64,000 nucleotides of DNA, taken from NCBI GenBank assembly GCA_964597365.1, contig CAZQXW010000007.1, forward strand, positions 2,268 to 66,267, read 5' to 3'. The notes beneath the pieces are model-generated. The model worked only from the letters and a program-made list of their open reading frames with translations, ran no database searches and was not told the DNA's origin. Source of the stretch: an uncultured Thermoplasmatales archaeon. GTDB lineage: Archaea > Thermoplasmatota > E2 > DHVEG-1. This document shows positions 1-64,000 of this stretch, piece after piece. A program made the translations under genes and the position numbers. The first letter of the stretch is position 1, and each line of letters starts with the position of its first letter.

Positions 1-27
1 AAGACAGGATTCGAACCTGCACGATCC

Positions 28-441
28 CTACACCCCCTTTCCGCCTCTCCCCATACGCTGTTTCGTTTTTCGTTCTATATCACGCTTCCGTGATGCTGGA
101 ACACGATACACATGATCGCTCGGCAGATACGGATCACTGTTCGGGTAGGGCATCTGATTGATCGTCTGGCTCTTCCTGAGTCGCTTCTCTCGCTCATTCA
201 TACTCAACGTTCCCACTACGTTCCTGTACACCTTCAGCAACGCACCGCCGAGTACCAGCAGGGACAGCATACCCATCGCTCCTACCCAGACCGCTGTGAG
301 CACAAGTCCCCCTGCTTCCCATACGCTGAGTTCCGTGTCGAAGACCCATGCCTGTGATGCTAACCCTACCGCAGCGTATACCACGAACCCGGCTGCCAGT
401 AGTCCTACAACCGCCAACCCTGCTACCACATGCTTGAACAT
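28..441 (-). CDS. hypothetical membrane protein (2 TM), probable paralog of 685..996
   Basis: Two hydrophobic helices then basic tail; VW..YR..G pattern shared with 685..996. Confidence 0.6.
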   Translation of the reverse strand: MFKHVVAGLAVVGLLAAGFVVYAAVGLASQAWVFDTELSVWEAGGLVLTAVWVGAMGMLSLLVLGGALLKVYRNVVGTLSMNEREKRLRKSQTINQMPYPNSDPYLPSDHVYRVPASRKRDIERKTKQRMGRGGKGV

Positions 442-445
442 TCTC

Positions 446-688
446 TCACTCCTCCTCGTCTATGGTTACGTCTACGTTGACATCTCTGTCATAGACCTCC
501 TGAATCTCCTCCATCAACGCCGCAAGCTCTGAAATCTCTTCGATCTTCTCCACGACCACCTCACCTTTCACCTCGACCATCGTGGGAATATTCGCTTCTG
601 CGGAGCCGATCTCTCGAATCCTCTCTACCACCGCCTCCACCACATTCGCGGGTACCGTGGCATTGATTAAAAACCGTACTGTCTTCAT
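446..688 (-). CDS. hypothetical protein
   Basis: ORF tightly packed between neighbours, acidic protein-like composition. Confidence 0.6.
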   Translation of the reverse strand: MKTVRFLINATVPANVVEAVVERIREIGSAEANIPTMVEVKGEVVVEKIEEISELAALMEEIQEVYDRDVNVDVTIDEEE

Positions 689-996
689 CTTCTCTTTCTC
701 CTATCGTGATCCCAGTCATCGAACTTTCCGTATATCCTTCTATACGCTACGATCAAACTGACCAGCCCAGTAAGCACTGAAAAGACCACCATAACCAGCA
801 ACCATACAGAGGTCAGTCCTACCAACGCGTTAGTCCATAAAGAGGACCAGACAGTGTAGTCCAACGTGACACTATTGCTCTCATCCAGTATCAGAGAGAT
901 CACAACGTTTCCTACCACCGAGCCACAGGCAAACAGAACAATCGCTGCACCTATCATCGAGACTGCGCTTGCCATGTGTTTCGATATCCTATTCAT
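685..996 (-). CDS. hypothetical membrane protein (2 TM)
   Basis: Start reassigned to MNRISK at 996 (GGAG SD upstream); two TM segments. Confidence 0.6.
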   Translation of the reverse strand: MNRISKHMASAVSMIGAAIVLFACGSVVGNVVISLILDESNSVTLDYTVWSSLWTNALVGLTSVWLLVMVVFSVLTGLVSLIVAYRRIYGKFDDWDHDRRKRR

Positions 997-1010
997 CTCC
1001 AACTCCTTCC

Positions 1011-1418
1011 TCAGAAACGGTGTCTTCCATCCTCCAGAAAGTCTTTCCCTCGGACCTTGTTGAGCACCTGTACCCATGACCTGAACTCTACCGCTCGATC
1101 ATCGATATACCACGTTGCTGGGAGTTTCCGATTGGTGACGCCTACCACATCTGAGTCATTCCAGAAGAGTTGATCCTTCGGTATGACTACCATCTCGAAC
1201 GGTCTCTTCTTCCACGAGGTCCTCCACCATGAAACGATCTGGTGCGGGTCCCGTGTACTGAGGATAAACACAGGATACCCCAACCTCATCAGATGGGAGA
1301 TGCTGCCGATACTTCCCGGTATCACATCATCGTAGATCGAGCCGTCCTTCCATCCCTCTCGATACGCATGAATCACACCATCGAAGTCTACTGCGATTGC
1401 TTCCTTACTATGATCCAT
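1011..1418 (-). CDS. HAD-superfamily phosphatase / nucleotidase
   Basis: Motif I AVDFDGVI, ILSTR motif II, YIDDRA motif IV. Confidence 0.85.
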   Translation of the reverse strand: MDHSKEAIAVDFDGVIHAYREGWKDGSIYDDVIPGSIGSISHLMRLGYPVFILSTRDPHQIVSWWRTSWKKRPFEMVVIPKDQLFWNDSDVVGVTNRKLPATWYIDDRAVEFRSWVQVLNKVRGKDFLEDGRHRF

Positions 1419-1668
1419 TCTTCTTCTCCTTTGCCTGCCGAATGATGTCGTACACCTTTCCTCTCAGTATCCCGTTGTTTGCAAGTGCTGCATGCACCTT
1501 CATCCACTTGGCACTGGCTTTATCTATGTAGGATCTCTTTCCTTGAGCGTGTGCGTCGGAGTCGATTACTCGAAGTAGTTCTGAATGATCTTCGAACTGT
1601 ATCACCGTGGCCTCAAACTGTTCCTTCTCATCTCGGAGCACATAGAACTCCACGTTCCCCAGTTCCAT
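1408..1668 (-). CDS. hypothetical protein
   Basis: Overlapping stop/start packing with neighbours. Confidence 0.55.
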   Translation of the reverse strand: MELGNVEFYVLRDEKEQFEATVIQFEDHSELLRVIDSDAHAQGKRSYIDKASAKWMKVHAALANNGILRGKVYDIIRQAKEKKNGS

Positions 1669-2057
1669 TACAGCAATTCTCCAATCACCTGATAAAGCTC
1701 TTGATCAGACATAGTGGCAACCGGACGCCCTTTGTAATTAGCTATCCCCACGTTATCCAAAAACGTACTACTACCCGATCCAAAGGCAACCTGATACGTA
1801 ATAATCTTAGAACGCACCCATGCTCTAAGATTCTCCGTCTCGTCTACTTCCAATCTGAACTTATCCCACCAACCCTCTCCTAACACACGCCGTACCACCA
1901 GTAGAGTCGAAGCCTTTGGTAGAACCGTTTCCAACACCATCCCCTCAGTTACCACCCCTCCCCGAAGAACAGTATCAACTAAATAGAATCGATCACTCTC
2001 TCGGTGCAGTATGAGAAGTCCTCCATCCATAGTCTTCCAAAGTCCTCGGGCACTCAC
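1668..2057 (-). CDS. hypothetical protein
   Basis: Tightly packed ORF. Confidence 0.55.
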   Translation of the reverse strand: MSARGLWKTMDGGLLILHRESDRFYLVDTVLRGGVVTEGMVLETVLPKASTLLVVRRVLGEGWWDKFRLEVDETENLRAWVRSKIITYQVAFGSGSSTFLDNVGIANYKGRPVATMSDQELYQVIGELL

Positions 2058-2405
2058 TCAATACCCTCCTAACGTATGATACATGCGAGCTAATTCTTCC
2101 CCCGCTGCCGACGACTGTATACCCCAATTACGAGAGATGTTCTGTATAGAATAGACTTCTCCAAAGTTTGGAGTATGAAGATCGAACAACACATTACAAG
2201 GCCGTTGAGGGAGTCGGGATTCCAGCAACAACCTATGCCGCATACCTTCAGGGATATCAAAAGGAGGTCCCTCTAACAAGAAAACGAGATAGGCATCTAC
2301 GGGCTGACTATGAACACTAAGAACCTGACAATCGTACTGAAGCCGAATCAAACGCTCCGAGTCAGGCTTCCACAACCCATCAAGACGTAGTTTCTGCACC
2401 GACAT
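2058..2405 (-). CDS. hypothetical protein
   Basis: Start likely MSVQKLR at 2405; abuts next gene. Confidence 0.55.
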   Translation of the reverse strand: MSVQKLRLDGLWKPDSERLIRLQYDCQVLSVHSQPVDAYLVFLLEGPPFDIPEGMRHRLLLESRLPQRPCNVLFDLHTPNFGEVYSIQNISRNWGIQSSAAGEELARMYHTLGGY

Positions 2406-2455
2406 GGCATTTTCTTTTCTCCACCAATCAGATGCCTGATCCAACGCAGGGTCTT

Positions 2456-2803
2456 CTACCATCCCGTGGTATCGTCTGTGAAACTGTTCGAGGTCCACCA
2501 ACTTCCTCCTCCAGAGGTCCAAGTAGTAATCACTACCGAGGGTCTCGGCTGCGGCCTGTTCACCCGCAACTTCATCAACCGATCATAGGCTTGCTGAAGC
2601 TTTACAAACTCCTTCTGATCGCCCCCAGCATCCGGGTGTAGCTTCAAACTCTTCTTTCTGAACCGACGCCTAATCTCTTTCTTCGCTTCATCGAACTTCT
2701 TCGTCACTGCCTCGAATGTGTCCGCAGTCAAGTACCCTTCAAGCCACTGGCGAGAAAGTCCCATCATCTTTAGGTCGCCTTCTATGGTTGGTCGCTGGTC
2801 CAT
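2456..2803 (-). CDS. J-domain (DnaJ-like) co-chaperone protein
   Basis: IRRRFRKKSLKLHPDAGGDQKEFVKLQQAYDRL: HPD motif in J-domain helices. Confidence 0.85.
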   Translation of the reverse strand: MDQRPTIEGDLKMMGLSRQWLEGYLTADTFEAVTKKFDEAKKEIRRRFRKKSLKLHPDAGGDQKEFVKLQQAYDRLMKLRVNRPQPRPSVVITTWTSGGGSWWTSNSFTDDTTGW

Positions 2804-3198
2804 TCCACCCCTGCCCTCCGTAAGTAGCCACGCAGCACAACAAAATTGCCTTTTCTCTTGTGACTCTTCCTGCCTACCTGAAGCATCACCTCCTCCAGAA
2901 AAGTTCCCGTGTTAGGTAAGTATTGCTTCATCTTCCAAGGAAACTGTTCTTGAATACTGAATCCCGCAATCGAATCCATTTGCACAATCTCAGCGAACAG
3001 ACTCACTCGATTCAGTTTATAGACGTGCTCCAACGGTCGCGCTTCCCCCCGCACTGCGCGATACACACGAACAAGAACATCGGCTGCATCTTCGTCCGCG
3101 CTCTTCCACAAACCAAGACACCCTTCAACCTCTATGAAGTCTTGCTCTCTCCGTGCAGCCTTTTCTTTGTTTATTCTTCTCCGAACACTCATCACCAC
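2782..3198 (-). CDS. hypothetical protein
   Basis: Packed ORF. Confidence 0.55.
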   Translation of the reverse strand: MVMSVRRRINKEKAARREQDFIEVEGCLGLWKSADEDAADVLVRVYRAVRGEARPLEHVYKLNRVSLFAEIVQMDSIAGFSIQEQFPWKMKQYLPNTGTFLEEVMLQVGRKSHKRKGNFVVLRGYLRRAGVEWTSDQP

Positions 3199-3593
3199 CG
3201 CTCAAGAAGAACAAAGTCTATTGAAACTACGGACCCCTCCCCGAAGACCAGAAGTCGATAGATGCGGTGCTCCACAATGAACACAAAGAACCCCTCAAAC
3301 GGCCCTTCGATTATCTTGATCGAATCCTGATAGAAGACCGCCCGATACGGTGCGACGGTCTCGTCCTGTAAGGAACCATCATCATCAGTGTCATCAAGCC
3401 ACAGAATCGTTCTGTTCATAGAATCCACACCGAGACGCAACCACGGAATGTGGGGAACCGGGATACCATCCATGTACGCACTACCGACAACGGCTTCATA
3501 GAGCCCATCAATCGGTCGCTGAGTTACTTCCTCAGCCACTGCTACAAAGCTAACCGCCAGCAGCAGAAGCATCACCATCAGTAGCTTTTTCAT
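3192..3593 (-). CDS. secreted/periplasmic hypothetical protein
   Basis: MKKLLMVMLLLLAVSFVAVA signal peptide; AGAGG SD before ATG 3593. Confidence 0.7.
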   Translation of the reverse strand: MKKLLMVMLLLLAVSFVAVAEEVTQRPIDGLYEAVVGSAYMDGIPVPHIPWLRLGVDSMNRTILWLDDTDDDGSLQDETVAPYRAVFYQDSIKIIEGPFEGFFVFIVEHRIYRLLVFGEGSVVSIDFVLLERW

Positions 3594-3786
3594 TCTTGTC
3601 CTCCTCTGCTTTCTTCTTTGCGTAGGCCGCCCGCTTCTTGGCATTCCTGATCTGTCGCTTTCGTTCGGCCTCTTTCCTCTTACGCTCGGCTACCCGAAGT
3701 TCCCTCTTCTCGGAAAAGCTTCTCTGGCTCCCAAACGCTCCGTGCTTAACTCTCTTGCTCAGACTCGCCTTGTTCCCCCGACTCAT
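3550..3786 (-). CDS. small highly basic protein
   Basis: K/R-rich 78 aa; GGGAGAAG SD upstream. Confidence 0.55.
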   Translation of the reverse strand: MSRGNKASLSKRVKHGAFGSQRSFSEKRELRVAERKRKEAERKRQIRNAKKRAAYAKKKAEEDKNEKATDGDASAAGG

Positions 3787-4078
3787 CCTCTTCTCCCTTT
3801 GTGTGTTTCATCACAGCCTCGACAAAATCGTTGACTGTAACGGTGTAGGTCTTACCGTCTACCTTCACAATCAAAGCGTCCATGCCACCGCACCCACACT
3901 CGCTGGTGACCTCGTACTTCTCTCCCTTGTGTTCGAAGGTAGCTGCTTCCATGTGAAACCCTATCTTCCAATCCGCCCTGATCTTAATAGGAATCTGCAA
4001 ACCAGAGTCGATGTACTCCGGCTGGTTCTGATCGATTCCCGGTCCTGACATTTTCCCTTGAATCATACTCTCCTCCAA
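3746..4078 (-). CDS. hypothetical protein
   Basis: ORF; exact start uncertain. Confidence 0.55.
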   Translation of the reverse strand: MEESMIQGKMSGPGIDQNQPEYIDSGLQIPIKIRADWKIGFHMEAATFEHKGEKYEVTSECGCGGMDALIVKVDGKTYTVTVNDFVEAVMKHTKGEEDESGEQGESEQES

Positions 4079-4096
4079 AATCCTATTCTACTAAAA

Positions 4097-4555
4097 TCAC
4101 TGAGTATAATCTGGCAACAGGTTGACAGAAACACCTTTCGTGTACGCCTGATCTATGCTCGGAAGGGTTTTCTGAGCAACCGTTTCCCCATCAGGAAGCA
4201 TGATGTGCGGAAGGAACTCCTCCTCAAAGGTGGCAATCCCAGTCTCCACAACCTCGAACTTCGCCTTGATCGCGAGAATCAACGCACGCCATCGTCTTGC
4301 CTGCTCTGCCTCCCACTCTTTAGTGATCTGAGGCTCTGTTCTTTTCAGCCGACGTTCAGGAGTGTAAGTAAACTCAGACCGAGCAGGAAACGGGATCATG
4401 AATCGTACATACCGGTTCGAATGATGAAAGATCACTATCGCTCCCTTCTCTTCCTCACCGATCTTGTAGTTCGATCCGCCTTTGTTATAAACCAACCGCT
4501 TGAGTTCTGCCTTGCTTCTCTCAATCGGTACCTCGGTCCCCTTTGCGTAGGCCAT
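4097..4555 (-). CDS. conserved phage hypothetical protein
   Basis: MAYAKGTEVPIERSKAE...WRALILAIKAKFE...FEEEFLPHIMLPDG resembles a recurrent phage family (recognition by eye). Confidence 0.75.
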   Translation of the reverse strand: MAYAKGTEVPIERSKAELKRLVYNKGGSNYKIGEEEKGAIVIFHHSNRYVRFMIPFPARSEFTYTPERRLKRTEPQITKEWEAEQARRWRALILAIKAKFEVVETGIATFEEEFLPHIMLPDGETVAQKTLPSIDQAYTKGVSVNLLPDYTQ

Positions 4556-4787
4556 GATCCCTATTCTCCTTCTTCCCCAGAGTCACTGTCTTGAACACCC
4601 CCAGTGCTCTCTCCGTCTGCACTTCTGCTTTCACTGTCATCCCCTCGTGCTGCAAACGAATGACCCTTCCATCCGTCAGCACGAACTCCACCCTGAAGCG
4701 CGTTGCGAATATCTCGGAACTTCCCGTCTTCGGATCGATAATTTCGATCTGTCTCAAATCCATCAGATGCCTCCCATCGAAACCCAT
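4521..4787 (-). CDS. hypothetical protein overlapping tail of upstream ORF
   Basis: Beta-rich protein-like sequence; overlaps 4561..5139 out of frame. Confidence 0.5.
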   Translation of the reverse strand: MGFDGRHLMDLRQIEIIDPKTGSSEIFATRFRVEFVLTDGRVIRLQHEGMTVKAEVQTERALGVFKTVTLGKKENRDHGLRKGDRGTD

Positions 4788-5139
4788 TCACCGTGACATG
4801 GTTCCCCATAGCGTGAAGCCCTGTAACAAGCTTGTAAAGCACACGCCGAATGTTTAGTGCAGACTCTTCTCCATAGGCTCGTTCGAGTTTCTTTGTGGCG
4901 TCGACGGAGACCTCGTTTCCAGAGGTAGCAATGAACCCATCTTGATAGAGCTTCGACACAATGGTCTGCTCCATCATCGCCTCTCGTGCAGGATCAGCCT
5001 TCTTCTTCAAAGGCTTCCCATCCGAGCCAAGGATTTCAGAAACCGGATTTTTCTTCTGAGTTCGTACTTCCGGCTTCTTCTCATCGGCGTAGAGAATATC
5101 GTGTAGTTCTTCCATCGTAAGTCTTTTCGATTCAGCCAT
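4561..5139 (-). CDS. hypothetical protein
   Basis: ACGGAGG SD before MAESKR at 5139. Confidence 0.6.
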   Translation of the reverse strand: MAESKRLTMEELHDILYADEKKPEVRTQKKNPVSEILGSDGKPLKKKADPAREAMMEQTIVSKLYQDGFIATSGNEVSVDATKKLERAYGEESALNIRRVLYKLVTGLHAMGNHVTVNGFRWEASDGFETDRNYRSEDGKFRDIRNALQGGVRADGWKGHSFAARGDDSESRSADGESTGGVQDSDSGEEGE

Positions 5140-5548
5140 CGTGAGCCTCCGTGGTAAGGCGGTCCAAATCAAGCGCGTACTCATCATCGCTCAAGTCATC
5201 AAGCGTGACCGGACCCCAGTTCAAAAAGTCCATCGGAAAGATGTGGTGTGATAGCCACATCTCATTGTTCGAGTTCATGAAAAACGAAAGGATATCGTAT
5301 CTTCGCATTGTGCCAACACTTTGCTTGAGGTCTTCTGAAACATGCTCTTCCAACAGAGAGATCACCCATTTAGCATAGTGCTCCGTATTGCGTTCAAGAA
5401 TCTTCCTATCGCGAAGAGGAACGTTTCTGGAAAAAGAACTCTTCACCCGAGTAAAAGGTAGTTCCTTCTTAGAGAAACGAAACACAGTCAGTTGAAGCGT
5501 TTCTCCAAACCGCTCTGTCTGTATTTCCCGAACCTTATCGTGTGTCAT
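5132..5548 (-). CDS. hypothetical protein
   Basis: ATGA overlap with upstream gene. Confidence 0.6.
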   Translation of the reverse strand: MTHDKVREIQTERFGETLQLTVFRFSKKELPFTRVKSSFSRNVPLRDRKILERNTEHYAKWVISLLEEHVSEDLKQSVGTMRRYDILSFFMNSNNEMWLSHHIFPMDFLNWGPVTLDDLSDDEYALDLDRLTTEAHDG

Positions 5549-5877
5549 CGCCCTACTCTCTTCAGCTGTGCAAACGGATTACCCTCGACAGGCTTGATTG
5601 GAGCTTTCCCATGAATGACCTCAACACGATCTTCGTTTACCCCGTCCTCGATCAGGAGTACCCCTCGAAACCGATTCACGGTCACATCTTCCTTGTCCTT
5701 CAGGTCCTGTTCCATAACCCGCATGCACGCCTCACTGAGAAACTTCCGTGCGCGAGAGCCGATGATGATTCCAGTAGCCGTATGGTTTGCTTTTCGAACC
5801 GCTTCGAGTTTCTCATCGAGATACCCTATGATCTCCACCCCATCGGTGATGATCCTTCCATCCAACAGCATTGTCAT
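5545..5877 (-). CDS. hypothetical protein
   Basis: GAGGAGG SD. Confidence 0.65.
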   Translation of the reverse strand: MTMLLDGRIITDGVEIIGYLDEKLEAVRKANHTATGIIIGSRARKFLSEACMRVMEQDLKDKEDVTVNRFRGVLLIEDGVNEDRVEVIHGKAPIKPVEGNPFAQLKRVGR

Positions 5878-6099
5878 GCCTCCTCAAGAGAACGTAATCG
5901 TAAATGTCGGTGAAACCTTACAAGAAAAGACCAGAGAGCGAGGGGAGTACCGAATGTTGCCACTCGGCACTTCCCGCAACGCACGACCGCCAGTCAGTCT
6001 CTCCAAAGAAACCCTCGACCTCAAGGACACTCGCTAAGGGTCTATCGGTCTCGGGTATCTCCGGCAGCGGTACGGTCTGGCACCCCCGCTCCCCAGCAA

Positions 6100-6909
6100 T
6101 TAAAATCGTAGATAGTCTAAAGGATTCACCAGCTTCCCGTCGAGCCACACCTCATAGTGAAGATGCTGCCCTCGGGAATCTCCCGTGTTTCCCATGATGC
6201 CTATTCTGTCACCCTGCTTTATTTCTCGACCTTCATGCACGTTCTTTAGATCGGTCGATTTCAGATGGGCATACACTGTTTCAAATCCACCGGCATGTCT
6301 AATCTTCACCATGCCTCCGTACTTATCGTGGCCCTTCCATCGTACACCATCAGGAGGAACGTAATGCTCTACGACTACACCATCAGCCGGAGCAATCACA
6401 TCCGCATTCCATGTTCCGGCTATGTCAATCCCGGTATGAAATGAAATCTCCCCGGATATCGGAGATATCCTCCATCCGAATCCTGAAGTAATCCGAGTAA
6501 GCTCATTGTACACCACTGGCCATATGCTGGGCACCTGCGCAAGGAACTCTTCCCGCTCTGTAAAGTAGTTGTCCATGGCTGATAGGATTTCTCGGTAGTC
6601 TAAGGAATAGTTCATGATGGCCTGATAGACCGCCTCTACATCCGCTCCTTCTTCGGTCTCAAAGCCACCCATGGCATGCTCTTCTCGCTCATACAACACC
6701 TTCACAATGTCGGTAAGCTTCTCTCGATACAACCCCTCATTCTCATCCTGAAGGGCCTCAAGCTCTTCCAACTCAGTACTCAATTGTTTAACAGTCTGAG
6801 AGTATTCGTTCTGACGGCGATGTTCAGCTGTCGCTATGTACGTTGCCAGATCGAACACGAGCAGAATACTGAGCGCAATAGCTATCCGCGCCCGTGTCTG
6901 AAAACTCAT
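6100..6909 (-). CDS. membrane-anchored M23 family metallopeptidase (peptidoglycan endopeptidase)
   Basis: N-terminal TM, coiled coil, HTGIDI (HxxxD) and HLHYEV (HxH) motifs. Confidence 0.9.
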   Translation of the reverse strand: MSFQTRARIAIALSILLVFDLATYIATAEHRRQNEYSQTVKQLSTELEELEALQDENEGLYREKLTDIVKVLYEREEHAMGGFETEEGADVEAVYQAIMNYSLDYREILSAMDNYFTEREEFLAQVPSIWPVVYNELTRITSGFGWRISPISGEISFHTGIDIAGTWNADVIAPADGVVVEHYVPPDGVRWKGHDKYGGMVKIRHAGGFETVYAHLKSTDLKNVHEGREIKQGDRIGIMGNTGDSRGQHLHYEVWLDGKLVNPLDYLRF

Positions 6910-7046
6910 GAACCCCTCCTAAAACAGAAAGGGGCAGGCAGACTGAACTTTACGGAGGTCTGCTATGCTCGAAACCACGAACAAACAGAAGCCTACCTGC
7001 CCCCGATAGTACATAATCGTATTGTACTACGAAACCTTACAGATAA

Positions 7047-7077
7047 AAAAAGACCCCTGCCGGGTGCAGGGGTCTCT
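7047..7077 (-). terminator. intrinsic terminator after HTH gene
   Basis: AGACCCCTGC-ACCCG-GCAGGGGTCT followed by T-run on minus strand. Confidence 0.8.
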
Positions 7078-7078
7078 C

Positions 7079-7348
7079 TTAACTTCTTGGCGTTGCATCA
7101 TCATTGTAGAGAGGGCCAAGCTCCAGTTCATCCCGGTCCTCGCCCTCCTCTACATACTCTTTCACCAACCGAGGTCCACTGGACCTCTTCCGTCTGATCT
7201 CCCTGAGATCATCGAGAGTGAACATCCTCGGCGTACCCGGTCCTCCGGGCTGGGAACCAATTCCATACTTGATGGCATAAACCACCATGGTATTCTGCTT
7301 GACTCCCAGCGCCCGAGCACCGGTCCTTGTACTGTAGAGTTTACTCAT
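7079..7348 (-). CDS. MerR/excisionase-like HTH DNA-binding protein
   Basis: YSTRTGARALGVKQNTMVVYAIKYGIG...PRMFTLDDLREI winged-HTH pattern. Confidence 0.65.
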   Translation of the reverse strand: MSKLYSTRTGARALGVKQNTMVVYAIKYGIGSQPGGPGTPRMFTLDDLREIRRKRSSGPRLVKEYVEEGEDRDELELGPLYNDDATPRS

Positions 7349-7484
7349 TGCTCAGGATCGCGGGCTTTAGCTTACGCTTAGCTCTCGCGTACTCCTCGAA
7401 CTTGATCTCTCCAGCACGGAGACGCCGCTTGAGGTCCTTCCACTGTTGCAACGCCTCTTCCTTACTGATCATCTTCTTTGCCAT
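7341..7484 (-). CDS. small basic hypothetical protein (47 aa, not in ORF track)
   Basis: GGAGG SD, MAKKMISKEEALQQWKDLKRRL...; fills the gap between two genes. Confidence 0.55.
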   Translation of the reverse strand: MAKKMISKEEALQQWKDLKRRLRAGEIKFEEYARAKRKLKPAILSNE

Positions 7485-8005
7485 GCGTCCTCCTCCGGGT
7501 CTTCTACCCGTCCTTTCGCAAGAGTCTTTCCTCTCTCACGAAGCTCTTCCTTACGTTCCGGCGAGAGTGTAGGACTCTGTCGGAACTTCACCCCATGTTC
7601 ACGGTATGCCTGTCGAAGCATCCGACCGGCTTCTTTCCGCTTAGGGTGCCATCGATCCATGAGTTGGGCGAACAGTCTCGCCCACTCCCTGCCATGCGCA
7701 GCGCTGTTAGGCGGCTGCAACGCATGAGCGATCTCGTGAAGCACCACAGTATACGTCCGTGCCCACTTCGGAAGATTTAACGCACGGGGTCCTCCCCGAG
7801 CTATCCGCGTACCTCTTCCATCCTTGATCCTCGGTGCCTCTTCAACACGAGCAAGTCCACGCTTCCAACACCATCGCCACACTTCGTCGACGAAATGGTT
7901 TACAGCGTGCATAGACCCATCCCCTACCGTGTCGTTTACGATCCATGGTAGGGATCGCTCCGCAGCATACGCCTTACTTCTTTGGCTGTCTCTCGGCCGT
8001 TTCAC
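7469..8005 (-). CDS. SprT-like zinc metalloprotease domain protein
   Basis: VVLHEIAH (HExxH) plus AAHGREW third-ligand motif. Confidence 0.75.
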   Translation of the reverse strand: MKRPRDSQRSKAYAAERSLPWIVNDTVGDGSMHAVNHFVDEVWRWCWKRGLARVEEAPRIKDGRGTRIARGGPRALNLPKWARTYTVVLHEIAHALQPPNSAAHGREWARLFAQLMDRWHPKRKEAGRMLRQAYREHGVKFRQSPTLSPERKEELRERGKTLAKGRVEDPEEDAWQRR

Positions 8006-8382
8006 ACAGACCTCCGTGCAGCCTTTCGCATAGCATCCGCAGCGTTACGTGCAAGCTGCTTTTCGAGAACCTTCTTGATCGTACGGATGTCTTTCTTCTG
8101 GCCGTCGACCATCACCACAGACCGGTAGATTACGTGTGCCTTACCGTCTCTGCTCTCATGAGCCTCTTCGAACCGAAGCCGCTGCTCCCACGTAATCTGT
8201 TGGTCTCCCGTGTCTATAAACACAGGAGGACGGATGTGCTTCTCGATCAAGGCCGACCGCGCATTCTGATCTGAAGGGCAGCGCCAACGCACATACGCAT
8301 ATCTACACTTCTCGTGGTGCTCCAAGCGCTCCTCAAGTGCGTCCACTACCTCGTCTCCGACGATCCGCATAAACGCTTCCAT
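8002..8382 (-). CDS. hypothetical protein
   Basis: Start follows junction element with ACGGAGG SD. Confidence 0.7.
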   Translation of the reverse strand: MEAFMRIVGDEVVDALEERLEHHEKCRYAYVRWRCPSDQNARSALIEKHIRPPVFIDTGDQQITWEQRLRFEEAHESRDGKAHVIYRSVVMVDGQKKDIRTIKKVLEKQLARNAADAMRKAARRSV

Positions 8383-8453
8383 ACAAACCTCCGTTGGGAT
8401 CGGTTATCCCGCAGGGAACACGGCTTTCCATGTTCCCCACGCGAGACCGATTA
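8383..8453 (-). repeat. intergenic RNA-structure element, family I copy 1
   Basis: UAAUCGGU-CUCGCGUG-GGGAACAUGG-AAAG-CCGUGUUCCC-UGC-GGGAU-AACCG-AUCCC-AACGGAGGUUUGU-AUG. Confidence 0.9.
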
Positions 8454-8963
8454 CTCTCCTTCGTATTCGGCCATCTGAAGCTCCTCCAGCTTCCCCTGAA
8501 GCCAGTCAGTGAACTCTTGAGGGATATTCCCCTCCTCGGGAACCTCGGGGCCTTCATAGTCATCGAGATCAACATCATCCAAAGCGTCTCTAAACGTTTC
8601 AGCTTCATCGACTCGACTCTGAAGCAACTCCCCGGTAGGTCCTTCCTGAAGACCTTCCGGCATGTTTCCCAGATTCTCCTCAGCCTCTCCAGAGAGTTCC
8701 TCGACCTCGCCGATTGCATCCTCGACCATACCCTTCAGGGTCTCAGCGTCACGCTCCCCTTCAGCAGAGAAGTCGTAGGTGAACCGTTCGTTGATCTCTG
8801 CCATCCGTGAAAGGAAGTCAGAATTGATCGTCTGGCTTGGCCGGGGGCGGGTCTTGCTGTAATGCTTACCGCCATACCGGAACTTCCACCAGTAGTATGA
8901 CTCTCCCTTCTTGGCTACCGGGTTATCCTTCCGTGCAGCCTTCACGAAATACACTCTTGCCAT
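8451..8963 (-). CDS. conserved phage hypothetical protein
   Basis: MARVYFVKAARKDNPVAKKGESYYWWKFRYGGK N-terminus resembles a recurrent phage family; acidic coiled-coil C-terminus. Confidence 0.75.
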   Translation of the reverse strand: MARVYFVKAARKDNPVAKKGESYYWWKFRYGGKHYSKTRPRPSQTINSDFLSRMAEINERFTYDFSAEGERDAETLKGMVEDAIGEVEELSGEAEENLGNMPEGLQEGPTGELLQSRVDEAETFRDALDDVDLDDYEGPEVPEEGNIPQEFTDWLQGKLEELQMAEYEGE

Positions 8964-9033
8964 AACAAACCTCCTCGGCTCAATCAGCCGCGTCAGACCG
9001 GGGAATATTCCCCGGTCTGCCGTAGGTGATTCA
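8964..9033 (-). repeat. intergenic two-hairpin junction element (divergent)
   Basis: 12-bp stem CAGACCGGGGAA/TTCCCCGGTCTG, then CGGCU/AGCCG hairpin, then AGGAGG SD. Confidence 0.75.
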
Positions 9034-9351
9034 GCTGAGGTCTCTAATCGCTTTGTTGATATACGACTGAAGCATCTGCTCAGCGTACTGCTGAGCCTCG
9101 GTCTCATCATCGAATATCCACGCACTCTTGATGACCTCATGGTTGGGGTTGCAATACCGGCACATCACCACAGCCGCATAACAACCATCTTTCGGATTCC
9201 GATTCGTCTCTGGCTTGTACCTCCGACGAATCTCGTTGGCGATCACCGCTTCACGCATGGTGTCCTCACCAACATCGTCGATCAGCTGATCCGGGACCGC
9301 CATCTCAGCCAGTCCCGACATCAGTTGTCTCAATCTCTCTCCGGGGTCCAT
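9031..9351 (-). CDS. hypothetical protein
   Basis: Packed ORF. Confidence 0.6.
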   Translation of the reverse strand: MDPGERLRQLMSGLAEMAVPDQLIDDVGEDTMREAVIANEIRRRYKPETNRNPKDGCYAAVVMCRYCNPNHEVIKSAWIFDDETEAQQYAEQMLQSYINKAIRDLS

Positions 9352-9352
9352 G

Positions 9353-10033
9353 TCATTCCTCCATAGGCATAGCTACCACATGCTTCGCCTCAGACAGTCC
9401 TTTGGCGTAGCACTCTTCAAACACGCACAGGTCGGTGCCCGTTTCCCCTACAAGAATCCTCTTCGGCTTCAGGATCGCCAGATACGCCCCATCGAATACG
9501 ACCGTGATGCGAACCTTCGAGACATCTGCCTCACCGTAGTTCAGCGACATCTCGGCGGTATGGTTTTGGTCTCGGGCATGGATTCCTTCCGGGGATATCT
9601 TAACCAGAGTATTACCAAGCTTCTTTCCATCGAACGCATCCAGATACCGATAGAACTCCTCCGGTATCTCCACAACACGTTCTCCAGAAGGTCGTTTTCT
9701 CAGCACGTTCTCGATGTTCGGATAGGTAACCTCAGCAGGCTCCAACGTCTTTACATCGACCGCTTCCGGCCGCACATCCACAGCATCGACCTCGCTGATC
9801 AACACATGAGCGTTGGTGTAGCACCGCTTCCCACCTTTGATCGCAATCACGTCCGTGAACTCACGAGAAGTTCGACTAACCCTCATAAGCCGTCGGGCGA
9901 GCTTCGTGAATGAATCAGCCTTCGGCTTAGATGGTCGTTTTTCCTCTTTGGCACATTCGTGGCATAGCACCCGCCCATCAGCGGCACGAACCTCGAATCC
10001 TCCTGTGTCCTCATGACACTTGTCACAAATCAT
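9353..10033 (-). CDS. Zn-finger protein with possible beta-clamp-like C-terminal domain
   Basis: CDKC/CHEC N-terminus; YPNIENVL, VVFDGAYL and VVAMPM motifs reminiscent of DnaN domains. Confidence 0.45.
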   Translation of the reverse strand: MICDKCHEDTGGFEVRAADGRVLCHECAKEEKRPSKPKADSFTKLARRLMRVSRTSREFTDVIAIKGGKRCYTNAHVLISEVDAVDVRPEAVDVKTLEPAEVTYPNIENVLRKRPSGERVVEIPEEFYRYLDAFDGKKLGNTLVKISPEGIHARDQNHTAEMSLNYGEADVSKVRITVVFDGAYLAILKPKRILVGETGTDLCVFEECYAKGLSEAKHVVAMPMEE

Positions 10034-10153
10034 AGCATCACCTCCGTTCTGCTGTTTCGGACTAACCGTCCGCGAATGCCCTCCGTAGAGGGCACCCGTA
10101 GAGAGTCAGCGAATAGAACCCCTATCCACCTCAATAGTCTGAGGTACAACCTA
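10034..10153 (-). repeat. intergenic multi-hairpin junction element (divergent)
   Basis: GUGCCCUC-UACG-GAGGGCAU, CGGAC/GUCCG hairpin, AACGGAGG SD. Confidence 0.75.
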
Positions 10154-10351
10154 CTGCACATCGAAGTGCTCGAAGACCATATCGATCAGATGGCTCCGAT
10201 CATTGCACATAGCCTCGCTCAGAAACGCATCAACGGTCTCTTTTGGCCATCCTGCTTTGCGGGCAGCCCTGCGACATACCGCCAAGATAGCCATGGAGTT
10301 TCCTCCGGGACCCTCAAAGTCCAGTACAACGCTTGGCTTCTCTACCATCAT
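10151..10351 (-). CDS. conserved small phage protein
   Basis: GPGGNSMAILAVCRRAARKAGW...DRSHLI resembles a common small phage family. Confidence 0.7.
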   Translation of the reverse strand: MMVEKPSVVLDFEGPGGNSMAILAVCRRAARKAGWPKETVDAFLSEAMCNDRSHLIDMVFEHFDVQ

Positions 10352-10656
10352 CGACCTCCTTTGATCTTATCGATCAGAGCATTTCTCTCTTGCTCTACGA
10401 TACTCCCCGGATCACCACCGAACTTCTCGACCTCATACCAGAGAGCATCCCGATCATACGTGAGATACAGGTGTTCCGGGAGATTCCCTTCTGCATCTCT
10501 TGCGTTCCTTCTCAGCCACCGCCGTAACACTATACGCTCGGCAGCCTGTATCCGCTCGGCGTATCTCCTTGCGAATCGTCTCATCGTGTCACTCACAGCA
10601 AACCTCCCAATGAGCACCCGACCCGAAAGTCGGATGCTCCGTGTGAGGGTGCTCAT
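10348..10656 (-). CDS. hypothetical protein
   Basis: ATGA overlaps on both sides. Confidence 0.6.
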   Translation of the reverse strand: MSTLTRSIRLSGRVLIGRFAVSDTMRRFARRYAERIQAAERIVLRRWLRRNARDAEGNLPEHLYLTYDRDALWYEVEKFGGDPGSIVEQERNALIDKIKGGR

Positions 10657-11822
10657 TCAGAGAGAACCAGAACCTCACCAAAGGGAGGACGGAACTCTCG
10701 GGAACCATAGCCGCGCATCGGCTTCTGAACCCAGAGCACAGGGTAAGGCGGCGCATCAGGGAAGTCGTCACACATCCCATCGGTGAAGTACACCATGCAC
10801 CTCGGAGCTTCGCCCCGATCTGCAAGGTACGTAAACGGGGGAACGAAACTCGTACCGCCGCCACCATACGCCTTGAGGGATACTCGATCCCCAGCAGGAA
10901 ACTCATCTACATGATCAATCTCATGATCACAGTAGATCACCGTGCAGTCAGCCCGGTAGTCTTCGAGGATCGAATTGATCTCAGAAGCGAACTCGTTCAG
11001 CTGGCTCTGACGTATCGACCCGCTGGTATCTACCGCCGCCACTACTTGGCCCAACTCGTTGCTATACAGCGACGGAAGGTACAGTCCCTGACCGATGTAT
11101 CGTCGGTTAGGACGACTCCAAGAGAAGTCGTTCTTCGCGGATGAATCCACGAACCTTCGGAGAATCTCTCTCCAGTCAAGCTTTGGTTCCAGTATCTCCT
11201 TCACAATTCGTTCCAGAGAACCGGGGAGATTGCCTGCGACCTTGGCTTGCTGTGCAGCCTGAGCCATGGCAACCTTCCACTCCTGCGACTGCTGACGCTG
11301 CTCTGCCTCGGACGCTTGGGACTCTCCGTCCTCGCCCTTGGCATCACGAACTTCTCCGCACCCACCGGGATCAGGGTTTTCGTCCCCTTCTCCCTCACCT
11401 TCACCGCCGCTGCCTCCCTGCTGATCCTGATCAGGTAACAGAGAGTACACTTGTTCTGCGGTCATGTTGGCATACGATGAATCGATCAGACCACCATCCG
11501 GCAGGCTCATACCTGCATCTCGAATGATTAGATTGATCACATAGTCAGCCGCCATGTTCCACTTTTTTCTATCGCGGTTGCCTCGGCGGGTATGATGCTG
11601 AAGTCCACAGTGGAGAACCTCATGACAGATCAGACCTTTGAGTTGATCCATCGAGACCGTTCCGATGAACTGCGGGTTGTACCCGAGCGTCTTCCCATCG
11701 GTCCACGCAGTCTTACAACTGGTGTCCTCGACAGATATCAGCCGCAGTGCCAGCGATCCGAAGAACGGCTGGTCGAGTACAAGACCTGCTCTACCCTTTG
11801 CGAACAATTTTGTTGCACTCAT
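10653..11822 (-). CDS. metallopeptidase-like + VWA domain protein (DUF2201 type)
   Basis: TAWTDG...ICHEVLH (HExxH), WNMAADYVIN, acidic linker, VAAVDTSGSI MIDAS, GGGGTSF, YFTDG. Confidence 0.9.
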   Translation of the reverse strand: MSATKLFAKGRAGLVLDQPFFGSLALRLISVEDTSCKTAWTDGKTLGYNPQFIGTVSMDQLKGLICHEVLHCGLQHHTRRGNRDRKKWNMAADYVINLIIRDAGMSLPDGGLIDSSYANMTAEQVYSLLPDQDQQGGSGGEGEGEGDENPDPGGCGEVRDAKGEDGESQASEAEQRQQSQEWKVAMAQAAQQAKVAGNLPGSLERIVKEILEPKLDWREILRRFVDSSAKNDFSWSRPNRRYIGQGLYLPSLYSNELGQVVAAVDTSGSIRQSQLNEFASEINSILEDYRADCTVIYCDHEIDHVDEFPAGDRVSLKAYGGGGTSFVPPFTYLADRGEAPRCMVYFTDGMCDDFPDAPPYPVLWVQKPMRGYGSREFRPPFGEVLVLSE

Positions 11823-11899
11823 TGCAAACCTCCGTAGATGGAAGTGTCCATCCATCGAGGGCACTCTTTCGAATGCCCTCTGTGCATGGTCCGTGCTTA
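11823..11899 (-). repeat. intergenic two-hairpin junction element (divergent)
   Basis: GAGGGCAUUC-GAAA-GAGUGCCCUC, GAUGGA/UCCAUC, UACGGAGG SD. Confidence 0.75.
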
Positions 11900-12742
11900 C
11901 TTACCGAGGTAGCCTGCCATCTTATCCAAGATGGCCTTAGCATCCTTGGCAGTTTGCGCACGTACTTCCGGTTCGGTGCGAAGCACCTCCGGCTGTACTT
12001 TGGCGAGCTTCTGGGAGACCTCCTTGCGGAGATTCTCCAGATCGGGATCGTTGGCAACGTTGAGCTTGGGCAATAGATTGACCATCTCAACAGCGTTCTC
12101 CACGAGGGAGTCGCGGAAGATTTTGTCAGGCTCCGAAAGGGTCTCAGCGAATCGCTTGACCACGTCAGCAACCCGGACATAAAGGTCCTGAGTCGCCTCC
12201 TGCATTCGGCGCTCGATACTCTCTTCCAGTGCCTTGGCGATCTTCTTCTGGTCTCGCTGCTGGAGCTTGACCCTGAAGTCTTCCTTGTGCGGCACGGGTT
12301 CGATGCTTGTGTCGAAGCCAAACTTTCGTTTGATCTCTTGCGTGTTCGGGTAGTCGGCGGGGTTGAACATTCCATTCAGAGCCTCTTTCGCTCGCTCACG
12401 GTACTCAGGGTAGTTCTGTATGAACTCCTCAACCGCCTGATCGAACCGCTCTTTCAGCTGGCGCATCTCTTTCGAGTACTCCATGAACTCAGCGGCCGGG
12501 AGAAGCCGTCCACCGAAATCGTCCCACGGGAGCGTATGCTCATAGTGGTACGAACGGGCCGCCGTAGCAGCACGGTCGATGGTCTGTATGGCTTCCTTAG
12601 CGATCAGTACCTTGTTGAAGCGACCGGCATCGTCTCGCGCTCCAAGATCACGAATGACCTTGCGCGTGACGCCTTTGTCGAACTTTCTCGCAGTCCACTT
12701 TGATATGGACACTCGAACGATCATTGCCTCTTCATGTAGCAT
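11897..12742 (-). CDS. DUF3150-like protein (MoxR/VWA-associated)
   Basis: AMIVRVSISKWTARKFD...TLPWDDFGGRLLP...YP; position between MoxR and VWA genes. Confidence 0.75.
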   Translation of the reverse strand: MLHEEAMIVRVSISKWTARKFDKGVTRKVIRDLGARDDAGRFNKVLIAKEAIQTIDRAATAARSYHYEHTLPWDDFGGRLLPAAEFMEYSKEMRQLKERFDQAVEEFIQNYPEYRERAKEALNGMFNPADYPNTQEIKRKFGFDTSIEPVPHKEDFRVKLQQRDQKKIAKALEESIERRMQEATQDLYVRVADVVKRFAETLSEPDKIFRDSLVENAVEMVNLLPKLNVANDPDLENLRKEVSQKLAKVQPEVLRTEPEVRAQTAKDAKAILDKMAGYLGK

Positions 12743-12839
12743 CGCAGTACCTCCGTTGGGGCGGGTTTGGTATCGGTTGCCCGTCCCCCTCCCCCCGCTC
12801 CCCCGAAGGGGAGTGAGGGGTAGGTGAGGAACAACCTCA
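12743..12839 (-). repeat. intergenic RNA-structure element, family II copy 1
   Basis: CCUCACCUACCCC...C-UUCG-G hairpin, GGGACGGG/CCCGCCCC, AACGGAGG SD. Confidence 0.8.
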
Positions 12840-13820
12840 GATGAGAACGTCTGAGTGATCTGCTGACCACTTGATGAACGCACGAGTGTTGACAAGTGAA
12901 TCGTCTCGCTCGATTGCATCACGAACCAGCAGCACCGAGAACTCCGGGTCAAGACGATTTGAGTACTTGACGATGTTATCGAAGTTCTGGTCAGTTGCCT
13001 TTTGCGAGAGCGCTCCGCATATCGCATACTTGGTCGCGGGATCACTGGGCACCTCTGCTTTGTCAGGGGCCATGATGATCATATCAGGATCGGGCAAGCT
13101 CCTGAAAATCTTCAGGAAGCCGATCAACTCAGCCGCCGCGCCTTCACCAACGATCCCTGAGACGAGTTCATACTCAATCTCATCCCCAGCAACCGCGAGC
13201 ACATCGCTCACGAACTGCCACGACCGGGGAGTCGGGAACGCCTTCTCGTTCTTCTGCGGGTCAAACGCGTGGAGCAGGTTGGGGCGATACCGCAGAAACG
13301 CGATAAGCTCCGTCTGGATTCCAGCGTTCAACGCCCACCTGACCCAATCCTCCAAATCAACATCAACGTTGAGATGGATGAACCGGTTCGCGAGTGGCGA
13401 TGGCATCCTCGACGTGACAGCCCGGTCAGTCTCACGGTTCCCTGCCGCGATTACAATCGCGTTCTTGGGAAGCTCGTACTCACCGATCTTGCGATCCAGC
13501 ACCAGCTGGTAACAGGCAGCCTGCACCAGCGGAGGGGCCGCGTTCAACTCGTCGAGGAAGAGGATGTACTTGCCCTTGCCTTTCGGCAGGAAGGAAGGCG
13601 GTGCCCACCTCGTCTCACCGTCCTCGGTCACCGTGGGAATACCACGGAGATCAACCGGGTCCAGCAGGACAGCACGCACATCGATCAACGTATAGCCGAG
13701 CGTCTTTGCGATCTGTCGGACCACGTCCGACTTGCCGATACCGGGAGGACCCCACAGGAACCCCGGACGACCAGCCTTGATCAGCGCTTTGAGCGCCTCT
13801 GCTACTATTGACAGTTTCAT
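12837..13820 (-). CDS. MoxR-like AAA+ ATPase
   Basis: GPPGIGKS Walker A, LFLDELNAA Walker B, IAAGNR sensor, SPLANRF arginine finger. Confidence 0.9.
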   Translation of the reverse strand: MKLSIVAEALKALIKAGRPGFLWGPPGIGKSDVVRQIAKTLGYTLIDVRAVLLDPVDLRGIPTVTEDGETRWAPPSFLPKGKGKYILFLDELNAAPPLVQAACYQLVLDRKIGEYELPKNAIVIAAGNRETDRAVTSRMPSPLANRFIHLNVDVDLEDWVRWALNAGIQTELIAFLRYRPNLLHAFDPQKNEKAFPTPRSWQFVSDVLAVAGDEIEYELVSGIVGEGAAAELIGFLKIFRSLPDPDMIIMAPDKAEVPSDPATKYAICGALSQKATDQNFDNIVKYSNRLDPEFSVLLVRDAIERDDSLVNTRAFIKWSADHSDVLI

Positions 13821-13903
13821 CTGCAAACCTCCGTGGGATGGATTGGTTTTGGTTGACCATCCCCCTCCCCGCCCTCTATGGAGGGCGGGGTAGGTGAGGG
13901 TCA
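13821..13903 (-). repeat. intergenic RNA-structure element, family II copy 2
   Basis: CCCUCACCUA-CCCCGCCCUC-CAUA-GAGGGCGGGG, GGGAUGG/CCAUCCC, ACGGAGG SD. Confidence 0.8.
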
Positions 13904-14110
13904 CTCTGAATCGATGCTCTTGAGTATCTCACCCTCCGGGGAGAGGTACTCATTATCAATGAGCGACTTGGCCATACGCCCATAGCTGCCTTGCAGCCGC
14001 CATGCCGTACCGGTCTTCACGAGTTCGCTGAATAGCTCCAACGCATCCTCATCGCTCATCTCACCAGACTCATAGTCGATAATCTTATCGACGATCTGTG
14101 TTCCATCCAT
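13901..14110 (-). CDS. conserved small phage protein
   Basis: IVDKIIDYESGEM...ELFSELVKTGTAWRLQGSYGRMA resembles a widespread phage family. Confidence 0.75.
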   Translation of the reverse strand: MDGTQIVDKIIDYESGEMSDEDALELFSELVKTGTAWRLQGSYGRMAKSLIDNEYLSPEGEILKSIDSE

Positions 14111-14174
14111 AACAAACCTCCGTTGGGATTGGTTATCCCAGAAGCGCCCCCGTAGGGACGCCCCCGCGAGATCA
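14111..14174 (-). repeat. family I element copy 2
   Basis: UGAU-CUCGCGGG-GCGUCCC-UACG-GGGGCGC-UUC-UGGGAU-AACCA-AUCCCA-ACGGAGGUUUGUU-AUG. Confidence 0.9.
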
Positions 14175-14426
14175 ACCCTCTTCGTTCTTTTTGGGTCGAT
14201 TGCCAGCAAGCAACGCATCGATGTTCTCCACACCTCGAATCAGTCGATGAATAGTTTTTATGGCGTCCTCTCGTGCGTTCACAAGATCGGCCTCAGAAAC
14301 CCGCTTGTTTCCACCACGAATCGACGTAGCATAGTCACGAACGCCCTTTGTTGCCGGTAAAATAAACGTACCGTTCACATCGAACATTCGAACTTCGGGA
14401 ACCTCTATCGTAATCTTTTCTGACAT
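14172..14426 (-). CDS. hypothetical protein
   Basis: Bounded exactly by two junction elements. Confidence 0.7.
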   Translation of the reverse strand: MSEKITIEVPEVRMFDVNGTFILPATKGVRDYATSIRGGNKRVSEADLVNAREDAIKTIHRLIRGVENIDALLAGNRPKKNEEG

Positions 14427-14493
14427 AACGAACCTCCGTGGGATCGGTTATCCCGGAAGAGGCTCCGTAGAGCCTCCCCCGCGAGTCCGATCA
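14427..14493 (-). repeat. family I element copy 3
   Basis: UGAUCGGA-CUCGCGGG-GAGGCUC-UACG-GAGCCUC-UUCC-GGGAU-AACCG-AUCCC-ACGGAGGUUCGUU-AUG. Confidence 0.9.
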
Positions 14494-14700
14494 GCGGTGT
14501 CGCTTCCGGTGTACTACTACCAGTACACCCTTCGCTCGGGATTCCTTCGGGTCGGGGTCATTCACATGACCACCTTGACGGTATCCCAAAGCATAGGCTC
14601 TGGCTTCTGCCTGTCCGTGGAACTCGGAAAGGTCCCGAGGTTCTTTGTGACTGACACGATCTTCGAACCCGTCTGCGAACGCCTTGTACTCTTCTCTCAT
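14491..14700 (-). CDS. hypothetical protein
   Basis: Bounded by junction elements. Confidence 0.7.
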   Translation of the reverse strand: MREEYKAFADGFEDRVSHKEPRDLSEFHGQAEARAYALGYRQGGHVNDPDPKESRAKGVLVVVHRKRHR

Positions 14701-14767
14701 AACAAACCTCCGTGGGATTAGTTATCCCAGAAGAGGCTCCGTAGAGCCTCCCCTGTGAGACTAATCA
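14701..14767 (-). repeat. family I element copy 4
   Basis: UGAUUAGU-CUCACAGG-GAGGCUC-UACG-GAGCCUC-UUC-UGGGAU-AACUA-AUCCCA-CGGAGGUUUGUU-AUG. Confidence 0.9.
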
Positions 14768-15043
14768 TTCTTCCCAATGCCATGCTTTGAAGTAAGTCAC
14801 CTTGACTTCAGCAATGGGAGCCTCAGGCATGTTTCCAACTGCCCGAGCATAGTTGCGACTCACATCACAACCCTTGGACCGGAGAAACCGTTCCACCTTG
14901 TGGCGCTGCTCTACAGAGCTACAGTCAATGTACGCTCGAACGTCGCGGCCGTACGCTTCACAACGATCCCGCTGCACGCTCTCAGTAACGTCCATACCGA
15001 ACTCATTCAAGTAGCCTACCAACTTCTTTACGCTTACTCTCAT
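14765..15043 (-). CDS. conserved phage hypothetical protein, first gene of promoter-1 transcript
   Basis: ACGGAGG SD at MRVSVKK; VTYFKAWHWEE C-terminus. Confidence 0.7.
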   Translation of the reverse strand: MRVSVKKLVGYLNEFGMDVTESVQRDRCEAYGRDVRAYIDCSSVEQRHKVERFLRSKGCDVSRNYARAVGNMPEAPIAEVKVTYFKAWHWEE

Positions 15044-15249
15044 CACAGACCTCCGTTGCCCGTTTTGGGCGATGTCCCCACGCCGGGTGCTGACCCCGGC
15101 CAGAACCCTGCCATAGGCATTCCGGGGTAGGGGATGTTTCGTCGAGAGCCGACGGTAAGGTGCACGAGCCGGAGGTCGCCTTGGCCCACAACTCACAACG
15201 TAAGCCATGAGCAAACCCGTGCACCCAACCGCAGGCTCTCACCTGCGGG

Positions 15250-15455
15250 GAGGTATTGCATCCTTCTCTTATCCGGCGAGCATCCACGGAACTTGATAGC
15301 TCGGGGGCCGCTGGCTCCTGCCAGCATCCGCTCACTCACCTTCTTCTTTCAAAGACCATTCAGGTCTCGGGGGATTCCCTCTCCCCCTTTCCTTATATTT
15401 ATATTATATCACGATACCGTGATTATGTCAACAAGTTGTTTTTCGGGAGATAACT
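15250..15455 (-). repeat. duplicated promoter + leader block, copy 1
   Basis: Colinear similarity to 17470-17675 including GCUAUCAAGUUCC, CCGGAU and GGAUGC..UACCUCC. Confidence 0.85.
15403..15431 (-). promoter_or_regulatory. consensus sigma70 promoter P1
   Basis: TTGACA (15426-15431), 17-bp spacer, TATAAT (15403-15408); A-rich upstream element. Confidence 0.9.
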
Positions 15456-15630
15456 GTATGACGTGTTCTGTAGAAGATTGCCGGGAAGACTGTCCCGGCG
15501 CAGTCGGCATTGAGAGTCCCCTCGGGGACGCCACAGGGTGTGCCGAAATCTTGTTCCCTCCTAAACGGAGGCGGGTTGTTCAGACCCGGAATTGGGGTGG
15601 GGCAGGAGGCACGAACCCACATCCACCCTT

Positions 15631-15852
15631 TCACTTGATAATGTAGTCTACCTCCCGGTGCCCTTCACAAAGAGCGTAGAACGCCTTGCGCTCCTCACTC
15701 TCGACAGACCGGGGGATGCCTAACGCATCGGCCACGAACGTTCGGTCAATCTCCCACTGTTGCAGCTTGTCACGCCTCACTTCCGTGAGCCGTGGAGATG
15801 CAGCAGGATCAGAAAACCGAAACGCTCTGGCAACTGCTTCAATCTGTGTCAT
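15631..15852 (-). CDS. hypothetical protein
   Basis: Start follows family I element. Confidence 0.7.
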   Translation of the reverse strand: MTQIEAVARAFRFSDPAASPRLTEVRRDKLQQWEIDRTFVADALGIPRSVESEERKAFYALCEGHREVDYIIK

Positions 15853-15921
15853 AGCAAACCTCCATTCGGGATCGAGTATCCCGGAATGGGGTCCGTAGAC
15901 CCCACCCCGCGAGTTCGATCA
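15853..15921 (-). repeat. family I element copy 5
   Basis: UGAUCGAA-CUCGCGG-GUGGGGUC-UACG-GACCCCAU-UC-CGGGAU-ACUCG-AUCCCG-AAUGGAGGUUUGCU-AUG. Confidence 0.9.
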
Positions 15922-16389
15922 GACAGCCCGATATACGGACTCTCCGTTGCTAAAGGTTCCCAGCTTTCGGTACAGGTTGATACCAATACCTCTAAGCTTC
16001 TCCGCAATCTCATCCTCATGCTTGAGCGCCCATTCAGCCGCGAACTCTTCCCAGTTCCGTTTGACGGGCTCCCATGCGCTATCGGAAGGCTCCTCACAAG
16101 GAACCAAAGACAGGGAGCAGAAGCTCATGTACTCGCAGAGCACCACATCAACAATACCGTTCGACGCGATGGCGTGCTCTTCGTCATGATCAAAACCCGG
16201 ACCCCACCGATCCTCCGAGATGAAAGGATCGTCCATCGTGGAAAGCCCTCCACGAATGTTGTCAACCATGAAATCCCAATAGATTTCGGCAAGGTCTTCA
16301 AGATAATTGCCGTCTTCGTCGTACCCATCCTCATACGGAAAATGGTACGTCACTGCGGCGTTACGTGGAACCATTACTGATCTACCCAT
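15919..16389 (-). CDS. conserved phage hypothetical protein
   Basis: HAIASNGIVDVVLCEY...LGTFSNGESVY resembles a recurrent early-gene family. Confidence 0.7.
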   Translation of the reverse strand: MGRSVMVPRNAAVTYHFPYEDGYDEDGNYLEDLAEIYWDFMVDNIRGGLSTMDDPFISEDRWGPGFDHDEEHAIASNGIVDVVLCEYMSFCSLSLVPCEEPSDSAWEPVKRNWEEFAAEWALKHEDEIAEKLRGIGINLYRKLGTFSNGESVYRAV

Positions 16390-16458
16390 TGCAAACCTCC
16401 GTGGGATTAGTTATCCCGCAGGGTGCTCCGTAGAACACCCCACGCGAGACTAACCTCA
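16390..16458 (-). repeat. family I element copy 6
   Basis: UGAGGUUAGU-CUCGCGUG-GGGUGUUC-UACG-GAGCACCC-UGC-GGGAU-AACUA-AUCCC-ACGGAGGUUUGCA-AUG. Confidence 0.9.
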
Positions 16459-17097
16459 GTTCAGGATGTACCGCTCTACGCTTTTGGCGAGGTTGGGCAC
16501 ACCGTGACTACTGGGGTTCCAAGGCGCTTTCCATGTTTCGTCAGGAAGCGACTTGATGTAGTTGACCGACTCTTGAACATGCTCTTTCGAAGTGTAAGGA
16601 CCGATCCTACGAAGAGCATCGATGATCCGGCCAACCGTAGCCTTGACTTCGTCCGAGTACAGATCACTGCGAAGGACTTGCCGAAGCTCTTCCTCATACT
16701 GACGGGCAAGGATGGACCAATACCGCATCGTAAGAAGAGCCACATCCTCGGGATTGGGGATGACATAGGAGAAGCACTCACGATAATCTCGGGTGCTCGC
16801 CCGTTCCTGAAGGCGGTTGAAATCGTTGAGCGTTCGCTCATACTCCTCTCGACCGCACCCAATAACGTGCGCCCGAAGGTCCATCCAACCATCATCACTG
16901 ACTTCTCTGATCTCTCGACCAGTTCGGTGCTCGATGCCCGCAAGCTCTTCCATCTTCTCGTAGTACTTGTCTTGCAGTTCCTTCAGATCGTTGAAACTCA
17001 TCGTGCGGAGAAGCTCCACCGTACGAGCATCGTAATCATACCCCGCATATTCCCAGCGGAAGCTTTCGACAATTTCCCAAAATCTCTCTTCAGTCAT
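16456..17097 (-). CDS. DUF4240-like domain protein
   Basis: MTEERFWEIVE...SDDGWMDLRAHVIGCGREEYE. Confidence 0.65.
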   Translation of the reverse strand: MTEERFWEIVESFRWEYAGYDYDARTVELLRTMSFNDLKELQDKYYEKMEELAGIEHRTGREIREVSDDGWMDLRAHVIGCGREEYERTLNDFNRLQERASTRDYRECFSYVIPNPEDVALLTMRYWSILARQYEEELRQVLRSDLYSDEVKATVGRIIDALRRIGPYTSKEHVQESVNYIKSLPDETWKAPWNPSSHGVPNLAKSVERYILN

Positions 17098-17141
17098 AGC
17101 AACCTCCCGGTACGCTCGGATTGGTTTTAGTAGTCCGAGCG

Positions 17142-17471
17142 TCCCTTGCAGTGCACTCCGTGGGCGGGAGAGCTTGTCTCCCGCCATGGCATCAGCCAGC
17201 GCGATGTACGCTGACCTTCTTGTCGACCTCGTAATACGGAACGTCCTGTCCAGTGATCTTCGCAACCGTTCCCCGAGAAACTGCCTGAACATTTTCCCAG
17301 AAATTGTCGCACCGACGGATTTGAACATCCCACATATTGGGCTCGTCTTCACGACCCATCCATGCGGGGATTCTCACAAACCGAACCGTGTCCGAATGTT
17401 CGATAACGTCTACATAGTTTGCCATGGTGCACCTCCGTTGGGCAGTCGCCCACGCAGTGCACTCCAAGGGA
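17142..17471. repeat. 25-bp inverted repeat (23/25) flanking a single small gene
   Basis: +17142-17166 TCCCTTGCAGTGCACTCCGTGGGCG vs +17447-17471 CGCCCACGCAGTGCACTCCAAGGGA. Confidence 0.85.
17192..17425 (-). CDS. hypothetical protein, first gene of promoter-2 transcript
   Basis: UGGGC/GCCCA hairpin plus ACGGAGG SD before MANYVDV. Confidence 0.7.
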   Translation of the reverse strand: MANYVDVIEHSDTVRFVRIPAWMGREDEPNMWDVQIRRCDNFWENVQAVSRGTVAKITGQDVPYYEVDKKVSVHRAG

Positions 17472-17675
17472 GGAGGTAAGCATCCCTCTCTGATCCGGTT
17501 GGTTTCCATGGAACTTGATAGCCAAAGCCGCTCACGTCCTGCGAGCATCCACTCGCCAACCTTCCTCTTTCAAAAACCCTTGCCAATCTCAGGAGCCTTT
17601 CCTCTCCCTTGATTACATTTATATTATATCATGGTATCGTGATTGTGTCAAATTGTTGTTTTTCAGGAGATAACG
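17470..17675 (-). repeat. duplicated promoter + leader block, copy 2
   Basis: Homologous to 15250-15455. Confidence 0.85.
17623..17651 (-). promoter_or_regulatory. consensus sigma70 promoter P2
   Basis: TTGACA (17646-17651), 17-bp spacer, TATAAT (17623-17628). Confidence 0.9.
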
Positions 17676-17697
17676 TGTTTACTGAATGTTGGCTTGA

Positions 17698-17747
17698 TAA
17701 AAGAAAACCCCCGACCGGCAAAGGAGGTAGGAACGCCGGTCGGAGGG
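17698..17747 (-). terminator. intrinsic terminator insulating the early region
   Basis: CCCUCCGACCGGC / GCCGGUCGGGGG stem followed by UUUUCUUUU. Confidence 0.75.
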
Positions 17748-17828
17748 TGGGACACCGAAGGCTCGCCTGCACACATGCACACAGGAAAGCTCCCTTCTAT
17801 CTATATGGTAACACGAGAGGACCGATCC

Positions 17829-18437
17829 TCAAACACCATACGTGATACGAAAGGGCTGGACGTTCTCGCGCAACTCCCGCGTCGACAGTCGACGGTTATG
17901 ACCGCCCTTGCCATCAGGAAACCTCGCGCCCCACGGATCATTATATATCAGTTCTCGGGTTTGTGTATCGTATGCCAGCACAGCAATATAGTGCCCCGGA
18001 TTCTTGAGACACAGCTGCACCGCCCTTCCCCTATCCAGTTCCTTAACTATGCTCTCCCACTCATTCCCCCATTCAAACCTTCCCCGTACTCCAAATACGG
18101 CGTACACCCCATGAGGGTAGTATTGCGGAACTCTGTTCTCCGGCAGCATATCTACAACAGAGTTTGATCTGATCTCTCGCAAATCATCCTTGATCCGAGG
18201 ATCATTGAAGAAGTCCATCAGCACTTCCTCCGGCTGTGGTTTGAATGTTCCCGGACACGTAATATCCACACTCTTCCCCATCGCTGCCAAACAGTTCACC
18301 GCTGCCGTAGGTCCGCAGGACTCCAACCAGCTATCTCGGTCATGTCGAGTAGCTTTCAGATACGCCTCAGTTGGATTGTTCTCTTGACTGTAGTACCTAC
18401 CCCGATCATTCCAAAACCGTACACCTTTGTGTCTCAT
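17829..18437 (-). CDS. peptidase C39-like (papain fold) protein, candidate lysin
   Basis: YYSQ...SCGPTAAV (Cys), GHYIAVLAYD (His), LIYNDPWG. Confidence 0.8.
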   Translation of the reverse strand: MRHKGVRFWNDRGRYYSQENNPTEAYLKATRHDRDSWLESCGPTAAVNCLAAMGKSVDITCPGTFKPQPEEVLMDFFNDPRIKDDLREIRSNSVVDMLPENRVPQYYPHGVYAVFGVRGRFEWGNEWESIVKELDRGRAVQLCLKNPGHYIAVLAYDTQTRELIYNDPWGARFPDGKGGHNRRLSTRELRENVQPFRITYGV

Positions 18438-18799
18438 CTACGAACCCCTCCTTGAAGCTGGGATGTAATCTGAGTTCTCGTCTGCTCAGAATCAAGCATC
18501 ATATTCCATAGTTTACACCATGGTTCCGAATCAACCCAGTTATATCTCCACGCAGCCATAGGACTACCATACTGGGCGTCTTCCTTTGTAACGATCCCCG
18601 CATCCTCATCAAGCTGCGCCCGTTCCTTGATAGCGATAATCAGATTGGTAGCGCCTTCCTTAGCAGTCCGTCTTTCAGGAGGGGAGTACTCAACATGATA
18701 CTCATTGTGAAGCCTGTTTACGCACGTTTTGCATATCGGTGAGTTCCGGGAAAAATGAGAATCCGGTAACAATCCCTCGCACGTAATACACCGTCTCAC
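18434..18799 (-). CDS. Zn-finger hypothetical protein
   Basis: CITC...CKTC. Confidence 0.6.
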   Translation of the reverse strand: MRRCITCEGLLPDSHFSRNSPICKTCVNRLHNEYHVEYSPPERRTAKEGATNLIIAIKERAQLDEDAGIVTKEDAQYGSPMAAWRYNWVDSEPWCKLWNMMLDSEQTRTQITSQLQGGVRR

Positions 18800-20799
18800 T
18801 TCACATACTGCCCCGCGATCTTGGATTCTTTGAAGCCTTGCACAAGAAGTATCCTGCGCACATCGCTCTCATTCTCCTGCGCCGTCTGCGCGACCAAATC
18901 AACGTCAACATACTTCTGAGATTGATACATGAAATCGATGGTATCTCTGATCTTCTCTTCATCGACCTTTGGCTTAGGAGCTTCCTTCTTATTCTTATCC
19001 TGAATCTGAACAAGAGCCACCTCTGGGGTTAGCCGCGACAGATCAGCGATCTTCTGTCGCTCCTCATCTGACAAACTGGTTCCTGTAACATTACGCTTAT
19101 CCTTATGACTTGTAAGCGCCTCGGACTCCTGCTCAAAGAACTCAAACACCCCATGCTCTGGCATAGTCATACTCGCTTGGACGCAATAAGCATCCGCAAA
19201 GAAGAAGTGATCCGGCCGCGATCCTTCTTTCCAGACAAACCGGCTCTTTTCTGGATTGTCTTCATTGGCCTCCAATATTCGAGTCGGAGCCATCAAATGA
19301 TTGTAGAACTCTCCGTCTTCAAGAAACTCGGCGTTCATCGGAAGTATCATCTGCTGTAAATCGTACCCCTGTCTCACATAATCCAGAAGCGCCGTCCGGT
19401 TCATCGTCACTTCCCGCTTACCCTCATTCTTCGCGAGGTAGTTAACACTTTCCTGAAAACGACTCGACCACACGTTGGGAAAATCAGCCTTCAACTCCAT
19501 CACCTTATGAATCTCGGGCATAGCATCAATCACAGTACAAGTAGGCTTCCATTCACGCATGACCTGTGCTAAAGCGTTGAATCCGGGGAGAGTCCAAATA
19601 CCGATCAGCCGAAACGTGAAGGTACCATCCGGCATTCTTACACGCTCCCGCATAATGGCATGCAGAGATTCTCCTACATCCACCCCAAGAAATCTTCCAC
19701 GGTCTTTCCCTACTCGGCGAGGTGGGAACTCATAATTTCTTCGACAATCATTGAGCATCGCTCTCGTGATCCGAGCACCTTTTGAACTGAACGGTAGTCC
19801 CAGATCGGAGTTGTAAAATATCTGGGTCTTTAGATCATTACCTACAGCCTTAGACCACGTCCGATATAATTCTCGAAGCGTACCCTTCGGAGACAATCGG
19901 GCAACTAACTTACTGACTCTAAATCCCTGCCACTTTCTCGAAGGATACGCATGTACCCACTCTCCGGGACCCAATCGATCTACAGGTTTCCCGCAATCAT
20001 GGATCAACTGTACCTCATCATCTGAAAACGGATCAGGATCGATGCTCGTATCTCGGGGCCGGTAGATGTTCGATCCAACCTCCCTCACAACATGCTGAAA
20101 GAAATCTGGAGTGAACCACTTACCACAATGGGGACACTTGAGCTTCCAAGTGCCCATCGAGCTTTCCTGATAACGCTCATCTATTCCGTAACCTTCAACC
20201 GTAGGGTTACTAATCTCTCGTTCAAACTGATACGGACTCGCTGTAAGACGATCAGGCAGCATCAACAAGTTGCTTAGATTGCACCGATCCTTCTCGTCAA
20301 TGAACGCACTATCAATAGGTATCTCAATAAACTCATCCTGCACGTTCGATCCAACATACGCCAGCGTACCAGTTCCAAAGTGCATAAGACTCGTCCGGTG
20401 GACCTTCGTCTCAGCCTTCATCACCTGATACTGGTAGTGAGGCACCCGCTTGTGCAATTTGTAGATTCGGTTGTTGACGAACCGGTTCCGAAGCTCGTAC
20501 TTCGGCAGAACATACATCACCGACATTCCACGCTCTGCGGCTTCGATATGTGATTGGATAATGAATAGCTCAGATAATCCGCACTGTACTGATTTCTCAA
20601 CCACCATGTAAGGTAGGTCGTCGATCCTATTGTAAAGGTCCCACAGGTAGTTTGTTCCCCGGAGAAACTTCATCCGCTCTCCACGAATATTCCTATGGTA
20701 GGCAAGCGCCCAATACACTGGACGAATATCTGCCCAGTTCTCATACTCCGTCTTCTCAGCGGCAGCTACGGTATCGAACAACTTGGCAACATCACTCAT
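18796..20799 (-). CDS. terL: terminase large subunit (GpA-like)
   Basis: VVEKSVQCGLSE Walker A variant, FIDEKD Walker B, ISNPT motif, CPHCGKW Zn ribbon, LGVDVG nuclease, PDHFFFAD. Confidence 0.9.
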   Translation of the reverse strand: MSDVAKLFDTVAAAEKTEYENWADIRPVYWALAYHRNIRGERMKFLRGTNYLWDLYNRIDDLPYMVVEKSVQCGLSELFIIQSHIEAAERGMSVMYVLPKYELRNRFVNNRIYKLHKRVPHYQYQVMKAETKVHRTSLMHFGTGTLAYVGSNVQDEFIEIPIDSAFIDEKDRCNLSNLLMLPDRLTASPYQFEREISNPTVEGYGIDERYQESSMGTWKLKCPHCGKWFTPDFFQHVVREVGSNIYRPRDTSIDPDPFSDDEVQLIHDCGKPVDRLGPGEWVHAYPSRKWQGFRVSKLVARLSPKGTLRELYRTWSKAVGNDLKTQIFYNSDLGLPFSSKGARITRAMLNDCRRNYEFPPRRVGKDRGRFLGVDVGESLHAIMRERVRMPDGTFTFRLIGIWTLPGFNALAQVMREWKPTCTVIDAMPEIHKVMELKADFPNVWSSRFQESVNYLAKNEGKREVTMNRTALLDYVRQGYDLQQMILPMNAEFLEDGEFYNHLMAPTRILEANEDNPEKSRFVWKEGSRPDHFFFADAYCVQASMTMPEHGVFEFFEQESEALTSHKDKRNVTGTSLSDEERQKIADLSRLTPEVALVQIQDKNKKEAPKPKVDEEKIRDTIDFMYQSQKYVDVDLVAQTAQENESDVRRILLVQGFKESKIAGQYVK

Positions 20800-21494
20800 T
20801 CATCTTCCTCCACGAGGTCTGCGTCTACAGCATCCCGTTGTTGCTGAAGGAATCTAAGCTGGGCCATCCTATCCTCAAGCTCTTGTAACTGCTTCGGAGT
20901 CACGTCTCTTTCCGTCTGCGCATACGGATTCGACCCATTGTTAGAGGGCGCTCCCACATAGATGGATTGATTAAACGAAGTACGCTCAGCGCCTGAAGCC
21001 GCATTAGGATCATTGAGAATCTTCCATGCAAACTCCAGAATGCGGGCTACCGCTCCCGCGTTATCTCCCGTGATCTTGATATTCATAAAATCGTGAAGCC
21101 TCTTCCACACCATATTCTCCAGCGCCGACCGGCGAGCCATTGTGTAGAAGCGCTTCTCCAGACGGGCCAGCGCTATGTAAGATCGAACTCCGGGGTGCTG
21201 CAACCACTTAGTAATGGTTCCCCGAGTAACTTGGTACTCTCTCGCCCACTGCGCCTCTTTCATGTATTCCGTAGCATAGCGGTAGGCAAAGTCTCTCATC
21301 CGTTCGGGAATGAAAGGAAGATCGTCGAGATTCGGAAGGTCCTCCACAGAAACAAACTTCGACAACCCATTCTGAACCGGAGCACGGGCTATCGCTGCGG
21401 GAGCGTTATCGTCGATAACAATCTCCTCAACTGTCGAAAGATAGTCTCCCAGTTTTTTATGCAGCGCGTTAAGCTGCTCCTCAAAAGTCGCCAT
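20796..21494 (-). CDS. probable terminase small subunit
   Basis: HTH (WAREYQVTRGTITKWL), directly upstream of terL with ATGA overlap. Confidence 0.6.
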   Translation of the reverse strand: MATFEEQLNALHKKLGDYLSTVEEIVIDDNAPAAIARAPVQNGLSKFVSVEDLPNLDDLPFIPERMRDFAYRYATEYMKEAQWAREYQVTRGTITKWLQHPGVRSYIALARLEKRFYTMARRSALENMVWKRLHDFMNIKITGDNAGAVARILEFAWKILNDPNAASGAERTSFNQSIYVGAPSNNGSNPYAQTERDVTPKQLQELEDRMAQLRFLQQQRDAVDADLVEEDE

Positions 21495-21903
21495 ACGGCA
21501 TGAGCCTCATGGCCATAAGGATATGAGCAACCTGTGTGGCGTCCAGATAGACAAACTGACGTGTACCATCAACCGTCACCTCCAGCATCGTCTTGATCAC
21601 CTGATTCCCGTTCTCGTCGATCAGCATGTTCGGTGTCCTCACCGGACCATCCGCTCCCTTCACTGGAATAGGTGTGGAGGTCTGTACTATCAGTTCCCCG
21701 CTTATCGAGTAACTCTTCTTCTGCGGAGTCTTCTTCTTTGAGTTGCTCGATGAAGCTGTCGACCTCTTCCTCGAATTGGTGGTCGATGTCTTCCGCGATG
21801 TAGTCTTCTTCTCGCTCGTAGTACGCTTTTGTCCGCTCCCACTCTGTTTGGACTGGGTACTGTTTGAGGTCGACTTCTCTGAATTGGTCGAGTCTTCCTT
21901 CAT
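21481..21903 (-). CDS. hypothetical protein (S/T/K-rich N-terminus overlapping upstream gene)
   Basis: Folded-looking C-terminal half fills gap to terS; start uncertain. Confidence 0.5.
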   Translation of the reverse strand: MKEDSTNSEKSTSNSTQSKQSGSGQKRTTSEKKTTSRKTSTTNSRKRSTASSSNSKKKTPQKKSYSISGELIVQTSTPIPVKGADGPVRTPNMLIDENGNQVIKTMLEVTVDGTRQFVYLDATQVAHILMAMRLMPYGDF

Positions 21904-22144
21904 TGTTCATCCTCCATAGAAGCCATCGCTTCAGCCGATATGCTCGAAAGCTAATCGGCTTTCGGTACGCGCAGTCATTGTGTAGGTTGCGTCGCTCCGC
22001 AGGAACCCTGCCCTCAACATCAATCTCCTTACGGAGAGGTCCTGAAACAAACTGAGCAGTAGCTACGCACTGCGGAGGCATTCCCGGAACTATAAACAGG
22101 TTCGCACAACCCTCACAAAAGACTTCTCTTTTCTTCTCTCTCAT
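21569..22144 (-). CDS. hypothetical Cys-containing protein with acidic tail
   Basis: CEGC...C...C; ATGA overlap with upstream gene. Confidence 0.55.
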   Translation of the reverse strand: MREKKREVFCEGCANLFIVPGMPPQCVATAQFVSGPLRKEIDVEGRVPAERRNLHNDCAYRKPISFRAYRLKRWLLWRMNNEGRLDQFREVDLKQYPVQTEWERTKAYYEREEDYIAEDIDHQFEEEVDSFIEQLKEEDSAEEELLDKRGTDSTDLHTYSSEGSGWSGEDTEHADRRERESGDQDDAGGDG

Positions 22145-22716
22145 GGCACATCCTCCAGTATAGCATGGAGCTTTTCGGCGTAGTCAGTCGGAAAGGTTCC
22201 TGATAGAAAATCCCCCACTATTCCAATATTGTAGTGCAAAGCTCTCATCTGTTCATGACACGGCTCATAATCAAACACCTTGGGCTCGATGTACTCCAAA
22301 ACACCGTACGTTCGAGAAAACCGCGCCCCATACATAGCATACTGAAACGCGGACTCACAAAGCGAATGCGTGAGAATACTCGCTACATACCCAGAGAATA
22401 CGCTCGTGTAGATCGAAAGCTCTGCCGGATTCGGCAATCCATATAACCAGTTCTGCTTATCTGAAGATAGACTCCCAGAAAGCGACAACTCATTAATCAA
22501 CTGAATACGGTCGCTCCCATCTTTGGTATGCGTGGTTATCAGAATCGCATCCACAGACTTCGAAACAGACGCCGAAACGTACTCCCCGAAATCAGCCACG
22601 AACCGCAGGCGTACCCCTTGGCAGTCTAACGGCTTGCTGTAAACCGACAAAGCAGAAAGCTGATCATGATCAACTTTCTTCCCCTTCGGAAGGTATTTCA
22701 GGTACGTCACCCTCAT
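22141..22716 (-). CDS. hypothetical protein, possibly degenerate TGT-like TIM-barrel fragment
   Basis: NWLYGLPNPAEL...VASILTHS...AMYGARF...G pattern loosely resembles HLLG...SxDTS phage TGT-like proteins. Confidence 0.35.
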   Translation of the reverse strand: MRVTYLKYLPKGKKVDHDQLSALSVYSKPLDCQGVRLRFVADFGEYVSASVSKSVDAILITTHTKDGSDRIQLINELSLSGSLSSDKQNWLYGLPNPAELSIYTSVFSGYVASILTHSLCESAFQYAMYGARFSRTYGVLEYIEPKVFDYEPCHEQMRALHYNIGIVGDFLSGTFPTDYAEKLHAILEDVP

Positions 22717-23269
22717 CGCCGGTCTCCTTCGCTGCCTCGGCCTCCTCTGGTTTCTTCGTCTTCTTCGTGGATTTTCTTGTTCTGGTAGAATTACCCTTAG
22801 AACCCCCACCCCGAGACGCTGTAAAACTGTCCTGACGGAAGATGAGACGAGCAGTAGAAACCCACCGCTCAAGCTCTATGGGCCGGAATGCCAAGACAGT
22901 GTAGATCACCTGACCGCTCTCAGAATCAATCGAGTAGCTCATCAATCCAAGAGCATCCTTGGCATCTTCAGTAAGCTCAACAGACGCCTCAACCCCCTCC
23001 GGCAGCTCATCTACACGGAGAGAAGTAAAGAACCGGTAAGCGATCCCCTGACGGCACAACCACAGGTCCCCCATCAGATCAAACCGCCTGCCCGTCATGA
23101 CCTCTTCCCGCTGTGCGTCAAAGTACATACGCACATTGGTTCCCCGATCCGGTGTTTTTATGTCCGCCGTACGAAGAACCACGGCATCCCCGGCATACTC
23201 GACTTTCCCAAACGCCCCCACACCGTTGGTACTCAGATACTTCTCGAACTTGCTCGCACTCACAACCAT
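22670..23269 (-). CDS. degenerate dUTPase/dCTP-deaminase-fold protein (tentative)
   Basis: LCRQGIAYRF..LRVDELPEGV...RPIELE...ARLIF layout matches trimeric dUTPase fold; catalytic motifs not recognisable. Confidence 0.4.
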   Translation of the reverse strand: MVVSASKFEKYLSTNGVGAFGKVEYAGDAVVLRTADIKTPDRGTNVRMYFDAQREEVMTGRRFDLMGDLWLCRQGIAYRFFTSLRVDELPEGVEASVELTEDAKDALGLMSYSIDSESGQVIYTVLAFRPIELERWVSTARLIFRQDSFTASRGGGSKGNSTRTRKSTKKTKKPEEAEAAKETGDEGDVPEIPSEGEES

Positions 23270-23278
23270 ATAATCCTC

Positions 23279-25783
23279 CTACGCGGCCACTTTTAGGCCA
23301 AAGCTATCAAAGATTTCTTGCAATCTCGATTCGTTGTTCTCGCCCCATCGACGATTAACCTCAACATCGATCTTCATATTTACAGGAAGCACCTTGACTG
23401 GTGTCTCGAATGCCTCGTGAAACGCCTCTACCACATAATCCTCTTCTACAGGAATCGTATCAACCAACCCACAGTCGTGGACGGTATGCACAATCTTACT
23501 CTCAAACTTGTTTTTCTTCAGTATCCGAGACAACCTAATGAGCCCAATATAAGTATAGTCCGCAGCGCCTGACTGAACAGGAGCGTTCATAGCCTGCCGC
23601 TCCGCACGTCCCTGATCTCCCCAACTGTCAGAAAGAGCATAAGGAAGTCGACGCTTTCTATTGAACACGGATACTACATACCCATTCTTCTTTACTAACG
23701 CCTTTTGTCTTTCCATCCACTGCTTGATATTCGGCATCCTATCAAAGTAGAGGTTCATAAAATCCTGAGCCTCTTCTATAGTGATCTTCAAACCCTTCGC
23801 CAGACCTATCGCACTGATCCCAAAAACCAACCCAAAATTAACCGCCTTCGCCGCTCTGCGCTCCAGCTTTGTGGGTTGGTAACTCTGTGGCAGGTCATAG
23901 AGCCTTCTATAAGTCTGAGAATGAATATCCAAACCACGCTCAAACGCATCAAGAAACGTCCGCTCTCCAGACACCGCAGCTATAGTCGCCAGTTCTGCCT
24001 GTTTCAGGTCCGCTTCCGTTAACCAATTTCCCGGAGTAGCTGCGTACACCGACCGCACCAAAGCATCTTGAGGCACGTTCTGAAGGCTTGGATTCGAACA
24101 GCTCGCCCTTCCCGTAACCGCTCCAGTGATATTGTAGTGCGCATGGATTCTGCCATCCAAATCCCACCGAAAATTGATTGCCTGTGAGATGTGAGTCCCG
24201 AGCATCGTACTGATATACGCCCGATCAGACAGGTAATGAGCTATTTCTGAATCAGACTGCGTGGCTATATAATCGATGCTATCCTTGTCTACACTGTACC
24301 CGGTCTTCGTCTCCTTCAGAGGAGAGAACCCCATTTCCTTATATAGAATCCGAGCAAGCTGTTGATTGCTTCCTATGTTAAACTCTCGACCAGCACACTC
24401 ATAGACCTTTTCTTCCAACTTCGAGATCGCCTTCTGACAGGTTTCCGCCACTGCCTCGGCCTGCTTTATATCTACATGGATTCCGGCGTACTCAGCATCG
24501 CTCATGACCCGGCGAACCGGCATCACGATCTTTTCAAATAAAGGGAGCATCTTCTCCCGCTTCATCTCTTTGTAAAGCTTCTTGTACAGGGCATAGGTCG
24601 CTACAGAATCCAGCGCCCCGTATCGAGCAAGCAGCGTATAGGGAATCTTCGAGTAGTCTGCCTTGATCTTGTGCTCGTGCTTGTATTTCTCCAACGGAAC
24701 ATCGTACCCACCAAAATCAGTAAGCACCCACGCAAGGTCCTTCAGACGCTTACTGAAGTTCTCATCAACCAGATGAGCCGCCGCCATCGTATCAACATAT
24801 CTGTCATGTATTGGTAGATTATTAAAGCGAAATACCCGCACCTCGTACGCACCGTTGTGCATAACCTTCGTGAGTTTATTGTCTCCCAACAGTCCAAGAA
24901 GACCCCACCATGTTCGCTTATTCGCTTGAGCTACATCCCACGAAAAGTAGTAACCTTTCGTCTCACTACACGCCAGAGAAGCTCCAATGATGGTCGGAAT
25001 ATTAGGATCGTCCTGATTCACTCCCGTCTCTATATCGAAGGCAAATGTCTCGGCTTCCCGCATTTCTCGGATAACGTCTCGAAGCATAGCAGGGTCCTCT
25101 ACCGACACAGACTTTACTTCCCGAGATGGATTGATCGGCTTCTGAGCAATACTCCACGCACGCTTCAAATCCTCAATCACAAGGTTGGTACTGTACTCTG
25201 ATCGCTTGCGTTCATTACGCATGCAGTAGCTGGGATGAAACGTAGGTAGGAACCAACAATTGAACTCCCGCAACCAGATCAACCGCCCACGCCACTGAGT
25301 GATTCCTCCCACAACAGCATCGCTCTTCTTTGCCGTTCCCTCTTCCTGAGCACCCTTGTAAAATCGACTGAGCATCGTCGCCAGAGGAACGTTCCCCATC
25401 CCTACGATCATCTTCGGCTTGACCCGACGGATCGCTACTTCCAGATAGCGGCGACAATTGATAATCTCTTTCGCGGAAGGGTTTCGATTCTTTGGAGGGT
25501 GGCACCTAACTGTGTTCTCGAAACGAACCTCGGATTCCGGTATCTTCGCAGGAACCAACAAATCATCTCTCAGGAAATCCCCGGCTTGTCCAACAAAGGG
25601 ACGGTTTAACTCATCCTCTGTCGCTCCCGGAGCCTCCCCCAGTATCATAAGCTTGGCGTTAGAGGGACCCTCTCCCTCCATACACACATTCAGAGAATTA
25701 TCGCAAAGCTTTGGACAAAGGGTACACTCCGGCCAGAACTCTACTCCATTTGGGATAGCTGGTGCATCAAGCTGTTTCGCCAT
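23279..25783 (-). CDS. polA: family A DNA polymerase with N-terminal family-4 uracil-DNA glycosylase domain
   Basis: CTLC, GEAPG, PFVGQAG, VRCHPP, FHPSY (UDG4); FDIET, HNGAYE, YGALD exonuclease; DLKQAE, RRAAKAVNFGLVFG, TVHD polymerase motifs. Confidence 0.95.
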   Translation of the reverse strand: MAKQLDAPAIPNGVEFWPECTLCPKLCDNSLNVCMEGEGPSNAKLMILGEAPGATEDELNRPFVGQAGDFLRDDLLVPAKIPESEVRFENTVRCHPPKNRNPSAKEIINCRRYLEVAIRRVKPKMIVGMGNVPLATMLSRFYKGAQEEGTAKKSDAVVGGITQWRGRLIWLREFNCWFLPTFHPSYCMRNERKRSEYSTNLVIEDLKRAWSIAQKPINPSREVKSVSVEDPAMLRDVIREMREAETFAFDIETGVNQDDPNIPTIIGASLACSETKGYYFSWDVAQANKRTWWGLLGLLGDNKLTKVMHNGAYEVRVFRFNNLPIHDRYVDTMAAAHLVDENFSKRLKDLAWVLTDFGGYDVPLEKYKHEHKIKADYSKIPYTLLARYGALDSVATYALYKKLYKEMKREKMLPLFEKIVMPVRRVMSDAEYAGIHVDIKQAEAVAETCQKAISKLEEKVYECAGREFNIGSNQQLARILYKEMGFSPLKETKTGYSVDKDSIDYIATQSDSEIAHYLSDRAYISTMLGTHISQAINFRWDLDGRIHAHYNITGAVTGRASCSNPSLQNVPQDALVRSVYAATPGNWLTEADLKQAELATIAAVSGERTFLDAFERGLDIHSQTYRRLYDLPQSYQPTKLERRAAKAVNFGLVFGISAIGLAKGLKITIEEAQDFMNLYFDRMPNIKQWMERQKALVKKNGYVVSVFNRKRRLPYALSDSWGDQGRAERQAMNAPVQSGAADYTYIGLIRLSRILKKNKFESKIVHTVHDCGLVDTIPVEEDYVVEAFHEAFETPVKVLPVNMKIDVEVNRRWGENNESRLQEIFDSFGLKVAA

Positions 25784-26055
25784 ACTTCTCCAAACCTTCG
25801 TTGTCCCATCGAGATCATCAGAGAAATCATCAGTATCGATAGATTCTGATTCGCCTTCCAGTCGATATTAACCAACGTCATGTTACTCGGGGTCGTCCCC
25901 GCAAAAGCCGAACTCAAGTAGTTCTCACCACTAAGCAACAGGTTGGTAACCGCCCTCTTCGTGTCTTCGGGTGCCTTACCATAAACCTCCATAATGTCAT
26001 CGATGGGGATAGGCTCTGTCTCATTCTTCACGATCTCCTCCCGTAAGCCTGTCAT
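25741..26055 (-). CDS. hypothetical protein
   Basis: Fills gap between exonuclease and polA. Confidence 0.4.
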   Translation of the reverse strand: MTGLREEIVKNETEPIPIDDIMEVYGKAPEDTKRAVTNLLLSGENYLSSAFAGTTPSNMTLVNIDWKANQNLSILMISLMISMGQRRFGEVWRNSLMHQLSQME

Positions 26056-26929
26056 AGAGATGGCCCATCCCGCTCTTCAGGAGCACCTCTCCAAAGGCTT
26101 CCTTATCATACTCCCCAGCTACCCAATCAAGATCGTCTGCCGGAGGGGGTTTTGCTTGTAGCAATTCCAGATTGCGTTCCAGAATCCAAACATTCTGGGC
26201 CACCTTCTCAGCCCAGCTGTCAAAGCCATGCTTGATCAAACCATGTACAACATCTCCGGGTCCCAACTTCAGATCGTTGGCTATCACCGAAGCCACTTTC
26301 TTCGGCATCCGAGGAATCCCTGACACATTATCAGACGGATCGCCGGTAAGCACCTTGAAAACCCACATTCTACTCATAGGTATGGGTTCACAATTGAACT
26401 TCTTGGCGAACTTCGCTCGCAAGGATTCCTCAGTAAACACATCGTTCTGATAGAGAATGTCTCCATATTCGACCAACGGCCACCAATCCCAATCGGTAGA
26501 GGCAAAGAGCCGCTTTTCGTTATGGAACACCCCCATAGCTGTCCAAACAGTGTCATCCGCCTCATACGTTCGAGCAGACACCTGCTCGATACCCATCGGG
26601 GCCAAAGACTCCTTCACCGCCTCCAACGAATCAAGGAAGCTATGCTGAGTTTCCTCGCTCTGATCCGCCCTTTCCTTCTTTCTCTGAGCTTTGTAGATAG
26701 GATATCGAGCCTTCCTCCAAGAATCCCTGCCCTCCCAGACAAACACGATACGCAGCTTCGGGTTTCTCTTTCGCCAGTCAATAGCGAGCCGAGCCACACC
26801 TAACAACATACCGGTCTTCTTTCCTCGGTACTCCAGTAACGGCATACCATAAAAGCTACGAGAGAGAAGATTCATCGCATCGACGAACATAACGCCATAT
26901 GGCTCTTGGAGGTCCTCCAAACTCCTCAC
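26021..26929 (-). CDS. 5'-3' exonuclease / flap endonuclease (RNase H-like, T4 rnh type)
   Basis: FVDAMN, WRKARYPIYKAQR, YEADD, STDWDW, LTGDPSDNVSGIP. Confidence 0.9.
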   Translation of the reverse strand: MRSLEDLQEPYGVMFVDAMNLLSRSFYGMPLLEYRGKKTGMLLGVARLAIDWRKRNPKLRIVFVWEGRDSWRKARYPIYKAQRKKERADQSEETQHSFLDSLEAVKESLAPMGIEQVSARTYEADDTVWTAMGVFHNEKRLFASTDWDWWPLVEYGDILYQNDVFTEESLRAKFAKKFNCEPIPMSRMWVFKVLTGDPSDNVSGIPRMPKKVASVIANDLKLGPGDVVHGLIKHGFDSWAEKVAQNVWILERNLELLQAKPPPADDLDWVAGEYDKEAFGEVLLKSGMGHLYDRLTGGDREE

Positions 26930-27198
26930 CGAGGACCCCCATACTCTTCCCAGTAGGCTTCAAGCCCATGAGCGACCTTGTATTCGATCTTCTCAAGAGT
27001 TTCCTCTTGAGCATCACTCAGACTGGAGAACCTTCCCTCCATAATCCGTTCCTCAATGCTCTCAAGAAACTCCTCCTCCCAGTCATTTACGTCAGCATCT
27101 CCTTGACAGTTTTTCACCCGAGCAAGGATTCCCTTGGCAGCATCGAGCTTCTCAAAATGCTTATCGAGTGAGTCCTTCATCACAACCTCCAAAGACAC
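26926..27198 (-). CDS. hypothetical protein
   Basis: DWEEEFLESI...LSDAQEETLEKI small phage family pattern. Confidence 0.65.
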   Translation of the reverse strand: MSLEVVMKDSLDKHFEKLDAAKGILARVKNCQGDADVNDWEEEFLESIEERIMEGRFSSLSDAQEETLEKIEYKVAHGLEAYWEEYGGPR

Positions 27199-27222
27199 AT
27201 AATCGTACTCTCTACGATTATC

Positions 27223-27726
27223 TTACAGTCTATTCCGCCGAGCCCACTCCGCGATCAACAACGCATCGGCGTCCTTCTGCTTATCGATCTGTTCCTCAAG
27301 GTTCGGGAACAGACGCTTGCCAATGTCCCGCGAAGCTGCCTTCAGTTCCGAAGTTCCCTTGATACCTTTTGGCAGTAGCTCTTTCTGCCATTCTTTCGAG
27401 TCGATGTACTGATATCGCCATCCCATCAACTCAATAGCGATCAAGGTAGCTTCCAAACAACGCATTGCAGAGGTGGTCGCCTTCATCCCGGTCGGGTTGT
27501 TGAACGGGCGCTCAATCACGACCATGGGAGAATCGCCTGCCGGTAGCTCCCGAAGAAAGGCAAGCAACGCCGAGAAGTCGACCCGTGTAATCTGCTGCTT
27601 CTTCTTCGTGTAGCTTTGTTCTTTCTTCGTCGGAGTAGGCCACAGATTATTATCTGCCACACGAGGAGTAACCAGCCCGATACTACCACTCACCCCATTA
27701 TCTATACCGATGTAGCCCTTGGTCAT
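27223..27726 (-). CDS. ruvC: RuvC-like Holliday junction resolvase
   Basis: YIGIDNGVSG, VVIERP, SKEWQK, KDADALLIAEW. Confidence 0.85.
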   Translation of the reverse strand: MTKGYIGIDNGVSGSIGLVTPRVADNNLWPTPTKKEQSYTKKKQQITRVDFSALLAFLRELPAGDSPMVVIERPFNNPTGMKATTSAMRCLEATLIAIELMGWRYQYIDSKEWQKELLPKGIKGTSELKAASRDIGKRLFPNLEEQIDKQKDADALLIAEWARRNRL

Positions 27727-27765
27727 GTCGACATCTCCTTGTATGCAGTGTCACGTACTTCATCC

Positions 27766-29388
27766 TCACCACTTAATAGCTTGCTTGATGTACTCAGGAA
27801 TAAATCGTTTCGCTCGGGTATAGAAGTACCCAAATCCAGAATCGAGTATGTAAGTCACCGCCTTCTCCTTCGGAGATCGAACGGATCGGCCCAGCATCTG
27901 CACAAACGATACGGCCGTAATCCACGTATACCACTCTTGGTTCAGTTCCATTTTCCGCTTGACCACCTTGTCCCCCAAACTGGGATAGGGAATCTTGCAG
28001 AAGACTTGAATCTGACTCAAGTCTCCCTGTAGATCGAGACCCTCTCGAAGACCGCTGGCCACAATGATAGACCCCGGCTTTCGCTTATGCGCCTCCAACA
28101 TATCCTGCGGCCGACGAAAGTCCTTGTTGAAAGTGAAACGCCTGTCCAACAGATTCGCCTGTAGATAGCTCGCAATCTTCTCACTATGCGTCTGGACGAT
28201 CCCCTTCCTGTCCGGGAACCGGTCTGCAATCTGCTGTACGCGCTCTGCGATCCGAGGAAGAGTATCATTGATATTCGCGTAGTTCATCTTCCCCGCAAAC
28301 TTCTTCACTATAGGGCGGTTCTCTGAAGGAAACGAACTGGGGACCTTCACATAGTAAGCTTCTTCAGGATCAATCCCCACCTCTCGACAGAACATTGCCT
28401 TGTCGAGAATCGTGGCACTCATAAGAATCACCCGCTCCCCATAGTTAAACAACCATCGCGTAGCGTAGGCACCTACAAACACCGGCCGAAAGGTCACACT
28501 CGGGGCGTACCGTCCCGAAGTCTTGTAGTCGAACACGAACTCAGACGGGTTGTCTTTCTGCCGTTCGAAGAGATAGTTCCGCATCTGGTGCACCACCTTG
28601 CCAAGGTCCTGCATATGCCGAAGTTCCCCTTTATCGAGACCCACAGCGTTGAACTGTCTCTGCAAGGCCGCGTACTGCTCTTCATACTCCTTCGCTGTCT
28701 CCTGCACAAAACTGTCGTAGTCAGCAATCCGTGTCGCCTCTGGGACCACGATCCCTCCTCGGCTATTGATAGTGAAGCTCAGGAAGTCAGTAAACTTGCC
28801 GGGAATGTTATGCGCCTCATCCACAATCAACAGCTTTCTTCCGTCGTACCCGCCACCATAGCTGTTCTGATAGAAGAAGCTGTCAAAGTTGTGCACCGTC
28901 ACCGGGGCATGCATCGCATGACCCCGAGCTATCGCATAGGGGCATTGTGGATGACCCTCCATCTTCTTCCTACGACAAGGTCCATCCGCACAACTGTCTC
29001 CCGGATCACCTGCCAAACAGGGGTACGCATTCCGACCCTTCATCGTGAACATATCGACGAAGTCCCGTTGGTACTGATCCTGCAAAAGCTTCTGTATCGT
29101 GATGATGTGTGTGCTGTTTGATTGAAACGCAAAGGCACGCGCTACATGGCTCTTACCGCTACCGGTCGGAGCATCTACCACAATGTATCGGTATCCCTGC
29201 TCGAAGGCAGATTCGATCTCTTCGATGACTTCTCGCTGGTGCTCTCGGTAGCCTTGTCCAGCGAAGTAGTCTGTAGCAGGTCCTTGAGTTCCGAATATGT
29301 TTTCTCGCCCACCAGCAACCGAGACAGCCGCTCCCGCTTCATTCTGGGAACCGTCTGGATTAGTTGGTGATGCTTCCCACACAGACAT
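27766..29388 (-). CDS. SF2 helicase, DinG/XPD-like
   Basis: YREHQ Q-motif, APTGSGKS, IVDEAHN, MSAT, EGLDLQGD, QMLGRSVR. Confidence 0.9.
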   Translation of the reverse strand: MSVWEASPTNPDGSQNEAGAAVSVAGGRENIFGTQGPATDYFAGQGYREHQREVIEEIESAFEQGYRYIVVDAPTGSGKSHVARAFAFQSNSTHIITIQKLLQDQYQRDFVDMFTMKGRNAYPCLAGDPGDSCADGPCRRKKMEGHPQCPYAIARGHAMHAPVTVHNFDSFFYQNSYGGGYDGRKLLIVDEAHNIPGKFTDFLSFTINSRGGIVVPEATRIADYDSFVQETAKEYEEQYAALQRQFNAVGLDKGELRHMQDLGKVVHQMRNYLFERQKDNPSEFVFDYKTSGRYAPSVTFRPVFVGAYATRWLFNYGERVILMSATILDKAMFCREVGIDPEEAYYVKVPSSFPSENRPIVKKFAGKMNYANINDTLPRIAERVQQIADRFPDRKGIVQTHSEKIASYLQANLLDRRFTFNKDFRRPQDMLEAHKRKPGSIIVASGLREGLDLQGDLSQIQVFCKIPYPSLGDKVVKRKMELNQEWYTWITAVSFVQMLGRSVRSPKEKAVTYILDSGFGYFYTRAKRFIPEYIKQAIKW

Positions 29389-29549
29389 ACTCCATTCTCC
29401 ACAACGAGCCGTAGCTCGCTTGCTCGCCGGTCAAACACATGGTGTCCCGCCGAGTTCCACGTACTGCCACAATCGGGCCATACGCACTGCCAGTTTACAG
29501 GGGCGCAGACAAGCTGCTGCCACTCCTCGTCATCCTTCGCGTAGGTCAT
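29175..29549 (-). CDS. HNH-like endonuclease
   Basis: CVWPDC...GHHVF...NGVCLCGKHH. Confidence 0.7.
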   Translation of the reverse strand: MTYAKDDEEWQQLVCAPVNWQCVWPDCGSTWNSAGHHVFDRRASELRLVVENGVCLCGKHHQLIQTVPRMKRERLSRLLVGEKTYSELKDLLQTTSLDKATESTSEKSSKRSNLPSSRDTDTLW

Positions 29550-29733
29550 GCTTTCGTTTTCGCCTACGTTGCATCTCACGAAGGACTTGCCCTCTTACCG
29601 GCTCCAAAGGGAGACCAAGTTCCTTGGCAAGCTCTTCCAGATCGTACCGCGATGAGGGGTGTTTGGAAGTCTCAACATACTTGTTGATCTTCTCAAGCTC
29701 CTCATCCGTCCACCGGTGGTATTTTCGAATCAC
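29530..29733 (-). CDS. small Myb/HTH-like DNA-binding protein
   Basis: RWTDEELEKI...LEELAKELGLPLEPVR. Confidence 0.55.
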   Translation of the reverse strand: MIRKYHRWTDEELEKINKYVETSKHPSSRYDLEELAKELGLPLEPVRGQVLREMQRRRKRKHDLREG

Positions 29734-31706
29734 GTCATCACCTCTACCTTAGAAACACCACTCTCCGCGCTTACTTTCAATGTACTTGAAAAGATGTCCC
29801 GCATCTCTGTATGACTCACCATGATCACCTGCGGAAACATCTTCCTGAGCATCTTATTGATCAGACGTACAAGGTCATCTCTACGTCCCGGACTGAGGTT
29901 TCCCATTGCCTCGTCGAGAATCAAATAGTCAACAGAGACATTGGAATTAGCAGCAACCAATTGTGCGATTGCTACACGAACCGCGATGAAGAACATCACC
30001 TTCTCTCCGGCACTCAGCTGACCAAAGGTCCGAGACCCTTTTCTATCAATCAGCGTGAACTCCACCCCCGGCTTTCCTCGGTCCTCCACCTCAACCACGG
30101 CGATCTTCGCGCTATCGAACTCCTGATAGACAGCGGTCGCCCGCTCTTCGATAGCCGCCATGGTCTCCTTCATCAACCGTAGAGGAATCCCGTACCTGTT
30201 CCAAGCACCTATCAGAAGCTTCGCCGCACGCATATTCTGACGATGCTCCTTCATATCCTTCTCACAGTCCGAGATCAGCTTCTTCGCCTTCTTGTTCGAC
30301 TGAAGCGATTGCTGGTGTGCCTTGATCTCTCCCTTAGCCTCAGAGATCGTTGCCGCAGCCTCATCCAACCGGTCGTTCACTTCCTCGATCCTCGTATGAA
30401 GCTCTCTATACTCATCACCAAGCTTCTCCTGTAGGTCGATGTACCGCCCATCTTTCTTCTTCTGTTCAGCTTGAAACCGACTCAGGTCACGATTGATTGT
30501 GGTAAGCCTCTTCTCGATCTCGGAACCTTCCTTGGTAGCCGATTTGATAGAGGCAGAAAGCTCGTCTATCTGTGAAGAGATATCGGTATATCTCTTCAAC
30601 GAATTGCTGTCATGATTGAATTGAGACTTCAGCGTATCAAGCTTCCCGCGCATCTTCTCAACGTCCTCTTTCCAACGATCCACAATCCCGTCGTCGATTG
30701 TTGATCCGCACAGAGGGCAAGTATTACCAATGCCAGAACTCTCCTCAATCGCCTTCTTCTTGAGAGACAGAACGCTTTGAACAGAGCCTATCTGCTGCTG
30801 AAGATCGCCCTTACTCTTCTCCAGAGTTTCCGGGTCCAGTTTGAGTACCTCATCTTCAACACACTTCTTCTTGCGTTCTATCTCTTCCGTGAGCGTCTCC
30901 GACAGATCGCGCTTCTCCTCAAGCAAACGGTCCCGCTCATCCTCCAGATCAGAGATTTGTTGTTCGAGGTTCTTCCGCTCAACCCCGAGTTCTGACTTCT
31001 CGCGGAGAAAGGCTTGATACTTGTCCTCCTCCACCAGAAGATCGTCTTTTTCTCCCTTCAATGATTGCGTATCTTTCGTGGCCCGCTCTATCTCGTACTC
31101 CAGATCGGAAATGGTCTTCTTCAGTTCCTTCTCATCAATGAGAGCAGACTCCGCGCCCGACTTCTTTGATTCGGCAGCATCATGCGCTCTCTTCTCTTCG
31201 TCATACCGCTCCTTGGCAGCCTTCAGAAGCTTCTTATATGGACCCACTTCAGAAAGCTTCTGCAACGCCTCCAGACGGGCAGCAGGCGCTACACGGATCA
31301 GCGTGTCGTGACGAACATCGTGCAGACCGAAAAACGCTGTTAGCATGTAGGTGTCACCGTCCATACCAAGATGGTTCTTCACCCACTCATCCGCCTCTCG
31401 ACCCTTTGCCACCAGCTTCCGATTAATCCGAACTTCAAAGAATCCTGACCCATTGGCTTTCCGACCGCGCCGAACTTCAGTACCATCATCCTCCCAGATA
31501 GTAACCTGATGAGAACCGTCCCCATTGATTCGAGACATGCCAGACATCGTGTCCCGGCCAATCCCAAAGTAGGTGTAAGGAATGGCCTCAAGAAGAGAAC
31601 TCTTCCCTGACCCATTATCCCCGGACACCGAGATCGTAGCGCCCTCCAACTCCACCTCTTCATTCTCGTAGCTAAGGAAGTTCTCCAACCTGATTCGCTT
31701 GATCAT
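29730..31706 (-). CDS. sbcC: Rad50/SbcC (gp46-like) SMC ATPase
   Basis: GDNGSGKSS, coiled coils, CPLC zinc hook, LSAGE signature, LILDE. Confidence 0.95.
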   Translation of the reverse strand: MIKRIRLENFLSYENEEVELEGATISVSGDNGSGKSSLLEAIPYTYFGIGRDTMSGMSRINGDGSHQVTIWEDDGTEVRRGRKANGSGFFEVRINRKLVAKGREADEWVKNHLGMDGDTYMLTAFFGLHDVRHDTLIRVAPAARLEALQKLSEVGPYKKLLKAAKERYDEEKRAHDAAESKKSGAESALIDEKELKKTISDLEYEIERATKDTQSLKGEKDDLLVEEDKYQAFLREKSELGVERKNLEQQISDLEDERDRLLEEKRDLSETLTEEIERKKKCVEDEVLKLDPETLEKSKGDLQQQIGSVQSVLSLKKKAIEESSGIGNTCPLCGSTIDDGIVDRWKEDVEKMRGKLDTLKSQFNHDSNSLKRYTDISSQIDELSASIKSATKEGSEIEKRLTTINRDLSRFQAEQKKKDGRYIDLQEKLGDEYRELHTRIEEVNDRLDEAAATISEAKGEIKAHQQSLQSNKKAKKLISDCEKDMKEHRQNMRAAKLLIGAWNRYGIPLRLMKETMAAIEERATAVYQEFDSAKIAVVEVEDRGKPGVEFTLIDRKGSRTFGQLSAGEKVMFFIAVRVAIAQLVAANSNVSVDYLILDEAMGNLSPGRRDDLVRLINKMLRKMFPQVIMVSHTEMRDIFSSTLKVSAESGVSKVEVMT

Positions 31707-31891
31707 CGGTTTAACACCTCCTCCTCATGAGCCTTTCTCACAACACTGACAGCACGAGGATCAGGATCACCCTCATAATCGATGTGTAGCTTGATCAGAG
31801 CATCGTGGATAGCCGCCTCCATGCTATCCGCATAGACCAAGTACTCTTCTTTGAACGAAGACAACGTAAACGTCACCTCATACAAGATCAT
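31703..31891 (-). CDS. hypothetical protein
   Basis: ATGA overlaps on both sides. Confidence 0.6.
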   Translation of the reverse strand: MILYEVTFTLSSFKEEYLVYADSMEAAIHDALIKLHIDYEGDPDPRAVSVVRKAHEEEVLNR

Positions 31892-32991
31892 CCCAACACC
31901 TCCACTATAAGCTCCTCGCCGATCTTTCGTGCCTGAGTCTTAACCTTCACAGGCTCATCCTGCTCTGAAATCCACTGGAGGAGTAGTTTTTCATGAGAGG
32001 TTGTCATCTGCTGCCGGTCCGTAACTTCAGTTACGTTTTCCGTAACTTTCGTTTCGAGCCGAGTCACATGCCCGTATCGATTGAACAGTTCACGAACCGC
32101 CGCCTCGTTCACAACACCGTACTGCTTGGCAAAGATTGTGACCTTGATAATCGCGTCCTTTGCCACTTCCGCAATCTTCTTCTCATCGAGAGAAGTCTCA
32201 TCCTTGTCTGTAAGGTCGATTTCGATGTGCTGCCATGGAGTTCCCATAGCAGGCAATTCCTTGAGCACATACTTCTGGGGATCATCCAAAGGAATGCTGA
32301 TGTACCCCTTTCGCTCATCTACTTCACCAAAGTTGTTAATCGTAAGGCTGCCCGGATACACCACCCGGCCACTCTTTCCAACGTACTCTCCCTGATTATG
32401 AATGTGCCCGGAGAATACAAGTCCCGGAATCTTTGCGAGGTCTATCGGCAAAGCATCCCCAGCCTCAAAGAAGATGTCGTTTCTGTAGTCACTGGCGGAC
32501 ACCTGCCCATGCGTAACCGCAAAGTCAGCCACTACCTCGTTCCCGGCCATCATCATTGCTTCAAGAGAAAGGGCGCTATCTCGGTAAGCCAAAGGGATGT
32601 GAGGATAGAATGACACCTTTGCGGAACCAGTCGAGTCCTCGACTATCGTGTTGTACGGCTCGGTGTAGACATGCACATTATCAAGCCTCGCCGAGTCCAC
32701 CATCTGCATATTCACGCGATCCGTTCCAGCATCATGGTTTCCCGGTATCACGTAGAACTGAACGGTGGGGAATCGACGAAGGAACGCAAACCATTCCGAG
32801 ATTACGTCTGTAGTAGGATTAAGCCGATTGAAAATGTCCCCCGCAATAACAAGAGCTTGTTTGGTATGCAAAGCCTCGGCAGCCACATAATTGAGAGCAT
32901 CGCGAAGGTCCCGCCGCTGCGAGGGCATCCCCTCAGAAGTGAGAAACGAATCCGCCTCTTTTCCCGCATGTAGATCAGCTATGAGTATCAC
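31888..32991 (-). CDS. sbcD: Mre11/SbcD (gp47-like) nuclease
   Basis: ADLH, AGDIFN, PGNHD, THG, SGHIH phosphoesterase motifs; GTG start with AGGAG SD. Confidence 0.92.
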   Translation of the reverse strand: MILIADLHAGKEADSFLTSEGMPSQRRDLRDALNYVAAEALHTKQALVIAGDIFNRLNPTTDVISEWFAFLRRFPTVQFYVIPGNHDAGTDRVNMQMVDSARLDNVHVYTEPYNTIVEDSTGSAKVSFYPHIPLAYRDSALSLEAMMMAGNEVVADFAVTHGQVSASDYRNDIFFEAGDALPIDLAKIPGLVFSGHIHNQGEYVGKSGRVVYPGSLTINNFGEVDERKGYISIPLDDPQKYVLKELPAMGTPWQHIEIDLTDKDETSLDEKKIAEVAKDAIIKVTIFAKQYGVVNEAAVRELFNRYGHVTRLETKVTENVTEVTDRQQMTTSHEKLLLQWISEQDEPVKVKTQARKIGEELIVEVLG

Positions 32992-34036
32992 GGTGCTCCT
33001 CCATATTCCTAATAATCTCGACCACATCCGCCTGCACTTCAGGCTCATCAAGGATTTTCAGCAACCCTGTCGGGGTATACGCTTTTGATTTGCTCGGAAT
33101 CTTCAACACATCGCTCTTAGACTTCGCCGTACTCTTAAAAGCCCCGACCCACTCCAAGAACGCTATTGTATCTTTCGCTCGATTGATCCCTCGACCATAC
33201 TCGATTACGAACTCCGCTTTACGGTGAGGAGGAAACACCTTGTTCTTTCTAACAGACACTGCAACTTTGGTGGCCAATTCGACCGACTCCTCAACCTCGC
33301 CATAACCCATCAATGTCTTGCCTGTTTGCTTACCACTTCGGGGAGCGCGTATCTCGATCAGATAGCCCGCCCAATAGTCCAGAGCCTTGCCACCCGGTCG
33401 GGTTTCGGGATTACCGAACACCACACCAACCTTCATACGAACCTGATTGATGAAAATCAGCAACGCGCCCTTCTGCTTTACCAAAGGTCCAAGCTTACGA
33501 CACGCCTGACTCATAAGTCGGGCGTGTAGACCTACATGAGCCTCGCCCATGTCTCCTTCAACCTCTGCCTTGGGAGTCAAAGCCGCAACGGAGTCGACAA
33601 CCACCAGACGGTAGCCTTCCTTGATTGCCTTCTCCGCTACGTTAAGAGCCTCTTCACCATACCCCGGCTGAGCAATGGCTACTCTTGAGAGATCGATTCC
33701 CAGCGCCTCCGCATAGCTAACATCAAGGGAATGCTCCGCATCAATGAAAAGCGTGGGCATAAACTTGCCAGAGGAGTCCTCTATGTGCTGCGCCTCTTTC
33801 ACGGCATGCAGAGCAAGAGTGGTTTTTCCACCAGACTCCGGGCCGTAGATTTCAGCAATCCGCCCCCACACGTAACCCACAAACGGATTACCGCTGAGAG
33901 CGATATTCAGCATCATGCTACCAGAAGACAAACCAGCAATGTCCTTCACTCGGGCTGCCTGTTCGTCGGTTAGACCAGACAGTGCCCTCAGATTGAGGAC
34001 ACTGTTGACCTTCTCTCGAAGCTCATTGTGATCCAT
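32975..34036 (-). CDS. recA: RecA recombinase
   Basis: EIYGPESGGKTT, FIDAEH, VVDSVAAL, HARLMSQA, FINQVR. Confidence 0.95.
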   Translation of the reverse strand: MDHNELREKVNSVLNLRALSGLTDEQAARVKDIAGLSSGSMMLNIALSGNPFVGYVWGRIAEIYGPESGGKTTLALHAVKEAQHIEDSSGKFMPTLFIDAEHSLDVSYAEALGIDLSRVAIAQPGYGEEALNVAEKAIKEGYRLVVVDSVAALTPKAEVEGDMGEAHVGLHARLMSQACRKLGPLVKQKGALLIFINQVRMKVGVVFGNPETRPGGKALDYWAGYLIEIRAPRSGKQTGKTLMGYGEVEESVELATKVAVSVRKNKVFPPHRKAEFVIEYGRGINRAKDTIAFLEWVGAFKSTAKSKSDVLKIPSKSKAYTPTGLLKILDEPEVQADVVEIIRNMEEHRDTHS

Positions 34037-34039
34037 GCG

Positions 34040-35107
34040 CTACATCCTTGTCTTGCCGGATTTCTTGGATGCAGAGCCCTTAGACGACGCACGATTTCGT
34101 GTAGCCGTCTTACCCTTGGGAGGGGTTTTCTTCTCGGAAGCAGACTTCTTCGGGGCGGGCTTCTTCTTGGGAGGCGTCTCTTCCTCTTCCTCATCATCCT
34201 CGCCCGGAATATCGTCTTTGAACTCGTCGTTCTCCTCTTCGTCGTCTTCCTCTTCCTCGTCGGATTCAACGTCATCGAGGTAATCGTCATCAGGCTCGTC
34301 CTCCGAATCCTCTTCAAGAGCGACTTCCTCGTCCTCCTCCGGCTCCTCGGAATCCTGACCGCTGAGGTACTCCGCGACCTTCAGAACCTCGTCCTCATCG
34401 ATCTCCCCAAACTGATCAAGATCGAGCTTGGCAAGCTCTTCGGGAATCTCGATTTCGGGCATCTCGGACTCTTCCTCTTCCGCACCCCACACAACCTGTG
34501 TGTACTTGGTGTTACGGCCCTTCCGTCGCTCCTTCTTCGTCCAGAGCACACGGTTTCCGAGGTCCGACCCACTCTTGATGAATGGAGTGTTCTCCCCATT
34601 CCGAAGACCGATAAGGCCCTCCCACTGGGCGGTAGTCAGACTGAGAAGACCGATCTCTGCCGGATTCTCTTCAGCCTCGGTGTCGAAGTCCGCTTCGAGA
34701 TGCTTCCCGGTTTTGTCCTTCACCACGATGTACTGGCCACGGATCGCCTTCAGTATCACTCTACCCTTGGCGCGGAGGTCGTTCGCCTTGTTCTTCAGCT
34801 TGTCAGCTGCGGCGGAATCTCCGTCTTCGCGCATACGCTTTGCCTCTTGGTACATATCCAAAACATGGGCACATACCGGGCAGTTGTCGGCGTCGAATCC
34901 TTTGCCGTCTACACCACCAGCACAGATAACCGCTCTCCTACCTTGCGGCCCCTCGTACCAGTGAGCGAATGAGGTTGAATACTCCAACCCCAAGAGATAC
35001 CACGGAGTCTTCGCATCGGGTATGCTGAGAAAAGGCTGCCCGCCAGACGACTCCATGGCACTGGTTGTTTTTTGAACATCTTCGTCTCTATCAAGACTCT
35101 GAGCCAT
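34040..35107 (-). CDS. single-stranded DNA-binding protein (gp32-like, probable)
   Basis: Position next to recA; H..C...CPVC Zn ligands; long acidic tract then basic tail. Confidence 0.65.
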   Translation of the reverse strand: MAQSLDRDEDVQKTTSAMESSGGQPFLSIPDAKTPWYLLGLEYSTSFAHWYEGPQGRRAVICAGGVDGKGFDADNCPVCAHVLDMYQEAKRMREDGDSAAADKLKNKANDLRAKGRVILKAIRGQYIVVKDKTGKHLEADFDTEAEENPAEIGLLSLTTAQWEGLIGLRNGENTPFIKSGSDLGNRVLWTKKERRKGRNTKYTQVVWGAEEEESEMPEIEIPEELAKLDLDQFGEIDEDEVLKVAEYLSGQDSEEPEEDEEVALEEDSEDEPDDDYLDDVESDEEEEDDEEENDEFKDDIPGEDDEEEEETPPKKKPAPKKSASEKKTPPKGKTATRNRASSKGSASKKSGKTRM

Positions 35108-35117
35108 CAGTGTCCTC

Positions 35118-35621
35118 CTATATGTCTGCGAGCGACCCGCTCTCCCTCAACGAGGAAGATGACAGACTGCTGATCTCAGCATGCGTCAATCGGGCGATCT
35201 CGCGCAGTGTCCAGATTTGATTGTCGTACCCCTTCACGAGCACTGACACCTTCTTGTTGATGTCCACAAGGTCCCGCAGCGTGGACTTTTTCTTCCGATA
35301 CTGGTCCGCGTTATCCAGCATAACCTTAGACTTCTTCCAGCCCTCGGTAGCTTTCGGGTTCCCGTCATGGACATCCATGTACTGTTCTTGGAACCAAAGA
35401 TCGAACTCCTCTTCGGCCTCATCGATCTCTCGCTCCAAAGTAACCTGCAACGCTTTCCAGTACGATAGTCGCGCCGGAAGCTCGTTGAGGTATTGCTTGA
35501 TCTCTGATACCGACAGGTCCCTGAGAACCAGATTATCGGCTACAGCCGAACTGTAGGTTCGCCCTTTGTACTCGAACTCAATGTCTATCGGACCAAGATC
35601 AAGAAGGCTTTTCTTAGCCAT
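35118..35621 (-). CDS. helical protein, possible UvsY-like recombination mediator
   Basis: All-helical; adjacent to SSB/recA. Confidence 0.4.
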   Translation of the reverse strand: MAKKSLLDLGPIDIEFEYKGRTYSSAVADNLVLRDLSVSEIKQYLNELPARLSYWKALQVTLEREIDEAEEEFDLWFQEQYMDVHDGNPKATEGWKKSKVMLDNADQYRKKKSTLRDLVDINKKVSVLVKGYDNQIWTLREIARLTHAEISSLSSSSLRESGSLADI

Positions 35622-35651
35622 AATTATCTCCTCATAGGTTCATAATCGTAC

Positions 35652-36749
35652 TCAGCGGGATTTTCTTACAACAGATTTGATGTCCAGCCGATCCACACCT
35701 TTCCGCTCTTCCAATCGAGTCTGATCCTTCTCAGTTCCTCGGATCATCTTGTCGATTCCCTTACTCCGAGCCATACCGCTCAAGAGCAGATGAACCTGCA
35801 TCTCGTTAATCCGAGAATTGTAGTAGCTGGTACGGATCACGGAGGGAGCGTGCCGAGTAGCCTTGCTTACCGCAGCAAAGACCTCCTCCACAAAATCCCC
35901 TATCCACGGGCGCTTCTGCCACATCATTGGCACCCCTATCGAGACAACGTATTGCTTGGTTGTCTTGATATCGAGAGAACCAAAGATCAAGCTCGACTCA
36001 CGAATAGCTCGCATAAGCCCGCCGTCCTCGGTTACCCGATCCGGGAACACCATACGGCGAAGGTCGATGTAGCCGTTCTGAGCGAAGAGAATCCTTCGAA
36101 GGTCATTCGCGTCGAGAGCCTTGTATCCCGAGGAGACATCAATGAAATCGCTGAACCGCTCCAGCTGCGTAAGCATGTAGAAGCGTTTTAGACTGGTAAC
36201 AATTCCAGCGTTGACACTGCCCCAGTAGTTACCGTCCCCTCTCCCGTACCGCTGCATACAGAAGTCGTTATCGATGAGCATGGTCGATATGCGCTCTTTC
36301 TGGATGTACTCTTTGACCAGACGGTCAAGCCCTTCTAAAGCGTTCGGCTTCGTTGGGAGACCTTCTCGCTTCTCTGGCAACGTGTAAATCACCAGAACAC
36401 GCTTTTCCTCAGCAAGCAGACAGTCAAGCACCGGAAACAGGAACCCTGTACCGGCTCCCCCACCACCCCCAACACAGACCAGAACAGTCTTGGCTGAAGG
36501 AAAATCCTTTCGCTGGTGTAGAAAGTCTACGATCTTCTGGTACTCATTTCGGGCGGCCATCTCCCCAAACTTCGGGTCTCGGCCGGTACCTCCATGTTCG
36601 AACACCAGACGCTCGTATCTACCGAACCCCATGTGTGCAAAGTCGATACCAGCAAGGTTCATCACCACGGCGGGCGATCCCATACCTTCCTTGACCGCTT
36701 TCGCAATGCGACCACCACCCTGACCCAGCCCTATTACGAATTCAAACAT
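35652..36749 (-). CDS. tubulin/FtsZ-family GTPase (TubZ/PhuZ/CetZ-like)
   Basis: IGLGQGGGRIA (T1), GGTGRDPKFG (T3), GGGGGAGTG (T4 signature), TLPEKREG (T5), LIDND (T6), ALDAND (T7). Confidence 0.92.
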   Translation of the reverse strand: MFEFVIGLGQGGGRIAKAVKEGMGSPAVVMNLAGIDFAHMGFGRYERLVFEHGGTGRDPKFGEMAARNEYQKIVDFLHQRKDFPSAKTVLVCVGGGGGAGTGFLFPVLDCLLAEEKRVLVIYTLPEKREGLPTKPNALEGLDRLVKEYIQKERISTMLIDNDFCMQRYGRGDGNYWGSVNAGIVTSLKRFYMLTQLERFSDFIDVSSGYKALDANDLRRILFAQNGYIDLRRMVFPDRVTEDGGLMRAIRESSLIFGSLDIKTTKQYVVSIGVPMMWQKRPWIGDFVEEVFAAVSKATRHAPSVIRTSYYNSRINEMQVHLLLSGMARSKGIDKMIRGTEKDQTRLEERKGVDRLDIKSVVRKSR

Positions 36750-37566
36750 TGAACTTCTCCTTAAAGAAGGCAATCACCCCTTCCAACCCTTCAACCACGG
36801 CCTTCGCCGTCGACTTATTGTTCTTCACAACCGTCGGGGAGAGGTTGGTAGCCATGAGAGGAGAAAGCTCCTTGAGGTCTTTCTTGATGATGTCGAGAAC
36901 CTTCTTAATTGACTCGGTCTCGCTGATCTCCTTTCGAAGAGCCGCCTGCTGCTTCTTGAGGTCCTTGAGCTTGGCCTCTTCTTCCTCGGTGAGATTCGAC
37001 TGACTTTTGAGCTTACCAACTTGCTCGGTCAGGCGCTCGATTTCAGCGTTCATCTCGCGCTCCATCTCATCATGGGTGTCGTCGGCTATCTTGGTGACCT
37101 CCTTGATCTTCTTGTTAAGCTCATCCTCGGTGTAGAGCTTCTTAGACGGCTCTGGGTCCTCGACAACCGCCTCTTCGGTCCCGTCGGAAAGCAACGCAAT
37201 CGCCCGACGGAGCGAGGGCAAATCGGCAACGCGTTGCCGATTTCGAGCGGCACGCATGTAATTCCGAGCCTCGCTCTCACCAAACGGAAGGTTCTCCTTG
37301 ATCCACGGAATCCACTCACCGTGCTTGAGTTCTTCCTTCTGAGCGATTAGCTCATTCCCGATCTCAATGAAAATGGGAGTAAGCTCCTCAACCGCCTTAC
37401 CAGCGATCCCCTCAGCCTTCTCATACAGCTTGTTGATCTTGTCTGCCCGAGAGACGGCCTTCGGTTTCTGAGAAGTCTTGCGCTTGGTTGCTGCCTTAGA
37501 CGCCTTTTCCGGCTCCGGGGAGAATACCTCTACCCCTTCAACACTCTTCGACTTTGAACTCGCCAT
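36742..37566 (-). CDS. DUF3102 domain DNA-binding protein with C-terminal coiled coil
   Basis: IEIGNELIAQKEELKHGEWIPWIKENLPFGESEARNYMR. Confidence 0.8.
   Translation of the reverse strand: MASSKSKSVEGVEVFSPEPEKASKAATKRKTSQKPKAVSRADKINKLYEKAEGIAGKAVEELTPIFIEIGNELIAQKEELKHGEWIPWIKENLPFGESEARNYMRAARNRQRVADLPSLRRAIALLSDGTEEAVVEDPEPSKKLYTEDELNKKIKEVTKIADDTHDEMEREMNAEIERLTEQVGKLKSQSNLTEEEEAKLKDLKKQQAALRKEISETESIKKVLDIIKKDLKELSPLMATNLSPTVVKNNKSTAKAVVEGLEGVIAFFKEKFNV
37211..37244. repeat. 34-bp sequence containing a 24-bp perfect palindrome, copy A (inside DUF3102 gene)
   Basis: AAATCGGCAACG-CGTTGCCGATTT at 37220-37243; exact reverse complement of 42848-42881. Confidence 0.95.
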
Positions 37567-38470
37567 AGTATTCCTCCACCTGCTCCGGTGTCATAGAATT
37601 AGGATCGGCCTCCTCGGGCAACTGTACGGTGATAGTGGGGACGTGACGACTCAATGTCGTCAATGCTCCAACACGCTTCTCATCACCGTACATCGCCCGC
37701 TGACCTGCCTCATCACCGTCGTAGCTAAGCACAACGCGCTTAGAGTATCGCCGAAGTTGTAACACCTTATCCGGCGTCATCTCCATCGTCCCCATGTTCG
37801 CTACAGCGGCAATCCCGAACTGTTGAAGGTAGATCGCATCGAACTCACCTTCTACGACAACGGTACATAATCGTATTCCCGGCCACTTTCTTACAGCCTG
37901 TCTCATTCCAAACAACGTTCGGTGTGGAGACCTGCTCTTCTTTGTCTTCGGAAGCATCCCTTTGGGAATGGCTCTTCCTACATAGGAAACCAGCTTACCT
38001 TCCGGGGTGTAGATCGGGATCACCACCCGGTCATGATACTTACGAACACCCACTCGCATATCAAACTCTCGGATCATCTGAGGAGAGATTCCCCGACCCA
38101 TCACATACTCCCACGCAGGAGAGCCTTCGACCACCTTCGGATAGATTTTATGGAACGACTTCACATTGAAGTACTTGAACGTATCCTCATCTTCATGAAG
38201 GTGCTTTCGAATCCGATTCTCCATATCGAGTACGGAGTCATCCTGTCGGGTTAGACGCCACGCAGAATAGTTCGAGATGTCGAGAGCCTTAGCGAGAAAG
38301 TCGGCAAGCGAGCCCTCTTCCTGACAAGCAAAGCACTTGAAATATCCCGTGTCCGCCCAGATTCCACAAGAGGGAACAGTGTCCTCATGGAACGGGCATA
38401 GAGCCATCAACCGCTTCCCGTGATCCTCGTACTCGATGTCGTTGTCTTGCAGAATCTGCTCAACATCCAT
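37538..38470 (-). CDS. dnaG: DNA primase (CHC2 Zn finger + TOPRIM)
   Basis: CPFHED...CFAC; VVEGEFD; YDGDEAG. Confidence 0.92.
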   Translation of the reverse strand: MDVEQILQDNDIEYEDHGKRLMALCPFHEDTVPSCGIWADTGYFKCFACQEEGSLADFLAKALDISNYSAWRLTRQDDSVLDMENRIRKHLHEDEDTFKYFNVKSFHKIYPKVVEGSPAWEYVMGRGISPQMIREFDMRVGVRKYHDRVVIPIYTPEGKLVSYVGRAIPKGMLPKTKKSRSPHRTLFGMRQAVRKWPGIRLCTVVVEGEFDAIYLQQFGIAAVANMGTMEMTPDKVLQLRRYSKRVVLSYDGDEAGQRAMYGDEKRVGALTTLSRHVPTITVQLPEEADPNSMTPEQVEEYYGEFKVEEC

Positions 38471-38471
38471 C

Positions 38472-38807
38472 TCAACCCTCGATATCCTCATCCAAATCAG
38501 ATTCCGTGAACTCTTCTTCCGACATGATCAACGAAGATACCATAGAAAGAATCTCGCTCCGGGTGTTCTCATTCACCCCCGAGCTATCCATGACGGTTAT
38601 GAGCCCTTCAGTAAGGTCTTCAAGCGCGATGAGTAGGTTCTCAAGAATCGTCACCGATGCAATGTCAAACTGCCACCGGGCAATACACCCAGAAACGGCG
38701 GTCCTCAGCTTTGGGTCGGGTATAGCCTCTGCGTAATCTTCAGTCGTCATCGGAAAGATGTCTGCCGGGTAAGGATTTCTCGGCCACCAATATGGTATGT
38801 TACTCAT
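38472..38807 (-). CDS. hypothetical protein
   Basis: Packed between helicase and primase. Confidence 0.6.
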   Translation of the reverse strand: MSNIPYWWPRNPYPADIFPMTTEDYAEAIPDPKLRTAVSGCIARWQFDIASVTILENLLIALEDLTEGLITVMDSSGVNENTRSEILSMVSSLIMSEEEFTESDLDEDIEG

Positions 38808-40318
38808 GATTTCCTCCTTTGCCTTGGCTTCGGTTTTGTCTTCCGAGCCTTTCGCTCCATCTCAACTACATTATCTTTGAGGTCCGCCAACGACGCAGTC
38901 TTCTTGACCTCCTCATGGAGACGCATAATTGACAGGTTCGGAGTCAGACGGATCGGTCTTGTCGGCACATCAGCGTTACGCATCTTAATCACCTGTAGCT
39001 TCATCCGACCCTCAACCAAATCCTTGTCCGTCTGAATGAGCGCAATGATCACCGGCGCTGCTTCGCTGATCGCCCGTGCGTACTTTGCATCCTGCGCATC
39101 GTACAATTCCTTATCATAGGCATCATCACGTACCTGACCTGCCGTCCAGCCCCCAATGTTCCGGTCCGAGCATAGCCCCTTGAAATCCCAAACCGCCTCT
39201 GACTGATCTTTAGCATCGCTACGTCCTCGCGTAACTGGGTCCACAATATTGATGTAATCGAGAAAGACCGCGCCAAGTTTCTCTCCGGTCTCCTCCTCGA
39301 TCCGGGTCATATCTCGATCCAGATCATCGATGGTAAACCGTCTCGGATAGCTGGCTATGTAGAACCTATTATCCTTCATAGCTCGGTACTGGATGATCGT
39401 GTTCTCCCACTTTTTGTAATCTTCTTCAGAAAGCTCTGCCGTCCTGAACTTCATGCCGGGGATTCTGGTAAGTCTTGCATCCACCCGAAAAGCAAGCTCT
39501 TCAATAGACATCTCTCCAGAACCAACAAACACATTATGCCCGTGTTCCCACGCATTCGCCGCAAACTCGATCAGCCCCGCTGTCTTACCTACCCCAGTCA
39601 CTCCGAGTATAACCCCGAACTCTTTTGGCATGAGACCGCCTGTAAGACGGTCGAACATAGGTATTCCTGTATGGATACCCACCTCACCATCTTCACTCGC
39701 ATCGACCGCCTGCTCCTTCTCCCGCATAACCTCAACGCGACGGTCATAATGCTCCAAGTAGTCGACCGTATTTTCGGTATCATTCAACCGAGCTTCCCGA
39801 GCCACTGACAAGAGTTTGGTCTTTGCTGACTGCAAATCGAACTGACGTATAGTACCAATCACCTGTCCACAAGCTTTGAGCACCCGTCTCGATTCATAAA
39901 GGTTCAACAGTTGGGACATCATATGCCGAACGGTCTTCTCATTGATCGGAGCAACGTTCACCTCGAACAACTGGTCAAGAGCTTCCTCAAATAATCCCCG
40001 CTCCTTCTGGGACATCAATCCCCGGCTCTTCAACTCATTCAAGATCATTGCCCGAGACAACACAATCCGAAGATCGCTGGCTACATCAAACACATCCTGT
40101 AAGAGGATGTCAGAAAACCACAACTTCTCGACCATACCTAACACAGAAGGGTTTTCCCGAATACCGTAAGCAAGGAGTTGATACTCGATCTCAGGGTCCC
40201 TGAAGTCTGCTGCCCTTTCTTCGATGTCTTTGTCGATAGGCTTACTGTTGCTTGGCTTTTTCCCAGTCAAGGGTTTCCTCCTGCTGTTCCCTATCTCGCA
40301 GAATGTTAGCGGATTCAA
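38804..40318 (-). CDS. dnaB: replicative DnaB-like helicase
   Basis: GVTGVGKT, SGEMS, VFLDYINI, TAGQV, KMRN. Confidence 0.92.
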   Translation of the reverse strand: MNPLTFCEIGNSRRKPLTGKKPSNSKPIDKDIEERAADFRDPEIEYQLLAYGIRENPSVLGMVEKLWFSDILLQDVFDVASDLRIVLSRAMILNELKSRGLMSQKERGLFEEALDQLFEVNVAPINEKTVRHMMSQLLNLYESRRVLKACGQVIGTIRQFDLQSAKTKLLSVAREARLNDTENTVDYLEHYDRRVEVMREKEQAVDASEDGEVGIHTGIPMFDRLTGGLMPKEFGVILGVTGVGKTAGLIEFAANAWEHGHNVFVGSGEMSIEELAFRVDARLTRIPGMKFRTAELSEEDYKKWENTIIQYRAMKDNRFYIASYPRRFTIDDLDRDMTRIEEETGEKLGAVFLDYINIVDPVTRGRSDAKDQSEAVWDFKGLCSDRNIGGWTAGQVRDDAYDKELYDAQDAKYARAISEAAPVIIALIQTDKDLVEGRMKLQVIKMRNADVPTRPIRLTPNLSIMRLHEEVKKTASLADLKDNVVEMERKARKTKPKPRQRRKS

Positions 40319-41051
40319 GTATGTGAGAGTTCCAATAATCTACCTCAGAATCCAATCGAGACATCCAATCAGCTGACTGTGTGTTCCGATAGTCCTCCCC
40401 CAACAGAGCAAGAAAGCGCAGATGTCCTCGAAGCATTGACATCGTAGATTCGCCAAACATCTTCGTTAAATCTTCCTCAGAAAGATTCGTACAGATGATA
40501 AAAGCAACCCCACGACTGATCATTCTACGAACGAACTCCTCCAGAGTCTTTGAAACGAAGTTCGAGTTCTGGGCGATGTACACCTTATCCAACTCATCCA
40601 GTAGGAGAATCTCTCCCGACTCATACTCTTCGAGAAGCTCGGTGTCCTTCGCCTTCACCGCCTCAACGTATTGCTGAGCCGTGAAGTACTGAACGGAATA
40701 CCCTTTCACAATCGCACGCTTTCCTATAGCGCACTGCAACGAAGTCTTCCCTCGACCATTAGGACCCATGAACAGAATCCCCAGAGACTTCTTCGTAGCG
40801 GCCCGAAGCTTGTCAGTGTAGTGCTTAGATACCGCAACAACACTCTTCGGCTTGACCTCGGTAAGGTCGTCAAAAGAAAGCTCCCAGTACTCAGTAGGAA
40901 TCTTGGATTCGATCAGGAAGTTCAGATAGTGTTGGATGATCCGGCAATCACACAGATTCCCATCAACCAACCCAGAACCTCCACACACCTCACACTGATC
41001 AACAAGCTCCTCTCTGAGGTCAACCATGCGATCAAGAATCTTTCTTCGCAT
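40242..41051 (-). CDS. DnaC/IstB-like helicase loader ATPase
   Basis: CEVC..C.C Zn; GPNGRGKT; LLLDELD; ICTNLS. Confidence 0.85.
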   Translation of the reverse strand: MRRKILDRMVDLREELVDQCEVCGGSGLVDGNLCDCRIIQHYLNFLIESKIPTEYWELSFDDLTEVKPKSVVAVSKHYTDKLRAATKKSLGILFMGPNGRGKTSLQCAIGKRAIVKGYSVQYFTAQQYVEAVKAKDTELLEEYESGEILLLDELDKVYIAQNSNFVSKTLEEFVRRMISRGVAFIICTNLSEEDLTKMFGESTMSMLRGHLRFLALLGEDYRNTQSADWMSRLDSEVDYWNSHILESANILRDREQQEETLDWEKAKQQ

Positions 41052-41814
41052 TTATCCTCTCCAGTTCTGCGGTAAGCACCTTGTCTTGCTCCTCCACCAA
41101 ACGGCGGTAACCGTCATCGTTCTCCAGATTGCTGGAAGTATTCAAGTAGGAGTCTGTCTTTCCTTCAAGTTCTTCATCCTTGAACTCCTCCACCATCGCC
41201 GGGTACAGAAACAGACCGTAGTTGAACTTCTTCCGAGGGTACTTATTCACTCGGTACCACTTGCAGTACTTATCAAAGTCAACCTCATCCATCAGCTGGA
41301 TCAGTTTTGAAAACCCGTGGTGCTTTGTAAGAAATACTGGGTTGATCTTATTCTTTGGAAAGTACTTCAAGAGGATAGCTTCTGCTTTCTTCCAATCCTC
41401 ATCCTCAAGAATATCCTCCAGAGACCAGTTTCTTCCCTTTCCTCCAGTGGAGGATTTTTCCAAATTGATATCGCCCGGTCCCTCTTTCTTCTTATTCTCT
41501 TCTCTTCTAATATTGTAAGAGTCATACAAGATTAGAATAGACTGGGCGATATCAATTTGGAAAATATTCTTTACCTCAACAACAATTCTCCTGCCTTTTT
41601 TGTGGGTGGTGGTGATAAACCCGGTCCTCTCCAAGGTGTCTCGGGCAGCTTTGATCGTGTGCGGGCTCCTGATATTGGTACCCTCTTTGATCTCAGCCAT
41701 CGTAGGAGCATCCTGTCCATGGTCTTCAAAGTAGCTGAATAGAACTAACAATTCGAAGTGCTCAGATTCTACCGCAAGCTCTCTCAGCAATGTTCGGGTC
41801 TTGGACGAGATCAA
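41032..41814 (-). CDS. probable replication initiator
   Basis: N-terminal winged HTH (PTMAEIKEGTNIRSPHTIKAARDTLERTGFI), directly upstream of loader and helicase, internal IR + AT-rich tract. Confidence 0.6.
   Translation of the reverse strand: MISSKTRTLLRELAVESEHFELLVLFSYFEDHGQDAPTMAEIKEGTNIRSPHTIKAARDTLERTGFITTTHKKGRRIVVEVKNIFQIDIAQSILILYDSYNIRREENKKKEGPGDINLEKSSTGGKGRNWSLEDILEDEDWKKAEAILLKYFPKNKINPVFLTKHHGFSKLIQLMDEVDFDKYCKWYRVNKYPRKKFNYGLFLYPAMVEEFKDEELEGKTDSYLNTSSNLENDDGYRRLVEEQDKVLTAELERINAKKDS
41456..41564. other. candidate replication origin: 25-bp inverted repeat around AT-rich 59-bp spacer
   Basis: TTTTCCAAATTGATATCGCCCGGTC ... GACTGGGCGATATCAATTTGGAAAA (24/25); spacer 17/59 GC. 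Confidence 0.6.
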
Positions 41815-42173
41815 AGTAAATCCTCTTCTGCCGATATGGATGGAGGAGCCTCCTGCGGAATGAATACAGGAGCGTCTATGTCTGTGCTTGAGCTTCTTCG
41901 TCTTCGAGGGTTCTGGTACATTCCGCTGAATGAGGTGTACACCAGATTCTCAGCAGTACCTTTACCGATCCGAGGATCGTGCTCTACCAAAGCCCGAGCA
42001 GCCTGTCGCTTGTTCATACCTTCCAGAAGACAGTCTTCAAGAAACTCAATCCTCTGCATAGTAAGCGTCATACTGTTGCGGTCTTCCTGATACGCCTCCC
42101 CGAGTTCGTTAATGTCCTCCAAGGAGCGAGAGTCTATAACCTGTTCTATTGCCTGTCGGAGTCGTTTTGTCAT
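41811..42173 (-). CDS. hypothetical protein
   Basis: Packed ORF. Confidence 0.6.
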   Translation of the reverse strand: MTKRLRQAIEQVIDSRSLEDINELGEAYQEDRNSMTLTMQRIEFLEDCLLEGMNKRQAARALVEHDPRIGKGTAENLVYTSFSGMYQNPRRRRSSSTDIDAPVFIPQEAPPSISAEEDLL

Positions 42174-42192
42174 TGCGTACCTCTACGGTACA

Positions 42193-42777
42193 TCATCGTA
42201 CAGGAGCAAGATTTCTTACAGCATCTGCGTTGAAAACTCGACTTCGGATCACATATAGATAGTTGGTAGTAACGCCCAGTTCTTCTGCTGCTTCTTTCGT
42301 TGAATAACCTTTCCGCAGAAGCCGGAACCAACGAAAAGCCACAACGTATTGTGCGGCCTTTTCTGCTTCGGCTTCAAGAGATTTCTCGATCCGGTCAAGC
42401 GCATCGGATACTTCAATCTCTTCAAATCCGGGATCGTGTGCGAAGTACTTCTGTACGATCCCTTGGTATACCGGGTCGTCGCTATCGATTGAGTTTGGAT
42501 CAAATCTCATGATCGATTCGTTGAAGGGTAGCTTTCGGTATCTACCATCTATCAAGTGCCCATACTTCGATTGAGCCGCTGACTTGGCAAATACAAGAAA
42601 GCTCGTTTTGTCGTCGTATTTGGGGAGAGCTTTGATGACGGCTTCCCATAACTCCTGTTCAGCGTCCTCTTTATCCATCGTGTGAGGAAACCTGCGAGCC
42701 AACTTGTTTGCTTGGATTCCGATAAATGCTTTGAGGTCCTCATTCTCGAAGACTTGTGTACAGACTGAACTTGACAT
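42193..42777 (-). CDS. RNA polymerase sigma factor (sigma70-family, ECF-like)
   Basis: DKEDAEQELWEAVIKALPKYD region 2; YSTKEAAEELGVTTNYL region 4 HTH. Confidence 0.8.
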   Translation of the reverse strand: MSSSVCTQVFENEDLKAFIGIQANKLARRFPHTMDKEDAEQELWEAVIKALPKYDDKTSFLVFAKSAAQSKYGHLIDGRYRKLPFNESIMRFDPNSIDSDDPVYQGIVQKYFAHDPGFEEIEVSDALDRIEKSLEAEAEKAAQYVVAFRWFRLLRKGYSTKEAAEELGVTTNYLYVIRSRVFNADAVRNLAPVR

Positions 42778-42809
42778 GGCATCCTACCTCCATAAAGTTG
42801 TTCTACTAA

Positions 42810-42838
42810 ATCTTAGCAGATCATGCCAGTTGTGTCAA
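42810..42838 (-). promoter_or_regulatory. sigma70-type promoter of replication operon
   Basis: TTGACA (42833-42838), 17-bp spacer, TAAGAT (42810-42815). Confidence 0.75.
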
Positions 42839-42847
42839 GTTGTATTT

Positions 42848-42881
42848 GAAATCGGCAACGCGTTGCCGATTTGCCCTCGCT
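42848..42881. repeat. 34-bp palindrome-containing sequence, copy B (10 bp upstream of -35)
   Basis: Palindrome 42849-42872; inverted copy of 37211-37244. Confidence 0.95.
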
Positions 42882-42882
42882 T

Positions 42883-42946
42883 AAAAATGGGGTGACCCGC
42901 CGAAACGAGCCACCCCGGAGAAGAGAAGAGACGCCTCCGAAGAGGC
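42883..42946 (-). terminator. terminator of late/lysis transcript
   Basis: CGCCUC-UUCG-GAGGCG then GGGGUGGC...GUCACCCC-AUUUUU. Confidence 0.7.
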
Positions 42947-42951
42947 GACGT

Positions 42952-43524
42952 TTATCTTGATAATGCCTGCACCCCGATCACGATGGCTTCAAGAACAGCT
43001 ACACCTATTGCGATCCCCACCCCCCACTTTAGGAGTGCCTCCCTGTGCTCATACCCTTGGACGAGATTTTCTATCTCAGCTACATGAGACTCCTCATTCT
43101 CCTCCAACTGTTGGGTCGTACTTTTCAAGGATTCCGAGACCTCGGTCAATTGACTCTCCAAGAAGTCGATTCGACTCTGCAATGCTTCCTGCTCCCTCTG
43201 CGCTGCTGTCAAGCGCCTCTCCAAGCGATTGATTCTCTGCTCTAAGTTGCTGCGCAATCGTTCGGCTTCTTCCAAGCTCAGATTCAAGTCGACTATTATC
43301 TGCTCGGAGTTCGCGTAGTTCTGCTTGGCTTCGCTCAAGCTCTGCTGCAAGGCGCTGATTTCCAGATTGGAGTTCGCCAACAGTGCCTTCGAGGTTAGCA
43401 ATTCTTCCTTGAGCATGTTGTAGTCTTCCAATGACATCGCTATAGTCTGCCCGAAGCCGCTCAATGGTAGCATCAGCAGCATCGCGATCAGCACCCCAAT
43501 CGAGACGAACCTTGATCGAATCAT
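42952..43524 (-). CDS. coiled-coil envelope protein, o-spanin-like (signal peptide + C-terminal TM, no lipobox Cys)
   Basis: Signal peptide, long heptad repeat, C-terminal hydrophobic helix; ATGA-coupled to holin. Confidence 0.6.
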   Translation of the reverse strand: MIRSRFVSIGVLIAMLLMLPLSGFGQTIAMSLEDYNMLKEELLTSKALLANSNLEISALQQSLSEAKQNYANSEQIIVDLNLSLEEAERLRSNLEQRINRLERRLTAAQREQEALQSRIDFLESQLTEVSESLKSTTQQLEENEESHVAEIENLVQGYEHREALLKWGVGIAIGVAVLEAIVIGVQALSR

Positions 43525-43588
43525 AAACCGCCACCCCCAGAGCGAGAACTATCAACACTACCAGTGCTTTCCACATCCACCCGTTCAT
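43094..43588 (-). CDS. i-spanin (Rz)-like protein
   Basis: AAGGAGGT SD, N-terminal TM, periplasmic coiled coil; overprinted on 42952..43524. Confidence 0.6.
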   Translation of the reverse strand: MNGWMWKALVVLIVLALGVAVYDSIKVRLDWGADRDAADATIERLRADYSDVIGRLQHAQGRIANLEGTVGELQSGNQRLAAELERSQAELRELRADNSRLESELGRSRTIAQQLRAENQSLGEALDSSAEGAGSIAESNRLLGESIDRGLGILEKYDPTVGGE

Positions 43589-43895
43589 GTGTAGTTGTAC
43601 CTCCTTGTCCATTGGTTATGACTTGTCTTTCTCGAACCTCACTTCGCTGTTGAACCATCTTGAATGCCTGCCCACCTGCGGCGAGACCTGCTCCTCCCGA
43701 AACAACCAGAACCAAACTACCGATGAGTTGGAGAAGCACATTCGCATTTTCGGAACCCTGCGTGATCTTTACCATAGCGATGCTGATCAGAACCATACCC
43801 CAAATCACCATCAAGGCCCCGAGAGTAAACCCAAGGAAAGCGAGCAGTCTCATCATAGATCGGTTGCCCGGTTCGCGTTCAAAGAAACCCGTCAT
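43521..43895 (-). CDS. holin-like membrane protein
   Basis: Two TMs, SMMRLLAFLG motif, position between fibres and spanin-like genes. Confidence 0.65.
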   Translation of the reverse strand: MTGFFEREPGNRSMMRLLAFLGFTLGALMVIWGMVLISIAMVKITQGSENANVLLQLIGSLVLVVSGGAGLAAGGQAFKMVQQRSEVRERQVITNGQGGTTTHERVDVESTGSVDSSRSGGGGL

Positions 43896-43952
43896 CTCTA
43901 TCTCCCCTTCTTCTCTCGTATTATACTCTCACCCACGCATCTTTCGTTGTAG

Positions 43953-43997
43953 CTACCCCTGACTTGTCTTTATTCCTCTACTGTCTGATAGGTTCAT
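43953..43997 (-). pseudogene. 14-codon remnant of a third tail-fibre gene 5' end
   Basis: MNLSDSRGIKTSQG* with GAGGGG SD; 19 bp identical to 45624-45642 (start of fibre 2). Confidence 0.7.
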
Positions 43998-44047
43998 TCT
44001 GTTATCCCCTCATTAAACCCATAATTCATCATACCACCCCGATTATC

Positions 44048-45661
44048 CTATACAGGACGTATCCCTGCTTCTACTGGGGCAGACTCTATTGTAACGATCC
44101 CTCTTCGACCGATATAAGAATGCCCATTTCCAAAAACATGCGCTTCGGTGATAGGTTGAAAAGCAGGTAGGTTATTAGCCAAACACTCCCACGTATTTGA
44201 ATCAAAGTCGAATCTGTAGTGCTGCAAAAACTCTTTACCAACCCCACCATCCATCATTAACCATACATCCGTATCAGAAAATCTCCCTATTACAGGTACT
44301 CCAATAGACACAGCAACAGGTTCATTTATAGCTATTGATCCCAACTCATCAAAGGAAGAGCCATTGACCTCCCACATATGCAAAGTTTCATTGTCCGTGT
44401 TAATGGTGGCTACTCTGGTAGGGGAGAGCGCTGCCACAGGGGTTGAATTGGTAGAAGTATTTGATACGGAAGCAATCTCTGAAAGGGAGGAACCATTCCA
44501 GCGGTATAGCGAAAGTGAACCTAACCCACTGGCAATATCGGTGATAAACACATCTTGTTCGTTTAAGGCACAACTTATCTTTGGTTCAATAAGTGTAGCA
44601 GAAACAGAGTCTTGTAAGGTAATTGTTGCCGTTACCAACTGGTATACTTGAATCTCATTAGCGGTGGTATTCAAAACAATCACGCTATCCTGAGTAACTC
44701 GTTCAAGCCTGTCATACGTAGCTACCGTAAAAGAAGCAGCCGTAAAAAAATAGTCCGTAGAAGTAAGAGGATCATCAGAGACAAGCTCAAACAGATTTAG
44801 TTCATTATTAGTTGCATCTAATACCCAAAGAAGCGAACCTCGCCAGTGAGCCACATCCCTCGCCGTTATACCTGTAAAAGTTATGGGAGTCAGTTTCATT
44901 GCCGATACTCGAAAATCCGTCCTTCTATAGATACCAAGTGTAGTTAATGCCTCTTGAGCCGTTCGATCATCAAGAATTGATCGGGAAAACTCTGTAGTAT
45001 GCTCTACTGTGCTTTCTACATCTACAGTCCAATCATTTCCTGAACGCACATCCGTAATTTTGTCTTGGGAAATAGACGATACCCCCGAAGCAACATAGAC
45101 CTCCGCAAGTTTTATCCATCCTGAAGTACGAGAAGGCGCAACCGGAGATGCTGCTTCGGTACCTTCTCGAACGGCTATTTCATACCCGTATTCCTTCCGA
45201 GTGTTCACAACCGACGTAGTGATCAATTTGGTAACGGGGTCCTTGAAGTTTCGGGATTTCGCTTCATAAGGAACCTCTATAGGCCGTATCTCAACCAAGT
45301 CTATTCGATCCTGTGATCCGCCAGAATTGAAAGCTACCTGAGTATCCTCAGAAAGGAGCACCGAGAAGATGTCTCCGGCGCTTGCGGAAAAACCCCAGAC
45401 ATCTGAAGAGAGGTAATACCCTTGAGAAGAAACAGCTGCCCCAGAACGAAGCGTACACGTAAGAAGGTTGTCATGCTCTAATTCGAGTCCTCCAACAACT
45501 ACATCCTTTCCTTCGGACAGCAACCCTTTAGCCATTGTCGCGAGGGTATCAGTAAAGTTCAGGTATTGTGACAACCCTACATGATTGATGTCGGCTTCTC
45601 GAAATATCTCATTCGGAAACCATTGACTTGTCTTTATTCCTCGGCCCTCACTATACGTCAT
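44048..45661 (-). CDS. tail fibre / receptor-binding protein 2 (beta-propeller C-terminus)
   Basis: N-terminal ~220 aa paralogous to 45671..47644; repeated blade-like motifs. Confidence 0.75.
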   Translation of the reverse strand: MTYSEGRGIKTSQWFPNEIFREADINHVGLSQYLNFTDTLATMAKGLLSEGKDVVVGGLELEHDNLLTCTLRSGAAVSSQGYYLSSDVWGFSASAGDIFSVLLSEDTQVAFNSGGSQDRIDLVEIRPIEVPYEAKSRNFKDPVTKLITTSVVNTRKEYGYEIAVREGTEAASPVAPSRTSGWIKLAEVYVASGVSSISQDKITDVRSGNDWTVDVESTVEHTTEFSRSILDDRTAQEALTTLGIYRRTDFRVSAMKLTPITFTGITARDVAHWRGSLLWVLDATNNELNLFELVSDDPLTSTDYFFTAASFTVATYDRLERVTQDSVIVLNTTANEIQVYQLVTATITLQDSVSATLIEPKISCALNEQDVFITDIASGLGSLSLYRWNGSSLSEIASVSNTSTNSTPVAALSPTRVATINTDNETLHMWEVNGSSFDELGSIAINEPVAVSIGVPVIGRFSDTDVWLMMDGGVGKEFLQHYRFDFDSNTWECLANNLPAFQPITEAHVFGNGHSYIGRRGIVTIESAPVEAGIRPV

Positions 45662-45670
45662 CTACTTCTC

Positions 45671-47644
45671 CTACAATAAATCAGGCGGGTCTCCCCGATA
45701 CACACGAATCAATTCAGTAGTTGAACCATAACAATGGAGGTAAGCTGATCCTAATCCTCCTATAGGAGGCCATCCAAACCCTGAAATCTCTCCCGGAAGG
45801 TTAGTCAATACCACAACCCATTCAAACGTCTCGAAATTGAACCGCAGCTGTTTCCCGGAGAGACCCTCAGTTAAAAACAGAATAAAACTTGAAACCCAAA
45901 CATCTGTGTTGGATATCGGGGTTAAGAAAGGCCCTGAAGGAGTAGCTGCATAATCAGAAAACGGATCATAAGAACTTCCCAAACGATTCAGACTTTGTCC
46001 ATCAAACTCCCACATTTGCAGGGTGTCATCATCATCAAAATCAAACGTAACAAAGTGAATCGGGTCTAACGCTACAACCGCACAACCTGAAGCCCCGATA
46101 GATGTGTTTGCTGCGAGTTCTACCAGAGTAGACCCCTCTAATCGGTATAACGACATCGTTCCTTGGCCGCCTGTGGTATCTGTCCATATAAAATCTAACC
46201 CATTTCTTGCAGACGCCATTCTGGTATCCTGAAGGGCCGAAGCTCCTCCAGACAAAGTTATAGGACTACCCAAAGCAGATATTGACGGAACGGTAGGATC
46301 AAACTCAAAAGCTTGAATCTTGTCGTAATCGTATCCGAGCATTACACAAACGTTGTCCTTAATTCTTACAACCTCTACTGTAGCGGGAAGATTGAGACTA
46401 CCTATCTCCGCGACCTCTGTTAAGGTAATCGCATTAACTGTCGTCTCCCACACATACACAACAAGTTTGTCGTTGCCCCCATCAGCAACCCAAATATAAC
46501 TGCCTGCACACCATGCCCCACTTCGTTCTAAAACTGTACTCGGATTAGCCGCCAAAGAGATGACTCCAGAAGTCGAAACAAAAGAAATTGACCCTGTTGG
46601 TTTTCTGAGAATGTTCTTGAATCTCTGATCAAAGACTCTAAAGGTGCCTCCTGTGGACCCAATAAACGTGGCAAGAAGAATCTCATAAGCAGTAGGAACA
46701 GAGGAATCAACCACAAATCCAAACGATCCGGCAACCCCTTCTGATAGCTTAACGTAATTGAGGGTACTTCCATCAAGGGTTGCGCTACCAATCGTCATAT
46801 TGGTCTGATCTTCCGTTTCCACTCTGTAAACTGTTCCATACTCCTCGGTTATATAGGAAACAAGAGCAGAGATATCGAGAGTATCCCCTGTTCCTTGAGA
46901 AACTACTCCTCCCTTAATGAGCACCTTGCTGTGTTTCGAGAAGTCCAAGACAGTTTGACCGGCGCTTACTACCGCTCGAAAAGGTTCGACAGTTGTTTCC
47001 GAATCTGTGGTCCATGTATCAGAATAGCGTACATCCTTGATATCGCTTTGTGTAATCGAGCTTACGCCGGAAGCGACATAGACCTCTGCAATCTTGATCC
47101 ACCCTGAAGTTCGACTCGGGGCCACCGGAGAAGGGTCTTCCGTTCCTTCTCGGACTGCAAACTCGAAGCCATACTCTTTTCGAGTAGGGGTTACTGCGGT
47201 AGTTACCAGTCCTGTAACAGGGTCTTTGAAGTTTCTGGGAGAATCATTATATTCCGTTTCGATTGGTCTGATCTCAACGGTATCGATCCTATCGTCCGTT
47301 CCTCCAGAATTGAAAGCAACATTAGTGTCTACCGGCACTACCACCATAAACAAAGCACCGGGATCGGCGGAAAACCCCCACGAGTCATCTACCAGATATG
47401 CTCCTTGAGACGATATCGCCAAACCCGCTCTAAGCTTTGTAGTTAGCAGAGAATCGTGTTCGAGTAGAAGACCCCCAATTACAACATCTTTGGATTGCTC
47501 AATCAAATCCCTGTGCTGAGCGCCAAGCGTGTCGGTCATGTTCAAGTAGGTGTTCTTGCCTACGGCGTTTATATCGCTATCCCTGAAGATTTCGTTTGAA
47601 AACCAGAGTCCGGTTTTGATTCCTCTGTTATTCCCCAGTTTCAT
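45671..47644 (-). CDS. tail fibre / receptor-binding protein 1
   Basis: Follows baseplate wedge; shared N-terminal anchor (RIDTVEIRP...PSRTSGWIKIAEVYV). Confidence 0.75.
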   Translation of the reverse strand: MKLGNNRGIKTGLWFSNEIFRDSDINAVGKNTYLNMTDTLGAQHRDLIEQSKDVVIGGLLLEHDSLLTTKLRAGLAISSQGAYLVDDSWGFSADPGALFMVVVPVDTNVAFNSGGTDDRIDTVEIRPIETEYNDSPRNFKDPVTGLVTTAVTPTRKEYGFEFAVREGTEDPSPVAPSRTSGWIKIAEVYVASGVSSITQSDIKDVRYSDTWTTDSETTVEPFRAVVSAGQTVLDFSKHSKVLIKGGVVSQGTGDTLDISALVSYITEEYGTVYRVETEDQTNMTIGSATLDGSTLNYVKLSEGVAGSFGFVVDSSVPTAYEILLATFIGSTGGTFRVFDQRFKNILRKPTGSISFVSTSGVISLAANPSTVLERSGAWCAGSYIWVADGGNDKLVVYVWETTVNAITLTEVAEIGSLNLPATVEVVRIKDNVCVMLGYDYDKIQAFEFDPTVPSISALGSPITLSGGASALQDTRMASARNGLDFIWTDTTGGQGTMSLYRLEGSTLVELAANTSIGASGCAVVALDPIHFVTFDFDDDDTLQMWEFDGQSLNRLGSSYDPFSDYAATPSGPFLTPISNTDVWVSSFILFLTEGLSGKQLRFNFETFEWVVVLTNLPGEISGFGWPPIGGLGSAYLHCYGSTTELIRVYRGDPPDLL

Positions 47645-47654
47645 CTATATCTCC

Positions 47655-48401
47655 CTACACAACCTGCGCGTCTATGGTCTTCGTTATCTGATTCACCGTC
47701 TGTACCCACGCCCCGATATCAAAGTACTTCTGAACCGATCCAACATGAATGTCTACTGTCTTAATGAACCGATCCTGTCGGATAAACACAATATCAAAGT
47801 CAACTCCAGAGGCTTTGATCCGCTCTATAATTGTACCGAGATAGGTGATAATCGGCCCGATTCCTTCTCCCCCAACAAAGTTCTGGTCTACGTACCCTTG
47901 ATCAGTGTCACTAACGAATAGCGATGTATCGTAGTCTACCCCTCCCTCGATTCTGATCTCAAAGTACATATTGTTGTTGTCGAAGTTCTCTATCACCTGA
48001 ACCGTAGTAAGATCATCAATGAAGTGACTTATTGCTTGGATAATAGCCCAGCGGTTGGTACGTCGCGGGTACGTTTGCTGCACTACCAAAGACCTAAAAC
48101 GGTTTCGGAATACTTGGTCTTCCTCTCCTCGATTCCGACGTGGAAGATTAATAAACGCGTTCACCAGTTCGTCAAGATTGTCTGACTCGGCAACGTCGAG
48201 ATCAAAAGACTGGATGTAGTAGTTTGAGACTGAGCGAAGAAACTCAAGCTCGTTCGCAAGAGCACCGCTGTTGAAGTCTGAAGACTCTTCTATGGTAATC
48301 TCAGGGACGGCGTCCTCTTGACCGAACAGTGCCTGATAGGTCTCATCGTTCCTATTCACCGCTTTAGACACTGCTCTGTTGAACGTCTTGATCATACTCA
48401 T
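47655..48401 (-). CDS. baseplate wedge protein (gpI/gp7-like)
   Basis: Position after baseplate J; RNRGEEDQVFRNR..; ERIKASGV. Confidence 0.65.
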   Translation of the reverse strand: MSMIKTFNRAVSKAVNRNDETYQALFGQEDAVPEITIEESSDFNSGALANELEFLRSVSNYYIQSFDLDVAESDNLDELVNAFINLPRRNRGEEDQVFRNRFRSLVVQQTYPRRTNRWAIIQAISHFIDDLTTVQVIENFDNNNMYFEIRIEGGVDYDTSLFVSDTDQGYVDQNFVGGEGIGPIITYLGTIIERIKASGVDFDIVFIRQDRFIKTVDIHVGSVQKYFDIGAWVQTVNQITKTIDAQVV

Positions 48402-48402
48402 A

Positions 48403-49479
48403 CTACACCACCGTCAGGCTGATAGTCCCCACCCGACCAACCTGTGTATCCGCTATCGTCACGTTTGCAGAAGGAAGCGTGATATCAGTGTCTTCTACTC
48501 CAAAAACACCCATTACCGCAGACACGAGTTCGTTGTAAATGATGTCCGATCCTACCCCGAGAGTGTTGATGTACTCAGTAAAAGCATCAATGATGTCGGT
48601 TTCAAGCTGATCGGTGTCTACCCCAGAAAGAACATCAATAGAGAGGGTAACATTTTGGGTTACTATCGCGGGAGACTTCACTTGAACATTCACTCCGGCC
48701 GCTCTGAATCCGGGGTTATCCTCCGTTCCGTCTCCATCAATTACGCCTTGTACTTCGGTAATCTTAGCACTCGACACACCCCCCGCGCTACCATCATCGA
48801 TGTAAAGATCAACATTCACATTAGACACGGGAGGAAACAACTCAACAACAGATACGCTGGTTATTCCCTCGACCGCCAGCGCTCCGGCAGACAGTCCCGC
48901 AAGGTTACATCTCCCCAAACCTTCAACGTAATCCTGAAAGCGTTTCTTATATGAGATGTCGGACTCTTCATCCACACCTCCCGTTGCTGCAAGAGCATTG
49001 GTAACAGAATCCACCCCAGAGATCGTGTCTTCAAGCACGGTGATCGTTCCAGAACTGACGTTGTATGCCGTTCCCACCTTCTCTGCTTCCGCTTCCACCG
49101 CCGCAGAGTCGGTGTTTCCTGCGGGTATGGTAGCGACTGCCGTAGTCAAAAAGCGGAGCCCACTGGAAGTCTTGAGTCGGGTTCCCGAAGGAATAGTAAT
49201 CAACCCGTTTGCGGCATCTCGGGAGAAGACTACGTTGGCAGTGGCCTTGGTTCCAGACTTCCTCTCAAAATCAAATACTGATTCTTGTACATTGTCGAGG
49301 TATCTCCGATAGCCAAGGTACACTGCAACGTAGAGTTCTTCTATGCTGAGTGCCGCCCCTTCGCAGAAAGAGCGAATCACCGATCCCGGAGTTACATCTG
49401 TGATCTTAGATGAGTTCGCAACAATCCACGTAATCATGTCTGCGAGTATCTCGTCAAAGGTCTTTACTGTAAAAGCCAC
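48403..49479 (-). CDS. baseplate J-like protein
   Basis: DVTPGSVIR, GTAYNVSSGTI, ATGGVDEESD, RAAGV. Confidence 0.9.
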   Translation of the reverse strand: MAFTVKTFDEILADMITWIVANSSKITDVTPGSVIRSFCEGAALSIEELYVAVYLGYRRYLDNVQESVFDFERKSGTKATANVVFSRDAANGLITIPSGTRLKTSSGLRFLTTAVATIPAGNTDSAAVEAEAEKVGTAYNVSSGTITVLEDTISGVDSVTNALAATGGVDEESDISYKKRFQDYVEGLGRCNLAGLSAGALAVEGITSVSVVELFPPVSNVNVDLYIDDGSAGGVSSAKITEVQGVIDGDGTEDNPGFRAAGVNVQVKSPAIVTQNVTLSIDVLSGVDTDQLETDIIDAFTEYINTLGVGSDIIYNELVSAVMGVFGVEDTDITLPSANVTIADTQVGRVGTISLTVV

Positions 49480-49488
49480 ACTTGCCTC

Positions 49489-51225
49489 CTACGTTACCTT
49501 CGTTACGGGCAACGACTCTTCTGCCCCTACCACACCGATGTCCATACTAATATTCAGCGCGTCTCTGCCAAGGCTCACCACCATGTTGGTTACTGCACTG
49601 ATTCTGGGGTCCTTCACCAAAGCAGTACGGATAGCTATCTTCAAGTACTTGATGGCAATCTCCGTTCCGGCTATACCTGCTTGTGCAGTTATGCCATAAG
49701 CGGCCTGCTTGATCATACTTCCAGAAGGAGTGTTGAGAATCAGATCAACCGCCTGCTCTACATTCTGGATACCACTCACCAAAGCAAGGTCCCCGCTCTC
49801 CTGAACAACAAGGTTACCGTTCTGATCGAGCCGAATATCCGTACCGTACGGGTCGCGAGCGGCATCCTCTGTCAGAATGAATTGCTCCTTATTTGCCTCA
49901 GCGTCTGTCTCTATCTGGATCGGAATGAAAATCTCATCGCCCGCAACGAGGTCAGCATTCGATGATATGTCAGCGTTCACTGAAGCAATGTAGGGCCAAA
50001 GGTCTTCATCTCCCAACTGATCCGAGGCAATACTCTGAAGGGTATCCTCTCCCCGAACCGTGTACACATTAAGACCGGAATAGGTATAGGACTGGGAATC
50101 TACGCTTCGCGACACTGTCGCAGACTCGGTATTTACCCCGGCATCAACTTCTAATTGTATGTTTCTCTCTCGCTGCCATCCTTCAGAAATCTGAAATCCG
50201 TACAGCCGAAGGCCCTCGTTGAGAGTTGCTCTGAGAAGCTCGACGCTTCCTACATAACGCTCAAAGGTGTACTTCCCCGCACGATAGGTGTCATACGCAA
50301 CACCCAAAGCAGAGAAGGCGGTATCGATGAAGTTTTTTGCCACATCCAAAGGAGAAGTAACTACTCTTGTCGTCTGTGTGAGAAACCGATTGTAGCGTGT
50401 TCTAAGCTCAAGAGAACGAGCCTTGAGAAGAGCGGTCTGGTTGACCACATTCTGAACATCTCTGTAGAGGTCCTGCACCTTATCCAAGAAGCTATCAGCA
50501 TCGTTGAGTGCAGCAAGAGGATTCTTCGATATTTTCGGAACATCCTTCCGTGTGGCTACCTTCAAAGCCTCCAGCTTTTCATACACGAACAGACTGATGG
50601 TATAGGGATACCGAAGAGGATTGTCAGAAGAGCGGTCAACGGCAAACTCAAGAAGAACACATTTGTATGCCTGTTCATCCGCGAGGTCATAGACCCGTAA
50701 TTCGTATCGGTCGAATGCTCCCTTCGCTTGTTCCTTATACCGCATAATTTTGTTACGGAACTCATAGAAGGCTGTCTTTCCGGTGTATCCTTCAGAGTTG
50801 TCAGCGACCTTGCTCGATCCTGAGACTGCCGCACCAATGTCAGTAAAGGTTTTTGCTGGCCCCTTAGTCTTGTAAGTAGGAAAGGCATGCGTGGTTCCCG
50901 AGATTCCCTTCAACGTGATCTGAAGGTTGTCAGGGCCATAGTCATCCACGAACGCATTACCAAACGTCTTTGTGATAGACACCCGCTGTGCTTCTTTGAT
51001 CGAGTAGGATTGGGGCGGCATAATGAGTGTAAATGATTCGATAATCTTTTCGCCTTTGCGATCCACTATTTCGAAGAGCCAACTCTTACTCAGAGGTCCT
51101 TCTAAAGAAACCTCGGGACCAAATCTTCCATACGGGTAAGTACGGCCGTAAGGAGACTTCTTTATGTTCGCCTCCCCAACTCCGGTTCGAGGCACCCCTA
51201 ATCCTCTATTGAATAGATCACTCAT
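49489..51225 (-). CDS. baseplate hub protein with LysM domain and C-terminal gp25/gpW-like domain
   Basis: YTVRGEDTLQSIASDQLGD LysM; YGTDIRLD..GDLALVSGIQNVEQAV..L.T..G..YG gp25-like. Confidence 0.75.
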   Translation of the reverse strand: MSDLFNRGLGVPRTGVGEANIKKSPYGRTYPYGRFGPEVSLEGPLSKSWLFEIVDRKGEKIIESFTLIMPPQSYSIKEAQRVSITKTFGNAFVDDYGPDNLQITLKGISGTTHAFPTYKTKGPAKTFTDIGAAVSGSSKVADNSEGYTGKTAFYEFRNKIMRYKEQAKGAFDRYELRVYDLADEQAYKCVLLEFAVDRSSDNPLRYPYTISLFVYEKLEALKVATRKDVPKISKNPLAALNDADSFLDKVQDLYRDVQNVVNQTALLKARSLELRTRYNRFLTQTTRVVTSPLDVAKNFIDTAFSALGVAYDTYRAGKYTFERYVGSVELLRATLNEGLRLYGFQISEGWQRERNIQLEVDAGVNTESATVSRSVDSQSYTYSGLNVYTVRGEDTLQSIASDQLGDEDLWPYIASVNADISSNADLVAGDEIFIPIQIETDAEANKEQFILTEDAARDPYGTDIRLDQNGNLVVQESGDLALVSGIQNVEQAVDLILNTPSGSMIKQAAYGITAQAGIAGTEIAIKYLKIAIRTALVKDPRISAVTNMVVSLGRDALNISMDIGVVGAEESLPVTKVT

Positions 51226-51593
51226 TGCGCCGTCACCTTTGTTTGGCCTGCGTCACTTACCTTCACCGTTACATCCAACGTGCATCCACTGCTACCCGTT
51301 GTTCCGGGTATTCCAGTTACAGTCAGTTCGTCATCCTTTCGGATAACTGGCTTTCCTTCCCCCTCCATCTTAGCTGCGGTTGCGGCCATATTTCCTATGC
51401 CCACAGCAGTGGATGTGCAGGAACCATTGGTTACTCCTATAGGAATTGTTACTTGAACACCATCGAGAAATACAAACGCCCCTCCCGCTTTCACCTTAGA
51501 CGAAGGTGCTCCTGTGAAAGTAGCAGGCGGCCCTGATACCGGAGGACCGTATGCAAGTGTAGCTGCGGTGTTCGCTACTTCCTTCAGAGCCAT
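51222..51593 (-). CDS. baseplate spike tip (PAAR-like)
   Basis: SKVKAGG..., GKPVIRKDD, DAGQTKV. Confidence 0.65.
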   Translation of the reverse strand: MALKEVANTAATLAYGPPVSGPPATFTGAPSSKVKAGGAFVFLDGVQVTIPIGVTNGSCTSTAVGIGNMAATAAKMEGEGKPVIRKDDELTVTGIPGTTGSSGCTLDVTVKVSDAGQTKVTAQ

Positions 51594-52225
51594 TACTGAA
51601 GTACCTCCAGATTTCCATTGACGGTAACGCTACTGGCTCCCATCAAGATTTCGTTCCCATTTCCATCGGTTAGGGTAAGATCACCAGTCCCCTCTACGAT
51701 AATCGACCCATCAGACACATCGATCTTCACGTAGCTTCCATCGGGAGTCTCTACTGTTATTGTACCATCTTCTGCGACTTGAACCGAGGTCCCTGATTTC
51801 AGGATTCGCCGGTACTCCAGAGGCTTTTCTGCTTCGAGCACTGTCTTTGTGAATTGCTTACTCGCAGACCCTACAGCATCACTGAGAAACTCATTTGCCA
51901 GATAAGGAATGACGGTACCGATAATGACCTTGTGCCGAGTTCCATACGATGCGTGAATCACAATCACATAATCGCCAACTGCGGGGAGGTCCATCTCTCC
52001 ATAATGCTCCCCGTCTACCAACCCCGCCTTGGTCATCACGGGAACGTTAGGAAGTTTCTGTTTATCGAAGGTCTCCAAATCACAAGTCATTCGATCAGAG
52101 TAGGTCACAAGAACCTTTGCCATGAATGGAGAGGTCAGGTTATGGAGAGGGTCCATAGTGGTGTCTTTGGTAAAGTTGATTCCTGCTTGTCTTACCTGTA
52201 CATCTCTATTCTGCTGAATGTTCAT
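51593..52225 (-). CDS. baseplate central spike (gpV/gp5-like)
   Basis: OB fold (LPAVGDYVIV) then beta-helix repeats. Confidence 0.75.
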   Translation of the reverse strand: MNIQQNRDVQVRQAGINFTKDTTMDPLHNLTSPFMAKVLVTYSDRMTCDLETFDKQKLPNVPVMTKAGLVDGEHYGEMDLPAVGDYVIVIHASYGTRHKVIIGTVIPYLANEFLSDAVGSASKQFTKTVLEAEKPLEYRRILKSGTSVQVAEDGTITVETPDGSYVKIDVSDGSIIVEGTGDLTLTDGNGNEILMGASSVTVNGNLEVLQ

Positions 52226-53643
52226 TGAATTATGTTCCTCTTGAAGATTCGATCCTTCAATCCGATCTTTTGGTTGTTGTTGTAATCGTACCCTCGGGTC
52301 ACGGTGAGGTCAGTGGTCAAAGGACCCATGTATTGCCATGTGTGTGCGATTCCCTCCACATAGAACGACCCTTCAATCCCATACACCCGGACCTTGTCTC
52401 CGATTCGAGGATCACGAAACTCCACATCCTCTTTTGATTCGTCAGGTACCATAAGGCGAAGAACCCCTGATAGGTACTCATCATTCAGCTTGAACCAATT
52501 GTACAGCGTCTGGGCGGCTCTGGCCGCAGCCCCCTTAGCTTCACCAGAAGTGATCTCTTGTTTATCTCCTGCGATAGACTCAACTCGGGTGTAGAAAAGC
52601 TCTGTGATCAACGGCTTGAACAGATACTTACCCACACGGTCCTCATCAACAATAGCCTGCCCAAGAAGAAGTCGAGCTATGTCGGACAGCTGAAAAGCGG
52701 GCTCTTTCACACTGTAGAAGGTATAGACCTCGTCCATACTTCTCGCGAGATCGAATCGTCGAAGATGACTGTTCGGTATCACAATGTCTTCTATTCCGTT
52801 CCAAACTGTCCCTTCGTTCCCGCTTGAATCAACAGTTCCATTGAATGGTGTAGGCCGAAACACAAGACACGCCTTCTCGGGAAGAGATGTTTCGTTGCTA
52901 TCTACGTGTACCCTTCGAGGACCGTTGTCTATCCAGAACTCATTGAAGGGTCTCTGTACCAATTGATCTGCCAGCTGCCAGAAAGTGAGTGACCGTTCGG
53001 TTCCGTTGAACAGTTCAAATGTTCGAGGAAGAAACGGAGACTCGGCAGAAGTCAGCCCGGATTCTGCGTCCAAGTATTCATCAAGATAAGAAATAAACCC
53101 CTTCGCTCCGATAGCCTGAAGATAGTCTCGAAACGAACTATACAGAAGCGTAATCATCTCAGCAAAGGTAACACCATCCGTAGAAGCATCGAGAATCGCT
53201 TTGCTCAATTCCGCCGCTGCATCAATCAAAGCTTCTCCATCAATTCCCAATGCTGTTCCGAGACCCATGCCTACGTTCGCGTCCACCAATAACCCACCAA
53301 ACTGTCGGCAGGTTATCGTAGCGTTTCTCCGAGGCTTGCCTTCTCTCGGATCGATCTCGCCAGTGTAGGATACTCGGGTTATGTAACCGATGAACTTGAG
53401 TACGCCAAACTCATAGATTCGAAGTACATCCATGGGTTTGAGAATGTCTAAGATATGAAGAGAGGTACTCTGCGGCATGACAGATAGTTGGCAAGAGCCT
53501 TGCGGAGCTTTGATTGACTTCTGAAATCGGTAGTTCTGAATATCTCGTGTTATATCCCGAGGTGATCCAGCAATGAACCCTTTCGGCCATTTCCAAAGGT
53601 CTACCTCGATTCTTATCTTTACTTGCCGACCATATTCGCTCAC
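52222..53643 (-). CDS. baseplate hub / tail protein (gp27-like)
   Basis: Follows tape measure; C-terminal DPRIGDKV..FYVEGIAHTW..LTVTRG. Confidence 0.7.
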   Translation of the reverse strand: MSEYGRQVKIRIEVDLWKWPKGFIAGSPRDITRDIQNYRFQKSIKAPQGSCQLSVMPQSTSLHILDILKPMDVLRIYEFGVLKFIGYITRVSYTGEIDPREGKPRRNATITCRQFGGLLVDANVGMGLGTALGIDGEALIDAAAELSKAILDASTDGVTFAEMITLLYSSFRDYLQAIGAKGFISYLDEYLDAESGLTSAESPFLPRTFELFNGTERSLTFWQLADQLVQRPFNEFWIDNGPRRVHVDSNETSLPEKACLVFRPTPFNGTVDSSGNEGTVWNGIEDIVIPNSHLRRFDLARSMDEVYTFYSVKEPAFQLSDIARLLLGQAIVDEDRVGKYLFKPLITELFYTRVESIAGDKQEITSGEAKGAAARAAQTLYNWFKLNDEYLSGVLRLMVPDESKEDVEFRDPRIGDKVRVYGIEGSFYVEGIAHTWQYMGPLTTDLTVTRGYDYNNNQKIGLKDRIFKRNIIQ

Positions 53644-55562
53644 TGAGTCTTCTCCAAATTGTCGGTAAGAACGTACCCTTCGGCAGCGAGCGCCTGCTGA
53701 ATACCTTCGAGCAGCTGAATCATGCGGTCTTCATTGTCCACGGTACTTACTTGGCTATTGACCCAAACTTCATACAGCTTACCAAGCGCCTGCAATGCTT
53801 CCTGCTGTTCCGGCGTTTCTCCCTCTCCCCCGTATCGACGCATGGCTCGGTTGAGGTATCTCGTAGCGATCAATCGGTAGGCTCCCTGATACTCATCCTC
53901 GCTTACCGCATCGGGATTTGCAGCCATTACCCCCATGAGGTCTTGCCATTCTTCAGACTGCGGGATTCCCGCACGCCGTCTCCAAAGATCAATTGTTTGA
54001 GCATCAAGCGTATCCGCGTGAATCTGAAGACCGTGGCGGTCGTCATCTTCCATTGCTCTAACAAGTTCCGGGCTATACCCTCCCCACGTCATCGAGAGCA
54101 CGTCTTTGTTTGGAAGCTCGCCTCCCATAATGTTCTGAAAGAAGTTCTGAAAACCGGTTGTAAGCTGAAGCAAGGTCTTCTCTACATTCCGCAACATCTG
54201 AGCTTGTCGGATCGCGGTTACTCGAACTTCATCTTCATATCGAACAGACTCTCCTCCCGGCTTACGATACTTGAGTCGATCTTCTTCCCGTTGTTTCTCA
54301 GTGTCAGTAGCGATCCCTTCCTGAGTACGTATAAACGAGTCTACCTGACTCATCGATCCACCAAGATAGGACTGAAGACGAAGTCGAAGGAGATCGGTAT
54401 CACCCCCGGTCCTTTGTTTCAGATACTGGTAGACCTGCGCGTTGACCTTATCCGGGTCCTGTTCCATGGCGAGCATGGTGTCCGTTACAGACATTCCGGT
54501 CCCGCGCATAGCTTGGAAAGCGATAATGTCTTCGGGGCGCTGTACCCGAGCAGCCTGCATGCCTCTTTGTTGTGCCATCTGATTCATTGCGGTGGCTCCC
54601 TGAATGGACAACCCACCAAACCGCCCATAAGCTTCGAGCATGTATTGTCGACGATTCACACGCTCAACCGTCATATCGACCCCTTGGCTGAGTGCGGTGT
54701 CGATACTCTGCGTGAGTGTTCGCATGAACTCACCCAGATTCTCTTGGCCGAACGCTCCGGCCATTCTGCCAATACGTTTGTAACCCCCAGCGAAACCGCC
54801 AAACTGCTGAAGATCAACCCCTCCTCGGGTGAGCGTACCAAGGTATTGTGCTGCTGCGGTAGGATCGAGACCGAGTTCTCGGGAAGCCTCCATAAGGGCA
54901 TTCGATACTCCAAGCGTTCCTGCCTGCCCTCCAGCTACACCCGCCTGTGATCCTGCGGCAAAGAACTGCCGGACCATATCCAACGGGACACCTTTACGTC
55001 CGTATCCCGCCATGACGCCTTCAATTTCGTTGTACCCTCGACCGAGTCTTTGAGCCATCCCCGTTCCGAAGATGCTCTGCATCCGCTCCCACTCATTCTC
55101 GGCCCACCGTTGTCCGGTCATGGCAAGAGCGCCACCGGCAGCCAAAGCTATTCCTGCACCTCCAAGGAATGGAGCCACGCCGGACAGAGCACCTCCTACG
55201 GCGGCCCCTCCCCGCCCACTCGATGCGGCTTCGGCCACACCCGCCCCTTGGTTGATGAAGGAAGGTCTAAGAGCAGCATTGTAGTTTCTATTGGATTGTT
55301 CGCGATCCCGAGCATTGATTCGCTCTCGCTGTGAGCGTTCTTCTCGGTTTGCTACATCTGCCGGAGAACTTCCTCCAGCGACTACTCCTCCAGCAGAAGA
55401 CGTAGCACGAGCAAAGGGATCGGTTTCCCCGATCCCTGTTGCTGAGAGGTTCTTAGCGGCAGTTCCCGCTTCTTTATACGCTTCAGTGATCTTCCGAATC
55501 TCTCGGGCTGCCTGATCAGCGCCCTGAGCATCAAGCTTAATTCGGCTGATAATGTCCGGCAC
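53640..55562 (-). CDS. tape measure protein
   Basis: G/A/Q-rich helical 640 aa after chaperones. Confidence 0.7.
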   Translation of the reverse strand: MPDIISRIKLDAQGADQAAREIRKITEAYKEAGTAAKNLSATGIGETDPFARATSSAGGVVAGGSSPADVANREERSQRERINARDREQSNRNYNAALRPSFINQGAGVAEAASSGRGGAAVGGALSGVAPFLGGAGIALAAGGALAMTGQRWAENEWERMQSIFGTGMAQRLGRGYNEIEGVMAGYGRKGVPLDMVRQFFAAGSQAGVAGGQAGTLGVSNALMEASRELGLDPTAAAQYLGTLTRGGVDLQQFGGFAGGYKRIGRMAGAFGQENLGEFMRTLTQSIDTALSQGVDMTVERVNRRQYMLEAYGRFGGLSIQGATAMNQMAQQRGMQAARVQRPEDIIAFQAMRGTGMSVTDTMLAMEQDPDKVNAQVYQYLKQRTGGDTDLLRLRLQSYLGGSMSQVDSFIRTQEGIATDTEKQREEDRLKYRKPGGESVRYEDEVRVTAIRQAQMLRNVEKTLLQLTTGFQNFFQNIMGGELPNKDVLSMTWGGYSPELVRAMEDDDRHGLQIHADTLDAQTIDLWRRRAGIPQSEEWQDLMGVMAANPDAVSEDEYQGAYRLIATRYLNRAMRRYGGEGETPEQQEALQALGKLYEVWVNSQVSTVDNEDRMIQLLEGIQQALAAEGYVLTDNLEKTQ

Positions 55563-55572
55563 CTACCGCCTC

Positions 55573-55905
55573 CTACGATTGAGGGTATCCAGCTTTTTCC
55601 AACTGCTCCCTCATACGCCTGATCTGTTCCGGCGTATATCCCAACCCTTTGAAGTTCTTCTCGTCGGACTTCGATATCACAGGAGCCTGTTCCTGCTTAT
55701 CGTGCCACTGCTTCAGTTGCTCCGACGACGGTAGCGTTAGCCATGACTGAAACAACAACCCTTTTTGATTGTCCGTCAGTCGTTTGTATCGTTCGTCTGT
55801 GGGCAGCACCCGAAAATGGTGGATTACCCACAGGTCCAACGAATGGGCTTTCGCTACCTCTTCAGGATCAGTCTCCCTTAAATCGCTCTTGAAACTGGCT
55901 GCGAA
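55573..55905 (-). CDS. tail assembly chaperone frameshift extension (gpGT-like)
   Basis: LWVIHHFRVLPTDERY; in +1 frame relative to 55868..56242; no clear own SD/start. Confidence 0.55.
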   Translation of the reverse strand, partial: FAASFKSDLRETDPEEVAKAHSLDLWVIHHFRVLPTDERYKRLTDNQKGLLFQSWLTLPSSEQLKQWHDKQEQAPVISKSDEKNFKGLGYTPEQIRRMREQLEKAGYPQS

Positions 55906-56242
55906 ACCGCAGATACCCCCCGTACAGTGTCTGGATGCAGCGGTCGTCGTAGCAAGTCCATGCGGTCTTGAACCAATTTGGGCTCTCGTCTCGGTCCACA
56001 AGTTGGTCGACGTAGGCAGTAGCTTCCACTCTCTGGACGTGCTCCTCTGGGAATGACGTTCTCGGCATACCTCCCAGTCTCTTTGCGATGTCTGCCTCAA
56101 TCAGAGACAGTTCAAAGGGAGTTGGGTATCTCAGGGTGAACGTTTCTCCCTTGTAAACGACAGTAAACGTGAGATCGTCCTCAGTTAGGACCATCTCTCC
56201 TACGCGGTACTCTTGATTGCTTGAGTCCACACTCTTAGCCAT
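55868..56242 (-). CDS. tail assembly chaperone
   Basis: Between tube and tape measure. Confidence 0.75.
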   Translation of the reverse strand: MAKSVDSSNQEYRVGEMVLTEDDLTFTVVYKGETFTLRYPTPFELSLIEADIAKRLGGMPRTSFPEEHVQRVEATAYVDQLVDRDESPNWFKTAWTCYDDRCIQTLYGGYLRFRSQFQERFKGD

Positions 56243-56298
56243 GTCTCTCTCCTCTCTTGTGAAATCGCCCCGGCAGGAAAGCCTACCGGGGAGTTATC

Positions 56299-56748
56299 CT
56301 AAGTAGTTCGTTCGACCGACATCAACCGCAGGTTCGCGGTGACATAGGAGTTCGGTGTGATCTGCACACCATTACTCGCAATCATGACCTTGCGGAACTG
56401 ATTGACGAGTTGTCCAGTTGCGGTGTTCAGGAACTGTAGGGTGTCGAACTCTCCGGGCTTGCCGTCGTTCGACTGAACCTGACTCCGCGTCGGGATGAAC
56501 TCCGCGAGCGCTACCTGACCACCGTCAGGCCACGGTCCCTCTCCCGGTCTCTCCGGTACGAAGGTCGATAGGGTCACGGTACATGAATACCCTTGAGAGT
56601 CGTAGTCGACGGGTCCGTGGTAGTTGAGCACGTTGGCCGGGTTTACTGCCCAGTCTTCATCGTAACTCGCTCCCGTTGAGAGCCCTACCGCCTGACCGTT
56701 CAGGAGAACCTGCACCCATGCTCCCCCAGCTAAGATTTTCTGAGCCAT
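56299..56748 (-). CDS. tail tube protein
   Basis: Follows sheath; 149 aa beta-rich. Confidence 0.8.
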   Translation of the reverse strand: MAQKILAGGAWVQVLLNGQAVGLSTGASYDEDWAVNPANVLNYHGPVDYDSQGYSCTVTLSTFVPERPGEGPWPDGGQVALAEFIPTRSQVQSNDGKPGEFDTLQFLNTATGQLVNQFRKVMIASNGVQITPNSYVTANLRLMSVERTT

Positions 56749-56759
56749 CTATTTACTCC

Positions 56760-58487
56760 TTACAGTTCTGCAACCAGTTCATGGAAGTGATTTGTCACAA
56801 ACTGGAAGTTCACCGGCAGCGTCACATAGGCGTCGTAGTCGACGAACACCTGATCCGCATTCAGGGTGATCTGGACGTTCCACCAAGCTACCCCACTCAC
56901 AGGGTCCTTAATGAATAGGCCCAAGTCCTCATAGATCGCGAGCCGTGCTTGGACCGCGCCCTTCAAGACCCCTCCAGTAACCGAAGTACCCGGCTGACCA
57001 ATGAACTGCTGTTCAAGAGCCTCCCGAAGATCGCGAGATGCAAAGTACATTTCGGTAACGACCGAGAACTCATTGAACTTGAGGTCGTTCGTCTGGTAGG
57101 TGTTGAATTGCCGAACCAGATGCGGGATGCCGTTGACGTTGTAGTTGATTGCGGCCACACCGTTCTTGAGCAGGTTCTCCAGATTGGTATCAGAGAGCTT
57201 CCACTCCAGTTCGATGAAGTTGAGTTCCTTGAACGTCAGCGGCTGGTTGATCGCCAAGGCACACTTGGCACCCATCAACATACAGGCAGCGTAGGAGCCC
57301 CCGTAGTTTTGAATCACACCATTCACGTCTCGCTGCGTTCCACCATTGAACACGTACATACCGTTCTTCGAATTGAGTGTCTGTGCCGCACTGATCGCAC
57401 TCGTAATCTCCGTACTCATCTGCCCGGTCTTGTACGGCGCTCCTACAAGGAACTGCCTCTCTCTCCGTCCAGTCACCGCGCTCATCTGTTCACAGTGTGT
57501 CTTGATCGAAGCGTGGGCCGCAGAATCGGAATCAGGAGTACTGATGAATTGAATATCTTCAGCTTCCAGCATCGTGAGCGCATTCGACCACGCGGTTGCA
57601 TCGTACGTTCCCTCGGTTCCGCCAGTAAGGAAAGTAGCGGCAAGATTTTCGGGGATCACACGGTCATTCGCTGCGTTCGCTGCGGCAGCACTGATCCGGG
57701 CAGAGCCCGCATTGATTGTGTCAATGATTGCTTGGAATGTGCTTTCTGCGGTGTAGGAAGCGCTATTGATGTCTTGCGCGGATACTGCATCAAGTTTCAG
57801 AGGGCTTGCGTTCTCCTGTCCAGCGACTGCCGAACAAGTGAAGTCGGTTTGAGAATTGATGTACGCTACAAGCTCCCCAACCGTGTTGTAGTCTCCCAAT
57901 GTTATGCTCAATCCACCAGCACTCGTGGTAAGTGTTTGTGTGCCAGAGTTGTTCACAATAGTCATTGTACACGCACCACCGGTGTACTCGATGGTAAAGC
58001 TCTGTCGACGGATGTCGTCAAAGGTCTCTGCGGGATCGCTTTGGAACTCGACAGTCACCTTCTTTCCGTAGTTGGTTCCGGCCTCCAAGGTGACCTTGAT
58101 CTGATTTACATACAGACCATAGTCCCGACTGGTAAGCATGATCATATCGTTCGCGCTTCCATCGACCAGATTTACCGATGCCTGTGTTGCCGGATTTACT
58201 CGAACCGCAAACACTCTTTGCGGGTTTAATCCCCCGCCCGGATTGAAAGCGAGTCGGACAGCTTCCATCAGAGGTCCACTGCGAAGCGTACCTACTGCCT
58301 CAGCGATGGTGTTGAACTGAAGCAACGTAGTGGGTTCGCCCCCTGTGCTCTGTCCCATGACCACGCCATTATTGGCAGAGGCTAACCCCGCAGCACCCTT
58401 TACCGAGTCGATACGTGAGTATGCGCCCGGTATGATGTGCGAGCTAATCTGACCCGCACTCTGAAACGTGCGAAAGTTCAGACTCAT
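56760..58487 (-). CDS. tail sheath protein
   Basis: IPGAYSRID N-terminus; SVVTEMYFASRDLREAL..FIG C-terminal sheath domain. Confidence 0.92.
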   Translation of the reverse strand: MSLNFRTFQSAGQISSHIIPGAYSRIDSVKGAAGLASANNGVVMGQSTGGEPTTLLQFNTIAEAVGTLRSGPLMEAVRLAFNPGGGLNPQRVFAVRVNPATQASVNLVDGSANDMIMLTSRDYGLYVNQIKVTLEAGTNYGKKVTVEFQSDPAETFDDIRRQSFTIEYTGGACTMTIVNNSGTQTLTTSAGGLSITLGDYNTVGELVAYINSQTDFTCSAVAGQENASPLKLDAVSAQDINSASYTAESTFQAIIDTINAGSARISAAAANAANDRVIPENLAATFLTGGTEGTYDATAWSNALTMLEAEDIQFISTPDSDSAAHASIKTHCEQMSAVTGRRERQFLVGAPYKTGQMSTEITSAISAAQTLNSKNGMYVFNGGTQRDVNGVIQNYGGSYAACMLMGAKCALAINQPLTFKELNFIELEWKLSDTNLENLLKNGVAAINYNVNGIPHLVRQFNTYQTNDLKFNEFSVVTEMYFASRDLREALEQQFIGQPGTSVTGGVLKGAVQARLAIYEDLGLFIKDPVSGVAWWNVQITLNADQVFVDYDAYVTLPVNFQFVTNHFHELVAEL

Positions 58488-58726
58488 TTGTTACCCCCCA
58501 TGTATTGACTGAGCGCTTTGTCCCAGTCTTCTTTCGTCTTCAGTATACCACGGAACTTGACCCCAACATAGGACCGCACATATACATCCATTACCTTTGC
58601 GTAAAGCTGTACGTACTTATCGAATGAGAGTTTCGTAGGCTCAGCTTTCATCGTCTTTGCTTCAGATTTTGGTTCTACTAAAACTTCAGAATCAACTGAT
58701 GAGTGCGTTGACTGTTTCTTAGCCAT
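58484..58726 (-). CDS. small hypothetical virion-region protein
   Basis: Packed upstream of sheath. Confidence 0.6.
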   Translation of the reverse strand: MAKKQSTHSSVDSEVLVEPKSEAKTMKAEPTKLSFDKYVQLYAKVMDVYVRSYVGVKFRGILKTKEDWDKALSQYMGGNK

Positions 58727-59504
58727 TGACCGCTCCTAATGTGAAGAATACTGGCAGAGTTTTGGTATCTACTTCTCCGATAGTGCTCACTCCGGTATCG
58801 ATCAAGATAGCTTCATGGTTCATCGACATAGATACCGACACATTAGCACCATACAAAAGCTTACCAAAATCAAGGTTGATATCCCCTGAACGCCGACCGC
58901 TGATCTGGGCCAAATCCAGACCCTCGTTGTTATGCACGTTCGTCCGCTCCTGCGTTACAAAGTGGCACACCATATCAAACAGGAAGCTGGTAATCTCTTT
59001 GTTCTCACTCCAGATATTGAAGTCGAGAGAGTGGCTGGTGTGATATCGCTTCACGATTCCAACAACAGACCCGGCTTCATTGACGGCATCTTGAACCATT
59101 TGCCACCCGGTGTCCGATACAAATACCTTCCCCGCCTGTCGATAACCGTCCAACGTTGCGACCTCTGCTGGACTGAGTACTTCGGCTCTGAAATCGTCAG
59201 CAAGTACTTCGGCGTCCACATTGAGATTCGTATCAGCGATGGTAATCGAAGGAAAGACGTTCACGTTCTGGTTATCTCCGAGCACCTCCTGTGCAAGCAG
59301 GATCGCAAAGGGGTGTACGGTACCTACCCGTACCCGATTGAAGTTGGGAAATATTGAGGAATACCCTACCGTTTCGAGAAAACTCTTCAACGCTCTGGAG
59401 AGAGGAAGTTCCGGGTTCTCGGACTCCATGATATAGATATACCGCTGGTTCACATTAGCGGGTCTGACGGTCGCTCTGGAAGTCTTGAATGCCTGTGCCA
59501 TCAC
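58719..59504 (-). CDS. probable tail terminator/completion protein
   Basis: Synteny upstream of sheath. Confidence 0.5.
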   Translation of the reverse strand: MMAQAFKTSRATVRPANVNQRYIYIMESENPELPLSRALKSFLETVGYSSIFPNFNRVRVGTVHPFAILLAQEVLGDNQNVNVFPSITIADTNLNVDAEVLADDFRAEVLSPAEVATLDGYRQAGKVFVSDTGWQMVQDAVNEAGSVVGIVKRYHTSHSLDFNIWSENKEITSFLFDMVCHFVTQERTNVHNNEGLDLAQISGRRSGDINLDFGKLLYGANVSVSMSMNHEAILIDTGVSTIGEVDTKTLPVFFTLGAVNG

Positions 59505-60388
59505 TTCAAATCCTGTTCTATCGCCTTCTTGAGAATCTCTTCAGCGAAGGGCTGCATGAAGTCAACTACCGCCTTTCGAACTGGCCACGGGTCCTGTTCC
59601 GGGACAATCCAACTCATTGGATCGCTCGCAGCAGACACGACACGGAAAGTCAAGTAGCTCGACGAGCGGGCACGTTGCGTTGATGCTTGCATAGCAACCA
59701 TACCTGCGTAGCGGCCGCTTTTTTGCTGGTACTCCCCTACTACTTTCCCTTTCCGGGTTATCACTTTCTTTTGCATCCCCCGAGTCGATTCCTTGTCGTA
59801 TCTCTCCCCCCATGAATAACTCCTGCCTCCCGGCTGAGCACTCGATTTGGTCTGGTAACTATGCCCGCCTGTTTGGGAGGCTCCCGTCCTCTTTCTTTCA
59901 TCCGCCTCCTTCATCTGAGCACTAAAGTTCTTATAGACCGAAATCGGCATGGGGTTATTTCGGTAGGGGTCGCTTCCGGGAGTTCCATGACGGAACGCTA
60001 CGATGTTGTATCTCCCTTTCTTTCCCTGCCGAGAGTTTGGCCCCGAGAGCAGACCCGGTTTCAAGTCGATCAAGCCATGACCGTGTTCGAGAAGTTCAGT
60101 AACCGATTTTCCACTGCGAGTAGTATAGCTGGTGTAGACCTCCCATGTAGTTGGACTGATCTGTCGTCTTTCTATGGTTCGGTGGTATTGCTTCGAGTTT
60201 ATCACAAACGGCAGACCGGGAAGCTTGGCTCCACTGGCGGCCCGCATCCACGCTTCCTGATACTTCGTGCTCAGATATTCCACCGCCTGCATGGTTGCTG
60301 AAAGTGTTTGAGAGCCCCGACCCTTCTTCATCAACTGAACGAACTCGGGGACTTGTTCTTCTACAGATACTCTCAGCGTTCCTGCCAT
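59501..60388 (-). CDS. probable neck / tail completion protein
   Basis: LEHGHGLIDLKPGLL...YLTFRVVS..SDPMSWIVP; synteny. Confidence 0.55.
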   Translation of the reverse strand: MAGTLRVSVEEQVPEFVQLMKKGRGSQTLSATMQAVEYLSTKYQEAWMRAASGAKLPGLPFVINSKQYHRTIERRQISPTTWEVYTSYTTRSGKSVTELLEHGHGLIDLKPGLLSGPNSRQGKKGRYNIVAFRHGTPGSDPYRNNPMPISVYKNFSAQMKEADERKRTGASQTGGHSYQTKSSAQPGGRSYSWGERYDKESTRGMQKKVITRKGKVVGEYQQKSGRYAGMVAMQASTQRARSSSYLTFRVVSAASDPMSWIVPEQDPWPVRKAVVDFMQPFAEEILKKAIEQDLK

Positions 60389-61512
60389 CAGTACGTTACC
60401 TTTTCATGCGTCCGGTCAAACAGCTTCACACTCACCCGATTTACAAACGACTTGTTCTCCGAGTTTCTCAGTGTGTGCAGATTCGTCAACGCGGTATAGG
60501 TTGGATGATAGGTGAACTGCACAGTATATGGAACCGCAGGCTTTGTTACGTTCCACTTCAACTCATCTCGACCGAATATCTCGACATCGTTTCCTATGCC
60601 GGGAGTGTACTCAGTACCTGCTTTCGACACCACTCGTAGAAGTCGTGAGAGATCAAAGAAAGAAGTGATCTTATCATTACCTCCGGCCGCTGTCCGAGGA
60701 TCGATCACCACGGTACCTATCTGCTCTTGAGCAAGCGCGGTAAACAGGTCCTCCGGCGCGGGCTGTGCCCAATAGGGAGTTACCAGAACCGCATCCGCAT
60801 CTTCCAAAACGTAAGGCTGCTCATATCGCATTCGCCCGGTAACGCCGGTAAGCATGAAATTGAAAGGCTTGATGTAAAGATAATCTACCTCTAACATATC
60901 TCCACTTTGCCACGTCCCCAATCCTATGAGCGTGACAAACTCCTTGCTGATACTATCAACCTCATAGGTTTCGTCTCGGTCCACATTGTAGACTCTACTC
61001 ACGCTCTTTACCGATCCTTCAAAGCTCTTTCCCTCATCACTGAATCGGCTTGCTATGGTTCTCAAAATGTAGCGAGCAGAATCGTATACCTCGGAGTTTT
61101 CTGCGGTGACAGATACGTATGGAGTATACGAGTAGTTCACAGACAACGGTCGATAAGGTTTTGGATACGGCTGGGCCAGCTGAATGTACGAGCCGTCAAC
61201 TGGCTGACTACCCAACGGAACAACGGCACCCTTATGAAACACAGAAACCGTTCCCGGAACTATTGGAGCGAAGTTTGGTGTGATCCGCCCTTCACTATTC
61301 GTCTTCAGTTCTCCCACAATAGAAAACGTCTCAGGCTCTCGATACAATCTTCCCCGCCCACCGCACAAAGTGCATTGCGGATCAGGCTGCATAGTTTCTG
61401 AACGGACACACGGACACTTCGTTGCTTGTATCCATCGAAGCCACTGTCCGTGGCGTACAAGAGCATCCTCGTAACGACGTACTGTTTGGTAAGTTCTGAA
61501 TTGATCGCTCAC
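60388..61512 (-). CDS. probable head closure / neck protein
   Basis: KCPC....PDPQCTLCGGRG pattern; synteny. Confidence 0.6.
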   Translation of the reverse strand: MSDQFRTYQTVRRYEDALVRHGQWLRWIQATKCPCVRSETMQPDPQCTLCGGRGRLYREPETFSIVGELKTNSEGRITPNFAPIVPGTVSVFHKGAVVPLGSQPVDGSYIQLAQPYPKPYRPLSVNYSYTPYVSVTAENSEVYDSARYILRTIASRFSDEGKSFEGSVKSVSRVYNVDRDETYEVDSISKEFVTLIGLGTWQSGDMLEVDYLYIKPFNFMLTGVTGRMRYEQPYVLEDADAVLVTPYWAQPAPEDLFTALAQEQIGTVVIDPRTAAGGNDKITSFFDLSRLLRVVSKAGTEYTPGIGNDVEIFGRDELKWNVTKPAVPYTVQFTYHPTYTALTNLHTLRNSENKSFVNRVSVKLFDRTHEKVTY

Positions 61513-61823
61513 ACTCTCAACTCTCCAAACTGAGCCACCACGCTACTCAGTCCTGCTTTCTCCGGGATAAACGTAGAACGCCTCTCAGCGCCTTGTGAGA
61601 GCCCAGAGACGGGCTTTTCAAGGGTTTCTGGTACTGCAACACCGTCATCAAAGAGAACACGATGTCTATACTCCTCTCTCTTGCCGGGATTCCAGTTTTT
61701 TAAGCTTCTGTAATACCCCACAATCCGGGTGTACACCTCACACGGTGATCCCTCCACACTCTCAAGCTCGCGTTTCTTCTTAGCAATCTCCAGATCAATC
61801 TCTTCGAGAGTCTTTACAGACAT
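61509..61823 (-). CDS. nrdD: stand-alone NrdD C-terminal glycyl-radical domain protein
   Basis: CEVYTRIVGYYRSLKNWNPGKREEYRHR = class III RNR C-terminal motif; only 104 aa. Confidence 0.8.
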   Translation of the reverse strand: MSVKTLEEIDLEIAKKKRELESVEGSPCEVYTRIVGYYRSLKNWNPGKREEYRHRVLFDDGVAVPETLEKPVSGLSQGAERRSTFIPEKAGLSSVVAQFGELRV

Positions 61824-62104
61824 AGTGTTTGCTCCTCAATAATGGGTCGAAAATGAAACCCAAAAGCAAAGTCATCTTCATCAAACTCAACGGTTACATA
61901 CGGATGGGGAGAATAGGGAAACCTTTCTCTTTTCACCTTAGCATCTACCGTAACAGGGAAGGACACTTGTTTCGTATTCGAACACGCGTGAGGCTCTGGA
62001 ACGAATCCTCCAGACAAGATATACCCGTGCATATGCTGGCCACAATACGGGCATACTCCAAAATCTGGATAGTGAATAGGTGATCCTGTTGTGATTTCTT
62101 CCAT
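61814..62104 (-). CDS. small Cys/His hypothetical protein
   Basis: CPYC...HAC. Confidence 0.5.
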   Translation of the reverse strand: MEEITTGSPIHYPDFGVCPYCGQHMHGYILSGGFVPEPHACSNTKQVSFPVTVDAKVKRERFPYSPHPYVTVEFDEDDFAFGFHFRPIIEEQTLCL

Positions 62105-62105
62105 A

Positions 62106-63239
62106 TCACGCCCCTACAAAACTAATCGGAATCGGAGCAAACTTATACCTATTCCTCTCCAACCATGCTGTGATCTCATCAGAATACTGTTTGATTCTCG
62201 CCCCGAAGTATGCACTCGTCGCGCTCTGGGTCGATGAGAAGCTCTCGCTCAATCCATCCAGACTTACCGATTGAGAAGAGAACCCTGCGAGCAGCCCATC
62301 ACCAATTACCGCAAGGGTCTTGATCGTTGCGTACTTTGCAATGGTGCTCCGCAAACCTTCAGGTACCAATCCCGCATTCTTGAATCCGGTCTCATAGTCG
62401 AACTCGAAGGCTCCGGGATACCTCTTCGAATATTGATTCGTCCACAAAGGTCCATACACAGAGTACGGTCCGAACGTGAATCCTCCCTGCGGGAACATGC
62501 GCAGTTGACCAAACTGCTTGTGTATCCTGATCCAGTTGTTGTCTACCATATCCATGATCTCTCCCCTTACCGGAGAGAGCCACTTTGCCCGAGTCACTTT
62601 GATAACTGGCCAATGTCTTAGCTGGATGAATCCATAATCCTGCCAAAGATTCGGATCGAAGTCGTAGGGATCGTCTTCATGCGTGTAATCAACCCCTTCT
62701 CTCCACAATCTGGATTGTATGAGGTTGTCATCAGGATTTGTTGCGTACTTCTTTCGCAGGATATCCATAGTCAGATAGTCCTCGAACTCTCCAATGGCTT
62801 CGAGCACGATCTGTCTAAACTGTTCATCTTCCCATTCACTTTGGGCGATGTCTGATCCAACGGAATCTATCCCAAACATCATGGTATATCGCATATCGTC
62901 AGGGGTATACAACTCTCCCCATTCTCTTGGAGGAGGTGAATAGTTTCCAAAAGTCCAGCCATACTTTTCGTCGACCGTTCCCCCCTGTCTTGCAGCGGAC
63001 TTAGGAGACTCTGGTCCCGAGGGTTCCTTATAGTAGCTGGACTTATACCAATGAGAACTTGTTCCCGTAGCGTCTGTGTAGAAATAGACAGTTATCTCTG
63101 GGACAAGATTCAAACGAGTGGAAACGTCTGTGATTTCGGTGTATGTTCCGTTTTCAGAGTCGGAACGATACACCTTTATTCTGTCGTATACTTCAACGAG
63201 GTCTTCAACGTCAGAGACGCTGATAGAAAGTTGGATCAT
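62106..63239 (-). CDS. probable head-tail adaptor
   Basis: C-terminal SQSVSLDGLSESFSSTQSATSAYFGARIKQY; synteny. Confidence 0.65.
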   Translation of the reverse strand: MIQLSISVSDVEDLVEVYDRIKVYRSDSENGTYTEITDVSTRLNLVPEITVYFYTDATGTSSHWYKSSYYKEPSGPESPKSAARQGGTVDEKYGWTFGNYSPPPREWGELYTPDDMRYTMMFGIDSVGSDIAQSEWEDEQFRQIVLEAIGEFEDYLTMDILRKKYATNPDDNLIQSRLWREGVDYTHEDDPYDFDPNLWQDYGFIQLRHWPVIKVTRAKWLSPVRGEIMDMVDNNWIRIHKQFGQLRMFPQGGFTFGPYSVYGPLWTNQYSKRYPGAFEFDYETGFKNAGLVPEGLRSTIAKYATIKTLAVIGDGLLAGFSSQSVSLDGLSESFSSTQSATSAYFGARIKQYSDEITAWLERNRYKFAPIPISFVGA

Positions 63240-63251
63240 GCAGCGCCTCCT

Positions 63252-63803
63252 TTAGGAAGCAGCAAGAGAAAAGGTGTAGGTTATCTCCAAAGAGTCACCA
63301 TTGTCTGCCGCTTTGTCACCCCCGGAAAAAGCACCCCCGCTAAACAACGTACCAGTTGTACCACTCGCTGCGGAAGCTACAAACGCACCCCCAATAGTTG
63401 TTCCGTCCTGATTAATCGCAAACGCTGCTTTGCTTGCACTGTTGTCTACAGACTTTGCGCTCCGAACTTTCACCCATTCTTTTCGGTCTCCGGTATAGTT
63501 CGAAATCTCTGTCCATCCGGGGTGAGAAGCAAGCGTATCTCCGTCTACCACGGAAGGGGTGCTGTCCATAAGACCGATATACCATGTACTAACCTTTGCG
63601 GTTGCTCCAAGAACCACATCCAAAGTGTGATGGATTCCAGAGGCTACCCAAAGATTTACTATCTCGTCTTTCCACCGAATGGTTCCGTCTTTCCTCCGAC
63701 AGGTAACCACGTACTTACCTCCGCCATAACCCTTCGTCAGAACCTGCCTACCCGCTCTGAGTGTGGCAGAAACCGAACTTTCACCTTTGCCTTTAGTAAC
63801 CAT
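63252..63803 (-). CDS. virion structural protein
   Basis: IVNLWV...STWYIGL...GDTLASHPGWTE...GDSLEITYT, recurrent phage structural family. Confidence 0.65.
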   Translation of the reverse strand: MVTKGKGESSVSATLRAGRQVLTKGYGGGKYVVTCRRKDGTIRWKDEIVNLWVASGIHHTLDVVLGATAKVSTWYIGLMDSTPSVVDGDTLASHPGWTEISNYTGDRKEWVKVRSAKSVDNSASKAAFAINQDGTTIGGAFVASAASGTTGTLFSGGAFSGGDKAADNGDSLEITYTFSLAAS

Positions 63804-63812
63804 TTGACCCTC

Positions 63813-64000
63813 CTACTGGTCGGATTTAGTTGCCGTTATGTTTGGTGCCTGAAGCGTTGGCTTTGCTGACGTTATATCCAACGCCCGATTCTCTATTACT
63901 GTCAGTATAACATGAATAGTGTCTGAACCAATTCCCTGCTCTACTTTCGAAGCAATGATGGCTCCCACCGTTTCGATTACTGCTTGATCAAAACCCTCTC
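63813..64000 (-). CDS. 3' end of CDS truncated by window edge
   Basis: Open frame ending TAG at 63813-63815. Confidence 0.5.
   Translation of the reverse strand, partial: EGFDQAVIETVGAIIASKVEQGIGSDTIHVILTVIENRALDITSAKPTLQAPNITATKSDQ

Follow-up and report, generated by a model that had tools for sequence, protein, structure and literature searches.

In T4-like phages, the small early genes of hypervariable regions are joined by PeSL (promoter-early stem-loop) cassettes, i.e., repeated stem-loop junction modules with an early promoter in each unit, which have been proposed to promote cassette shuffling. The early sites of SP82/SPO1 are RNase III processing signals analogous to those of T7. The early RNase III sites of T7 (R0.3, R0.5, R1, R1.1 and R1.3) are related intercistronic hairpins of the early transcript made by the host RNA polymerase (RNAP); they share about two helical turns broken by an internal loop or mismatch, and they leave the upstream mRNA with a 3′ hairpin (PMC3867540). 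The ideal RNase III substrate is a helix of 22 bp, i.e., two turns, and a mismatch or internal loop at the target results in a single-strand cut leaving a stabilising 3′ hairpin (PMC3867540). In prophages, clustered type II hammerhead and twister ribozymes occupy the stop-to-Shine–Dalgarno (SD) position of phage operons (Perreault et al. 2011, PMC3088659; PMC6765202); the clustered hammerheads flank single genes, and cutting of long transcripts has been proposed for them and seen in vitro (PMC3088659). In Cluster K mycobacteriophages, Start-Associated Sequences (SAS, GGGATAGGAGCCC) and their extended form (ESAS) stand right before many non-structural genes; the motif is repeated and oriented, includes the SD with SAS sequence to either side of it, often has an inverted repeat ahead of it and is of unknown function (PMC3203893). 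In the long-range coupling of rpmI–rplT and of f1 VII–IX, stop-adjacent sequence base-pairs, over an intervening hairpin, with the area of the following ribosome-binding site (PMC12548453).

In the window (the whole 64,000-nucleotide stretch of DNA analysed, here of an uncultivated phage), all genes between 7.4 and 17.5 kb are carried by the minus strand. Between 8383 and 17191 there are 13 non-overlapping junctions of 56–117 nt each, along with three additional ones formed by overlapping or abutting genes, and a promoter/leader segment (15044–15630) lies within this early region. The landmarks of transcription are as follows:

17623–17651, minus strand: early promoter 1, TTGACA-17-TATAAT with TG, 12/12 match
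15403–15431, minus strand: early promoter 2, TTGACA-17-TATAAT with TG, 12/12 match
17098–17191, minus strand: structured junction with two hairpins, holding the 3′ half of a 24-nt duplex that brackets gene 17192–17425

The ~360-nt leader following promoter 2 (15044–15402) is homologous to that of promoter 1. These two (at 17651 and 15431) are the only strong sigma-70 sites, none being found at the junctions, so that, in contrast to PeSL units, the whole array of junctions, all between co-oriented genes, is served by just two promoters; assignment to the PeSL cassettes was rejected on this ground, and the precedent drawn from them in the original prediction fails. Terminator calling on the minus strand picked out no junction element. 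The junction hairpins continue into GGGAU... or GGA... and not into U runs, and an intrinsic (Rho-independent) terminator was rejected for want of a U-tract after the GC-rich hairpin. The long-range duplex around gene 17192–17425 (22/24 bp paired) resembles the RNase III stem of rRNA operons.

About 12–13 of the non-overlapping junctions are strongly structured (folding z −3.5 to −5.6), the folding energy of 12 of them amounting to about −0.45 to −0.74 kcal/mol per nt. Gaps between replication genes and between late genes are mostly <30 nt or unstructured (z near 0), and genes outside 8383–17191 mostly abut or overlap. Both the structured junctions that the original prediction had placed between 8.4 and 17.5 kb and the tighter packing that it had noted elsewhere are therefore real. 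On the sense RNA, each spacer folds into one hairpin of ~50 nt, 19–21 bp and ~23 rungs, with its 5′ end at, or 1–3 nt from, the upstream stop codon and its 3′ end a few nucleotides before the SD. Among 45 non-ribozyme junctions from nine phages and at least four sequence families, the median hairpin spans 50 nt (IQR 44–51) and has 19 base pairs (IQR 17–21) and 23 rungs (IQR 20–23.5), and the median distance between its base and the first nucleotide of the stop codon is 1 nt; in agreement with the tetraloop caps predicted, 40 of the 45 hairpins have 4-nt loops (UACG, UUCG-like, GAAA). The SD is strong and uniform, as had been claimed, and every downstream gene starts with ATG: the extended form GGAGGTTYG occurs 10 times, exclusively at junctions (8384–16400), and the extended SD ACGGAGGUUUG is restricted to the early operon. 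In every hairpin family (GGGAU, GCGGAC, GGAGGGGGAU, GAUGGA), hairpin 1 is closely followed on its 3′ side by a conserved GGA, 12–25 nt upstream of the GGA of the SD, and the small hairpin next to the SD (HP2) covaries across families (GGGAU/AUCCC, GAGAC/GUCUC, CGGAC/GUCCG, CGGCU/AGCCG, GGGAUGG/CCAUCCC and more).

The best-defined elements, Family I, comprise six copies in the window and nine in two related metagenomic phages (15 in total):

16390–16455, minus strand: Family I element (76.6 bits) between the DUF4240 gene and a 156-aa gene; P1 GGUUAGU/ACUAAUC, core conserved, hairpin 1 of 12 bp capped by UACG, HP2 GGGAU/AUCCC, SD ACGGAGG
15853–15918, minus strand: Family I element (70.2 bits); P1 GAUCGA/UCGAUC
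14701–14764, minus strand: Family I element (81.4 bits); P1 GAUUAGU/ACUAAUC
14427–14490, minus strand: Family I element (83.9 bits); P1 GAUCGG/CCGAUC
14111–14171, minus strand: Family I element (64 bits) without the P1 5′ arm, with hairpin 1 and HP2 kept
8383–8450, minus strand: Family I element; P1 AUCGGU/ACCGAU, 14-bp hairpin 1

These are the six homologous copies that the original prediction had listed: the motif GGGATA-N4-ATCCC-N2-5-GGAGG occurs six times, always on the minus strand, against zero occurrences expected. A covariance model (R1) found exactly six copies in the whole 2.3-Mb assembly (137 contigs), all in the phage contig C7, and host-wide intergenic repeats (REP/BIME/MITE) were rejected in view of this confinement. 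There were no matches among cultured phages and only chance matches in IMG/VR and GTDB genomes. No Rfam family matched the window at the gathering threshold or 7000–18000 at E ≤ 1, and at E ≤ 10 the segment 13815–14775 returned only noise.

The full Family I hairpin has three parts: P1 as the outer helix, a conserved core at its centre (5′-UC-R-C/5′-G-G-GA with a purine–purine mismatch) and a 12-bp tetraloop hairpin 1 of variable sequence. In P1, 6–7 nt at or after the stop codon pair with nucleotides that in HP2 make up the loop and the 3′ arm, hence P1 together with hairpin 1 yields a hairpin of ~50 nt, ~20 bp and ~23 rungs and is mutually exclusive with HP2; in the alternative fold, the 3′ strand of the lower helix forms HP2 immediately 5′ of the SD. 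The original drawing was right about hairpin 1 and HP2 and incomplete, having missed this competing outer helix. Copies with P1 offer 20–23 bp and 23–26 rungs, with the invariant core at the helix centre; four of the 15 lack the P1 5′ arm and offer just 14–17 bp. In the alignment of the 15 copies from three phages, 93.5% of the cells are paired and 13 of the 21 pairs display double changes, values reached in 0/500 shuffles. Covariation concerns hairpin 1 (double changes at 8 of 11 pairs) as well as P1 (columns 5–9/53–57: CG to UA three times, GC to AU three times, and others). The G·U pairs, present at three columns in 10, 14 and 11 of the 15 sequences, place the fold in the sense RNA. The claims that the stems differ yet stay paired (the pairs quoted were correct) and that a modular, structured sense-strand RNA family acts after transcription were upheld by the significant covariation, the strand-specific G·U pairs and the negative Rfam search.

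The remaining junctions carry other families:

13821–13900, minus strand: Family II element upstream of the MoxR-type AAA gene; CCUCACCUAC, hairpin, GGGGGAUGG...CCAUCCC, SD
12743–12836, minus strand: Family II element downstream of the AAA gene
11823–11896, minus strand: Family IV junction between the DUF3150 and DUF2201 genes; CACAG, GAAA-capped hairpin, CGAUGG, second hairpin, SD
10597–10652, minus strand: Family IV-like junction, stop-proximal CCCUC pairing with the SD across the hairpin
10034–10150, minus strand: composite junction, with a pair of small hairpins ahead of a Family III element; weak match to R1 at 10051–10108
8964–9030, minus strand: Family III element; UGA-AUCACCUACGG, hairpin, ACGCGGCUGAUUGAGCCGA, SD

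The slot and motif of the Family IV junction at 11823–11896 are kept in the relatives L089, L096, L098, L100, L102 and L103.

Elsewhere in this phage group, the same and orthologous junctions harbor eight Hammerhead_II ribozymes and one Twister-P5. The position directly after the AAA gene (12743–12836 in the window) is taken by Hammerhead_II in L089 (11823–11895) and by Twister-P5 in L102 (2885–2945), and the position directly before it (13821–13900) by Hammerhead_II in L100 (7947–8018). Another Hammerhead_II (L089, 9922–9989) precedes a homologue of the 156-aa gene, which in the window is preceded by the Family I element at 16390. The relatives' ribozymes start 0–5 nt after the stop codon and extend to the SD, and their cut falls between two hairpins; some slots in the group hold tRNA genes. 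The window elements look like plain irregular hairpins and match none of the known self-cleaving classes (hammerhead, twister, twister-sister, pistol, hatchet, HDV, hairpin), although the same tool finds Hammerhead_II and Twister-P5 in the relatives. Ribozymes and hairpin modules thus replace one another at orthologous junctions, which shows an equivalence of position, not of chemistry; any cleavage in the window would need a protein enzyme, unless a new ribozyme class is involved.

Since relatives carry self-cutting ribozymes at the same junctions, the slots are probable cleavage marks, and a junction slot is, on balance, likely to be a point where RNA is cut. The explanation preferred here, albeit tentatively, is that the elements are intercistronic processing/stability modules of an early operon transcribed by the host RNAP and are cut by an RNase III-type enzyme. 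It draws on the covariation of hairpin 1, P1 and HP2 with the sense-strand G·U pairs, on the ruler-like geometry of the 45 junctions, matching the 22-bp two-turn RNase III substrate, on the T7-like context (two perfect sigma-70 promoters and junctions without terminator tails), on the duplex bracketing gene 17192–17425 and on the precedent of clustered prophage hammerheads cutting long transcripts. Like T7-type sites, the elements combine a helix of ~20–22 bp, often with a mismatch or internal loop at the target, with an intercistronic place in a polycistronic transcript; a 3′ hairpin on the upstream mRNA is here an expected result. Unlike those sites, with which they have no sequence similarity, the window helices start on the stop codon and end 1–7 nt from the SD, and possess an alternative, SD-proximal HP2 competing with the lower helix; cleavage here is putative.

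Under the processing reading, the host RNAP would make a long polycistronic early transcript, whose two-turn helices would be recognised by a host double-strand-specific endonuclease of the RNase III type and cut at their centre, where the conserved mismatch lies, much as happens in the early region of T7; this position is suggested by geometry alone, and the conserved core could alternatively be bound by a protein or be catalytic. The short P1 duplex would dissociate after the cut, leaving the upstream mRNA ending in hairpin 1 as a 3′ protector and the downstream one opening with a 5′ hairpin, HP2, ahead of the SD. The copies without the P1 5′ arm, with their 14–17 bp, speak against processing, as does the fact that RNase III cleavage itself needs neither HP2 nor a tight overlap with the stop codon.

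A rival reading, on the whole unlikely, is a ribosome-gated two-state switch or translational coupling between neighbouring cistrons. The ribosome terminating at the upstream stop would melt P1, whose 5′ arm sits in its footprint, the freed 3′ strand would form HP2 or expose the SD, and translation (or processing) of the next cistron would hinge on translation of the previous one. Such a switch agrees with the 1-nt distance between hairpin base and stop codon and with the exclusion between P1 and HP2, both backed by covariation; yet same-slot ribozymes also begin at the stop codon, so the adjacency may reflect mere compaction, the 50-nt length ruler is left without a reason and P1 is missing in four copies. 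The native stop-proximal 13 nt contribute −6.9 kcal/mol vs. −4.4 kcal/mol when swapped (p = 9e-8), a segment that partly overlaps hairpin 1. At several junctions outside Family I, the stop codon is followed by an anti-SD-like stretch (CCUC, UCACCU) that can pair with the SD, and holding the first 13 nt open raises the predicted SD accessibility from 0.12 to 0.71, 0.02 to 0.78 and 0.20 to 0.74. A precedent is rpmI–rplT coupling at +52 nt (PMC12548453), and the pattern of coupling by RNA unfolding fits the junctions at 13821, 11823 and 10597 and some relatives, unlike five of the six Family I copies. In these five, the SD is not sequestered (predicted unpaired probability of 0.57–0.78 in the free fold), and in Family I it is open in both states (0.57 to 0.59, 0.78 to 0.80, 0.78 to 0.89); besides, a strong SD and ATG on every downstream gene make coupling unneeded. 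The gene-by-gene regulation that the original prediction had coupled with processing was not supported. Its processing half is strongly favored by comparison, through the same-slot Hammerhead_II and Twister-P5 ribozymes of relatives. It is rather improbable that the hairpins are uncut stabilisers or insulators, inert blocks to exonucleases that present a standard single-stranded SD whichever cassette adjoins: their high stability, variable sequence and UNCG/GNRA-type loops, the uniform extended SD restricted to these junctions and the interchangeability of families at one orthologous junction would suit this role, but it would leave unexplained why the core is invariant and the length conserved, why P1 and HP2 alternate and why relatives have ribozymes in these slots.

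Undescribed self-cleaving ribozymes among Families I–IV would account for the shared slots; twister-sister, pistol and hatchet were found via the same type of association (PMC6765202), the internal-loop core has invariant nucleotides flanked by variable helices, Rfam offers no match, and the P1 covariation, concentrated in the part pairing with the HP2 loop, would also fit a pseudoknot. Still, this is very unlikely: the element is in essence one irregular hairpin in which few conserved bases are left unpaired, a true pseudoknot is sterically doubtful with a 5-nt HP2 loop and no linker after it, copies without P1 persist, and four families with different cores would each have to be catalytic. 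More doubtful again are operators for a trans-acting RNA-binding protein shutting off or tuning early translation, e.g., a CsrA/RsmA-type protein that binds paired GGA sites or a RegA/RegB-like factor of the phage. The GGA spacing and the early-operon extended SD are in its favor, but the upstream GGA is paired in both folds rather than loop-presented, the early genes include no recognised candidate RNA-binding protein, and the same-slot ribozymes are not explained. The SAS/ESAS motifs differ from the window elements in sequence, and membership was rejected in the absence of the 13-bp box spanning the SD, which in the junction consensus GGGAUA-N4-AUCCC-N2-5-GGAGGUUYG lies outside the GGG...CCC box; RNA pairing of the ESAS inverted repeats is unsupported according to the authors (PMC3203893), whereas covariation backs that in the window. 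The least probable function is that of DNA-level linkers, i.e., short homologies for swapping cassettes between phages. Five of the six Family I copies do lie in a hypervariable block that is bounded by the promoter and the AAA gene and has no homologues in the closest relative; genes homologous to the 156-aa and 69-aa ones are placed elsewhere in L084 and L086, with Family I elements once more at their flanks; and the junction at 8383 carries Family I in the window and Family III in the closest relative, L096. The cassette shuffling originally envisaged thus has circumstantial backing. However, compensatory changes and G·U pairs that keep the stems matter only in sense RNA, and hairpin 1 is too variable for homology (13 sequences among 15 copies, identity 0.66 within a genome, no higher than the 0.63 between genomes); recombination would more probably be a by-product than what the elements are for.

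If the elements are cut as the processing reading proposes, the products would be those of the relatives' hammerheads at the same slots, i.e., hairpin, cut, hairpin and SD. Should this be true, the long early mRNA of the phage would be converted into single-gene pieces capped by hairpins.

The contig, most of which is covered by the window, measures 67.3 kb at 51% GC within a metagenome bin of ~33% GC, while related phage contigs reach 87–97 kb; hence, it probably represents a mis-binned, incomplete phage genome. All genes of the window lie on the minus strand. Two promoters serve a series of small genes without assigned function together with a trio encoding a MoxR-type AAA ATPase, a DUF3150 protein and a DUF2201 VWA/metallopeptidase, and these genes are called “early” on the basis of the promoters and the gene content:

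17651-17623, minus strand: perfect sigma-70 promoter, TTGACA-17-TATAAT with TG (extended -10)
15431-15403, minus strand: perfect sigma-70 promoter, TTGACA-17-TATAAT with TG (extended -10)

The promoters (15403-15431 and 17623-17651, minus strand) are duplicated, the first carrying in its spacer the palindrome ATCACG-N4-CGTGAT and the second its degenerate form ATCACG-N4-CATGAT. Directly after them come homologous, GGA-rich leaders of ~200 nt (15044-15402 and 17426-17622) for which Rfam returned no match. Searches of the early proteins against PHROGs and Pfam did not reveal an RNase or RNA-binding candidate. The large terminase of the related loci L098/L099 (2283-4688) comprises 801 aa and harbors a Hint_2 (intein) domain, absent from the 667-aa terminase of the window.

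Between 8383 and 17191, the early operon contains 13 non-overlapping junctions of 56–117 nt each; in 12 of them, the fold is much more stable than that of shuffled sequence (z -3.5 to -5.6). In the rest of the window, the genes overlap, abut or are separated by unstructured gaps. An extended Shine–Dalgarno (SD) sequence, GGAGGTTYG, occurs ten times in the window and is confined to these junctions. Terminators were rejected as the identity of the junctions since none of the 13 bears a terminator-like U tail, and PeSL-like junction promoters were likewise rejected, as no promoter was found within any of them. Rfam, queried at three stringencies, gave no match in the window, and the junction elements matched no family even at E≤10, in line with the original prediction, whose author did not recognise the motif.

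The six copies regarded there as homologous (8383, 14111, 14427, 14701, 15853 and 16390; hereafter Family I) are exactly the places retrieved by the pattern GGGATA-N4-ATCCC-N2-5-GGAGG, for which no match is expected by chance. Nine further copies reside on two metagenomic contigs, L084 and L086, located, like the other informative relatives, by exact-protein look-ups with homologues of DUF2201 and of the 156-aa gene following the element at 16390. The covariance model R1, derived from the alignment of all 15 copies (A2), was run on the window, ~300 kb of related loci and the whole assembly and matched the aligned copies only, so a host-wide repeat was rejected. In A2, the full hairpin is 93.5% paired, and changes on both sides were recorded in 13 of 21 pairs, with shuffled and slid controls nowhere near this figure; the proposed covariation is thereby borne out. 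Hairpin 1, the one capped by the tetraloop, is represented by 13 different sequences in the 15 copies and is paired in every one. Three columns are occupied mostly by G·U (10/15, 14/15 and 11/15 copies); hence, the structure is a property of the sense RNA alone. Concerted evolution of the copies inside a genome was rejected, the identity being 0.66 within vs. 0.63 between genomes. Scans with the Family I pattern yielded two matches in IMG/VR and one, in Actinomadura, in GTDB genomes, all by chance; Megablast and blastn against cultured phages found nothing, the relatives of the AAA protein in IMG/VR were too distant (≤45% identity), and terminase-profile scans of IMG/VR and of metagenomes gave little yield.

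Of the fold proposed originally, both hairpin 1 and the small SD-proximal hairpin HP2 (GGGAU/AUCCC) are supported, but an outer helix, P1, which excludes HP2, had been missed. The 5' arm of P1 (6–7 nt) begins within the stop codon or immediately downstream of it and is complementary to the loop and the 3' arm of HP2 (e.g., GAUCGG/CCGAUC, GAUUAGU/ACUAAUC, GAUCGA/UCGAUC, GUCAGU/ACUGAU); three positions show compensatory changes. P1, two invariant pairs (U-A and C-G), a purine–purine mismatch and the 12-bp hairpin 1 combine into one irregular hairpin of ~51 nt. HP2 is real in spite of this mutual exclusion: it is retained in four copies without the P1 5' arm and displays a compensatory change (GAGAC/GUCUC) in the copy L086_1448. 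Of 33 junction 3' modules, 30 contain a counterpart of HP2 next to the SD, its arms varying widely in sequence (mean z -4).

Further sequence families comprise the remaining window junctions as well as the junctions of six related loci (L089, L096, L098, L100, L102 and L103; 39–60% GC):

Family II: elements flanking the AAA gene
Family III: UGA-N-YCUACGG-hairpin-ACGCGGAC-loop-GUCCGA
Family IV: CACAG-hairpin-CGAUGG

Common to all families is the plan of stop codon, long hairpin, small hairpin and GGAGG. For the best unbranched hairpin at 45 junctions of this superfamily, the median distance between its start and the first base of the stop codon is 1 nt and the median span 50 nt (IQR 44–51), with 19 bp (IQR 17–21) in ~23 rungs and a 4-nt loop in 40 of the 45. 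The post-stop bases of Families II and III (UCACCUAC, CCUCACCUAC) resemble the 3' end of 16S rRNA (AUCACCUCC) at 8964-9030, 12743-12836, 13821-13900 and in the relatives; they pair with SD-like G-rich tracts (GGAGGGGGA) located 3' of hairpin 1 and thus make up anti-SD/pseudo-SD pairs.

In the relatives, Rfam detected eight Hammerhead_II and one Twister-P5 ribozymes at gene junctions of the same operon, several of them in slots orthologous to the window junctions, along with three tRNA genes:

Slot directly after the AAA gene: Family II in the window, L096 and L100; hammerhead in L089 (11823-11895); twister in L102 (2885-2945)
Slot directly before the AAA gene: Family II in the window; hammerhead in L100 (7947-8018)
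Slot before the homologue of the 156-aa gene: Family I in the window; hammerhead in L089 (9922-9989)
L084, 1594-1672: tRNA gene at a junction of the early operon itself
L103, 2935-3006, and L089, 18681-18782: tRNA genes in intergenic gaps further along

The cores of the hammerheads are intact; these ribozymes start 0–5 nt past the stop codon and extend to the SD, and their order of hairpin, hairpin and SD is also that of the non-ribozyme junctions. A hammerhead cuts between its two hairpins, so that both resulting RNAs carry a hairpin at the cleaved end, the upstream one at its 3' end and the downstream one at its 5' end. Beside ribozymes and hairpins, the tRNA genes would add a third type of processing element. 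That the same junction in one phage lineage holds a hammerhead, a twister, a tRNA or an undescribed two-turn hairpin amounts to a natural substitution experiment, and this interchange argues that all these occupants serve to divide the polycistronic early mRNA into units capped by hairpins.

The simplest reading of the junction slot is an RNA cleavage point. The RNase III substrate comprises 22 bp, and in T7-type sites the cut is confined to a single strand by a mismatch or an internal loop in the target and leaves a protective 3' hairpin (PMC3867540); the two-turn length conserved in the hairpin occupants fits such a substrate. In Family I, the midpoint of the helix coincides with an invariant core at the base of hairpin 1. 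If the 3' strand were cut at this core, hairpin 1 would stay with the upstream mRNA, and the released 3' strand would refold as HP2 at the 5' end thus created, P1 playing its role in the precursor and HP2 in the product.

A ribosome-gated switch has also been suggested by the overlap of the hairpin with the stop codon and by the anti-SD-like sequences following it in some families, but the ribozymes lie equally close to the stop codon, and the Family I SD is open in both states, which likewise leaves the P1/HP2 switch of this family without support for a role in SD unmasking. Were the hairpins uncut stabilisers, the invariant core, the length ruler and the ribozymes would go unexplained, and a CsrA- or RegA-like protein operator has the conserved GGA as the sole point in its favor. 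It is very improbable that at least one hairpin family represents a new class of self-cleaving ribozymes replacing the hammerhead and twister at the same junctions, its putative active fold combining the invariant UC-R-C / G-G-GA core with the pairing of the stop-proximal strand and the HP2 loop, instead of a passive RNase substrate: the reasoning is that used in the discovery of pistol and hatchet (PMC6765202), yet the fold is a rather plain hairpin. The cassette shuffling entertained in the original prediction gains from the gene content differing exactly in the Family I-rich block, from homologous genes moving together with Family I elements and from the families swapped at one orthologous junction; the RNA-specific covariation, however, speaks against recombination linkers as the primary function, and modular exchange fits as a side effect.

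Other structured RNAs occur in the window. In the mRNA, a long-range duplex of 24 nt (17142-17165 and 17447-17470, minus strand) encloses the gene 17192-17425: CCCUUGGAGUGCACUGCGUGGGCG of the leader pairs with CGCCCACGGAGUGCACUGCAAGGG of the next junction at 22 of 24 positions, the other two being G·G mismatches. This duplex resembles an excision stem of the rRNA-operon RNase III type, which makes it a second feature reminiscent of RNase III; the inverted-repeat search did not pick it up, as none of its exact seeds reaches a length of 9. The 169-nt spacer 6910-7078 (minus strand), upstream of the M23 peptidase gene, is highly structured (z -6.5). A conserved structured RNA of ~120–150 nt, with a GAGUGCCAGA ... 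CUGGC ... CCCUC stem showing compensatory changes and followed by a U run, was located as follows:

Window, 5878-6099, minus strand
L084, 4488-4636
L086, 8058-8204
L096, 15958-16199
L098, 14487-14827
L100, 12870-13141

It lies immediately upstream of a conserved ~110-aa gene in 6/6 phages, and downstream of the M23 peptidase gene wherever that gene is present; it may be the terminator of the operon or another unknown RNA.

Repeated processing hairpins between early genes are known in the phages T7 and SP82. The junction RNA families of the window are undescribed, and the new aspects are the stop-to-SD two-turn design, the competing SD-proximal hairpin and the interchange with hammerhead and twister at orthologous junctions. 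Clustered ribozymes in prophages were already known (PMC3088659), and the role of self-cleaving ribozymes in phages and bacteria is largely open (PMC6765202). As new covariation-supported RNA motifs, the hairpin families are candidates for Rfam entries and ribozyme assays, and the compact “stop-hairpin-SD” cassettes are possible insulating parts for synthetic operons. The slots holding a hairpin in one phage and a ribozyme in another offer matched pairs for comparing cleavage by a ribozyme and by a protein RNase with regard to their interchangeability.

Follow-up and report, generated by a model that had tools for sequence, protein, structure and literature searches.

Several small early genes of the phage studied here are separated by a repeated RNA spacer of 65-70 bases, which we call Family I. 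Six copies lie in the window (the whole 64-kb stretch of DNA analysed), all on the minus strand of one contig, and this contig is that of a myovirus, mis-binned in its assembly. Each copy spans exactly the interval from the stop codon of one gene to the start of the next, on the coding strand, and is fused to a strong Shine-Dalgarno sequence (SD), a perfect GGAGGU placed 6-7 nt 5' of the AUG. Perfect sigma-70-type promoters head the operons of five of these copies (Table 1), and a promoter scan found no sigma-70-like promoter inside any copy. Nor was an intrinsic terminator or attenuator found: no U tract comes after either hairpin of the element, and no terminator-like site coincides with a copy. 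Conserved genes flank the region; most of the genes enclosed by them are orphans, not common to the relatives of this phage, and the early region they form is hyper-variable.

Three further copies come from two related uncultivated phages, giving a sample of nine known copies from three phages. A covariance model scored the six window copies at 74-96 bits (E 1e-15 to 1e-21); it found no match in 893 kb of unrelated phage DNA and none elsewhere in the 2.3-Mb assembly. Motif scans of IMG/VR returned only chance matches or the two relatives already known, and the model matched none of 80 loci around homologues of the AAA+ ATPase. The large terminase subunit (TerL) led to one further relative among metagenome contigs, with variant junctions, and to no relative among species genomes. 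Rfam at gathering thresholds gave no match over the whole window; at E values up to 5, positions 8000-18000 gave one irrelevant match that overlaps no Family I copy. A REP- or MITE-like palindrome is ruled out: all copies are on the coding strand, run exactly from stop to start and are fused to an SD, and none occurs elsewhere in the assembly.

Table 1. Positions of the Family I copies, the related junctions and the promoters in the window
Feature	Positions	Strand	Details
Copy 8383	8380..8453	-	73.8 bits; along the RNA come the stop UAA, the outer arm AUCGGU, then CUC, hairpin 1 (14 bp, AAAG loop), GGGAU-AACCG-AUCCC, AAC, GGAGGU, AUG
Family II junctions (two, flanking one gene)	~13821-13900 and 12743-12836 (span 12743..13900)	-	Layout CCUCACCUA, hairpin 1, AGG, constitutive hairpin 2, A(A)C, GGAGG; hairpin 2 GGGAUGG/CCAUCCC or GGGGACGGG/CCCGCCCC
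Copy 14111	14108..14180	-	81.8 bits; outer stem GGGUUG/CAAUCC over the last codon and the UGA stop
Copy 14427 (exemplar)	14424..14493	-	95.6 bits
Copy 14427, stop codon	14491-14493	-	
Copy 14427, 5' outer arm	14487-14492	-	GAUCGG
Copy 14427, CUC	14483-14485	-	
Copy 14427, hairpin 1	14454-14481	-	12 bp, cUACGg loop
Copy 14427, GGGAU	14450-14454	-	
Copy 14427, 3' outer arm	14442-14447	-	CCGAUC
Copy 14427, AUCCC	14440-14444	-	
Copy 14427, SD	14433-14437	-	
Copy 14427, AUG	14424-14426	-	
Copy 14701	14698..14767	-	95.3 bits; outer stem GAUUAGU/ACUAAUC; hairpin 1 as in copy 14427 except G14-C39 to A-U
Promoter, sigma-70 type	15403..15431	-	Perfect (TTGACA, 17 nt, TATAAT, with TG); heads operon of copies 14701, 14427 and 14111
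Copy 15853	15850..15921	-	87.1 bits; outer stem GAUCGA/UCGAUC; hairpin 2 longer by a C-G pair
Copy 16390	16387..16458	-	86 bits; outer stem GGUUAGU/ACUAAUC directly after the UGA stop
Promoter, sigma-70 type	17623..17651	-	Second perfect promoter; heads operon of copies 16390 and 15853

Two alternative structures can be drawn for the element. Fold A is one long irregular hairpin, made up of an outer stem of 6-9 bp in which bases of the stop codon take part, a short UC/GA helix and a hairpin of 12-14 bp (hairpin 1) with a UNCG or GNRA loop. Its helices follow in the order 12-14 bp, a 1x1 mismatch, 2 bp, an asymmetric internal loop (A,C opposite U,A,A) and 6-9 bp, amounting to some 21-24 helical steps from the stop codon to a point 4-5 nt before the SD; eight of the nine copies have their stop codon within or at the 5' base. 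Fold A is the minimum free energy (MFE) structure predicted by RNAfold for five of the six window copies when these are cut from stop to AUG, and for all six once three more upstream bases are added for copy 14111. That copy had been described, in a sequence-only reading of this DNA, as lacking the outer pairing, which is wrong: GGGUUG pairs in register with CAAUCC, over the last sense codon and the stop. The CUCG/CGGG pairing proposed in the same reading is also out of register. The middle helix consists instead of U10-A43 and C11-G42, followed by a G12.G41 mismatch and then the 12-bp hairpin; position 12 is an A in the three relative copies while C39 is unchanged, as would suit a mismatch better than a pair.

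The comparative support for fold A is strong. The outer stem takes the forms UCGG/CCGA, UUAGU/ACUAA and UCGA/UCGA in the window, just as that reading had listed them, and UUUCACG/CGUGAAG in a related phage. In an alignment of the nine copies from three phages, which had itself been fitted to fold A, 98% of cells can pair, compared with 34-61% when the partners are slid by 1-3 columns, both sides have changed in 13 of the 20 pairs (five of the six in the outer helix), and none of 500 shuffles reached the observed values. This covariation, together with G.U pairs that are possible on the sense strand only, the UNCG and GNRA tetraloops and the stop-to-start placement on the coding strand, indicates a genuine structure that works at the level of RNA.

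Could the repeats nevertheless serve only as DNA, as patches of homology for the shuffling of orphan cassettes, with RNA folds that have no function? The elements are indeed found where conserved genes enclose a hyper-variable region, and their parts have been reassorted as a mosaic: copies 14427 and 14701 have a common hairpin 1, and copies 14701 and 16390 common arms. Junction families are also interchangeable in front of a homologous gene: the gene downstream of copy 16390 has a homologue in two related phages that follows another junction family, without an outer stem. The promoter-early stem-loop (PeSL) cassettes, for which such a role has been proposed, offer a precedent (PMC2839356). 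Against this, the compensatory double changes, the sense-strand G.U pairs and the conserved UNCG and GNRA loops point to selection on RNA structure, and identities of only 62-85% between copies make for poor recombination homology. We give this explanation only a very slight chance. By inspection, the R'/R'' consensus of an integron attC-like site does not fit the element.

Fold B is a local hairpin (hairpin 2) with the stem GGGAU/AUCCC, to which the sequences add the U-A and C-G extensions that had been claimed for it. Folds A and B have bases G42, A43 and A50-C52 in common and are thus mutually exclusive, as the sequence-only reading held. A pseudoknot that accommodates both can be rejected: no nucleotides separate the outer 3' arm from the 3' arm of hairpin 2, leaving no loop to cross the helix. 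The GGGAU/AUCCC stem does not vary among the window copies, so that the window alone is neutral on fold B; compensatory variants are found in the relatives, GGGAAA/UUUCCC in copy G002b and GGGAC/GUUCC in copy G009a, the pairs being counted by hand since loop indels misalign the columns of hairpin 2. These changes imply selection for fold B, for which a passive connector would have no obvious need.

The balance between the folds was assessed by nearest-neighbour predictions for naked RNA. The two folds differ in free energy by as little as 0.3 kcal/mol in one relative and by as much as 6.2 kcal/mol in one window copy; in the three relative copies the gap is only 0.3-1.4 kcal/mol, their folds being near isoenergetic. 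When the stop codon and the 10 bases downstream of it are masked, as an approximation to the cover of a terminating ribosome, the probability of hairpin 2, at most 0.03 before, becomes 0.95-1.0 in each of the six window copies. The earlier idea that a terminating ribosome would favour fold B is thus borne out, as far as such modelling goes.

What does the change of fold do for the SD? The sequence-only reading had envisaged a ribosome-operated coupling switch of the RNA-unfolding type, in which fold A impairs the downstream site and termination on the upstream stop leads to fold B and exposure of the SD. Much of what has been set out above would suit such a switch: the folds are exclusive with comparative support for both, eight of nine copies have the stop codon in or at the 5' arm, the mask flips the ensemble to hairpin 2, the folds of the relatives are nearly balanced, and there are precedents at spacings of +52 to +62 nt in rpmI-rplT and f1 genes VII-IX (PMC12548453). 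The SD itself does not behave as required, however. It is unpaired in the fold A MFE structures of all six window copies, and its mean probability of being unpaired over these copies is about 0.35 in the naked and about 0.36 in the masked RNA. The contact between a freed UCC and the GGA of the SD, by which fold A was supposed to weaken the site, is a hairpin of 2-3 bp with a loop of 3-4 nt, worth +0.2 to -0.7 kcal/mol, or about zero. Nor is fold B sterically better, its helix lying 2-3 nt from the SD and thus nearer than that of fold A (4-5 nt).

Forcing hairpin 2 in naked RNA lets the liberated 5' strand (..UCUC) pair with GAGGUU, and the accessibility of the SD falls from 0.67-0.89 to 0.09-0.54, a polarity opposite to that of the proposed switch. 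The folding check upheld fold A as the MFE structure, and with the mask it gave fold B and no change in SD exposure. In complementarity to the SD region the 5' strand does not exceed shuffled strands, which removes CUC as a selected anti-SD and suggests that the parking of an anti-SD may be a by-product and not a selected function. One relative departs from the pattern. In copy G002b the SD is paired in the MFE structure with the post-stop GAUCUC, from which only a terminating ribosome would release it, and by these predictions this copy looks like a true switch. For the family the coupling switch is nevertheless improbable: in addition to the free SD, the SD is strong and optimally spaced, and the homologous downstream gene in the relatives has junctions without the outer stem. 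A perfect GGAGGU 6-7 nt from the AUG suits independent initiation. Taken as a whole, the earlier observation is partly confirmed and its interpretation partly supported.

We conclude that Family I is probably a structured junction connector and not an on/off coupling switch. More specifically, and with somewhat less than even confidence, we see it as one version of a modular structured intercistronic connector (stop, hairpins, strong SD, AUG) that joins orphan early genes. At rest the RNA would adopt the continuous fold A, with almost no single-stranded RNA between the cistrons and with the SD free. Fold A would also park the pyrimidine-rich post-stop strand (..UCUC), which would otherwise be free for the SD, on GGGA and the loop of hairpin 2. 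Termination upstream would open the outer and middle stems and release the 3' strand to form hairpin 2, again leaving the SD free. The two folds may in this way keep the downstream ribosome-binding site usable with or without upstream translation, providing insulation and not switching, while the structure may shield the spacer, which is not translated, from nucleases; as DNA, the conserved cassette would probably be a standard linker for gene exchange. The plan of hairpin 1, hairpin 2 and SD is shared with the related phages and with other junctions in the window, where hairpin 2 is constitutive; the Family II junctions (Table 1) follow the same two-hairpin-plus-SD plan without the outer stem. 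In a library screen, as a recent review recounts it, structure placed right after the stop codon went with less efficient coupling (PMC12548453).

That last observation also bears on the idea that the hairpins work by proximity. Here the stop and the SD, which are 61-68 nt apart, would be brought within a few nanometres of each other, so that a terminating 30S or 70S ribosome could pass over the helix base to the following start site in a manner resembling shunting. The geometry is suggestive: in every copy the helix has the stop at its 5' base, and its 3' base is 4-5 nt from the SD; even with a ribosome on the stop, hairpin 1 begins about 9 nt after it and directly adjoins hairpin 2, with the SD another 2-4 nt further on. 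Such a mechanism is highly unlikely all the same, given that structure directly after the stop lowered coupling in the screen as reviewed, that the outer stem is necessarily melted while a ribosome sits on the stop, and that a strong SD makes de novo initiation sufficient. We know of no bacterial precedent for reinitiation of this kind. Stop-codon readthrough stimulated by hairpin 1 is ruled out, the downstream AUG being in frame in only four of nine copies, one of which has an in-frame UAG.

The most constant parts of the element are the internal-loop bases, GGGAUAA and CUC, and the AUCCC of hairpin 2, which are invariant in the six window copies while the neighbouring stems vary. This invariance may be read in two further ways. 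The long helix could be a processing signal for the double-strand-specific RNase III. Cleavage would give the upstream message hairpin 1 as a stabiliser at its 3' end, and the downstream message a short leader; in a variant of this idea upstream translation opens the helix and could shield translated mRNA from cleavage. The irregular duplex of about 21-24 steps, with its conserved 1x1 mismatch and its asymmetric internal loop at a fixed distance from a stable tetraloop, is of the right kind, and the element recurs in the gaps between early genes, on polycistronic transcripts that start at host-type promoters. A passage in one paper records the Bacillus phage SP82 as encoding RNase III targets (PMC4838370). 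Sister junction families, however, have helices of only about 13-15 bp, the compensatory changes in hairpin 2 are left unexplained, and there is no sequence or Rfam relation to known sites. We regard RNase III processing as unlikely, though a prospect to be taken seriously.

The same invariant bases could alternatively be recognised by an RNA-binding regulator of phage or host, such as a CsrA-like or RegA-like translational repressor that binds the GGGAUAA/CUC internal loop or hairpin 2, next to the SD. In support, GGGAUA, CUC and AUCCC are constant in the six window copies next to stems that vary freely, and two GGA motifs, one of them the SD, lie about 18 nt apart. Yet neither fold places GGA in a hairpin loop, the hairpin 2 loop is variable, owing to its covariation with the 5' arm, and the motif differs in the relatives (GGGAAA, GGGACU); the invariance is equally well explained by each base serving two pairings. 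A CsrA circuit in particular is rejected, since the upstream GGA is paired in both folds and no CsrA gene was found in the assembly, phage contig included. A regulator site of any kind is very unlikely. A K-turn at the internal loop is also excluded by inspection, the polarity of the 3-nt bulge strand relative to GA being wrong.

A bolder reading, to which we assign a small chance, is that of a three-state, ribosome-gated junction. The post-stop strand would lie on a decoy (GGGA and the hairpin-2 loop, in fold A) with the SD open, on the SD itself in a three-way junction with hairpin 2 and the SD closed, or inside the terminating ribosome with hairpin 2 formed and the SD open. Tuning of the gap between the folds would then set, junction by junction, how far the translation of an orphan gene, or the sensitivity of the long duplex to RNase III, depends on upstream ribosome traffic, and the cassettes would make up a natural set of couplers and insulators of translation that can be swapped.

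As it stands, Family I is a well-defined new RNA motif with a putative and probably modest role in regulation. Hairpin-plus-SD connectors between orphan early genes recur in uncultivated phages, and the comparative data presented here show conservation of both competing pairings, one of which incorporates the stop codon. Should the balance of folds set the dependence on the upstream gene, the elements would be natural tunable parts for coupling and insulation, of interest for the logic of phage expression and for the design of synthetic operons.

Several known systems resemble Family I in part. The start-associated sequence, SAS, and the extended SAS (ESAS) of Cluster K mycobacteriophages are an SD-containing asymmetric motif suspected of a translational function; SAS is a 13-bp motif, GGGATAGGAGCCC, found 3-8 bp before the start codon (PMC3203893). 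Like Family I, this motif carries an SD just upstream of the starts of some non-structural genes, often after an imperfect inverted repeat with a variable spacer. The sequence, phage group and host are different, however, no match to GGGATAGGAGCCC occurs in the window at up to two mismatches, and neither a stop-anchored outer pairing nor alternative folds have been described for SAS or ESAS. The PeSL cassettes of T4-type phages combine a strong sigma-70 promoter with a terminator-like stem-loop (PMC2839356). They too are repeated stop-to-start cassettes that end in an SD and start codon, accompany orphan genes of hyperplastic early regions and have been proposed as recombination linkers, and the Family I copies likewise flank orphan genes in a hyperplastic region and end in an SD and start codon. 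Unlike PeSLs, Family I has no promoter or terminator, lies inside operons and covaries at the RNA level.

The RNA-unfolding coupling elements include E. coli rpmI-rplT, with a spacing of +52 nt, the hairpin of phage f1 genes VII-IX and MS2 coat-lysis (PMC12548453). Family I resembles them in having a 5' strand that lies where the upstream ribosome passes or sits, a gap of tens of nucleotides, and pairings that depend on the position of the ribosome; the competing strand is within the ribosome's reach. In those systems the ribosome-binding site is sequestered unless the upstream gene is translated, whereas the predicted folds of Family I leave the SD unpaired at rest in all six window copies, only G002b pairing it.

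The early mRNA of T7 carries conserved intercistronic RNase III hairpins, R0.3 to R1.3. Like the T7 and SP82 signals, Family I is a repeated hairpin of ~60-70 nt with an internal loop, lying between early genes on transcripts made by the host RNA polymerase and abutting the next ribosome-binding site; it has the irregular helix of about two turns (at least 20 bp) and the early intercistronic position of such signals, with cleavage a candidate function only. It differs in showing no sequence relation to them, in a lower stem of 6-9 bp and in having sister families without a long duplex. Should the copies prove to be RNase III sites or plain stabilisers, the T7/SP82 theme would be extended to a new phage group, with the conserved alternative local hairpin, not described for the T7 and SP82 sites, as the feature particular to Family I.

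Family I, the element that fills stop-to-next-start gaps between small early genes of the phage, comprises six copies of 65-73 nt in the window; all structures are given in mRNA sense, which here is the minus strand. In RNA order each runs from the stop codon through a variable 5-7 nt arm and the motif (A/U)CUC(G/A)C(G/A) into hairpin 1, a G+C-rich helix of 12-14 bp whose loop is cUACGg in all copies but one, which has AAAG. There follow GGGAU, a variable 5-nt loop, AUCCC, 2-4 nt, the ribosome-binding site GGAGGU (SD), 6-7 nt and the AUG. No further copies occur elsewhere in the 2.3-Mb assembly, on the opposite strand or within genes, and neither an Rfam search of the window nor a permissive one of 8000-18000 returned anything resembling the element. 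The sequence GGGATACTCGATCCC, the reverse complement of hairpin 2 of copy 15853, occurs once on the plus strand (10877-10891) within a minus-strand gene; neither an SD nor hairpin 1 accompanies it, and the match is probably fortuitous.

The copies sit within two operons, each starting at a perfect TTGACA-17-TATAAT promoter; no promoter-like or terminator-like sites were found inside the elements, and the neighbouring genes are small, mutually unrelated and mostly without family assignment. Downstream of each operon promoter lie about 350-500 nt of non-coding leader (minus strand, 15044-15431 and 17107-17651). Repeats D6 and D13 reflect duplication of the promoters and of portions of the leaders, and a 70-nt promoter stretch shares 80% identity with an unannotated site in Bacillus phage G.

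Coordinates of the junction elements, promoters and fold A helices
Feature	Location	Positions	Strand	Remark
Family I copy 8383	window	8380-8453	minus	
Family I copy 14111	window	14108-14180	minus	
Family I copy 14427	window	14424-14493	minus	
Family I copy 14701	window	14698-14767	minus	
Family I copy 15853	window	15850-15921	minus	
Family I copy 16390	window	16387-16458	minus	
Family I G002a, G002b	IMGVR_UViG_3300020048_000074			covariance-model match
Family I G009a	IMGVR_UViG_3300037796_000222			covariance-model match
Perfect sigma-70-type promoter	window	17651-17623	minus	head of Family I operon
Perfect sigma-70-type promoter	window	15431-15403	minus	head of Family I operon
Family II	window	12743-12836	minus	
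Family II	window	13821-13900	minus	
Family II	L068 (G002)	about 1323-1395, 2180-2253, 2617-2690		
Family II	L041	13477-13550		
Fold A outer stem	copy 14427 RNA	G2-G7 with C47-C52		takes in GA of UGA stop
Fold A middle	copy 14427 RNA	U10-A43, C11-G42		then G12.G41 mismatch
Fold A hairpin 1	copy 14427 RNA	C13-C24 with G29-G40		

RNAfold predicts fold A, the long irregular hairpin that joins an outer stem to hairpin 1, as the minimum-energy structure (-30 to -37 kcal/mol) of five of the six copies when the input spans stop to AUG; extending copy 14111 by the three bases that precede its stop brings it into line with the others. That copy had been thought to lack the outer pairing; the stem is present, as GGGUUG/CAAUCC over the last codon and stop. 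On an alignment of the nine copies from window and relatives, 98.3% of cells pair (34-61% with slid partners), both-sided changes affect 13 of 20 pairs, including five of six in the outer helix, and none of 500 shuffles matched the observed value of any measure, these statistics being somewhat inflated by fitting the alignment to fold A. The outer arms differ outright (UCGG/CCGA, UUAGU/ACUAA, UCGA/UCGA, GGUUG/CAAUC, UUUCACG/CGUGAAG), and energy and covariation together bear out the compensatory hairpin of the sequence-only reading. A register other than the CUCG/CGGG of that reading fits better: position 12 is A in the three relatives with C39 constant, as expected of a mismatch position in the RNAfold register. 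Sense-strand G.U pairs and stable tetraloops mark fold A as an RNA structure rather than a DNA palindrome, and a linker acting purely at the DNA level is very improbable.

Fold B, the local hairpin 2 (GGGAU/AUCCC), is found in all window copies. It needs G42, A43 and A50-C52, which fold A needs too, so the two are mutually exclusive, confirming the proposed competition for GGGA. A pseudoknot joining both would not be feasible, with 0 nt between the outer 3' arm and the hairpin-2 3' arm. The five fold B pairs are invariant in the window, which thus speaks neither for nor against this fold. The relatives have GGGAAA/UUUCCC (G002b) and GGGAC/GUUCC (G009a), the fifth pair being U-A, A-U or C-G across window and relatives, and sister junctions carry constitutive hairpins at this position. 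These two compensatory events and the family-wide architecture lend fold B moderate support at the sequence level.

Can a ribosome drive one fold into the other? In naked RNA the window copies favour fold A over any hairpin-2 structure by 2.1-6.2 kcal/mol, with P(hairpin 2) at most 0.03; among the relatives this lead shrinks to 0.3-1.4 kcal/mol, with P(hairpin 2) of 0.10-0.66. To represent a terminating ribosome, all bases up to 10 nt past the stop codon, those of the upstream ORF included, were kept unpaired; this is its rough reach as estimated from established footprint and helicase data. So masked, all six window copies give P(hairpin 2) of 0.95-1.0, implying that the proposed ribosome-driven refolding is thermodynamically sound and, on these figures, hard to avoid.

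The proposed consequence, that fold A hides the SD and fold B exposes it, does not follow. None of the minimum-energy fold A structures pairs the SD, and the contact suggested between the freed UCC and the SD GGA is a hairpin of 2-3 bp with a 3-4 nt loop, worth +0.2 to -0.7 kcal/mol. Averaged across the window copies and folded with 25 nt of the downstream gene, SD accessibility hardly differs between the naked state (about 0.35) and the masked one (about 0.36), and the copies do not shift consistently either way. Forcing hairpin 2 in naked element RNA lets the freed pyrimidine strand (..UCUC) pair with GAGGUU (P 0.48-1.0) and lowers SD accessibility from 0.67-0.89 to 0.09-0.54; in naked RNA, therefore, fold A is SD-open and fold B SD-closed, and fold B is predicted to be SD-open only with the 5' strand inside the ribosome. 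Complementarity of the 5' strand to the SD is no better than that of shuffled strands, leaving CUC as an anti-SD speculative; to the hairpin-2 region it is usually better. A coupling switch as first proposed is accordingly unlikely, even with selection on hairpin 2 and the near-isoenergetic folds of the relatives in its favour, as is G002b, the sole copy whose predicted ground state sequesters the SD and which could be a genuine coupling device. Proximity reinitiation is less likely still.

Three copies (15850-15921, G002b and G009a) have a 66-nt spacer that is free of stops and shares its frame with the genes on either side, so that UGA readthrough would yield a fusion protein. At this composition, chance is quite likely to leave 21 codons in a row without a stop, and the spacers of the remaining copies are closed or in another frame.

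The window's contig, C7 (67 kb, GC 0.51), differs from the rest of its assembly, where large contigs other than C13 (GC 0.47) have GC of 28-35% (about 33%). Its large terminase, DNA polymerase, helicases, tail sheath and baseplate genes, nearly all on the minus strand, and its GC offset identify C7 as a myovirus contig placed in the bin of an unrelated genome; with its bacterial sigma-70 promoters and GGAGG SDs, C7 is almost certainly mis-binned in the present assembly. Its terminase is less than 25% identical to those of the nearest cultured phages, and related uncultivated phages were located by terminase-based searches. The covariance model R1, built on fold A, found three additional full-length members in these relatives and no matches across 893 kb of unrelated phage loci or in 19 loci selected by motif scan. 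The same relatives and JFJP01037483 contain many sister junctions with hairpin 1, an adjoining hairpin 2 and then the SD, without outer pairing. Among these, Family II reads CCACCUA, hairpin 1 (GNRA or UNCG loop), AGG, hairpin 2 (GGGxx..xxCCC) and A(C/U)GGAGG. Its conserved 5' CACCUA resembles the 16S rRNA 3' end, with the AGG linker or SD as alternative partners. The ribosome-binding-site consensus of G009, CACACUUUGGAGGUGUG (L070, about 5359-9166), could form a 5-bp hairpin with GGAG in the loop; it lies 12-16 nt past hairpin 2, so spacing between hairpin 2 and SD is not conserved across the group.

Between the conserved homologues of 17829-18437 and 12837-13820, most genes have no counterpart in the relatives, making this region hyper-variable. 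The sole shared small gene, 15919-16389, is preceded by Family I in the window and its homologue by Family II in G002 and JFJP01037483, showing that junction families are interchangeable before the same gene. Within the window, the copies bring arm types and hairpin-1 types together in reassorted combinations.

From nearest-neighbour predictions and nine copies in three uncultivated phages, the best-supported reading, a tentative one, is that Family I may be a structured connector between genes. It would supply shuffled orphan genes with a standard ribosome-binding site and keep the untranslated spacer almost fully double-stranded; the strong SD would stay free whether or not the upstream gene is translated, and hairpin 2 formation would tidy the 3' strand away while the ribosome holds the 5' strand. 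In a library screen, structure directly after the stop codon correlated negatively with coupling (review, PMC12548453), a result that suits an insulating role more than a coupling one. An RNase III processing site is the main rival and rather unlikely; in its favour, the elements share helix length, irregularity and genomic position with phage early-mRNA processing signals. A putative protein-binding site is a much slighter prospect.

The Family I motif has no Rfam entry, and no description was found in the literature searched. Phages are known to carry repeated intercistronic elements that combine hairpins with an SD, and as a kind it belongs among these. In its gene-swapping and reassortment it matches the behaviour proposed for the PeSLs, stem-loop cassettes of T4-type phages put forward as gene linkers (PMC2839356), but Family I has neither promoter nor terminator. 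What sets it apart is the competition between a conserved local hairpin and an outer stem anchored at the stop codon.

Follow-up and report, generated by a model that had tools for sequence, protein, structure and literature searches.

Two tandem small-gene operons of an uncultured tailed phage, a myophage of roughly 67 kb, each begin with a perfect host-type promoter and a long untranslated leader, and the folded 5′ part of the leader is homologous between the two. As judged by sequence comparison, the leader is a selected non-coding RNA and not a decaying duplication, because it recurs across phages, its hairpins differ by compensatory changes, and the two copies precede unrelated genes. It contains a block resembling the boxA of bacterial rRNA (rrn) operons, and it takes part in a long helix that can enclose the first gene. 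We consider it somewhat likely that the leader serves in Nus-factor antitermination and RNA processing, in the manner of the rrn leaders and of lambda nutL.

The window, which is the whole 64-kb stretch of DNA analysed, is a phage contig of 50.8% GC that was mis-binned into an archaeal genome of 35% GC. A megablast search of positions 14000-19000 against GenBank phages gave no match. Exact-pattern scans of IMG/VR with two conserved leader/promoter strings returned only chance matches inside coding sequence. A profile scan of 185,579 species genomes for the large terminase (TerL) found no relative and hence gave no prophage or host clue. The relatives used here were collected by motif and by eye, and an nhmmer search with a profile of the four closest leaders added almost none.

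Two perfect promoters with homologous leaders

The original prediction of two perfect sigma70 promoters was borne out, but they lie on the minus strand, as do all features described below. TTGACA-17-TATAAT occurs at 15431..15403 (P_A) and 17651..17623 (P_B). These are the sole two matches in the window, even at one mismatch (chance expectation 0.2). Both have a TG extended −10, and the predicted common upstream tract is present in both as GTTATCTCC(C/T)GAAAAACAAC. The complete P_B region (17623..17678) has the upstream box GTTATCTCCTGAAAAACAAC, which is kept in L013, L020, L022, L026, L043, L007, and L030. The P_A region (15403..15458) has the upstream box GTTATCTCCCGAAAAACAAC and a spacer palindrome, TCACGgtatCGTGA. 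The DNA palindrome TCTTTGAAAGA was considered as an operator and rejected, since most relatives are without the palindromic form.

An intrinsic terminator at 17699..17745 (12-bp stem, 13-nt loop UUCCUACCUCCUU, tail GGUUUUCUUUU, dG −23.2, z −3.6) closes the upstream operon (terminase / C39 peptidase). Equivalent terminators with ACCUCC in the loop are found in L022, L030, and L014. P_B and P_A are probably the two strongest host-type promoters of the phage, and the two tandem, presumably early, operons that they would start come immediately behind the terminator that closes the operon before them.

Leader B (17426..17616, ~191 nt) and leader A (15044..15396, ~353 nt) extend from putative start sites near 17616 and 15396 to the ATG codons at 17425 and 15043, respectively. 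A leader of ~150 nt had been predicted; this length fits the conserved part (about 148 nt in A and 145 nt in B), but not the full untranslated regions of 353 and 191 nt. Leader A consists of two modules. The homologue of module 1 (15396-15249) is leader B; that of module 2 (15248-15044), which the original prediction did not include, is found in the leaders of L013 and L020. Pairwise alignment of the two copies gave 76% identity over ~205 nt (E = 9e-32), and the similarity ends just past ACCUCC. Both conserved parts end, as predicted, in GGAUGC-(AA or U)-UACCUCC, with ACCUCC at 15254-15249 in A and 17477-17472 in B. The ATG within GGAUGC was considered as the start of a leader peptide and rejected because the two copies do not share the frame.

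The first gene behind leader A, A1 (14765..15043), encodes 92 amino acids, and B1 (17192..17425), which is enclosed by the long helix described below, encodes 77 without a family match. The two are unrelated (E = 0.77). Eight small proteins behind the leaders had no family match and no arginine-rich N-terminus, the latter being judged by eye, which is a weak test.

The promoter and leader module is found downstream of the TerL gene in at least eight related uncultured phages, often as a tandem duplicate: L007, L013, L015, L020, L022, L026, L030, and L043, with two copies (designated a and b) in L015, L020, and L030. The search among related phages that had been proposed as a check thus shows that the plan of the leader recurs. 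The TerL proteins of the phages that keep it are only 53-66% identical. This recurrence bears on the simplest alternative, a recent duplication of the promoter region that is decaying neutrally. The distance of 2.2 kb between the copies and their identity would fit such an origin. However, the similarity does not extend beyond promoter and leader, the flanking genes are unrelated, the differences in the helices are compensatory, and the module is kept across distant phages. On this comparison, neutral duplication is already refuted by covariation and cross-phage conservation, and we assign it practically no probability. The original view that the copies represent a conserved leader RNA, and not mere promoter duplication, is upheld by these observations together with the unkept reading frame.

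A boxA-like block in the 5′ half of the leader

The transcripts open with a small hairpin, P0. It is located at 17591..17608 in leader B (GGGAG-AGGAAAGG-CUCCU, with a purine-rich loop) and at 15369..15387 in leader A (GGGGG(A)-loop-(U)CCCCC). This hairpin and P4 (see below) had both been named in the original prediction; they exist, and their pairs covary between A and B. Of 11 leaders, 8 have a 5′ hairpin with an energy of −10 to −15 kcal/mol; purines make up 63-93% of the 5′ segment.

P0 is followed by a 14-nt block (17566..17579, AGGGUUUUUGAAAG, in B and 15346..15359, AUGGUCUUUGAAAG, in A), which was missing from the original prediction. It is the best-conserved portion of the 5′ half in the 12 leaders, with the family consensus NGRUCUUUGAMAG and with G3, U5, U8, U9, A11, and A13 invariant. 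In all leaders it lies 20-56 nt past the −10 element. The boxA consensus is AUGAUCUUUGAAA in B. subtilis rrn operons (PMC13753749) and GYUCUUUAANA in gamma-proteobacteria, with UGCUCUUUAACA in E. coli; a further source of the consensus is PMC5725501. The leader A block, AUGGUCUUUGAAA, matches the B. subtilis sequence at 12/13 positions, and that of L020b, GUUCUUUAACA, fits the gamma-proteobacterial consensus exactly, although neither consensus may be that of the host. In comparison with the 8-nt core recognized by NusB-NusE, leader A matches 7/8 nucleotides (UGCUCUUU vs UGGUCUUU, PMC3177189). Instead of C, core position 3 is G, A, or U here; at position 5, the two L030 copies have G and leader B has U. 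The block reads AUGAUCUUUAACA in L022 and GAUGUUUGACAG in L030, and it is degenerate in L007, L043, and leader B (UUUUU).

In 585 kb, the strict form of the motif occurs 12 times on the gene strand, and 10 of these 12 are in leaders, which cover ~0.6% of the sequence; the opposite strand has 3 occurrences. Within the window, the transcribed strand has the block in the two leaders and nowhere else. Its predicted accessibility is moderate (0.3-0.66 unpaired) and uninformative. Pairing of boxA UCUUU with a downstream AGAGA (P1) was rejected as the cause of the conservation, since neither partner varies and no compensating change accompanies the C-to-G substitution of the two L030 copies. From its sequence, the block is a match to rrn-type boxA and a candidate loading site for NusB-S10. 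Because boxA is short and a match is not equal to binding, Nus loading is a prediction.

The same region could act as a stability or processing element only. In that case, 5′ exonucleases would be stopped by the hairpin together with a purine-rich, Shine-Dalgarno-like tract, RNase III would use the long helix for maturation, and elongation would be unaffected. The energy and frequency of the 5′ hairpin, the purine content of the 5′ segment, and the well supported long helices of 22-28 bp agree with this idea. However, it gives no account of a strand-specific, single-stranded boxA match at a fixed place that forms the most conserved 5′ block, and L013 and L026 retain boxA where P0 is missing. 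We therefore regard a pure stability role as rather unlikely.

Hairpin P4 and the central domain

P4 is located at 15310..15325 in leader A (GCUGGC-AGGA-GCCAGC) and at 17530..17546 in leader B (GCUCGC-AGGAC-GUGAGC). Its positions are 100% paired, and 4/6 pairs are compensatory. In 6 leaders it lies 20-45 nt past boxA with a covarying stem and a conserved NGGR loop, which is not of the lambda, P22, or phi21 type. L013, L020, L022, and L026 lack P4.

The AGGA loops of both window copies and several other GGA sequences in the leaders raise the thought of a CsrA/RsmA sponge, or a leader controlled by CsrA, with GGA displayed in hairpin loops. The GGA core is not conserved, however. AGGA is found in the window copies only; L015a and the two L030 copies have AGGG in its place, and L015b has UGGG. 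The emphasis of the original prediction on GGA-rich leaders therefore fails across the relatives. Moreover, no CsrA gene was found on the phage contig or elsewhere in the bin, although controls were detected. Control by CsrA is thus highly improbable.

A conserved multi-helix fold would also suit a riboswitch that senses a ligand, or a small RNA that acts in trans after its release, and the unpaired stretches GCUAUCAAGUUCC and AAGAGAAGG are conserved in some members. RNase III cleavage of the long helix could free an RNA of ~150-180 nt. Against such roles, the central domain is replaced or greatly expanded in L013 and L020, L022, L026, and L007, unlike an aptamer core, and the conserved part is not followed by a terminator. 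Rfam 15 gave no match in the whole window at the gathering score, and only three chance-level matches in the region 14900-17800 at E up to 10. We judge these roles improbable.

ACCUCC box and long helix

ACCUCC (or ACCUCU) is present in every leader and directly adjoins a structure with two alternative forms. In leader A, the hairpin P5 (15229..15248, CCGCAGG-UGAGAG-CCUGCGG) is mutually exclusive with a long helix (15143..15241), whose arms at 15241-15214 and 15170-15143 are separated by 43 nt. P5 is 94% paired with 5/7 pairs compensatory. Comparison with L013 and L020 shows 8 compensatory pairs among the 24 of the long helix, one of them in the P5 loop (GAGAG/CUCUC to GGGAG/CUCCC in L013). 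A second ACCUCC (15176-15171) is placed just inside its 3′ arm. This "empty" form of the helix, which encloses no gene, is also carried by L013 and L020b.

In unit B, the long helix brackets B1, a feature that was absent from the original prediction. Its 5′ (leader) arm is located at 17447..17471 (UCCCUUGGAGUGCACUGCGUGGGCG; 25 nt, 92% complementary), and its 3′ (trailer) arm at 17142..17166 starts 25 nt past the B1 stop codon. The helix of 25 nt has 23 pairs (dG −47.6), and 0/60 shuffles reach a length of 25. It is therefore a leader-trailer stem in the sense of a near-perfect flanking helix of ~20 bp or more. Helices of this kind are present in leader B, L020a, L022, and L043 (22-25 nt, dG −32 to −48 kcal/mol) and enclose a small protein-coding gene of 57-150 aa. 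Their arms are unrelated in sequence between phages, while their sites are alike, 6-20 nt past ACCUCC and ~20-25 nt past the stop codon. Another helix, between the 5′ purine tract and ACCUCC, was rejected as a closing helix, having been seen in the fold of leader B only.

The ACCUCC box is identical in sequence to the 16S anti-Shine-Dalgarno, and the original designation as an anti-SD-like motif is still plausible, but it is without support from covariation. The leader could accordingly be a translational operator, with ACCUCC pairing to the GGAGG ribosome-binding site of the first gene, the switch between P5 and the long helix timing its release, and Nus factors uninvolved. The presence of the box in every leader and its position beside the switch are in keeping with this, and predicted folds of L015a, L030a, and L030b pair ACCUCC with the ribosome-binding site of the first gene (probability 0.7-1.0). 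In contrast, the best folds of leaders A and B pair ACCUCC elsewhere, and the ribosome-binding site of leader A is ~190 nt away. The flanks of ACCUCC match the cognate ribosome-binding site no better than do the flanks from other leaders in shuffled pairings (mean −13.65 vs −13.53 kcal/mol, p = 0.42). ACCUCC also occurs in terminator loops with no gene start nearby, and the boxA block and P0 are left unexplained. As the sole function, an operator is possible but unlikely; as a second function, it is compatible with Nus-factor antitermination.

Proposed function of the leader

In the antitermination and processing model, which we prefer, each transcript would open with a cis-acting leader built on the plan of a bacterial rRNA operon and of lambda pL-nutL-N. 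The purine-rich 5′ hairpin would be followed by a single-stranded boxA at about +35 to +50. Host NusB-S10 bound to boxA, with NusG and NusA, would make the host RNA polymerase processive and resistant to Rho and terminators, and the nascent leader would remain tethered to the polymerase. This would protect a long, untranslated, and heavily structured early RNA. The hairpin domain P2-P4, with the NGGR loop of P4, could be a boxB-like protein site. Further on, P5 is abutted by ACCUCC, and the P5 loop and 3′ strand double as the 5′ arm of the stronger 22-28 bp helix. Once the 3′ arm has been transcribed, 43 nt later in leader A and 280 nt later in unit B, behind B1, the long helix should displace P5. 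The helix would be a leader-trailer stem and, to judge by its length, a likely RNase III substrate, whose cleavage may detach the leader or excise or stabilize the first cistron. Formation of the helix may also alter the freedom of ACCUCC to pair with the GGAGG ribosome-binding site.

The phage contig has no gene for NusB, NusG, or RNase III, and cleavage would need the host enzyme because of the lack of the last. Among the observations that count against antitermination, no strong intrinsic terminator was found in either operon. Rho would be the candidate termination signal to override, but leaders so rich in G and poor in C are in themselves unfavourable for Rho.

A more far-reaching form of the model treats the early operons as mimics of pre-rRNA. 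The host-type boxA would load the rRNA antitermination complex and keep the leader tethered until the trailer behind the first gene emerges, the leader-trailer helix would close on an mRNA, and ACCUCC would silence the first ribosome-binding site until helix formation or RNase III cleavage. This would be a checkpoint that permits translation only after the unit is fully transcribed, and the ACCUCC loops of the late-operon terminators would follow the same logic. We put forward this version as a speculation with a rather small chance of being correct.

Comparison with known systems

Leaders of rRNA operons contain a boxB hairpin, boxA, boxC, and a leader-trailer helix; they load NusA/B/E/G, SuhB, and S4 and are processed by RNase III. 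In B. subtilis, a small hairpin comes first with boxA directly after it (PMC13753749). The combination of a boxA complex, a leader-trailer helix (27-44 bp in E. coli), and RNase III is the precedent for the logic proposed here (PMC10250234). In the phage leaders, too, a promoter of great strength is preceded by an A-rich region, a small 5′ hairpin is directly followed by a boxA-type block, and leader helices come ahead of a long leader-trailer helix, which is 22-28 bp vs 27-44 bp in E. coli. However, the phage helix encloses a small protein-coding gene or nothing instead of rRNA, no boxC was recognized in the phage leaders, and the ACCUCC box with its P5/long-helix switch is without a described rrn counterpart. 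In addition, the element is phage-borne, and its binding of Nus factors is predicted.

Lambda nutL and nutR and the pL-N leader comprise boxA, boxB, which is served by protein N, and an RNase III site before the N start. The phage has in common with lambda two related sites just past two early promoters, boxA with a small hairpin ~20 nt further on whose purine-rich loop is conserved, and a long untranslated structured leader with a long double-stranded segment ahead of the first early gene. Unlike those of lambda, which are divergent, the phage units are tandem and co-directional. The phage boxA is of the rrn type, whereas lambda has a weakened type (CGCUCUUA), and the hairpin loop is NGGR instead of a GNRA-like pentaloop. 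Inspection of the first genes by eye gave no N-like arginine-rich protein, and this myovirus is unrelated to lambdoid phages.

The put RNAs of HK022 are two-stem-loop structures of ~70 nt that do not need boxA or Nus factors. Like putL and putR, the phage leaders are a pair of homologous, folded, cis-acting RNAs, one behind each early promoter, and may not need a phage protein to influence the polymerase that transcribes them. The independence of the put RNAs from boxA and Nus factors sets them apart, and no relation in sequence or fold was seen.

In gamma-proteobacteria, boxA is also found outside rRNA, in the suhB leader and at CRISPR arrays, ≤50 nt from the start codon or before the arrays, and its role there is the protection of untranslated RNA from Rho or the control of a nearby ribosome-binding site (PMC5725501). 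The phage leaders resemble these cases in having a 5′-leader boxA outside rRNA and lambda, and in the roles that it may play. They differ in that boxA is located 140-300 nt before the first start codon, inside a larger conserved fold.

A consensus promoter, hairpin, and boxA also head GOLLD RNA and tRNA operons in other viral contigs or large phages, which independently supports the use of this module by phages. Because the same module heads those operons, boxA leaders may be a general phage device that protects untranslated or poorly translated RNA.

Implications

Nus-factor antitermination is textbook knowledge for lambdoid phages and rRNA operons. To our knowledge, there are hardly any accounts of it in other phages, above all in uncultured ones whose signals are not of the enterobacterial type. 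We found no description in the literature of a leader-trailer stem around a protein-coding gene joined to a boxA takeover. The 14-nt block with its six invariant positions may be usable for host prediction, because the boxA of a phage should track that of the rrn operons of its host. The element may also be usable for strong, terminator-proof expression cassettes. If the proposed function is correct, a whole family of large uncultured myophages would commandeer the host rRNA transcription machinery by RNA alone and would combine this takeover with an rRNA-style leader-trailer stem around a protein-coding gene.

Phage origin and gene order

The contig under study (C7), of which the window covers bases 2268–66267, is 67.3 kb long with a GC content of 50.8%, and the other large contigs of its 2.3 Mb bin have 28–35% GC. 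All genes in the window are encoded on the minus strand; they include those for a tail sheath, baseplate, DNA polymerase, helicases, large terminase (TerL), MoxR-type ATPase, and HNH endonuclease. Its signals are bacterial, with GGAGG ribosome-binding sites and sigma-70 promoters. C7 is therefore a tailed-phage contig placed in the wrong bin. Contig C13 of this bin, at 47% GC, may also be foreign.

Read as they are transcribed, with coordinates descending, structural genes (64–44 kb) are followed by replication genes (43–21 kb), TerL (20799–18796), and a C39-type peptidase gene. A strong intrinsic terminator (17745–17699, minus strand) ends the terminase/C39-peptidase operon and precedes the promoter P_B. 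Beyond it lie P_B and P_A, and then small genes without assigned function. The small early genes are connected by a repeat of about 79 nt, which opens with a stop codon, continues with hairpins and GGAGGU, and closes with a start codon. It occurs in five or six copies with 62–85% identity (14100–14178, 14415–14493, 14689–14767, 15843–15921, 16378–16456, and 8383–8410).

Duplicated promoters and leaders

Two perfect TTGACA-17-TATAAT promoters had been predicted in this region, and both are present, at 15431..15403 (P_A) and 17651..17623 (P_B). They are the only matches in 64 kb even when one mismatch is permitted, and each has a TG extended −10 element. The sequence GTTATCTCC(C/T)GAAAAACAAC is common to the upstream regions of both. 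The two copies share 76% identity across approximately 205 nt (pairwise alignment, E = 9e-32). This similarity stops a few bases past an ACCUCC box; counted from the presumed start, it reaches 148 nt in copy A and 145 nt in copy B. The first genes, A1 (start 15043, minus strand, 92 aa) and B1 (start 17425, minus strand, 77 aa), are each preceded by GGAGGU and begin beyond the conserved part; the untranslated leaders are consequently 353 nt (A) and 191 nt (B). Thus, the sites and hairpins of the original prediction were retained, while the strand (minus) and the leader lengths had to be corrected. The hairpins it quoted occur in both copies, and their differences are compensatory. A protein comparison of A1 with B1 revealed no relationship.

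A (G/A)TTATCTC(C/T)NGAAAA box is located upstream of the −35 element at about −60 to −38 (15432–15458 and 17652–17678), and at homologous positions in seven related loci (L007, L013, L020, L022, L026, L030, and L043). It is retained even in L030, whose core promoter differs, and is a candidate UP element or factor site. The 17-nt spacers (15409–15425 in P_A, 17629–17645 in P_B) contain a palindrome that covaries among the phages, TCACGgtatCGTGA in P_A and TCCCGgtaaCGGGA in L026, and is imperfect in P_B, L013, and L020. A probable role is that of an operator, bound by a dimeric repressor to turn the early promoters off.

The related loci come from uncultured phages (TerL 53–70% identical) recovered by TerL and ATPase scans of IMG/VR and JGI metagenomes; the species-genome collection yielded no relatives. 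The promoter and leader module sits downstream of TerL in these phages and was found in L007, L013, L015, L020, L022, L026, L030, and L043. It opens with a near-consensus promoter, preceded in most cases by the TTATCTC..GAAAA box. The leader starts purine-rich and continues with a conserved U-rich block, hairpins that vary, AGAGAAGG, and finally ACCUCC with a hairpin after it. Two copies are present in L015 (2.8 kb apart), L020 (2.35 kb), and L030 (1.8 kb); therefore, tandem duplication is a trait of the family. L013 has a third family promoter (2831–2925, TTGACA-17-TATAGT) that shares the spacer and the upstream box; the plain leader behind it is just about 55 nt long and lacks the U-rich block. 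Promoter and leader are thus separable modules.

A boxA-like block

The U-rich block is the most conserved portion of the 5′ half of the leader and is placed 20–56 nt past the −10 element. It reads AUGGUCUUUGAAAG in leader A, AGGGUUUUUGAAAG in leader B, GGGAUCUUUGACAG in L013, GAGUUCUUUAACAU in the second copy of L020 (L020b), and AUGAUCUUUAACAU in L022. Across 12 leaders, the consensus A-N-G-R-U-C-U-U-U-G-A-M-A-G contains six invariant positions. For the boxA in rRNA operons, the consensus is UGCUCUUUAACA in E. coli and AUGAUCUUUGAAA in B. subtilis (PMC13753749), and GYUCUUUAANA in gamma-proteobacteria (PMC5725501); NusB-NusE recognises the eight nucleotides (U/G)GCUC(U/C)UU (PMC3177189). Leader A agrees with the B. 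subtilis consensus at 12 of 13 positions and with the NusB-NusE core at 7 of 8, and L020b fits the gamma-proteobacterial consensus exactly. By its sequence, the block appears to be the boxA of rRNA operons.

In 585 kb (the window plus the non-redundant loci), the gene strand holds the strict boxA motif 12 times and the other strand three times. Ten of the 12 fall within the family leaders, which account for about 0.6% of this sequence. On the transcribed strand of the window, it is found only in leaders A and B. A hairpin (−10 to −15 kcal/mol) whose loop is rich in purines lies immediately 5′ of the block in 8 of 11 leaders, the same arrangement as in the rrn leaders of B. subtilis (PMC13753749). 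Downstream pairing (UCUUU:AGAGA) was also considered as the cause of the conservation and is not supported, since the two L030 copies carry a C-to-G change with no compensating change in the partner.

When IMG/VR was scanned for consensus promoters that have TCTTTGAMA within the next 20–50 nt, at least 119 stretches were returned (L072–L190; e.g., L078 6080–6147 and L090 4534–4601 on the minus strand, L091 3559–3628 and L131 7090–7160 on the plus strand). Among the 120 matches listed, 68 have a G two bases ahead of the motif, as in full boxA (here G-N-UCUUUGA-M-A), and many have a small hairpin directly 5′ of it. In four contigs among those listed, the module is located 400–550 nt upstream of a GOLLD RNA, co-oriented with it and inside a tRNA array; further listed matches also fall in tRNA arrays. 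An rrn-type promoter-hairpin-boxA unit ahead of GOLLD and tRNA genes suggests a phage device for untranslated RNA operons, and these modules support reading the leaders as Nus leaders. No paper turned up in a literature search for GOLLD together with boxA.

Central hairpins

Six leaders have in common a GC-rich hairpin, P4, 20–45 nt 3′ of boxA. It is paired at every position in all six, with compensatory changes at four of six pairs and a loop of (A/U)GG(A/G). In the four closest leaders, it is surrounded by two further helices, P2 and P3, with several compensatory pairs. The leaders had been described as GGA-rich, which bears on whether they are CsrA/RsmA sponges or CsrA-controlled leaders. 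This emphasis did not hold, because the P4 loop outside the window is AGGG or UGGG and the GGA core that CsrA needs is thus not conserved. A search of the contig and the rest of the bin for a CsrA gene found none, and control by CsrA is very improbable. The central part is swapped out or strongly enlarged in L013, L020, L022, L026, and L007. Such turnover is unlike a ligand-binding core, and Rfam gave no matches to the leaders.

The ACCUCC box

ACCUC(C/U) follows an A-rich stretch in all leaders. ACCUCC is complementary to any GGAGGU and pairs with the ribosome-binding site of the first gene in the predicted folds of L015a, L030a, and L030b (a and b denote the two copies in a locus). Its flanks show no preference for the leader's own ribosome-binding site over those of other leaders (p = 0.42). 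Leader A has a second ACCUCC in its module 2 (15176–15171), just within the 3′ arm of the long helix described below. The box also occurs in the loop of the terminator upstream of P_B and in matching terminators of L022 (~5555–5610), L030 (~9500–9555), and L014 (~12320–12395). The large loop of the former (17699–17745, minus strand) holds UUACCUCCUU, identical to the 16S anti-Shine-Dalgarno sequence, and so do the matching terminators of the three relatives.

P5 and the long helix

P5, a hairpin of 6–7 bp, lies immediately 3′ of ACCUCC in seven leaders; it is 94% paired, with compensatory changes at five of seven pairs and frequently a UGAGAG loop. Its loop and 3′ strand double as the beginning of the 5′ arm of a long helix. 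In leader A, this helix joins 15241–15214 with 15170–15143 (minus strand, 28 nt, arms 43 nt apart). Homologous helices exist in L013 and L020b, and 8 of the 24 predicted pairs show compensatory changes among the three, including one inside the P5 loop (GAGAG/CUCUC to GGGAG/CUCCC in L013). The two structures are mutually exclusive, yet both are selectively kept; therefore, their predicted alternation would mark a co-transcriptional switch.

In unit B, 17471–17447, directly 3′ of ACCUCC, pairs with 17166–17142 (minus strand), which starts 25 nt beyond the stop codon of B1. The entire gene is looped out by 25 nt with 23 Watson-Crick pairs (ΔG −47.6 kcal/mol), a length that 60 shuffles of this region never attained. 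Gene-bracketing helices with unrelated arm sequences are also present in L020a (25 nt, loop of 213 nt, a 57-aa gene), L022 (24 nt, loop of 342 nt, two small genes), and L043 (22 nt, with a choice of two 3′ arms, one after the first gene and one after the second). The single 5′ arm of L043 (11490–11511) faces two identical 3′ arms, GCCACCCUCGGAGCAGUUUACU (12005–12026 and 12400–12421), so the helix could bracket one gene or two.

Proposed function

The original prediction of a functional leader RNA is strengthened by the cross-phage module and the compensatory helices. In rRNA operons, boxA puts NusB-S10 and other Nus factors on RNA polymerase, and RNase III cuts the leader-trailer helix (PMC10250234). 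The phage leaders resemble these operons in their very strong promoter, 5′ hairpin, boxA, leader helices, and long leader-trailer helix, and the pL-nutL-N leader of lambda has part of the same pieces. Because the parts match, we favor, by a modest degree, the reading of leaders A and B as Nus-factor antitermination and processing leaders. The analysis establishes the sequence match, the position, the conservation, and the helices; factor binding, antitermination, and cleavage are inferences. NusB, NusG, and RNase III are absent from the phage genes, and NusB is absent from the bin. No strong intrinsic terminator was found within the two operons, and between unit B and P_A there is just a weak hairpin.

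On present sequence evidence, the leader is best described as a putative rrn/nut-type boxA leader that also carries an ACCUCC box and a leader-trailer helix able to switch and to bracket a gene. The combined leader is tandemly duplicated and heads the early region in a family of uncultured myophages. It would make the host polymerase processive and resistant to Rho along a long, untranslated, highly structured early RNA, and would also arrange the maturation, and perhaps the translation, of the first cistron.
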